20,000 nucleotides of DNA from an uncultured virus (IMG/VR IMGVR_UViG_3300020577_012118) (IMGVR_UViG_3300020577_012118), one strand, 5' to 3'; counted from the first letter of the stretch, positions 1 through 20,000 are shown. The notes: a model not told the origin generated them from the letters alone. Translations and numbers: made by a program.

Positions 1-450
1 GTCTTCAACGGGATCACCGACGCCTCCGGCCAGGTCGGGCTCGTGCTCCCGGAGGGGGTGGCCCACACCGTCCTGGCGTACAAGACGGGCACGCCGAGCT
101 ACGACGGCGCTCGCGTCTCGATCCAGACGCGCAACGGCGTCCTCCTCCCTAACGGCCTGGGGCTGAGCAAGGTGACCGCACGTCAGTTCAAGCTCCAGGT
201 CTACACCGGCGTCAACACCCCGCTGACGTCCGGCCTCGTCGTCGTCAAGGGTCCGACCGGGAACGTAATGGCCACGACCGGCCTGGACGCCGCGGGCCGC
301 GCCCAGATCGACCTCCCGGCCGACCTGACGGGCTGCACGGCCACGGTCACCACCGCCGGCCTGGACGGTGCCCTGATTCCGCTGGACAAGATCGACCTCC
401 TGGGCACGGTCGTCATCGTCCTCGCCCCGGTGATCGGCCCCGACGAGTGA
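1..450 (+). CDS. 5'-truncated beta-rich protein with carboxypeptidase-regulatory/prealbumin-like repeats
   Basis: Frame is open from base 1. Two similar motifs, GITDASGQVGL and TTGLDAAGRAQIDL. Ends at TGA 448-450, followed by a hairpin. Confidence 0.6.
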   Translation, partial: VFNGITDASGQVGLVLPEGVAHTVLAYKTGTPSYDGARVSIQTRNGVLLPNGLGLSKVTARQFKLQVYTGVNTPLTSGLVVVKGPTGNVMATTGLDAAGRAQIDLPADLTGCTATVTTAGLDGALIPLDKIDLLGTVVIVLAPVIGPDE

Positions 451-472
451 TCCGGCGGGGCGCATAAAATCA

Positions 473-507
473 CCGGCGGCGGAGAGGTTTATCCTCTCCG
501 CCGCCGG
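473..507. terminator. GC-rich hairpin between convergent genes
   Basis: Perfect 15-bp arms CCGGCGGCGGAGAGG / CCTCTCCGCCGCCGG with loop TTTAT. Confidence 0.65.
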
Positions 508-615
508 GGAATCGTCGCGGGATGTCACGTACAGTTGACCAAGCGTTTCCCTAACTCGTAGTCACGGCTTGAACACGGGCCGGAACCCCCGTGACGCGGT
601 GCCGGCGGGGTGATC

Positions 616-1167
616 TTACCGCCCCCGCCCGCGGATGGCCATCGAATCGACGAAAGATTCCAGCTCGTCGTCGATGATCGCGAACTCCTCCTGCTCGACC
701 GCCTCCTCTTCGCCCTCGCCGCCGATGCCGCCGCCGTCCATCGCCACCGCCTGGTCGAGGGTGATGAGCAGATCGACGACCGCCGGCTGCTCCGGGGTCG
801 GGATGTAGGTCATCCACGAAAGCACGATCGCCGGCCCGACCTTCCCCCTCATCTTGCCGTCCGGGCTCGTCGCCGCATACGTCATGGTGCGGTCGTAGTC
901 GCGCCACTCCGAGGTCCAGCCGCCCATGTCCGTCTTGTTGGCCATCGTGCCGATCACGGGGACAGCGCCGGTGCCGTCGGTCGTGTTGACCTCGACGCCC
1001 GCCACCGGGTTGCCGTCCTTGTCAACGACCTTCACGTTGATGACGACCTTGGGGAAGCCCAACCAGGGGTCATCCATCCGTCGGGCCTTGGCGTTTCCGG
1101 CAACCATCGTCGCCGCGGCGACGAGCGCCACGGCCAGGAACCCCAGGCCCAGAATCCGATTCTTCAT
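616..1167 (-). CDS. Secreted protein with signal peptide and carboxypeptidase-regulatory-like domain
   Basis: GAAGGAG RBS before ATG 1167. MKNRILGLGFLAVALVAAATMVAGNAKA looks like a signal peptide. VKVVDKDGNPVAGVEV motif and acidic tail. Confidence 0.7.
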   Translation of the reverse strand: MKNRILGLGFLAVALVAAATMVAGNAKARRMDDPWLGFPKVVINVKVVDKDGNPVAGVEVNTTDGTGAVPVIGTMANKTDMGGWTSEWRDYDRTMTYAATSPDGKMRGKVGPAIVLSWMTYIPTPEQPAVVDLLITLDQAVAMDGGGIGGEGEEEAVEQEEFAIIDDELESFVDSMAIRGRGR

Positions 1168-1224
1168 CGCGAACTCCTTCAGGAGGCGGCCGACGACCTC
1201 CGTGGTCGGCGTGCCGCCATTCGG

Positions 1225-1252
1225 AAGATATGGACAGGCGATCGATAGGCAA
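1225..1252 (-). promoter_or_regulatory. Possible sigma70 promoter for the secreted protein gene
   Basis: TTGCCT-N16-TATCTT on the minus strand, just downstream of the 1261-1294 terminator. Confidence 0.3.
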
Positions 1253-1294
1253 ACGAAAAAACCACGGCCAAGCGTCCGCACGCTTGGCCGTGGT
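1251..1294 (-). terminator. Rho-independent terminator
   Basis: 15-bp arms ACCACGGCCAAGCGT / ACGCTTGGCCGTGGT (1261-1294), followed on the minus strand by TTTTTCGTTT. Confidence 0.8.
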
Positions 1295-1356
1295 CCCGAG
1301 AACCCCCGACTCTCCAACTCCCCTCCCCCAAAGCGCTGGAGAGCAGGACAGCGACG

Positions 1357-1701
1357 TCATCTTACTTCGACGACGACGCCCGTCAACTCCCACCCCTCCG
1401 TTTTGGCGACGAACGCCACCAACTCCCAGAGCCGGCCGGAGCGGTGCGCGACCGCGAAATCGACGCCCTTCTGTAGCTCCGCGATCCGCCGCGGCAGGAG
1501 CCGCGGCATCGGCTCGATCGGGTGCGTCACCTGGTAGTGCCGCATCGAATCGACCTCCCACGTCGTTTTCGCCTCCTCGTCCCTGATCACCAGGTGCGAG
1601 CGGACGTCCGCCTGCGCCATGTTGCGTCGCCCGTTCCACGTCGCCACGACGCGGATCTCTTTGGCGACCCCGTCGGCCTCGCCGAACTTCACCGTCACCA
1701 T
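1357..1701 (-). CDS. Hypothetical protein (114 aa)
   Basis: GGGGAGTGCG RBS before ATG 1701 (MVTVKFGE...). In tandem with neighbouring genes. Confidence 0.7.
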   Translation of the reverse strand: MVTVKFGEADGVAKEIRVVATWNGRRNMAQADVRSHLVIRDEEAKTTWEVDSMRHYQVTHPIEPMPRLLPRRIAELQKGVDFAVAHRSGRLWELVAFVAKTEGWELTGVVVEVR

Positions 1702-1715
1702 CGCACTCCCCCTGG

Positions 1716-1994
1716 TTAAACGAGCTTCGCCCGGACGTCGGCGATCGCCTTGAAGTCCGGGAGGATGATCTCGACGAGCGTGCGCCCCTCGAGGCCGTGC
1801 GTCTTCTCCCACTTGTTGAGCATGAACAGGCGGGAGTCGTGTTTGTAGCCGACCATGATGTTCTTCGCGTCGAACAGGATCCAGGCGTGGTAGACGCTCC
1901 CCCTGGTCTTGTCGCGGCAGTTGTAGATCCGCGTCAGGTACACGGCCTCCTTGTCCAGCATGTCGGCCGGGTGATGCTTGACCGTCTCGCCCAT
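1716..1994 (-). CDS. Hypothetical protein (92 aa)
   Basis: Start MGETVKHH with AAGGTG RBS, immediately after the upstream stop codon. Confidence 0.7.
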   Translation of the reverse strand: MGETVKHHPADMLDKEAVYLTRIYNCRDKTRGSVYHAWILFDAKNIMVGYKHDSRLFMLNKWEKTHGLEGRTLVEIILPDFKAIADVRAKLV

Positions 1995-1995
1995 G

Positions 1996-2226
1996 TCACA
2001 CCTTTCCCAGGTAAACGAATCGCCCCTTGTGGTGGTCACAGAAGGCGGCCGCGGCCGCCTTCGTCGCAAAATATACGTCCTGGCCGGCAACGTACTCTAT
2101 CGTGCGGACGCCCTGGTCGGCGACGATCTCTTGATCGCCGATCATTAGTGCCCCGAGGCGGTAGCTGTGCCGGTAGTCAGCCAGGCATCGGGCCGTGTGC
2201 TGTTTCGGCGGGTCCTTCTTCTTCAT
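1996..2226 (-). CDS. Hypothetical protein (76 aa)
   Basis: GGAGGG RBS. ATGA overlap with the upstream stop at 2223-2226. Confidence 0.65.
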   Translation of the reverse strand: MKKKDPPKQHTARCLADYRHSYRLGALMIGDQEIVADQGVRTIEYVAGQDVYFATKAAAAAFCDHHKGRFVYLGKV

Positions 2227-2492
2227 TGCCATCCCTCCAGTTTGATCAGGTGGTAATTGCCGTGGTCACTCTCGAACCACACGGCGGTCCAAAACTTGTT
2301 GCGTTCCATGTACTCCTTGACGGCCGTCTCCATGTCCTCGCCTTCCGGCACGGACAGCACGGGACGCCTCGACGTCCCGCCGTACTCCCAGAAATCGACG
2401 TGATCCCTGGTGACCAGGTCCTCCAATTCCGGACCCGAATCCGGCTGCTCCGCGCCGTCCCGGCCGCACACTTCGTCATCCGCGTCGTCCAC
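2223..2492 (-). CDS. Acidic hypothetical protein (89 aa)
   Basis: GTG start, globular-looking composition (YMERNKFWTAVWFESDHGNYHL), coupled to the downstream gene. Confidence 0.65.
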   Translation of the reverse strand: MDDADDEVCGRDGAEQPDSGPELEDLVTRDHVDFWEYGGTSRRPVLSVPEGEDMETAVKEYMERNKFWTAVWFESDHGNYHLIKLEGWQ

Positions 2493-2592
2493 GGTCCGCC
2501 GCCTTTCTCGTGAGAGGAACGCCGGGGCGTCGGCGAGTTACGATGGGCATGGCCATGACGTGATGGCCATGAACCCCCAACAGGAGTTGACG

Positions 2593-3171
2593 ATGCCGAC
2601 GCCGCCAGCCGACCTTTCCGGAACGATCCCCGAGGACACCCCGGAGCCCGCCAACATGACGCTCAAGTATCTGGGAGACTACTCGTACAAAATCGAGGGC
2701 GTCAACCAGACCGGGGTAACCGTCACCCTGACGCCCGGCGGCGCTCCGGCCCGCTCGCTGACGATGAGCCCGACGTCCGGGTACGTCAGCTTCGACGACA
2801 ACAATGTCACGGAAACCGGAACATGGGCGACCCTCTTCCCCTTCAACTTCGTGAACGGCAAGCTGATGGGCCGTGGTCGGCTGAAGGATAACATCGGCTA
2901 CGGCGTCTTCGGGCAGCTGACCCCGATCCCCATGTGCTACCCGAACCAAGCCAAGGTCTACTTCGCCGAAGGGAAGATCAGGTTCTACAAGGACGGCGTC
3001 GGCGGCGACAAAATCGACGTGACCGTGAACGCCCGCTTCGATTACGAACGGGACCCGACGGACCCGGCCGCCGCCCGGTGGCTCGTCCGGTGCGGCGTCA
3101 CCAGCGTCGATGCCCCGGGCGTCCCGCTCAGTTCGGGCGGGGGTGACGAGCCTCCGGTCGAGGGCGAGTGA
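2593..3171 (+). CDS. Beta-rich hypothetical protein in opposite orientation to its neighbours (192 aa)
   Basis: CAGGAG RBS before ATG 2593. Rich in G/T/Y/F, with typical high-GC codon usage. Confidence 0.75.
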   Translation: MPTPPADLSGTIPEDTPEPANMTLKYLGDYSYKIEGVNQTGVTVTLTPGGAPARSLTMSPTSGYVSFDDNNVTETGTWATLFPFNFVNGKLMGRGRLKDNIGYGVFGQLTPIPMCYPNQAKVYFAEGKIRFYKDGVGGDKIDVTVNARFDYERDPTDPAAARWLVRCGVTSVDAPGVPLSSGGGDEPPVEGE

Positions 3172-3955
3172 CGGGCGGCGGGTCCGCGTCCTTCTTGACG
3201 GCCTCCAGGACCCGCTTCCGCCACGCCAGGGCGTACTCCAGGCAGTTGGCGCAGTTCTTGTGCGTGTGCCCCTCCATGGGCGGCACACGCCTCGCCTCTG
3301 CGGACCAGGCCAGCGAGTCGCTCGACGCGACCCGCCGGCCCCAGTTCGCCACGGACCACGTATCATCGACCAGCCCTCCCCGCTTCATGCCGAAGAAGTG
3401 GGTCATGATGCCGTGAAGCCAGAGCCACGTCTGGAGGTTCTTGCACCAGGTCGTTCCCTGCCGGCGACAGACGCTTCCGACGCCGACGATCCTGGCCCTG
3501 GTCAGGTCGATGCCCGCCGCCTTGTACTCGTGGATATGGTCCACGTACTGCGGGATGCACTGGCCCTGGAGAACGGGCATCCATGACACCTCCGGGGCCA
3601 GCCTCGTCAGGTCGAGGTAGCTCTGGACGGTCCGGGCCTGATGCTCCCGCACCGTCAGGCCCGTCTTCGCCAGCATCGCCGGCTCGCACATCCAGTCCTG
3701 GATCGCCGCGAAATCCATCATCCCGATGTCCTTGCTCCACGAGCGGACCTCGTCGGCGTAGCGTTCCGGTTCGGTCATCCACTTGCCATACTTGCCGATC
3801 TCCGTGAACCCCCCGGAGTCGAGCGCCCAGCGGGCGATCGCCCGGGGCATGTTCCGCCGGCGGAACAGCCGCCGGCGGGAGACGAACAGCGGCACGCCGG
3901 CGACGGCGAGCCAGTTGGGCATGTGCGTGCCCAGGTAGAACGTAAAGTCTCCCAC
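3128..3955 (-). CDS. dpdA: DpdA/TGT-like 7-deazaguanine DNA transglycosylase family protein
   Basis: TGT-fold motifs in order: LDSGGF, QDWMCEP, PVLQG, GVGSVCRR, HFFG, SSDSLAWS, then C-terminal HKNCANC. GAGGTG RBS. Confidence 0.8.
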   Translation of the reverse strand: MGDFTFYLGTHMPNWLAVAGVPLFVSRRRLFRRRNMPRAIARWALDSGGFTEIGKYGKWMTEPERYADEVRSWSKDIGMMDFAAIQDWMCEPAMLAKTGLTVREHQARTVQSYLDLTRLAPEVSWMPVLQGQCIPQYVDHIHEYKAAGIDLTRARIVGVGSVCRRQGTTWCKNLQTWLWLHGIMTHFFGMKRGGLVDDTWSVANWGRRVASSDSLAWSAEARRVPPMEGHTHKNCANCLEYALAWRKRVLEAVKKDADPPPVTRPRPEARHPRPN

Positions 3956-3965
3956 CGGCGCACCT

Positions 3966-4190
3966 CTAGGAAAGGGGGTCCATGCCCTGATCGCGGACCA
4001 TCTTGATGAACAGGTCCTTGACCGGCTCGCTGCAATGAGCGGTGGCGTCGATCCAGGTCGGCTCGCGCCGGAACTTCATGAAGAAGAGGAACCGGTAGTA
4101 GAGGCTCACCTTGTCGTGAGGCATGCCGGGCGGGTGGGCGAAGTCGCACTCTTCGCACCGCCCGCCGTCGTCGAGCGTTAGACGGCTCAT
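3966..4190 (-). CDS. Small Cys/His-containing hypothetical protein (74 aa)
   Basis: MSRLTLDDGGRCEECDFAHPPGMPH...AHC. TGATG coupling with the upstream gene. Confidence 0.75.
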   Translation of the reverse strand: MSRLTLDDGGRCEECDFAHPPGMPHDKVSLYYRFLFFMKFRREPTWIDATAHCSEPVKDLFIKMVRDQGMDPLS

Positions 4191-4885
4191 CAGCACCCCC
4201 CGCAGTTCGAGCATCGTGCGTCCGCGTCGTGCCAGGAGTCGCACTCCTGGCACCTGATACGGGCCGTCTCCGGCCGCTTCTGCCTGGCGGCGAAGTCGGC
4301 CAGGTTGCCGACCGTCTGGTGGACGGTCCGCGTGCCGCCGTAGCGGCTGTAGCCGCGGGTGATTCGCATCTCGTGCGGCTGGTAGACGCGGACGAGCGTG
4401 CAGGCGGCGGTATCGACCCAGAACGGGGCCATGCACCTGGTGTTGGTGAGGCGGCACCGTTTGCCGTCGCGCGATTCGGCGACGACGATGTACGGCTGAT
4501 TCTTGTAGTTCACCTTCTTGAGCGCCCGCATGTTGCGGATCTCGTCCACCGTCTCGCTGCCGCGGACCAGTGACTCGGCGCGGGTGTTGCCGGCGTCGCC
4601 CAGGGCGTCGGCGACGATGCCCGCCGGCGTGTCGTTCGGTAGCCCCACGGAGGCGGCCGCCCGGACGCTCGCCGGCGTCGCCTCGACCAGGCCCAGCACG
4701 CCCTGGTTCAGCGTCGCGATCGCCTTCCGGGCCTTCTCCAGCTTGGCCTCGCCGAACCACCACAATTTCTTGTCGCGGTCGAAGTTGTCGCCCGTCAGGC
4801 CGATCAGATGTTTGGCCTCGTCCTTCTTGGAGAAGGGCAGGCCGTACAAATAGTAGCGGCGGCCTTCTTTCTTGATCTCGATCAT
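4190..4885 (-). CDS. Protein with DUF5710-like N-terminus and C-terminal zinc ribbon
   Basis: LPFSKKDEAK...FDRDKKLWW resembles DUF5710. CQEC...CSNCGGC at the C-terminus. GGGAGTGCG RBS. Confidence 0.65.
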   Translation of the reverse strand: MIEIKKEGRRYYLYGLPFSKKDEAKHLIGLTGDNFDRDKKLWWFGEAKLEKARKAIATLNQGVLGLVEATPASVRAAASVGLPNDTPAGIVADALGDAGNTRAESLVRGSETVDEIRNMRALKKVNYKNQPYIVVAESRDGKRCRLTNTRCMAPFWVDTAACTLVRVYQPHEMRITRGYSRYGGTRTVHQTVGNLADFAARQKRPETARIRCQECDSWHDADARCSNCGGC

Positions 4886-4900
4886 CGCACTCCCTTTCGG

Positions 4901-5059
4901 TTATCCGTTCATCGAACAGTCGCGATCCATGAAGTCGTCATAGTCGTCGCCCATCTTGTCGTAGATGTCGCGCCAGTCGTCCGCCGTGCCCTCGACCGGG
5001 TTGGCCTGGTCGAGGTCGCAGACGCACGGGTGGCAGAGGCAGTTCTCGCAAGGCTCCAT
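4901..5059 (-). CDS. Small Cys-rich acidic protein (52 aa)
   Basis: AAGGAGA RBS. MEPCENCLCHPCVCD... Fills the gap between neighbouring genes. Confidence 0.6.
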   Translation of the reverse strand: MEPCENCLCHPCVCDLDQANPVEGTADDWRDIYDKMGDDYDDFMDRDCSMNG

Positions 5060-5073
5060 GTCGTCTCCTTGGG

Positions 5074-5673
5074 TCAGTGGACGTTGCGGGGCTTGGTGTT
5101 GGGCACGATCGGCCCGGGCATGACGGGCGGCACGAAGCCCTTGTTCAGGGCGACGTTCGCCGTCGAGAAGAACAGGTGACAGGTCAGCCGGTTCTCCCGC
5201 GGGATGCCCTGGCGGTCGCAATCCTTGGCGTAGACGTCGATCTCCAGCCGGATCTTCGCGGCCGGGACGCCTCCGGAGAGCCACGCCAGGCACGTTTCCG
5301 CGGCACAGGCGCAGATCCCTCCTTCCGGCTTGACCGTTTTCATGAAGTGGACGATCAGTTCGGCGGCGACGTCTTCATCGTTGCCTTCGTCCGGCTTGAG
5401 CGCCTGGACCAGGACGTGCGTCCCCGTCTTGCCGTCCATGATCTCCGCCAGGTCGCGGAGGAACTTGGGGATCTCGTCGTTGCTCAGGGACGAGTAGGAC
5501 ACGGCAACGACCGGTGCCCCCTGGCCCATGCCCGACTTCGGGTCGGCGACCAGGCCGACGGCCATCACCGGGAGGGCGCTGCTCGCTTCGAGCGCCTTCC
5601 TCAGATTGAGGAACCGCTCCTCGAACGCTTCGGCGCGGACCTCTTCGTCTTCGATCACGAGATACTTGACCAT
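5074..5673 (-). CDS. Hypothetical protein (199 aa)
   Basis: Long ORF starting 3 bp after the upstream stop, with typical codon usage. Confidence 0.75.
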   Translation of the reverse strand: MVKYLVIEDEEVRAEAFEERFLNLRKALEASSALPVMAVGLVADPKSGMGQGAPVVAVSYSSLSNDEIPKFLRDLAEIMDGKTGTHVLVQALKPDEGNDEDVAAELIVHFMKTVKPEGGICACAAETCLAWLSGGVPAAKIRLEIDVYAKDCDRQGIPRENRLTCHLFFSTANVALNKGFVPPVMPGPIVPNTKPRNVH

Positions 5674-5676
5674 CGC

Positions 5677-6516
5677 TCACATCTCCCAATCCGAAACGCG
5701 GCCGGTCTCGTCGCCGGCCTCGACCGCCCGGAGAACGCTCTCCAGGTCGAACTTGTGGCGGAACAGGTGTCCCGTCCGCCTCTGCACACCAACGTACTCA
5801 CGCAGGAGGGCAGGATCCTCCCGCCCGGCAATCACCAGGGCCTCGAACGGGGCGAACACGCAGAACTTGCAGGACAGCCGCGGCATGCCCATGTCGTAGA
5901 CCCGGTGGTACGGGACGCCGCTCTGGTGGATGTCGCCCCACACCTGGCGGGCCGTCCATCCGTGGATCGGCAGCCAGACGTACACGCCGCGGTTCTTCGA
6001 GGAAGCCTTGTCGTCCCGGTAGAACGGCAGCATCTTGCTCCGCTTCGGCGATTCATCGGCACGCATCCCCATGACGTTGAGGAACGTGCAGTAGCAGCCG
6101 GCCTCCCGCTGCAACATGGTGATCACGCGGCGGATCGGGCCGCGCTTGAAGTCGCTCGTGCAGTAGCGGTTCACGCTGTCCGGCCACATGCCCCGCTTCT
6201 CGATCGACTCCAGGAGGGACGGCTCCGCCCCCTCCTTGTTCCGGGCCTTGGTCACGACGAACCTCAGCCCGTAGCGTTTCGCGTGGTCGGCCGCAAGCTC
6301 CTTCGCGCCCGGCCACTCCATCATCCCCAGGTCGGCGTGGACGGCGACCAGGCGGCGTCGGTCAACGCCGACCTGGTCGGCGACCTCGACGGCCCGCCGC
6401 ATCGCCGTCTGACTGTCCTTGCCTCCCGACGTGTTGAGCAGCCAGTAGTGCGACCCCCGCAGCATATGCTCCGGCGGCAGGACGTCCGGCTTGCCGGACA
6501 TTGGAAGCTCGATCAT
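5677..6516 (-). CDS. Phosphoadenosine phosphosulfate (PAPS) reductase-family PP-loop protein
   Basis: PP-loop SGGKDS, plus RYCTSDFKRGPI, GMRADESPKR, LPIHGWT and YDMGMPRLSCKFC. Confidence 0.9.
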   Translation of the reverse strand: MIELPMSGKPDVLPPEHMLRGSHYWLLNTSGGKDSQTAMRRAVEVADQVGVDRRRLVAVHADLGMMEWPGAKELAADHAKRYGLRFVVTKARNKEGAEPSLLESIEKRGMWPDSVNRYCTSDFKRGPIRRVITMLQREAGCYCTFLNVMGMRADESPKRSKMLPFYRDDKASSKNRGVYVWLPIHGWTARQVWGDIHQSGVPYHRVYDMGMPRLSCKFCVFAPFEALVIAGREDPALLREYVGVQRRTGHLFRHKFDLESVLRAVEAGDETGRVSDWEM

Positions 6517-6525
6517 GAGATGGCC

Positions 6526-6723
6526 TCACTCTGGCATGGTCAGCGCTTCTTCGAGCTTCCTGAAAATGTACGTCGCCTCGTCCGCCTGGTACTCGTCCAG
6601 AACTTCGATCGCCAGCCTCATGATGAGGCTGGGCCGCCCCACGAGCATCTGCCGGGACAGCTTCGCGAACTGCCCGTCCGCCACCATCTTCATCCACAAG
6701 CCCATCCGGTCTCGCGGCGTCAC
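6526..6723 (-). CDS. Hypothetical protein (65 aa)
   Basis: GGAGGTGA RBS, GTG start, fills an operon gap. Confidence 0.65.
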   Translation of the reverse strand: MTPRDRMGLWMKMVADGQFAKLSRQMLVGRPSLIMRLAIEVLDEYQADEATYIFRKLEEALTMPE

Positions 6724-6726
6724 CGC

Positions 6727-6927
6727 TCACCTCCCGAAAAATCTCGCGGCCTTGCGGCCGCATCGTCCGCACGGGTCTGCCCCACACTGGTGGAGGCGGC
6801 CGCCGCACCATTCGCAGTAGGTGCGGCTCTTGACCAGCAGCGGCCCGCACCTCTTGCAGTGGCGCGGGTCCGCAACCTTCATCTCCGTCTTCGACCTTCC
6901 GCAGCCGCGACAGTAGGACCCTGGCAT
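6727..6927 (-). CDS. Small protein with four CxxC pairs (66 aa)
   Basis: GAGGAGG RBS. CRGC, CKRC, CEWC, CGRC. TGATG coupling. Confidence 0.7.
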   Translation of the reverse strand: MPGSYCRGCGRSKTEMKVADPRHCKRCGPLLVKSRTYCEWCGGRLHQCGADPCGRCGRKAARFFGR

Positions 6928-7478
6928 CACTGCCTCCTCGTTAGCCCGGCGATAATCGGCAGACCGTACTTCGTCGGCCACGCCTTCTTTGCAAAGATGC
7001 CCTGGATCAGTTGCCCGCGGGCAACCCGCTTGTCGTCCTGCTCCGTCAGCCAGTCGGCGTAGGCCATCCACGTTGCCACGTCCTCCGGGTCGGCGTGGAT
7101 CCCCTCGATAAACACCGACTCGATCCGGTTCATCGGGAGCGGGACCTCGTGCAGGCCCAGCGACCAGAGGACCTTGCGGGCCAGGTTGCCGATCGGTTCC
7201 GACCGGAACTCGTATTCGGCGTTGCGGCAATAGCGCAGGAACTTGTAGGCCGGGCCGATCATGTCGGGCAGCTTTAAGCCGAACGTACAGAACCAGACGT
7301 GCCCCTGGCGTCCCGACCACCGCTGCACCCACTTGGCCCCGAACAGGGGGGCGAACTCGTGATTCGCCCCCGCCCATGCCGAGGCCGGCACGGGCTGACT
7401 TCCTTCGATTTGCGGCAGGCCGGGGAACAGGATCCTTGCGCACCCCGGGTTGATGTCCGCCCTGAACGTCAGCGTCAT
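6927..7478 (-). CDS. Protein with C-terminal TIGR02996-like domain (183 aa)
   Basis: FIEGIHADPEDVATWMAYADWLTEQDDKRVARGQLI matches the TIGR02996 pattern (FL.AI...P.DD..RLVYADWL.E.GD..RAEFI). ATGA overlap with the helicase stop. Confidence 0.75.
   Translation of the reverse strand: MTLTFRADINPGCARILFPGLPQIEGSQPVPASAWAGANHEFAPLFGAKWVQRWSGRQGHVWFCTFGLKLPDMIGPAYKFLRYCRNAEYEFRSEPIGNLARKVLWSLGLHEVPLPMNRIESVFIEGIHADPEDVATWMAYADWLTEQDDKRVARGQLIQGIFAKKAWPTKYGLPIIAGLTRRQ
7010..7025. repeat. 16-bp palindrome copy 1 (GTTGCCCGCGGGCAAC), intragenic
   Basis: Perfect palindrome matching the KTTGCCCRYGGGCAAM consensus. Confidence 0.65.
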
Positions 7479-10309
7479 AGCTCGATCCCCATGGCCGCCA
7501 GTTCGTCCGCCAGGTCGTCCAACTCCTCGCCCATGTCCTCGCCGTCGAGGCGGGCCTCCAAGGCTTCGAGCATGTCTTCGTACTCGTCGCGGTCCGGCTC
7601 CTTGGCCCGGCCCGTCGCCTTGCGCTTCACCTCCGCCCCGCTCGTCACCTTCTGCCACGCCCTCACGCCCCCGTCCTCCTTGATGTTGTCGGCCAGCGAC
7701 TTGGCCAGCGCCATCTCGATGTTACTATCGTCGCCTGCCATGGCCGCCAGGCCCTCGCTGGAGAAGTTCCCTTCCAGCGCCTGGGCCGCGGCCATCTTCT
7801 TGCCCATCAGGGCCATGGCCCTGGTCTGCATCGAGTCGGAGTAGCTCATGTACGCCACCTTGCACATCTTCTTCTGCCCGATCCGCCAGGCGCGTCGGGC
7901 CGCCTGGCGGAGCGTGAACAGCGAATACCCCGTCTGGTAGAAGAGGATCGAGCAGTAGTTGTGGCCGGTCGCCGGGTTGAAGAAATCCAACCCCGTCTGC
8001 ACCAGCTGCGGGTGCGAGATGATCACGTCATGGTCCTTTCCGTGGGCGTCGATCCACGCCTCACGATCCCGGGGGCTGACCTTGGCACGCATCACGGCGA
8101 CCCGCAGGCCGGCCGCCTTCATGAACCGTTCGAGGCGGGCGATACAGTCGCGCTTGTCGGTGTAGACCGCGTACACCCACGCCTGCCGCCCGGCGTCGCG
8201 CTCCTTGACGCACCACTCGACGGCCGCCTTCTCCTTCGGACGCATGACCGACGGGTCGAGGTTCTCAGGCACGGTCACCGTGACCCATCGCCTCTCGCCC
8301 ATCCCGCTGGCGCTGTCCTCGTCGTCCTCGTAGTAGCCGATCGCCTCCCAGTCGTAGGGGTAGTCCGGGTAGCACAGCAGGCAGTTGAGCATGCTTCCCA
8401 GCGCCTTGCGGCCGCCCTTCTTCATCATGTCCTTGATGGCTTGCGTGATGTCGCGATCGACCTTCTCGTAGGCCGCCCGCTGCTCGTCGTCCATCGGAAC
8501 CTCGATGGGCTCCTCGTCGAGGACGGGGAGGTTTTCTGCGACCTCCGCCAGGGACAAGAAGACGCACGACCCCATCAGGTGCCGGAACAGCGTCGGCATG
8601 ATTCCCGGGCGGGTGTACTTGGTGGTCGTCACCCCCTTCTTCGACCGCCCGTAGGTCATGCCCTTGCCCAGGTCGTCGGGCCGGTTGTCCTCCTTGAACT
8701 TGACCTTCTCCTCGATCCTGCCGAACTCCTCGTCGAAGCTCTGCTTGGCGTCCCACTCGTGCCCGGCTTCGATCAGGGACTGGGCGACGCCCATCCGGTA
8801 CAGCCCGCAGCGGACGTGCCAGGCGTAGCCGCCGACGAGCGTGCCGGTCAGGCCGATGCACTTGCGGACGGCGGCCGCCACGTCCCCCATGGCGTCGCCC
8901 TGGAGCGAGTCGTCCCCCTTGTACTCGTGGGCCTCGTCGAAGATGGCGATGTCCCAGAAGCCGCGGAGCCGCCGGTTGATGATCTCCGCCGGCGAGTACC
9001 GGGCCGGCTTGGGGATCGACTGCCAGAGTTGTTCGCCGCAGCGGTGACACTCCTTGCGGCTGGAACCCTTGGCGAAATACTTGTCCGGGATGGGGATCGT
9101 CTTGTTCGACTTCATCGTCAACACGCACCCGCAACCCGGACAGCGGTAGCGCCCGCCCTTCTCGCCCAGCGTCTTCTCCTTGACGTAGGCGTGCCGCCAC
9201 TCGCTGCCCAGCTTGAGCTTGTCCTTGCCGATGACGTAGTAGGTGTACCCCTCGCACGTCTCGTAGCACGACTTGCGGGTGCGCAGCCCCTCGTTGATGA
9301 TGGCCAACTCCTCGTTCGCCTGGTCGTCCTTGCCCTCCTTGCGCAGCTGGTACATCCGGTCGCCCCACTTGGGGAGGTCCCGCGAGATCGGCAGCAGTTC
9401 GCGGTACCGCCTGTTGTGCTCGTCCTTGCCGACGTTGAACTTCCGCCGGCGTTCGGCGTGCTGCCGGGCCAGGGCGAGGAGTTGGGCGTAGGAGTCGATC
9501 ACGTACACCGTCGCCCCGGGCACCGTCTTCTGCACCTCGCGGACCCACTTGTCCACGAGCGTCGTCGGGCAGACGACGAGCGCCCGGTAGCTGCCCTTGC
9601 AGACGTTGCGGAAGACGCGCGGCGAGTGGAGCACCCACTCCTGGGCCTTCTTGCCGGCCGCCTTCATGGCGACGCCGGCTGCCCCCGCCATGACGGCCGC
9701 ACGGTGCGGGCTGCCGGCCTCCATCCCCTTGTGGCTGACGACCCGCCCCTTGTACTCGCCGGCGGGCGTCACCTCCCAGCACGTGGCCTTGCGGTTCCAC
9801 ACGGGCGTCAGGCCCGGCACCCCGATCGTGTTGCCTCCGCCGTTGACGTAGCGCTTTCCGCGGTACGTGAACGGCTGGATTCGTATCGTGCCGTGTTTGT
9901 GGTCGCCGGGCGACGTGTGCGCCTTCTCGATCTCCGCGTAGAGCGCCTCGCCGACGTCGATGTACGGGCCGTAGGTCTTGACGTCCTTGGCCTCGCCGTC
10001 GGCCGGGAAGAACCGCCTGGCGTGATTCGTGTAGCGTTCCAGGCCGTAGCCGTGAGCCGCCCCGATCGCCATGATCGTCTTGCCGGTGCCCATCTCCGCC
10101 GTCGGCTGCACGGCCTTGGCCCGGCGGAGTTGCTTGATGGAGGCTTCGATCACGTGCTTCTGGGCGTCGAACGGCTCACGCATCAGGCCCAGATCTCGCA
10201 CCTTGTCCCGCCCGGGGACGTGCAGAGGGGCCAGCGTCTTACGGGCCTTGTCGGCGAGGATGTCGCCGTACTCCATCAGGAAATCGTCGAGCGTCTTGCA
10301 GTTGAACAT
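7475..10309 (-). CDS. SF2 (SNF2-like/DEAH) helicase with zinc ribbon
   Basis: Motif I AEMGTGKT, Ia VVCPTTLVDKW, II DEAHE, III LTGT, V VQTGLD, VI QAARRAWRIGQ. Also CPGCG...CHRCGE. Confidence 0.9.
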   Translation of the reverse strand: MFNCKTLDDFLMEYGDILADKARKTLAPLHVPGRDKVRDLGLMREPFDAQKHVIEASIKQLRRAKAVQPTAEMGTGKTIMAIGAAHGYGLERYTNHARRFFPADGEAKDVKTYGPYIDVGEALYAEIEKAHTSPGDHKHGTIRIQPFTYRGKRYVNGGGNTIGVPGLTPVWNRKATCWEVTPAGEYKGRVVSHKGMEAGSPHRAAVMAGAAGVAMKAAGKKAQEWVLHSPRVFRNVCKGSYRALVVCPTTLVDKWVREVQKTVPGATVYVIDSYAQLLALARQHAERRRKFNVGKDEHNRRYRELLPISRDLPKWGDRMYQLRKEGKDDQANEELAIINEGLRTRKSCYETCEGYTYYVIGKDKLKLGSEWRHAYVKEKTLGEKGGRYRCPGCGCVLTMKSNKTIPIPDKYFAKGSSRKECHRCGEQLWQSIPKPARYSPAEIINRRLRGFWDIAIFDEAHEYKGDDSLQGDAMGDVAAAVRKCIGLTGTLVGGYAWHVRCGLYRMGVAQSLIEAGHEWDAKQSFDEEFGRIEEKVKFKEDNRPDDLGKGMTYGRSKKGVTTTKYTRPGIMPTLFRHLMGSCVFLSLAEVAENLPVLDEEPIEVPMDDEQRAAYEKVDRDITQAIKDMMKKGGRKALGSMLNCLLCYPDYPYDWEAIGYYEDDEDSASGMGERRWVTVTVPENLDPSVMRPKEKAAVEWCVKERDAGRQAWVYAVYTDKRDCIARLERFMKAAGLRVAVMRAKVSPRDREAWIDAHGKDHDVIISHPQLVQTGLDFFNPATGHNYCSILFYQTGYSLFTLRQAARRAWRIGQKKMCKVAYMSYSDSMQTRAMALMGKKMAAAQALEGNFSSEGLAAMAGDDSNIEMALAKSLADNIKEDGGVRAWQKVTSGAEVKRKATGRAKEPDRDEYEDMLEALEARLDGEDMGEELDDLADELAAMGIEL

Positions 10310-10329
10310 CGCACTCTCCCTATAGAAAG

Positions 10330-10355
10330 GGCCGTTTGCCCATGGGCAAACGGCC
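10330..10355. repeat. Palindrome copy 2 (core TTTGCCCATGGGCAAA at 10335-10350, extends to 26 bp)
   Basis: GGCCGTTTGCCCATGGGCAAACGGCC, intergenic, just upstream of the helicase RBS. Confidence 0.9.
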
Positions 10356-10376
10356 TTACCCGTCGTCGCGGACCCG

Positions 10377-10979
10377 TCACTTCTTGGCCTTGGCCTCCAA
10401 CTCCTTCCTCCGCCGCTCCGAACGCAGATGCGAGACGATCTCCTTCCGCCGTGCGGGCGTCGTCGGGGCGAGCAGGAGGTCCGGCGTCAGGCCGTCGAGC
10501 AGGGCGCACAGCGAGTCAAGCATCGACGTGAAGGAAACCATGCCCGGCTCGTACTTGGCGATCGGCGGCAGGAGTCCCTTGGCCCGCTTCCTCTGCTCAC
10601 GCTTCGACGGATCGACGTCGGCACAGTGGTCGAGCATGAACTCGAACACCTCTTCCGGGACGTTCGAGCATTCGGGTCCGGACCCTTCGGCGATCGACAG
10701 TTCGCCGAACCAGTAGAAGTTCGACCGGCCCTCGTTGAACCAGTAGTAGGGGCACAGCTTGCCGATCATCAGGTACTCCAGGCGGGCCAGCTGTTCGGCC
10801 CCGGGGTAGCCGATTTGGTGGTCGTCCATGTGGTCACGCAGGGCGAGCATCGCCAGGGCCTTCGACAGGTCGGCGTCCACGCCCGCCTCCGCGGCCGCCT
10901 TAGCGGCTTCGGTGAACTCCTCCGCCGCGTCCTTGAGCATCTGCTGCTGCACCCGATCGAGTTGTTCGAAGAACATCAC
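10377..10979 (-). CDS. Hypothetical protein (~200 aa)
   Basis: AAGGGGGAG RBS, helical composition. The start could be 10976. Confidence 0.75.
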   Translation of the reverse strand: MMFFEQLDRVQQQMLKDAAEEFTEAAKAAAEAGVDADLSKALAMLALRDHMDDHQIGYPGAEQLARLEYLMIGKLCPYYWFNEGRSNFYWFGELSIAEGSGPECSNVPEEVFEFMLDHCADVDPSKREQRKRAKGLLPPIAKYEPGMVSFTSMLDSLCALLDGLTPDLLLAPTTPARRKEIVSHLRSERRRKELEAKAKK

Positions 10980-10991
10980 ATCTCCCCCTTG

Positions 10992-11615
10992 TCAGTCCGC
11001 GACGCGGACAGTCCCCTTCTTCACCAGGTCCATAGCCACTTCGTCGAGATACTTGTCGTCGGCCAGCACCAGGGCGGCGTTGATCGGGCCGCGGTTGCCG
11101 GCGTCCACGATCCTCTGGTCCTTCTCCATCCGGGCGACCACTTCGGCCAGCCAACGCTCGTCGAGCGGCGTCGTGGTGTGAAGCTGCAAGTAACGCCAGA
11201 CGGCCTGGTGGCAGCGGTTGACCAGAAGCGTCTTGCGCTTGCTGATCGCCACCAGGTGGAAGTGCCCGTCGCCGACCGCCTTGGTTCTGACGGCGTAACC
11301 TTCGGAGTCGGCACCCGACGTCTCCGTCCGGCCCTGCTTGCCGGCCTTCTCGAACGGGCAGTAGTGGAACTGGATGCCCCGCCCGACCTGGAGAGCCGCC
11401 CGGAAGGCCCGGACCTCCGTGCTGGTGCCGATCGCCGACATCACGAGCAGCGAGCGGGTGTAGCTCGTGTCGATGGCCACGCGATCGACACGCAGGCTGA
11501 ACCCGCACGCCTCCGACTCGATCGTCAGCTTGCCGATGACCCCGGGGTGGCCGGGGCGGGGAACCCGGGAGACTTTGCCGCCAGGTACGCCCGGTAAATC
11601 CTTGGTCTCGACCAT
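10992..11615 (-). CDS. Hypothetical protein, possibly the partner gene of DUF6094-MTase/helicase loci
   Basis: Globular-looking ORF (MSAIGTSTEVRAFRAAL...TTTPLDERW). Start is uncertain and overlaps the recombinase 3' end. Confidence 0.65.
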   Translation of the reverse strand: MVETKDLPGVPGGKVSRVPRPGHPGVIGKLTIESEACGFSLRVDRVAIDTSYTRSLLVMSAIGTSTEVRAFRAALQVGRGIQFHYCPFEKAGKQGRTETSGADSEGYAVRTKAVGDGHFHLVAISKRKTLLVNRCHQAVWRYLQLHTTTPLDERWLAEVVARMEKDQRIVDAGNRGPINAALVLADDKYLDEVAMDLVKKGTVRVAD

Positions 11616-12301
11616 TTCTTGCCCTTTCCCGTGAGGATGCCGGCCGCCATGAAGGCGAGCCAAATCTGATCGAACGTCTTGCCTTCTTCCTCGTGCAGAC
11701 GCACCACCTGGTGCATCGCATCGACCTCGCGGTCGTCCCAGACGAGGCGCTTCTGCCCCTTCGGGCCGTCGTACCTCTGCCCCAGGCCCGGGGCACCGGC
11801 CGCACGGCCCTGGGCCTTTCGGAACTGCATGACCTCCCTGGTCCGCTCCGCGATCATCTCCCGCTCCGCCTGGGCGAACTGGGCCATGAGCCGGATATAC
11901 AGCCGGCCCGGGGCGGTGCCGGTGGTGATCTTGTCGCGGACCAGGTGGACCGTCACGCCCCGCTCGATCCAGTCCTCCAGCGTCGCCACGGCGTCACGGA
12001 AGGACCGGAAGCCGCGGGCGATGTCGAGCATGACGACGTGATCGCCGGTCCGGACCCGGGCCGCCAGTTCGCCGCCGGCGGGCCTCCTGGCGAACGGCAC
12101 CCTGCCCGACACGCCCGACCGATCTCCGGTCGTCTTGTCGATGAAGATGCCGCCGTCCGAAGTGCCCATGGGCAAATGGTCGGCCATGTACTTCGAGACC
12201 ATCGACTTCTGGCACTCGATCGAATGCCCGTCGTCCGCCTGGCCGGCCGTCGAGACCCGGACGTATCCGTAGCCGACGGGCTTCCTTGTCGTGACGCTCA
12301 C
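11525..12301 (-). CDS. Serine recombinase (resolvase/invertase family)
   Basis: Catalytic YVRVST, SGVSG...RRP, DIARGFRS, AQAEREMIAERTREVM, and a C-terminal DNA-binding region (KKWSRPRIYR). Confidence 0.9.
   Translation of the reverse strand: MSVTTRKPVGYGYVRVSTAGQADDGHSIECQKSMVSKYMADHLPMGTSDGGIFIDKTTGDRSGVSGRVPFARRPAGGELAARVRTGDHVVMLDIARGFRSFRDAVATLEDWIERGVTVHLVRDKITTGTAPGRLYIRLMAQFAQAEREMIAERTREVMQFRKAQGRAAGAPGLGQRYDGPKGQKRLVWDDREVDAMHQVVRLHEEEGKTFDQIWLAFMAAGILTGKGKKWSRPRIYRAYLAAKSPGFPAPATPGSSAS
12161..12176. repeat. Palindrome copy 3 (AGTGCCCATGGGCAAA), inside the recombinase gene
   Basis: 14/16 match to TTTGCCCATGGGCAAA. Confidence 0.75.
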
Positions 12302-12675
12302 GTTTCCCCCCTATCGTCGTCCGAGGCGACCATGACGGCGTCGTCCCACGACAGCCCCTGACGCTCGCCCTCGCCGCCGACGGGGATGGGTCCGTCGATC
12401 GCCATGTGGGGCATCAGCGACACTCTGCTCACGACCCAGGAGTCGCCGCTCTCGACGATCTCCTCCATCCACGCCGTCCCGCAACCTCCGTCACAGCGGG
12501 TGATCGAGTACATCAGGACGACCCGGTCACCATTCGCCGTCCGGACCTCGCCCCAGTCCAGCTGCTCCCAGGCCCACTCGCTTGCCCCGCAGCCCGGACA
12601 CCCGGAGCCGCGTTCGGCGACGTACCGGTTACAGGCCAAGGCCCACTGGACCTTGTTCTTCTTCAACGCTCCCAC
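12298..12675 (-). CDS. Zinc-ribbon array member 12
   Basis: KKNKVQW...CPGCGA...CDGGC. AAGGAG RBS. Confidence 0.75.
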   Translation of the reverse strand: MGALKKNKVQWALACNRYVAERGSGCPGCGASEWAWEQLDWGEVRTANGDRVVLMYSITRCDGGCGTAWMEEIVESGDSWVVSRVSLMPHMAIDGPIPVGGEGERQGLSWDDAVMVASDDDRGET

Positions 12676-12678
12676 CGT

Positions 12679-12927
12679 TCACTCCTTATGCACGGCCTCA
12701 TCGACACCCTCGACCATCACCGTTTGCCCATGGGCAGTTTCCACCGTTTCCTTCCAGAGCGCCCTGCACCGTCTGCACCGGTAGATCACTTTCCAGTGGG
12801 CGTCGCCGTCCGGGATGCCTCCCGGCCGTTCGACCTCAGTCCACATCTCCGGGAAGGCCCCGCACCCCGGGCATGCAATGGCCTTCTCGTTCAGGTAGGC
12901 GACTACCTGAACCTTGTTGAGCCTCAT
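12679..12927 (-). CDS. Zinc-ribbon array member 11
   Basis: MRLNKVQVV...CPGCGA...CRRC. GGGGAG RBS. Confidence 0.8.
   Translation of the reverse strand: MRLNKVQVVAYLNEKAIACPGCGAFPEMWTEVERPGGIPDGDAHWKVIYRCRRCRALWKETVETAHGQTVMVEGVDEAVHKE
12723..12738. repeat. Palindrome copy 4 (TTTGCCCATGGGCAGT), intragenic
   Basis: 14/16 match. Confidence 0.75.
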
Positions 12928-12960
12928 CGGCTCCCCCTTTCTGTCTCCAATGGTGAGGCA

Positions 12961-12991
12961 CCATTATCCCATAATGGCGTCTAAATGTCAA
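12961..12991 (-). promoter_or_regulatory. Sigma70-like promoter with palindromic -10 region
   Basis: TTGACA (12991-12986)-N17-GATAAT (12968-12963) with TGn extension. The -10 sits inside CCATTAT-CCC-ATAATGG. Confidence 0.75.
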
Positions 12992-13277
12992 ACGACGGGC
13001 TATATGGCGGGATGCAAGACGTGTCCGGCCTGATCTCGACCGCCGCGATCGTGTCTTGCATCCCGCCCTCGACGAAGCCGGTCGTCAAGAACCAGGACTT
13101 GCGGCAGTTGTCGCAGACGTGGCGGACGACCATCCTCGTCTCGTTCCCCATGCGGTAGGCGACCGGGGCACGCCCCGAGAACTGGCAGACGCGGGCCTGT
13201 CCGTCCGGCCCGCAGTAGGGGCACAGCGGCAGCGTGCCGATCCCCTCGACGACGCGGCAAGCGTACACCTTGTTCAC
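12981..13277 (-). CDS. Zinc-ribbon array member 10
   Basis: MNKVYACRV...CPYCG...CDNC. GTGA overlap. Confidence 0.8.
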   Translation of the reverse strand: MNKVYACRVVEGIGTLPLCPYCGPDGQARVCQFSGRAPVAYRMGNETRMVVRHVCDNCRKSWFLTTGFVEGGMQDTIAAVEIRPDTSCIPPYSPSFDI

Positions 13278-13528
13278 GCCGTGATCTCCACCAGTTCATT
13301 GTCCCGCGTTCGGTAGACCATCGCGAATTGCCGCTCGCACGACAGGCACCGCCGCGTGCAAACGTAGACCGACTCTCGCGTCTTGTGGCAGATCGCGTAC
13401 CGCGAGTCGTACCTACCGGAGTAGGTGCCCGAATGCTCGCCGCACAGTGGGCATGCGTCCATGTACTCCGGCAAGAGATGCCTCACTCTCCGGCTGTTCA
13501 TGATGCGCACCACCACCACCTTGATCAT
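13274..13528 (-). CDS. Zinc-ribbon array member 9
   Basis: MIKVVVVRI...MDACPLCG...CLSC. Strong RBS and ATGA overlap. Confidence 0.8.
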   Translation of the reverse strand: MIKVVVVRIMNSRRVRHLLPEYMDACPLCGEHSGTYSGRYDSRYAICHKTRESVYVCTRRCLSCERQFAMVYRTRDNELVEITA

Positions 13529-13791
13529 CCCTCCCTCCTTCTGTATGGCACGACGTGCGTCACGTGCGTCGTCCGCTTGACGTCGAAGTCATAACGGACG
13601 CCGACGCGGCACCTGCACGAGTACCCTACCCATTCCCCGTCGCACGTCCCTTTGTCGTTGATCATGGCCTCCCGTCCGGACGGCGTTTCGTCCGGTTCAT
13701 ACGTCCACTTGTTGCTCCTTCCGCACACGGGGCACGGAACGGTTACGAACGGCGGGCCATGTACGACCCGCACCAGGTTCGCCTTGTTCAT
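13525..13791 (-). CDS. Zinc-ribbon array member 8
   Basis: MNKANLVRV...CPVCG...CRC. ATGA overlap. Confidence 0.75.
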   Translation of the reverse strand: MNKANLVRVVHGPPFVTVPCPVCGRSNKWTYEPDETPSGREAMINDKGTCDGEWVGYSCRCRVGVRYDFDVKRTTHVTHVVPYRRREG

Positions 13792-14039
13792 GCTGTCTTG
13801 CCCTCCGGGTAGCGCTCGTCGGCGACATCGATGAACCCAGTCACCTCGCCCAGTTCGTGATCCCAGCCGACAACGAACCGGCAGCCGTTCATTCGGCACC
13901 AGTACACGCGCTGTCCGGACGGATGGCCATGCGGCGTCGCGTGCATCCGGAACGACTCGACCGTTCCGCACACCGGGCAGCGCCGGTATGGGTTGTCGTC
14001 CTTGCGTCCGAAACTCGCCCTCGTCACCTTGTTGCCCAT
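13788..14039 (-). CDS. Zinc-ribbon array member 7
   Basis: MGNKVTRAS...CPVCG...CRMNGC. AGGAGG RBS. Confidence 0.8.
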   Translation of the reverse strand: MGNKVTRASFGRKDDNPYRRCPVCGTVESFRMHATPHGHPSGQRVYWCRMNGCRFVVGWDHELGEVTGFIDVADERYPEGKTA

Positions 14040-14053
14040 GATTCCTCCTGCCG

Positions 14054-14317
14054 TCACCTTGTGGTGATCGACGTGATGACGGTCTGCTCGTACCGCCTGT
14101 TGTCGAAAAAACCCGTCGCGTAGTGCAGAACGTAGAAGCCGTTGCAGATGCGGCATCGCGTACTGACGGCGTCCTCTCGAATTTCCGGCGTCCGCCTTTC
14201 GATGCGAGCCTTGATCCGCTTCTGGTAGCCGTGCTGCCCGCAGTGCGGGCAGACGTCCATGGCGAGCGATCCTCGACGCCGGCTGATCATCCGGCACACG
14301 ATCACCTTGTTCAGCAT
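14054..14317 (-). CDS. Zinc-ribbon array member 6
   Basis: MLNKVIVCRM...MDVCPHCG...CRIC. Confidence 0.8.
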   Translation of the reverse strand: MLNKVIVCRMISRRRGSLAMDVCPHCGQHGYQKRIKARIERRTPEIREDAVSTRCRICNGFYVLHYATGFFDNRRYEQTVITSITTR

Positions 14318-14329
14318 GAGGCCCTCTGA

Positions 14330-14590
14330 CTAACTGTTCAAAGACACGTCGATGACGTCCGTGAGGTAGTAGCCGTCCCACGGGTCGAACATCTCCCGGT
14401 CGGGGCTGTAGCGGAGGACGTACCACGCATCGCACCCGCCGCAATGTGCAATGTGGCCATACTCGTTTTGCAGACGCCTTCCCATTTGCTGGTTGCACCT
14501 GATGCCGCAGCACGGGCACATCATCGTCTGGCCCAGCGTTCCGCCCAGGATGAGGACGACGGCCGGCTTCTTGAGCGTGTATCGCGTCAC
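14330..14590 (-). CDS. Zinc-ribbon array member 5
   Basis: GTG start, TRYTLKKPAVVLI...CPCCG...CGGC. GGAGGA RBS and GTGA overlap. Confidence 0.75.
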   Translation of the reverse strand: MTRYTLKKPAVVLILGGTLGQTMMCPCCGIRCNQQMGRRLQNEYGHIAHCGGCDAWYVLRYSPDREMFDPWDGYYLTDVIDVSLNS

Positions 14591-14895
14591 GCCGCGTCCT
14601 CCTGGCCGTCGATGATCTTGACGTTGGTGATAATGTTGTCGCCGCGGACCCATCCGACAAGCAGCGTCATGCCGCACCGGTCGCACCGGATTTTTGCCGC
14701 GGCGAGGACGACGCTGTCGCCTGCGTCCCAGGCGATGCACACCTGGCGTCCTTCGGTGCCTTGATGATCGACGCGACTCATGTCGCCACGCCGACAGGAC
14801 GCCGCTACGCACGCCACCCTGGGAAGGCCGTAGCGGTTGATCGGCTGGTTCATCGCGTTGACCAGTCCGACGATCAGAACCTTGCTGGCGATCAC
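14587..14895 (-). CDS. Zinc-ribbon array member 4
   Basis: GTG start, IASKVLIV...CVAASC...CDRCG. GGAGGA RBS and GTGA overlap. Confidence 0.7.
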   Translation of the reverse strand: MIASKVLIVGLVNAMNQPINRYGLPRVACVAASCRRGDMSRVDHQGTEGRQVCIAWDAGDSVVLAAAKIRCDRCGMTLLVGWVRGDNIITNVKIIDGQEDAA

Positions 14896-15164
14896 GGCTT
14901 CGCGTCCTCCGCCTCGATCCATTCGGTGCGCACCGTACCGGCCGTCCGGATGGTGATCTTGCAGCTGGCGCAAATCCACTCCGTGGCCATGTAGCTGTAA
15001 CTGCTGCCCCCCGCCGGCAGGGTCACCATCCTGTTCTTCAAGTTGTGAAGCCTGTCCTGCCGCATCAGGGGTATCATCGGCCGCACCATCGCCATCTTGG
15101 CGCACCGCGGACAGGCGAGCGGGTCACCCCTGCCGTCGGCCATGTGGTGGGCATAGCGCACCAT
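14892..15164 (-). CDS. Zinc-ribbon array member 3
   Basis: MVRY...CPRC...CASC. TGATG coupling. Start uncertain. Confidence 0.65.
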   Translation of the reverse strand: MVRYAHHMADGRGDPLACPRCAKMAMVRPMIPLMRQDRLHNLKNRMVTLPAGGSSYSYMATEWICASCKITIRTAGTVRTEWIEAEDAKP

Positions 15165-15424
15165 CAGGGGCTTGTGAAGCGGAAGCTTACGGCGACGTGG
15201 AGCGTTAGCGTTGGCGTGCCCGTCATCTCCACCTGGAACGGGCACCATCGGCATCCCATTAGCCATCCGTTGAACCCCTGGTAGACCGTGGATTCCATGT
15301 TGTTCCTGATGCACGAATATCCGGGAGTCGTCGTCTTTCGGCACGCCGGGCACTTGAGTTCCGGGAATGCCGCCGAGTCACTGTCGAAGTCCGCCACGTA
15401 GCGGCACAGAAGGATCTTGTTCAC
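15164..15424 (-). CDS. Zinc-ribbon array member 2
   Basis: MNKILLCRY...CPAC...CRWC. GAGGT RBS. Confidence 0.75.
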   Translation of the reverse strand: MNKILLCRYVADFDSDSAAFPELKCPACRKTTTPGYSCIRNNMESTVYQGFNGWLMGCRWCPFQVEMTGTPTLTLHVAVSFRFTSP

Positions 15425-15704
15425 GGCTCGACCTCTTGTTGGGGAAATGCAGTCCTGCCACGCGGTACATCCCGGGTATGCCTCTGGGCGACCACTCCAT
15501 CCGACGAGAGAAGATCCTTTCGCAGCAGTCCGTCACCATCGTGATCCACAACTCATCGGGCTTGTACTCTTCGTTGGACGGGTAGCCCTCGAAATCGTTG
15601 ACGATCCGGTACGTCATGGCGGCGTTGCCGCACATCGGGCACGTCTCCATCGCGTCATCCGTCACCGCCTGGATGCAGAAGCGGACCGCCCAGACCTTGT
15701 TCAT
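15378..15704 (-). CDS. Zinc-ribbon array member 1
   Basis: MNKVWAVRF...METCPMCG...DCC. GGAGGTG RBS. Confidence 0.8.
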   Translation of the reverse strand: MNKVWAVRFCIQAVTDDAMETCPMCGNAAMTYRIVNDFEGYPSNEEYKPDELWITMVTDCCERIFSRRMEWSPRGIPGMYRVAGLHFPNKRSSREQDPSVPLRGGLRQ

Positions 15705-15721
15705 CGGCACCTCCACGGAAA

Positions 15722-15751
15722 GGCCACGGTTGCCCGTGGGCAACCGTGGCC
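15722..15751. repeat. Palindrome copy 5 (core GTTGCCCGTGGGCAAC at 15729-15744, 14-bp arms)
   Basis: GGCCACGGTTGCCC-GT-GGGCAACCGTGGCC, directly upstream of the first array gene. Confidence 0.85.
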
Positions 15752-15773
15752 ATGTTACGACATCGCGTTCGGG

Positions 15774-16721
15774 TCAGATGTTGGCGTCCTGGCTGGCCGG
15801 GTTCATCGGCACCGGATCACCCTGGTCCGGGCGGCCGCCGCCCATGATCCGGCGATTCCTTTTCGCGGCCAGATGCCGCTCGAGGTCGGCGTAATCCGCT
15901 GCCGGAATCTTCCTGGCGTACACCACCTGGTCCGGAGCCGGTCCCGGCTCGTTCGCCACCGGCATTCCGCACCCCTCGCCCGGACTCTCCTTGCTGACCG
16001 GCCTGAACGGCTTGTTGACCGCCATCGGCTGCCCTGCCGGCTGGGCACCGTCGCGCTTCTTGCTATCGTCGCCTCGTGCCGCGTGGATCGCCTCGATCGC
16101 CTCGTCCACCTTGCGGCGTGCCTCGTCGCCCAGCCTGGCGTAGCCGTCGCCGGCGATGATCGTCGTCAGCGCCACGATCATCGCCGACCGCTCGCGGTAC
16201 TCCTTCGACATCGTGTCGATCTCGCCCATGACGGCGCGGCTCGCCTTGTCCCGGGCCGCCTGGGCCTCTTCCATGATCTTCTTGCGGACGTTCTCCGCCT
16301 GGCGCAGCTGTTCGGCCTTGCTCTCCAGCTGACAGCGGAGCATTTCGCACGTAGCCGACTTGGCGTCGTGCGACTTGGCGAGGACGTCGTGCAGGACGCT
16401 CATCGCCAGGAACGATTTTCTCTGACGGTCGGCGTCACGCTTCGCCTCCTCGAGGTCCTTCATGATCTCCGTGATGGCGACGCGCAGGTTCGCCGGGTCG
16501 TTGTCCGGGTCGGCCGGGACGTCCGCCCGCTTGGTCAGGGCGTTGATCCGTTCCCGCTGCCAGGAGTTGCAGCCGGCCAGCTGCCGGTTGTTCTCCTCCA
16601 GGTCTCCGATCTTGGTGGTCATCTGGCGGATCACCGTCTCCAGTTCCGCGATGCGCCCGGCGGCGTCCTGGCTGGCGCGGAACTTGGCCGCCTCCGCCAT
16701 CATCGTGTTGAGGCTATCCAT
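15774..16721 (-). CDS. Coiled-coil hypothetical protein (315 aa)
   Basis: E/K/R/A-rich helical heptad character with a disordered Pro-rich tail. AAGGGG RBS. Confidence 0.75.
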   Translation of the reverse strand: MDSLNTMMAEAAKFRASQDAAGRIAELETVIRQMTTKIGDLEENNRQLAGCNSWQRERINALTKRADVPADPDNDPANLRVAITEIMKDLEEAKRDADRQRKSFLAMSVLHDVLAKSHDAKSATCEMLRCQLESKAEQLRQAENVRKKIMEEAQAARDKASRAVMGEIDTMSKEYRERSAMIVALTTIIAGDGYARLGDEARRKVDEAIEAIHAARGDDSKKRDGAQPAGQPMAVNKPFRPVSKESPGEGCGMPVANEPGPAPDQVVYARKIPAADYADLERHLAAKRNRRIMGGGRPDQGDPVPMNPASQDANI

Positions 16722-16781
16722 CTCGAACCCCCTTGGTTACGCCGGCCCGGTCGTCGGGCCGGCTGCTTCGATAGACCGGCC

Positions 16782-16801
16782 GATTTGCCCGTGGGCAAAT
16801 C
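16782..16801. repeat. Palindrome copy 6 (core TTTGCCCGTGGGCAAA at 16784-16799)
   Basis: GATTTGCCC-GT-GGGCAAATC, abutting the methyltransferase stop codon. Confidence 0.85.
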
Positions 16802-17816
16802 ACACCAGGTCGTGAATCTTACCCTGCGACGTCATCACCCGCACCTTGAGCTTGATGCGTTCGGAGACCGTCATCGTGATGACCGTCTCCTCGTTCTCCC
16901 CGGTGCCCTTGACCTCGCTGTCCTCGCCGGCGACGTACTTCTCCTTGAAGGGAGTCGCCTTGATGAGGACCGGGTCCTCGCCGGGCTTGCGGATCGTGGT
17001 GTTGAGCATCCCGCCCGCCAGGACCAGGGCCATCTGGCCGCGGCTCAGTTCCAGGGGCGGGCTGGGCGCGGGGATCGGCGGGGGCACGTCGAACAGCTTG
17101 TCGAGCGGGCTCGCGGCCAGGGCCTCGCCCGCCTCGATGTCGGTCAGCCCCCACTTCATGAACCGCGACGGCCCGGGGGCCGTCGGCACGATGTACTTCA
17201 TGTGCCTCGTGGTCGGGCTGTTGACGTCATAGATCCAGTTGTACGGCTCGCCCCGGACCGAGGTCGGCCGCTTACGGGCCAGGACGACGACCTCCTTGAA
17301 GGCCCGCGGCTCCGGGAACGGGACGGTCCTGATGTCGGTGTACCAGGACAGGATGTGCCCCCGGATCTCGCTCCGCGTCAGGACCGGTTCGGGCAGCACG
17401 AACATCAGGACCCCGCCCGGCACCAGGAGGGGCGTCGCGTGCTCCAGGAACCGCGTCTCGACCCGGCTGCCCCCGCCGACCTCGCTGTCGAACGGCGGGT
17501 TGAGCCAGATGGCCCCGAAACCCTGGACGCCGATCCGGCACAGCGTGAAGTCGGCCGGAGCGCCGACGTTGCGGGCCTTGGGCAGCGTCTGGCAGGCCGT
17601 GGCGTACCGCGTCGGCTCCAGTTCCGTGATGTAGACCCGCTCCTCCGGGAAGCCCAGCAGGCCCGCCAGGTGGGCGATCGCCTCGCCCTTGCCGCAGCAC
17701 GGGTCGAGGATGGTCGAGCGGTTGCCCATGGGCAAATCGACGTGTTTGGCGATCGTTTCGACCGCGTCCAGCGGGGCCGGGTAAAAGCCCCCTTTCATCG
17801 CCGCTTCCAATCGCAT
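16800..17816 (-). CDS. SAM-dependent amino (N6-A/N4-C type) DNA methyltransferase, DUF6094-like
   Basis: GGFYPAP, ILDPCCGKGEA (motif I), WLNPPF (motif IV), LLVPGGVLMFV, and C-terminal PPLELSRGQMALVLAGG. Confidence 0.85.
   Translation of the reverse strand: MRLEAAMKGGFYPAPLDAVETIAKHVDLPMGNRSTILDPCCGKGEAIAHLAGLLGFPEERVYITELEPTRYATACQTLPKARNVGAPADFTLCRIGVQGFGAIWLNPPFDSEVGGGSRVETRFLEHATPLLVPGGVLMFVLPEPVLTRSEIRGHILSWYTDIRTVPFPEPRAFKEVVVLARKRPTSVRGEPYNWIYDVNSPTTRHMKYIVPTAPGPSRFMKWGLTDIEAGEALAASPLDKLFDVPPPIPAPSPPLELSRGQMALVLAGGMLNTTIRKPGEDPVLIKATPFKEKYVAGEDSEVKGTGENEETVITMTVSERIKLKVRVMTSQGKIHDLV
17721..17736. repeat. Palindrome copy 7 (GTTGCCCATGGGCAAA), inside the methyltransferase gene
   Basis: 15/16 match. 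Confidence 0.8.
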
Positions 17817-17851
17817 AGCTTGACTCCTCCACTATCTCTGGCCGGTGGTGG

Positions 17852-17893
17852 TAAAACGGAGGGCGGCAGGCGATCGTTTCGCCTGCCGCCCTC
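17852..17893 (-). terminator. Rho-independent terminator-like hairpin
   Basis: 15-bp arms GAGGGCGGCAGGCGA / TCGCCTGCCGCCCTC (17859-17893), followed on the minus strand by CGTTTTA. Confidence 0.7.
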
Positions 17894-17908
17894 TCTCATC
17901 AACGGGAA

Positions 17909-17940
17909 GCCATTATCCCATAATGGCCACGAAAACTCAA
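17909..17940 (-). promoter_or_regulatory. Sigma70-like promoter with the same palindromic -10 region
   Basis: TTGAGT (17940-17935)-N17-GATAAT (17917-17912). 18 bp (17910-17927) are identical to 12961-12978. Confidence 0.7.
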
Positions 17941-17941
17941 A

Positions 17942-18499
17942 TCACGCCGGCGTCGCCGGCTCCGTCCTCGCCACGCTCTTTCGGCCCGGTGCCCTGGTCC
18001 GGGCCGCCCGGGCGGCCGCCGGCCGGGACGTCTTCGCCGCGTCCTTGACCTGGAAGTAAGCCTTTCCGCTCTGGGCGTACAGGCGGCCCGACCAGATCGC
18101 CCCGCCCTTGGCCACGAACGACGGGTTGGCGACCGTCTTGATGTGGCTGCCCTTGTCCATGAGCTTGTACCGCATCTTGCCGCTGTCGTTCTCAGCGGCC
18201 CATCCGGTCCCGTCCCAGATGATGTTCATCGACACCCCGCCCTTCTCCATCGCCAGCGTGTCGCGCTTGTCGATGCAGCCGTGGCAGATGCGGTCGCCGT
18301 TCGGTGCCGTGCCGTACAGCTGGCGGCCGTCGGTGGCGTTGCTCTGACGCTTCTTCTCGCACACCGAGCACACGAAGTTCGTGTTCAGCAGCCCCCCGTC
18401 GGTGGCGGCCGCCGGCGGAGTCGCCTGCGCGGTTGTCGCTACCGTCGTCTTCTTCGCCCGCGGCTTCGTCGGCCGCGCGGCCTTTGCGTGGAACGCCAT
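17942..18499 (-). CDS. Hypothetical protein with CSVC/CHGC zinc motif and basic low-complexity ends (185 aa)
   Basis: AAGGGG RBS before MAFHAK. K/R/A/T-rich termini. Confidence 0.7.
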   Translation of the reverse strand: MAFHAKAARPTKPRAKKTTVATTAQATPPAAATDGGLLNTNFVCSVCEKKRQSNATDGRQLYGTAPNGDRICHGCIDKRDTLAMEKGGVSMNIIWDGTGWAAENDSGKMRYKLMDKGSHIKTVANPSFVAKGGAIWSGRLYAQSGKAYFQVKDAAKTSRPAAARAARTRAPGRKSVARTEPATPA

Positions 18500-18558
18500 G
18501 GTTGGACCCCTTGGTTTGGATGGGCAGACGCGCCCATCGTATCGAGACACCGATTGTC

Positions 18559-19416
18559 CTAGAAGGGGTTATCCGCCCCTTCGTAGTCCGGAACCGTCTC
18601 GAAGTCGCCCACGAGCAGGGGTTTCCTGCCCAACTTGGCGTTGGCCCGGAGCGAATGGGCCGTCGCCCAGGCCGTCGCCCCGCCCGCCAGCGTCATCTCG
18701 TACAGGCTGCCCGACACGCGGCCCGTGAAGCCGATCACGGCGTCGTCCTGGAACCAGTATTGGCTATGGCGGCTCGCCAGGTAGTCGCGTCCTGGGCGGC
18801 TGGAGTTGAGCAGATAGACGCACGCCCAGAACGGGTCGGCGTTGAACTCCGGGTGCCGCCGCGAGGCGATCTCGATCGCCACGCCGTCGGTGTACCCCTT
18901 CTCGAACAGGACGATCGGCCAGAGGTCGGTTCCGTAGCAGAGCCATTCGCCCTCTTGCGCCGCCGGCGATGCGCCCCACGGGGTCAGGTTTTTCCGCGCG
19001 TCCTTGATCGTCATCACCAGGCCGGAATCGCTCTCCCCCATCACCCACCAGAGCCAGGTCTCGACCTGGTGCGCCTCGTCGATCACCCCCCAGGGCGTCT
19101 GGAACGCCGGCGTCTGGCCGTCGTTCAGGTGGCCGTAAGCCCCCTCGAGGTAAGCGGCCATGAACTCCCGCACCGGTTCGGGCAGCTGTGCGTAGGCCAC
19201 GACTTCGCCGTTCCTCGCGATCCAGGCCCCCGCCTCATCGACACAGACCCGCCTCGCGAGGCGGCCGCTCAAGTAGATCGCCACCGGGGACATGGCCGCG
19301 AGGCCCCTTCGACCGATATGGCCCCTCTTGGCCAGCCTCGCGGCGACCTCCCCGGGCGTCTTGCCCAGGTTCGCCAGGAGCTTGATTGTCGCCCGTTCCG
19401 TGCCTGCTTCGTACAC
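18559..19416 (-). CDS. Hypothetical two-domain protein, C-terminal part DUF7007-like
   Basis: GGAGGA RBS and GTG start. QTPWG...ESDSGLVM...WPIV is reminiscent of DUF7007 (weak). Confidence 0.6.
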   Translation of the reverse strand: MYEAGTERATIKLLANLGKTPGEVAARLAKRGHIGRRGLAAMSPVAIYLSGRLARRVCVDEAGAWIARNGEVVAYAQLPEPVREFMAAYLEGAYGHLNDGQTPAFQTPWGVIDEAHQVETWLWWVMGESDSGLVMTIKDARKNLTPWGASPAAQEGEWLCYGTDLWPIVLFEKGYTDGVAIEIASRRHPEFNADPFWACVYLLNSSRPGRDYLASRHSQYWFQDDAVIGFTGRVSGSLYEMTLAGGATAWATAHSLRANAKLGRKPLLVGDFETVPDYEGADNPF

Positions 19417-19434
19417 GATGCGTCCTCCCGCACG

Positions 19435-19452
19435 ATTTGCCCATGGGCAAAT
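19435..19452. repeat. Palindrome copy 8 (ATTTGCCCATGGGCAAAT)
   Basis: Perfect 18-bp palindrome about 19 bp upstream of the 19416 start. Confidence 0.9.
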
Positions 19453-19593
19453 GCGTCCTTTCTATTGATCCGCGTGCATACCGTATGCACGCATTCCATG
19501 GCCATGGTTTGGCCTTCATCCCTGGACCCATAGGGCCGCAGGGCCGTTCGTTTCGCGCTACCGTCCCCTCCGCCCGGGCAGGGGGAAACGCGA

Positions 19594-19628
19594 AAGGGCG
19601 GGCGGCGCTCGACGCGCCGCCCGCCCTT
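19594..19628 (-). terminator. Terminator-like hairpin
   Basis: 15-bp arms AAGGGCGGGCGGCGC / GCGCCGCCCGCCCTT. The minus-strand tail is TTTCGCGTTT. Confidence 0.55.
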
Positions 19629-19631
19629 CCA

Positions 19632-19647
19632 TTTGCCCATGGGCAAA
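19632..19647. repeat. Palindrome copy 9 (TTTGCCCATGGGCAAA)
   Basis: Perfect consensus copy, intergenic. Confidence 0.9.
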
Positions 19648-19662
19648 CGGTGTCCATCAATG

Positions 19663-19699
19663 GCCACGGGGCGGACGCTTCAAGCGTCCGCCCCGTGGC
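19663..19699. repeat. 18-bp-arm perfect inverted repeat
   Basis: GCCACGGGGCGGACGCTT-C-AAGCGTCCGCCCCGTGGC, 16 bp after the upstream stop codon. Confidence 0.8.
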
Positions 19700-19715
19700 G
19701 TCCAGGCCGATCGGC

Positions 19716-20000
19716 CTAGTTCTTCTTTGCGTTCCGCGCGGCCATGATAGCCTTTTGCGCTTCGATGCGGTCGCAACCGTTTTCCGTCATATAGTCCATG
19801 ATCTTCGATTCCTTGATCAGGATCGCGGCCAGTTCCTTCATGGCCTGGCCGCGGCCCGCGGCCGCCATGCCCTTGATGATCGGCAGAAAGAAATCTTTCA
19901 CGGTTGCACGGTCGGCATCCATGCCGATCGATTGAAGGATCTTCGCCCCGTCATCGTGCGCCGCGATGGCGTCCAAAACCATGACGCTCGAAACGGCGGG
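19716..20000 (-). CDS. Hypothetical helical protein, probably 5'-truncated by the window edge
   Basis: The frame stays open from base 20000 to the TAG at 19716. Confidence 0.6.
   Translation of the reverse strand, partial: PAVSSVMVLDAIAAHDDGAKILQSIGMDADRATVKDFFLPIIKGMAAAGRGQAMKELAAILIKESKIMDYMTENGCDRIEAQKAIMAARNAKKN

Follow-up and report, generated by a model that had tools for sequence, protein, structure and literature searches.

Bacillus phage G carries a zinc-ribbon expansion of about 35 copies, whose products are proposed, in the cited part of its report, to act either as specific transcription factors or as structural proteins that bind DNA (2021, Viruses 13:63, PMC7824862). The internal proteins of the T-even phages (IPI, IPII, IPIII, and the polymorphic IP loci) form a diverse anti-restriction set whose members, according to the section cited here, have nothing in common but a capsid-targeting sequence at the N terminus (Rao & Black 2010, PMC3012670). 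The Vibrio phage protein Enki, a zinc ribbon of 52 amino acids, is an inhibitor of the AbiH and retron defenses, as stated in the portion of the preprint used here (bioRxiv 10.1101/2024.06.14.598830). We analyzed a 20,000-nucleotide stretch of DNA from an uncultured virus (IMG/VR IMGVR_UViG_3300020577_012118), referred to here as the window. An ORF scan of the window found 12 consecutive genes, z1 to z12, each encoding 82 to 125 amino acids, at 12298-15704 on the minus strand (Table 1). The array resembles that of phage G, as far as the cited part of that report describes it, in that a phage has multiplied a small, functionally uncharacterized zinc-ribbon protein to many copies, but it belongs to another host phylum and to an element of about 69 kb rather than a jumbo phage, and its copies are tightly packed into a single translationally coupled array, have an N-terminal motif in common, and are coupled to a recombinase. 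A profile of the window array gave no match at an E value of ≤0.1 in the 497,513-bp phage G record, a weak comparison in which only one candidate was scored. The T-even internal proteins are likewise highly diverse small phage proteins with a short conserved N-terminal peptide, and in the section cited they act against host restriction, but the T4 proteins are not zinc ribbons, and the likeness is one of description, not of sequence or fold. In addition, the bodies of the window proteins are homologous to each other, their N-terminal motif is found in 8 of 12 members in a strict form and in 10 in a loose form, no capsid link is visible, and the genes adjoin DNA-modification genes and a recombinase. 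Enki, compared by description only, is likewise very small and phage encoded, is predicted to form a zinc ribbon, and neutralizes unrelated host defenses, but in the cited portion it is a single gene, whereas the window holds an array. The C-terminal C4 ribbons of TFS, RPB9, and RPA12 share with the array proteins two knuckles (CPxCG ... CxxC and then an aromatic residue) bracketing beta hairpins; however, no score reaches a family threshold, the array proteins have a longer hypervariable inter-knuckle loop, two extra C-terminal strands, and the N-terminal motif, and the array has no transcription-factor context.

Table 1. Coordinates and properties of the array genes and neighboring features in the window
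Feature	Position (without stop)	Strand	Length	N terminus; cysteine pairs	Shuffles reaching real score (of 500)	L002 profile E value	Remarks
z1	15378..15704 (15381-15704)	-	108 aa	MNKVWAVR; CPMCG..CC	0	3.7e-3	
z2	15164..15424 (15167-15424)	-	86 aa	(M)NKILLCR; CPAC..CRWC	2		GTG start
z3	14892..15164 (14895-15164)	-	90 aa	without NKV motif; CPRC..CASC	22	0.017	
z4	14587..14895 (14590-14895)	-	102 aa	MIASKVLIV; CVAASC..CDRC	88	0.41	weakest member
z5	14330..14590 (14333-14590)	-	86 aa	LKKPAVV; CPCCG..CGGC	232	9e-5	reciprocal best match, L002 gene b
z6	14054..14317 (14057-14317)	-	87 aa	MLNKVIVCR; CPHCG..CRIC	0	ranked	structure predicted (model 1)
z7	13788..14039 (13791-14039)	-	83 aa	MGNKVTR; CPVCG..CRMNGC	0		
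z8	13525..13791 (13528-13791)	-	88 aa	MNKANLVR; CPVCG..CRC	0	ranked	
z9	13274..13528 (13277-13528)	-	84 aa	MIKVVVVR; CPLCG..CLSC	0	ranked	
z10	12981..13277 (12984-13277)	-	98 aa	(M)NKVYACR; CPYCG..CDNC	0	ranked	GTG start
z11	12679..12927 (12682-12927)	-	82 aa	MRLNKVQVV; CPGCG..CRRC	0	9.5e-7	reciprocal best match, L002 gene g; structure predicted (model 2)
z12	12298..12675 (12301-12675)	-	125 aa	KKNKVQW; CPGCG..CDGGC	0	2.3e-5	acidic C-terminal tail (pI 4.4)
Small serine recombinase	11525..12301	-	258 aa				GTG start overlaps z12 stop (GTGA); Pfam Resolvase, E 9.2e-26; PHROG integrase/DNA invertase
Perfect palindrome	15722..15751		30 bp				holds recurrent 14-bp motif TTGCCCGTGGGCAA; 26 nt upstream of z1 start
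Sigma-70-like promoter match	12963..12991	-					TTGACA-17-(TG)GATAAT, 11/12 positions, consensus match only; spans z10 stop and 53-nt z10/z11 gap

The earlier note had described these genes as tightly packed ORFs, several of them translationally coupled, and all 12 were recovered here. Four-nucleotide ATGA or GTGA overlaps join z3/4, z4/5, z7/8, z8/9, z9/10, and z12 with the recombinase, z2/3 overlap by 1 nt and z1/2 by 47 nt, and most starts are preceded by GGAGG-like, Shine-Dalgarno-like sites. The in-frame GC3 of z1 to z12 is 0.79 to 0.91, compared with a GC2 of 0.44 to 0.52, and an identical 3.8-kb stretch with the array is also present on a contig of a second study. The 12 ORFs are real, co-oriented, and translationally coupled genes.

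The proteins have a common architecture, in which an M-x(0-6)-NK[VIA] motif at the N terminus is followed by a CPxC(G) knuckle, a variable loop of 21 to 43 amino acids, another Cys pair, and two further strands that form a beta tail. The strict NK[VIA] motif near the N terminus is absent from all 597 control start sites taken from the rest of the window, and the loose form occurs at 4 of them. The first knuckle is present in all 12 proteins (CPxC in 11 and CxxxxC in z4), as is the second Cys pair, which is CxxC in seven and CC, CxC, Cx3C (two), or Cx4C in the other five. These counts bear out the NKV-type N terminus and paired knuckles noted earlier. In the alignment of the array, C22, C25, C58, and C61 of z1 fall in invariant or nearly invariant columns. 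Homology beyond the cysteines was assessed with leave-one-out HMMs, in which each real score was compared with those of 500 shuffles with fixed cysteines. No shuffle reached the real score for z1 and z6 to z12, and between 2 and 232 did so for z2 to z5. In addition, an HMM built from the array of a second contig (L002, described below) alone ranked nine array ORFs (z11, z12, z5, z10, z9, z6, z8, z1, and z3; E values of 9.5e-7 to 0.017) above all others among the 263 window ORFs, with the best non-array ORF at an E value of 0.1; z4, z7, and z2 were not separable from the background in this search. Membership of one family is supported for 11 of the 12 proteins, each by at least one of these tests (z3 only marginally), and z4 fits by architecture. 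The shuffle test and the profile ranking contradict the possibility that the members are alike in nothing beyond CxxC, and, together with the alignment, they agree with the proposal of a single small zinc-stabilized scaffold that was serially duplicated and diversified.

In Pfam-A, none of the 12 proteins reaches a gathering score (best E value, 0.007), and in PHROGs v4 none has a significant match (best E value, 0.0037, to a family of unknown function). NCBIfam 20 gave no match above the cutoff for the 12 array and 8 L002 proteins; the best, z11 with TFS_arch (E value of 0.021), was far under the cutoff, and the L002 proteins had no matches. When 1.84 billion representatives were searched with the family profile, the only matches were the 12 proteins of the window itself and generic repeated zinc ribbons, and the weakly best matches of the core profile among PDB sequences were 1qyp_A (E value of 0.0029) and 4c2m_I (RPA12; E value of 0.0093). 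No member matches a known anti-defense family, the only hint being z11 with the Lar-like restriction alleviation family phrog_599 (E value of 0.012; 16.7 bits); membership in that family was rejected, as the other 11 proteins have no match to it at an E value of ≤0.1. The zinc ribbon of large serine recombinases (Zn_ribbon_recom) is absent among the matches of all 12 proteins at an E value of ≤1, a range in which many matches weaker than about 0.1 are lost to the HMMER filters, and no DNA-binding family occurs among their Pfam matches at this threshold. AlphaFold2 models of z6 (pLDDT of 69.8; strands 31-42, 46-55, 61-71, and 74-85) and z11 (pLDDT of 68.1; strands 29-33, 43-51, 57-65, and 68-77), the two members folded, are of moderate confidence and have an identical strand order around the knuckles. 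Of the features of a classical four-cysteine zinc ribbon, the two Cys-pair knuckles are present in all 12 sequences, and the flanking antiparallel beta strands are predicted in both models. Fold searches with the two models gave no match above noise; WRKY-GCM1-type domains appeared at noise level (8k31_B, Z of 5.2, rmsd of 4.2, and 74 residues aligned; 6j4e_B, Z of 3.9; seven WRKY entries in Foldseek at E values of 1.0 to 2.2), within the range common for unrelated folds. As judged from sequence and models, z1 to z12 form a previously undescribed family of small zinc-ribbon proteins with four cysteines, in line with the earlier note, which did not recognize a described system.

The array lies between a DUF6094 methyltransferase gene upstream and the small serine recombinase gene, which is probably in the array operon because its GTG start overlaps the z12 stop. 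The window also encodes DpdA (E value of 3.4e-74; 46% identical to mycobacteriophage DpdA), a PAPS-reductase-like protein, an SNF2 helicase, and an LPD23 protein, and Pfam and PHROG annotation found no structural, protease, or scaffold gene in it. Relatives of the methyltransferase are found on 45- to 100-kb IMG/VR virus contigs, one of which has terminal repeats and is rated 100% complete at 69,470 bp, and the named relatives are Planctomycetota MAGs. The element is probably a tailed phage of Planctomycetota of about 69 kb, and the array sits in its accessory DNA-modification/counter-defense region. The palindrome at the array head, whose 14-bp motif occurs nine times in the window, is a candidate operator or RNA hairpin.

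Among 197 loci scanned, an array was found only in the window and on contig L002, which carries a syntenic 8-gene array, located between the same methyltransferase and recombinase genes; the recombinase, directly after the array, is 51% identical to that of the window. The two arrays contain reciprocal best matches (z11 with gene g and z5 with gene b; 27 to 35 bits), and some members look orthologous. In relatives without an array, the gene immediately after the methyltransferase is the recombinase or else the next conserved gene, so the array is an accessory insert. Of the roles suggested in the earlier note (anti-defense inhibitors, specificity subunits of the methyltransferase or helicase, and RNA-polymerase modulators), none was assigned by the searches made here. 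Related elements retain the methyltransferase, the helicase, and the recombinase although they have no array, which speaks against an obligatory role as a subunit. Orthologues of the L002 array on further contigs are nearly invariant in their N-terminal 20 to 35 or so residues and vary, with indels, in the loop and tail; P0167 and P0174 are nearly identical over the first ~20 residues and ~30% identical over the remainder, and P0166, P0170, and P0175 differ by 18- and 7-amino-acid indels in the inter-knuckle loop. The window array is identical on every contig compared, so ongoing hypervariation in the population is not apparent. With two known arrays in all, the inference of rapid evolution is based on divergence and not on dN/dS. 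By these comparisons, the locus is a putative lineage-specific tandem expansion of a zinc-ribbon family.

We tentatively favor the reading that the array is a zinc-scaffold repertoire of host-directed or anti-defense binders sharing one docking peptide. This reading draws on the accessory, phage-type setting of the array, on the near-invariant N termini ahead of a changing loop and tail, and on the spread in charge given below, with Enki and the T-even internal proteins as precedents. The N-terminal peptide is uniform within each phage lineage and differs between lineages, being NKV in the window and M-R-x-R-K-D (RKD) throughout the L002 array. The suggestion that the motif is a common docking element is consistent with its being shared across the window array, although the NKV sequence itself does not extend to the syntenic array. 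The NK codons at the 5' end could in part result from selection, in a genome of 64% G+C, for translation starts that are AT-rich and unstructured. The lack of matches to known anti-defense families and of visible hypervariation in the population also counts against a binder repertoire, and the tight recombinase coupling in both arrays is not explained by it.

That coupling is accommodated by a second, rather unlikely reading, in which the proteins bind nucleic acids, as transcription factors or structural DNA binders or as interchangeable target selectors for the recombinase or the DUF6094 methyltransferase, with one DNA site per paralogue. The last gene of both arrays overlaps the recombinase start, the methyltransferase lies on the other side, and Pfam recognizes only the catalytic domain of the recombinase (residues 11 to 166 of 258). 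The weak proximity of the core profile to the TFS/RPB9/RPA12 ribbons, the repeated noise-level contacts of the z6 and z11 models with WRKY DNA-binding domains, the proposal made for the phage G expansion in the cited part of its report (PMC7824862), and the recurrent palindrome, which gives the element unassigned DNA sites, point the same way. However, six relatives (L090, L025, L021, L015, L129, and L162) carry the recombinase and methyltransferase without an array, so that neither enzyme needs the z proteins, and no member matches Zn_ribbon_recom or a DNA-binding family in Pfam at an E value of ≤1. The paralogues range from pI 4.4 (net charge of -9) to pI 10.2 (+10), a spread that speaks against a single kind of ligand, such as DNA, for all of them; a set of twelve specific regulators seems large for a genome of 69 kb; and a repeat scan found no repeated DNA sites between array genes usable as recombination sites.

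A special case of the binder repertoire, improbable in our view, is that the products are virion-packaged ejection (internal) proteins, the N-terminal peptide being a capsid- or scaffold-targeting signal and the zinc-stabilized bodies entering together with the DNA and acting immediately on host defenses. The flanking methyltransferase and SNF2 helicase may resemble DarB of phage P1, a fused methyltransferase-helicase that is packaged and acts against restriction. Lineage-uniform NKV and RKD peptides, despite the reciprocal matches between the arrays, would be expected from coevolution with a lineage-specific partner such as a scaffold, but that cross-array orthology amounts to the low bit scores given above. 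Diverse bodies with one short N-terminal motif recall the T-even proteins, as the cited section presents them (PMC3012670), but the genes lie in a DNA-metabolism block, coupled to a recombinase rather than a head module; linkage to head assembly genes is not visible in the window, and the alignment of the 12 proteins has no conserved cleavage motif after the N-terminal peptide. Chance or decaying, functionless ORFs are scarcely credible. Spurious long ORFs are common at the 62 to 68% G+C of the region (48 overlapping ORFs of at least 50 amino acids in the 5 kb around the array) and pairwise similarities among z1 to z12 are weak, but the frame-specific GC3, ribosome-binding-site-like sequences, and precise start/stop overlaps speak against this reading, and the shuffle test, the nine members picked by the independent L002 profile, and the conserved L002-array orthologues contradict it.

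Under the binder-repertoire reading, the zinc site would be a minimal stable scaffold tolerant of almost any loop and tail sequence, and each paralogue may bind, early in infection, a target of its own, most likely a host defense protein, another host protein, or a nucleic acid. Through the conserved N-terminal peptide, all of the paralogues would be linked to a single partner or destination specific to the phage.

The small genes at positions 12298 to 15704 of the window encode a family of predicted zinc-ribbon proteins that is real, undescribed, and of narrow distribution. Twelve consecutive minus-strand genes (z1 to z12, in transcription order) fill this interval and encode proteins of 108, 86, 90, 102, 86, 87, 83, 88, 84, 98, 82, and 125 aa, respectively, and an ORF check confirmed the coordinates and gene sizes that the earlier note had given for them. 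GGAGG-like sites lie upstream of most starts. Start/stop overlaps of 4 nt (ATGA or GTGA) are found at five z junctions (z3/4, z4/5, z7/8, z8/9, and z9/10) and between z12 and the next gene, which encodes a small serine recombinase, and they bear out the translational coupling proposed for several of the genes; z2 and z3 overlap by 1 nt, z1 and z2 overlap by 47 nt, and the other intergenic gaps are 3 to 53 nt. The chosen frames have a GC3 of 0.79 to 0.91 versus a GC2 of 0.44 to 0.52, as coding DNA at about 64% G+C should look. The 12 copies occupy about 5% of a 69-kb genome.

Related loci were collected through the DUF6094 methyltransferase, which is encoded one gene upstream of the array and has 369 homologues at an E value of ≤1e-10, many on contigs of 57 to 84 kb, the named ones belonging to Pirellulales, Gemmataceae, and other Planctomycetota metagenome-assembled genomes (MAGs). 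The nearest methyltransferases are P0046 (67% identity), P0047 (51%, on a 68-kb contig), and P0049 (49%, on a 69.5-kb contig). An alignment of 30 of these homologues was used to fetch 80 metagenome, 80 genome, and 36 IMG/VR loci. The contig holding the window is 69,178 bp, and among the IMG/VR relatives is a virus genome of 69,470 bp that has direct terminal repeats and a completeness rating of 100%. Two related virus records had no match to the HK97 capsid family, and one of them had a subthreshold match to Terminase_6N (E value of 4.7e-4, 15 bits) in a 600-aa frame. A scan of 197 loci for stretches of three or more small ORFs with two cysteine knuckles returned a second array, on a 9,670-bp contig (L002), and one trio, on another contig (L059), and no others. 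The L059 trio (229 to 1059) consists of small cysteine-rich ORFs upstream of a distant methyltransferase homologue (31% identity); it carries neither of the N-terminal motifs described below and is possibly a small zinc-ribbon cluster unrelated to these arrays.

In L002, the methyltransferase (50% identical to that of the window) is followed by eight small genes (a to h), a serine recombinase (51% identical), and a homologue of window gene 10992-11663. In three other relatives (L090, L025, and L021), the recombinase directly follows the methyltransferase with no array between them; in L015 and L129, a gap of 0.4 to 0.5 kb separates the two; and in L162, the 10992 homologue and the helicase come immediately after the methyltransferase. 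The comparison of copy number and order that the earlier note had proposed therefore gives a syntenic eight-gene array in L002 and none in the other relatives scanned. The array is an accessory insert on which neither enzyme depends, and it forms a translationally coupled operon of 12 copies, or 8 in the relative, with a serine recombinase at its end.

All eight L002 proteins start with M-[RK]-x-R-K-D or a close variant, in which R4, K5, and D6 are invariant, and behind this motif carry a CPxC knuckle and then a CxxCxxx[WF] knuckle. Profile-profile comparison matched the two arrays over 42 core columns (79% probability, E value of 1.6e-5). In the joint alignment, the NKV motif of the window proteins and the RKD motif of L002 share columns, and the start of z11 (MRLNKV) resembles the L002 consensus (MRLRKD). 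Two cross-array pairs are reciprocal best matches, z11 with L002-g (34.7 bits, above every within-array pair) and z5 with L002-b (26.6 bits), which suggests that some duplications may be older than the split of the two phages, with the N-terminal motif, here called the handle, staying uniform within each phage; this is held loosely, since the scores are small.

BLAST scores between the z proteins are weak, and the mean column identity across the 12 is 23%, the invariant or nearly invariant columns of the family alignment being limited to K3 of the N-terminal motif, the C-P-x-C knuckle, and the second cysteine pair. Because pairwise similarity is so weak, three controls of homology were run. 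With leave-one-out HMMs, each protein was compared with 500 shuffles that kept every cysteine in place; no shuffle reached the real score for 8 of the 12 (z1 and z6 to z12), and 2, 22, 88, and 232 of the 500 reached it for z2, z3, z4, and z5, respectively. An independent HMM from the eight L002 proteins alone was searched against the 263 stop-to-stop window ORFs of at least 40 aa, and array ORFs took ranks 1 to 9, namely, z11 (9.5e-7), z12 (2.3e-5), z5 (9e-5), z10 (1.2e-4), z9 (2.7e-4), z6 (3.4e-4), z8 (2.8e-3), z1 (3.7e-3), and z3 (0.017), with the top nonarray ORF at an E value of 0.1; z4, z7, and z2 were indistinguishable from background among these ORFs. NK[VIA] occurs near the N terminus in 8 of the 12 proteins and at none of 597 potential starts elsewhere in the window, and a looser form occurs in 10 of the 12 and at 4 of the 597. 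The claim of a similarity beyond generic CxxC pairs is thus supported for 11 of the 12 proteins, which are probable homologues (z3 only marginally); z4 (SKV, CxxxxC, and CxxC) fits the family by architecture and position only. The z HMM found no further members elsewhere in the window.

The 12 proteins do not each fall into a different known family; none reaches the thresholds of Pfam, PHROG, or NCBIfam, and the sole functional hint is a match of z11 to the Lar-like phrog_599 (E value of 0.012). A search of 1.84 billion cluster representatives with the family HMM gave what are probably the window's own proteins and generic repeated ribbons. Of the 44 proteins at an E value of ≤0.001, 12 are single-stretch matches with exactly the lengths of z1 to z12, six being flagged as the window's own in a word-indexed search and six being assigned by their length alone. 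The remaining 32 are 131 to 1,629 aa long with 2 to 13 matched stretches, mostly at profile positions 13 to 78, and the ten inspected lack the N-terminal motif and are made up of repeated CPxCG...CxxC modules of a generic kind. The word-indexed search covered 5.8 billion clusters, and all six of its matches are the window's own proteins; a blastn search of 50,697 phage records with the array gave no match; and a search of the ESM Atlas with z11 gave unnamed clusters only (scores of 0.92 to 0.93). Among 401 sampled Planctomycetota genomes, with at most 13 candidates scored per genome, weak matches were found in 9, in open frames of 44 to 756 aa, mostly covering the zinc-ribbon core of the profile; in one genome, six 426-aa frames hold copies with the same score. 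Nothing was found in five genomes behind the fetched loci. From these searches of protein clusters, phage records, and Planctomycetota genomes, the family is either very narrowly distributed or diverging too fast to trace.

The first knuckle lies at residues 18 to 29 in every z protein and is followed by an interknuckle loop of 21 to 43 residues, a second cysteine pair (CxxC in seven; CC, CxC, Cx3C [two], and Cx4C in the other five), and a tail of 22 to 60 residues. In the alignments, an aromatic residue usually stands three residues past the second knuckle. AlphaFold2 models built with paralogue alignments for z6 (pLDDT of 69.8 and pTM of 0.54) and z11 (pLDDT of 68.1 and pTM of 0.55) are of moderate confidence and agree in the order of elements, that is, knuckle 1, two strands, knuckle 2, and two strands, which accords with the proposed common fold. 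The N-terminal segment is of low confidence in both and is modelled differently, as a helix in z11 but as a short strand in z6. By sequence, the core profile comes closest, though weakly, to the C-terminal zinc ribbons of TFS/RPB9/RPA12 (E values of 0.0029 and 0.0093; TFS_arch versus z11, 0.021), and the proteins are therefore predicted to be classical zinc ribbons with two additional strands and a zinc site. Foldseek searches with both models gave no PDB or BFVD match at an E value of ≤0.001, and the best Z scores of an exhaustive VIA-align search (5.7 and 5.4) are in the background range by the tool's own rating. The rows recurring for both models, WRKY DNA-binding domains, archaeal-virus SIFV ORF14 and AcrID1 (5.0 and 4.2), and a small anti-Cas9 nuclease (5.0 and 4.3), score no higher than unrelated rows and are leads only. 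Net charge ranges from -9 (z12, pI 4.4) to +10 (z6, pI 10.2).

When proteins were searched with the L002 alignment, three of the L002 genes proved to have orthologues on other short contigs. P0167 and P0174 are nearly identical over the first ~20 residues and ~30% identical over the rest. P0166, P0170, and P0175 are ~62% identical overall, with the N-terminal 33 residues and the second knuckle conserved, indels of 18 and 7 aa in the interknuckle loop, and a variable tail; P0171 and P0173 (70% identical) follow the same pattern. In these predicted proteins, the handle is conserved and the loop and tail change fast. Within the population, the window array is stable: a 3,771-nt contig of a different study covers 12162 to 15932 with zero differences, none of the differences listed for two runs of that study falls within the array, most being at 10533 to 11443, and the array stretch is present in runs of three studies, one of which is possibly the source; none of the public runs listed as carrying it is an RNA run. 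Hypervariation of the diversity-generating retroelement (DGR) type was rejected on this identity, and a shufflon or cassette arrangement was rejected, as there are no repeated sites between the genes and most genes overlap. The second-study contigs have a dense cluster of base differences at 10533 to 10850, in gene 10377-10979, and two further differences at 11442 and 11443, in gene 10992-11663. Over the 3.8-kb array stretch, the run that carries them shows no difference, so what varies in this phage population is gene 10377-10979 and not the array.

All neighbours of the array are on its strand, and the neighbourhood is the kind of DNA modification and counterrestriction block found in phages and conjugative elements.

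Features of the window and of the second array
Feature	Position	Strand	Remarks
DpdA-type transglycosylase	3128-3955	array's strand	Pfam DpdA E 3.4e-74; 46% identical to mycobacteriophage DpdA
PAPS-reductase-like protein	5677-6516	array's strand	
SNF2-type helicase	7475-10309	array's strand	
Two genes without assigned function	10377-10979 and 10992-11663	array's strand	between helicase and recombinase
Small serine recombinase	11525-12301	array's strand	258 aa
Coiled-coil-like protein	15774-16721	array's strand	315 aa; between methyltransferase and array
DUF6094 methyltransferase	16800-17816	array's strand	
LPD23-domain protein	17942-18550	array's strand	
14-bp palindrome sites	7011, 10336, 12162, 12724, 15730, 16785, 17722, 19437, 19633		
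L002 genes a-h	4378-6271 of L002		eight genes, 62-97 aa; ATGA overlaps at five junctions, GGAGG-like sites

The DpdA-type gene has the PAPS-reductase-like gene nearby, and a DNA modification of the 7-deazaguanine type is probable for this phage. The methyltransferase and helicase are conserved neighbours across virus contigs of ~45 to 100 kb and Planctomycetota MAG contigs, in which a small serine recombinase often directly follows the methyltransferase; the separate pair presumably recalls fused methyltransferase-helicase antirestriction proteins such as P1 DarB. Pfam recognizes only the catalytic domain of the recombinase (residues 11 to 166), with no family for the C-terminal ~90 residues even at an E value of ≤1, and the PHROG match spans positions 91 to 306 of a 651-position integrase profile, so the protein seems to be related to larger serine integrases but shorter. 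The coiled-coil-like protein has weak matches to helical and coiled-coil families only (OVT1, E value of 8e-4) and no counterpart in L002. A single-protein scan for close IMG/VR relatives gave none for this protein or the recombinase and one 16-residue match for the methyltransferase.

A 14-bp palindrome, TTGCCC(A/G)TGGGCAA, occurs at nine window sites with at most one mismatch (18 strand matches versus 0.28 expected, a count reached in none of 200 shuffles). One site lies within a 30-bp perfect palindrome (15722 to 15751) 26 nt upstream of z1, a second extended site is a perfect 26-bp palindrome (10330 to 10355), and several sites are 20 to 65 nt upstream of starts, namely, those of the SNF2 helicase, z1, the coiled-coil gene, and the gene starting at 19416. 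The motif is found in only two of 210 related loci and is absent from L002; in this phage, it likely acts as an operator or forms an RNA hairpin. A strong sigma-70-like match covers the stop codon of z10 together with the gap that separates this gene from z11.

Phage proteins that are small and evolve fast are the chief source of new antidefense and host takeover activities, and most escape homology detection. The most likely role of the z proteins, tentatively assigned, is that of a repertoire of host-directed or antidefense binders, in view of the accessory status of the array, its pattern of divergence, the varied charge, and the genomic neighbourhood and by analogy with two precedents, Enki and the T-even internal proteins. 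The zinc scaffold would display variable surfaces that bind different targets, and the handle would link every copy to the same phage-specific partner or destination. The main rival, a possible but less probable one, is DNA binding or the retargeting of the recombinase or methyltransferase, for which the conserved coupling to the recombinase and the zinc-ribbon class speak; however, relatives lack the array, and several z proteins are strongly acidic. A complex prediction for the recombinase with z11 scored 0.00, without control runs, and weighs neither for nor against binding. It is rather improbable that the z proteins are carried in the virion, a variant that would best account for the lineage-specific handle. 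An equally long shot is a natural adaptor library in which the handle would dock all paralogues on one phage machine, which might be the cotranscribed recombinase, the flanking methyltransferase/helicase pair, or the capsid interior, and the hypervariable loop on the zinc scaffold would direct each adaptor to a different DNA site or host protein. The handle would then coevolve with its machine as a block, NKV here and RKD in the relative, despite cross-array orthologues, and one enzyme or delivery route would be retargeted twelve ways.

In the literature on phage zinc-ribbon tandem paralogues and antidefense, DUF6094, and jumbo-phage zinc ribbons, covered to a limited extent, neither this family, nor the tight array form and recombinase coupling, nor an array-wide handle differing between related phages was found, in keeping with the earlier view that this is not a described system. 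Lineage-specific zinc-ribbon expansions in phages are already in print for Bacillus phage G (PMC7824862). Both that family and the present one are phage zinc-ribbon expansions, and a weak test found no relation between them.

The locus presents a compact, recognizable design, with a zinc scaffold, a conserved handle, a hypervariable loop, and 12 copies, and the second array keeps this design with a different handle. To our knowledge, the phage biology of the phylum Planctomycetota is almost unknown. Should the handle serve as a signal for docking or delivery, it would provide a sequence rule for finding effector repertoires in uncultured Planctomycetota phages and also a minimal natural scaffold for binder engineering; if the z proteins retarget the coupled recombinase or methyltransferase, they would represent a new way of diversifying the specificity of DNA enzymes.
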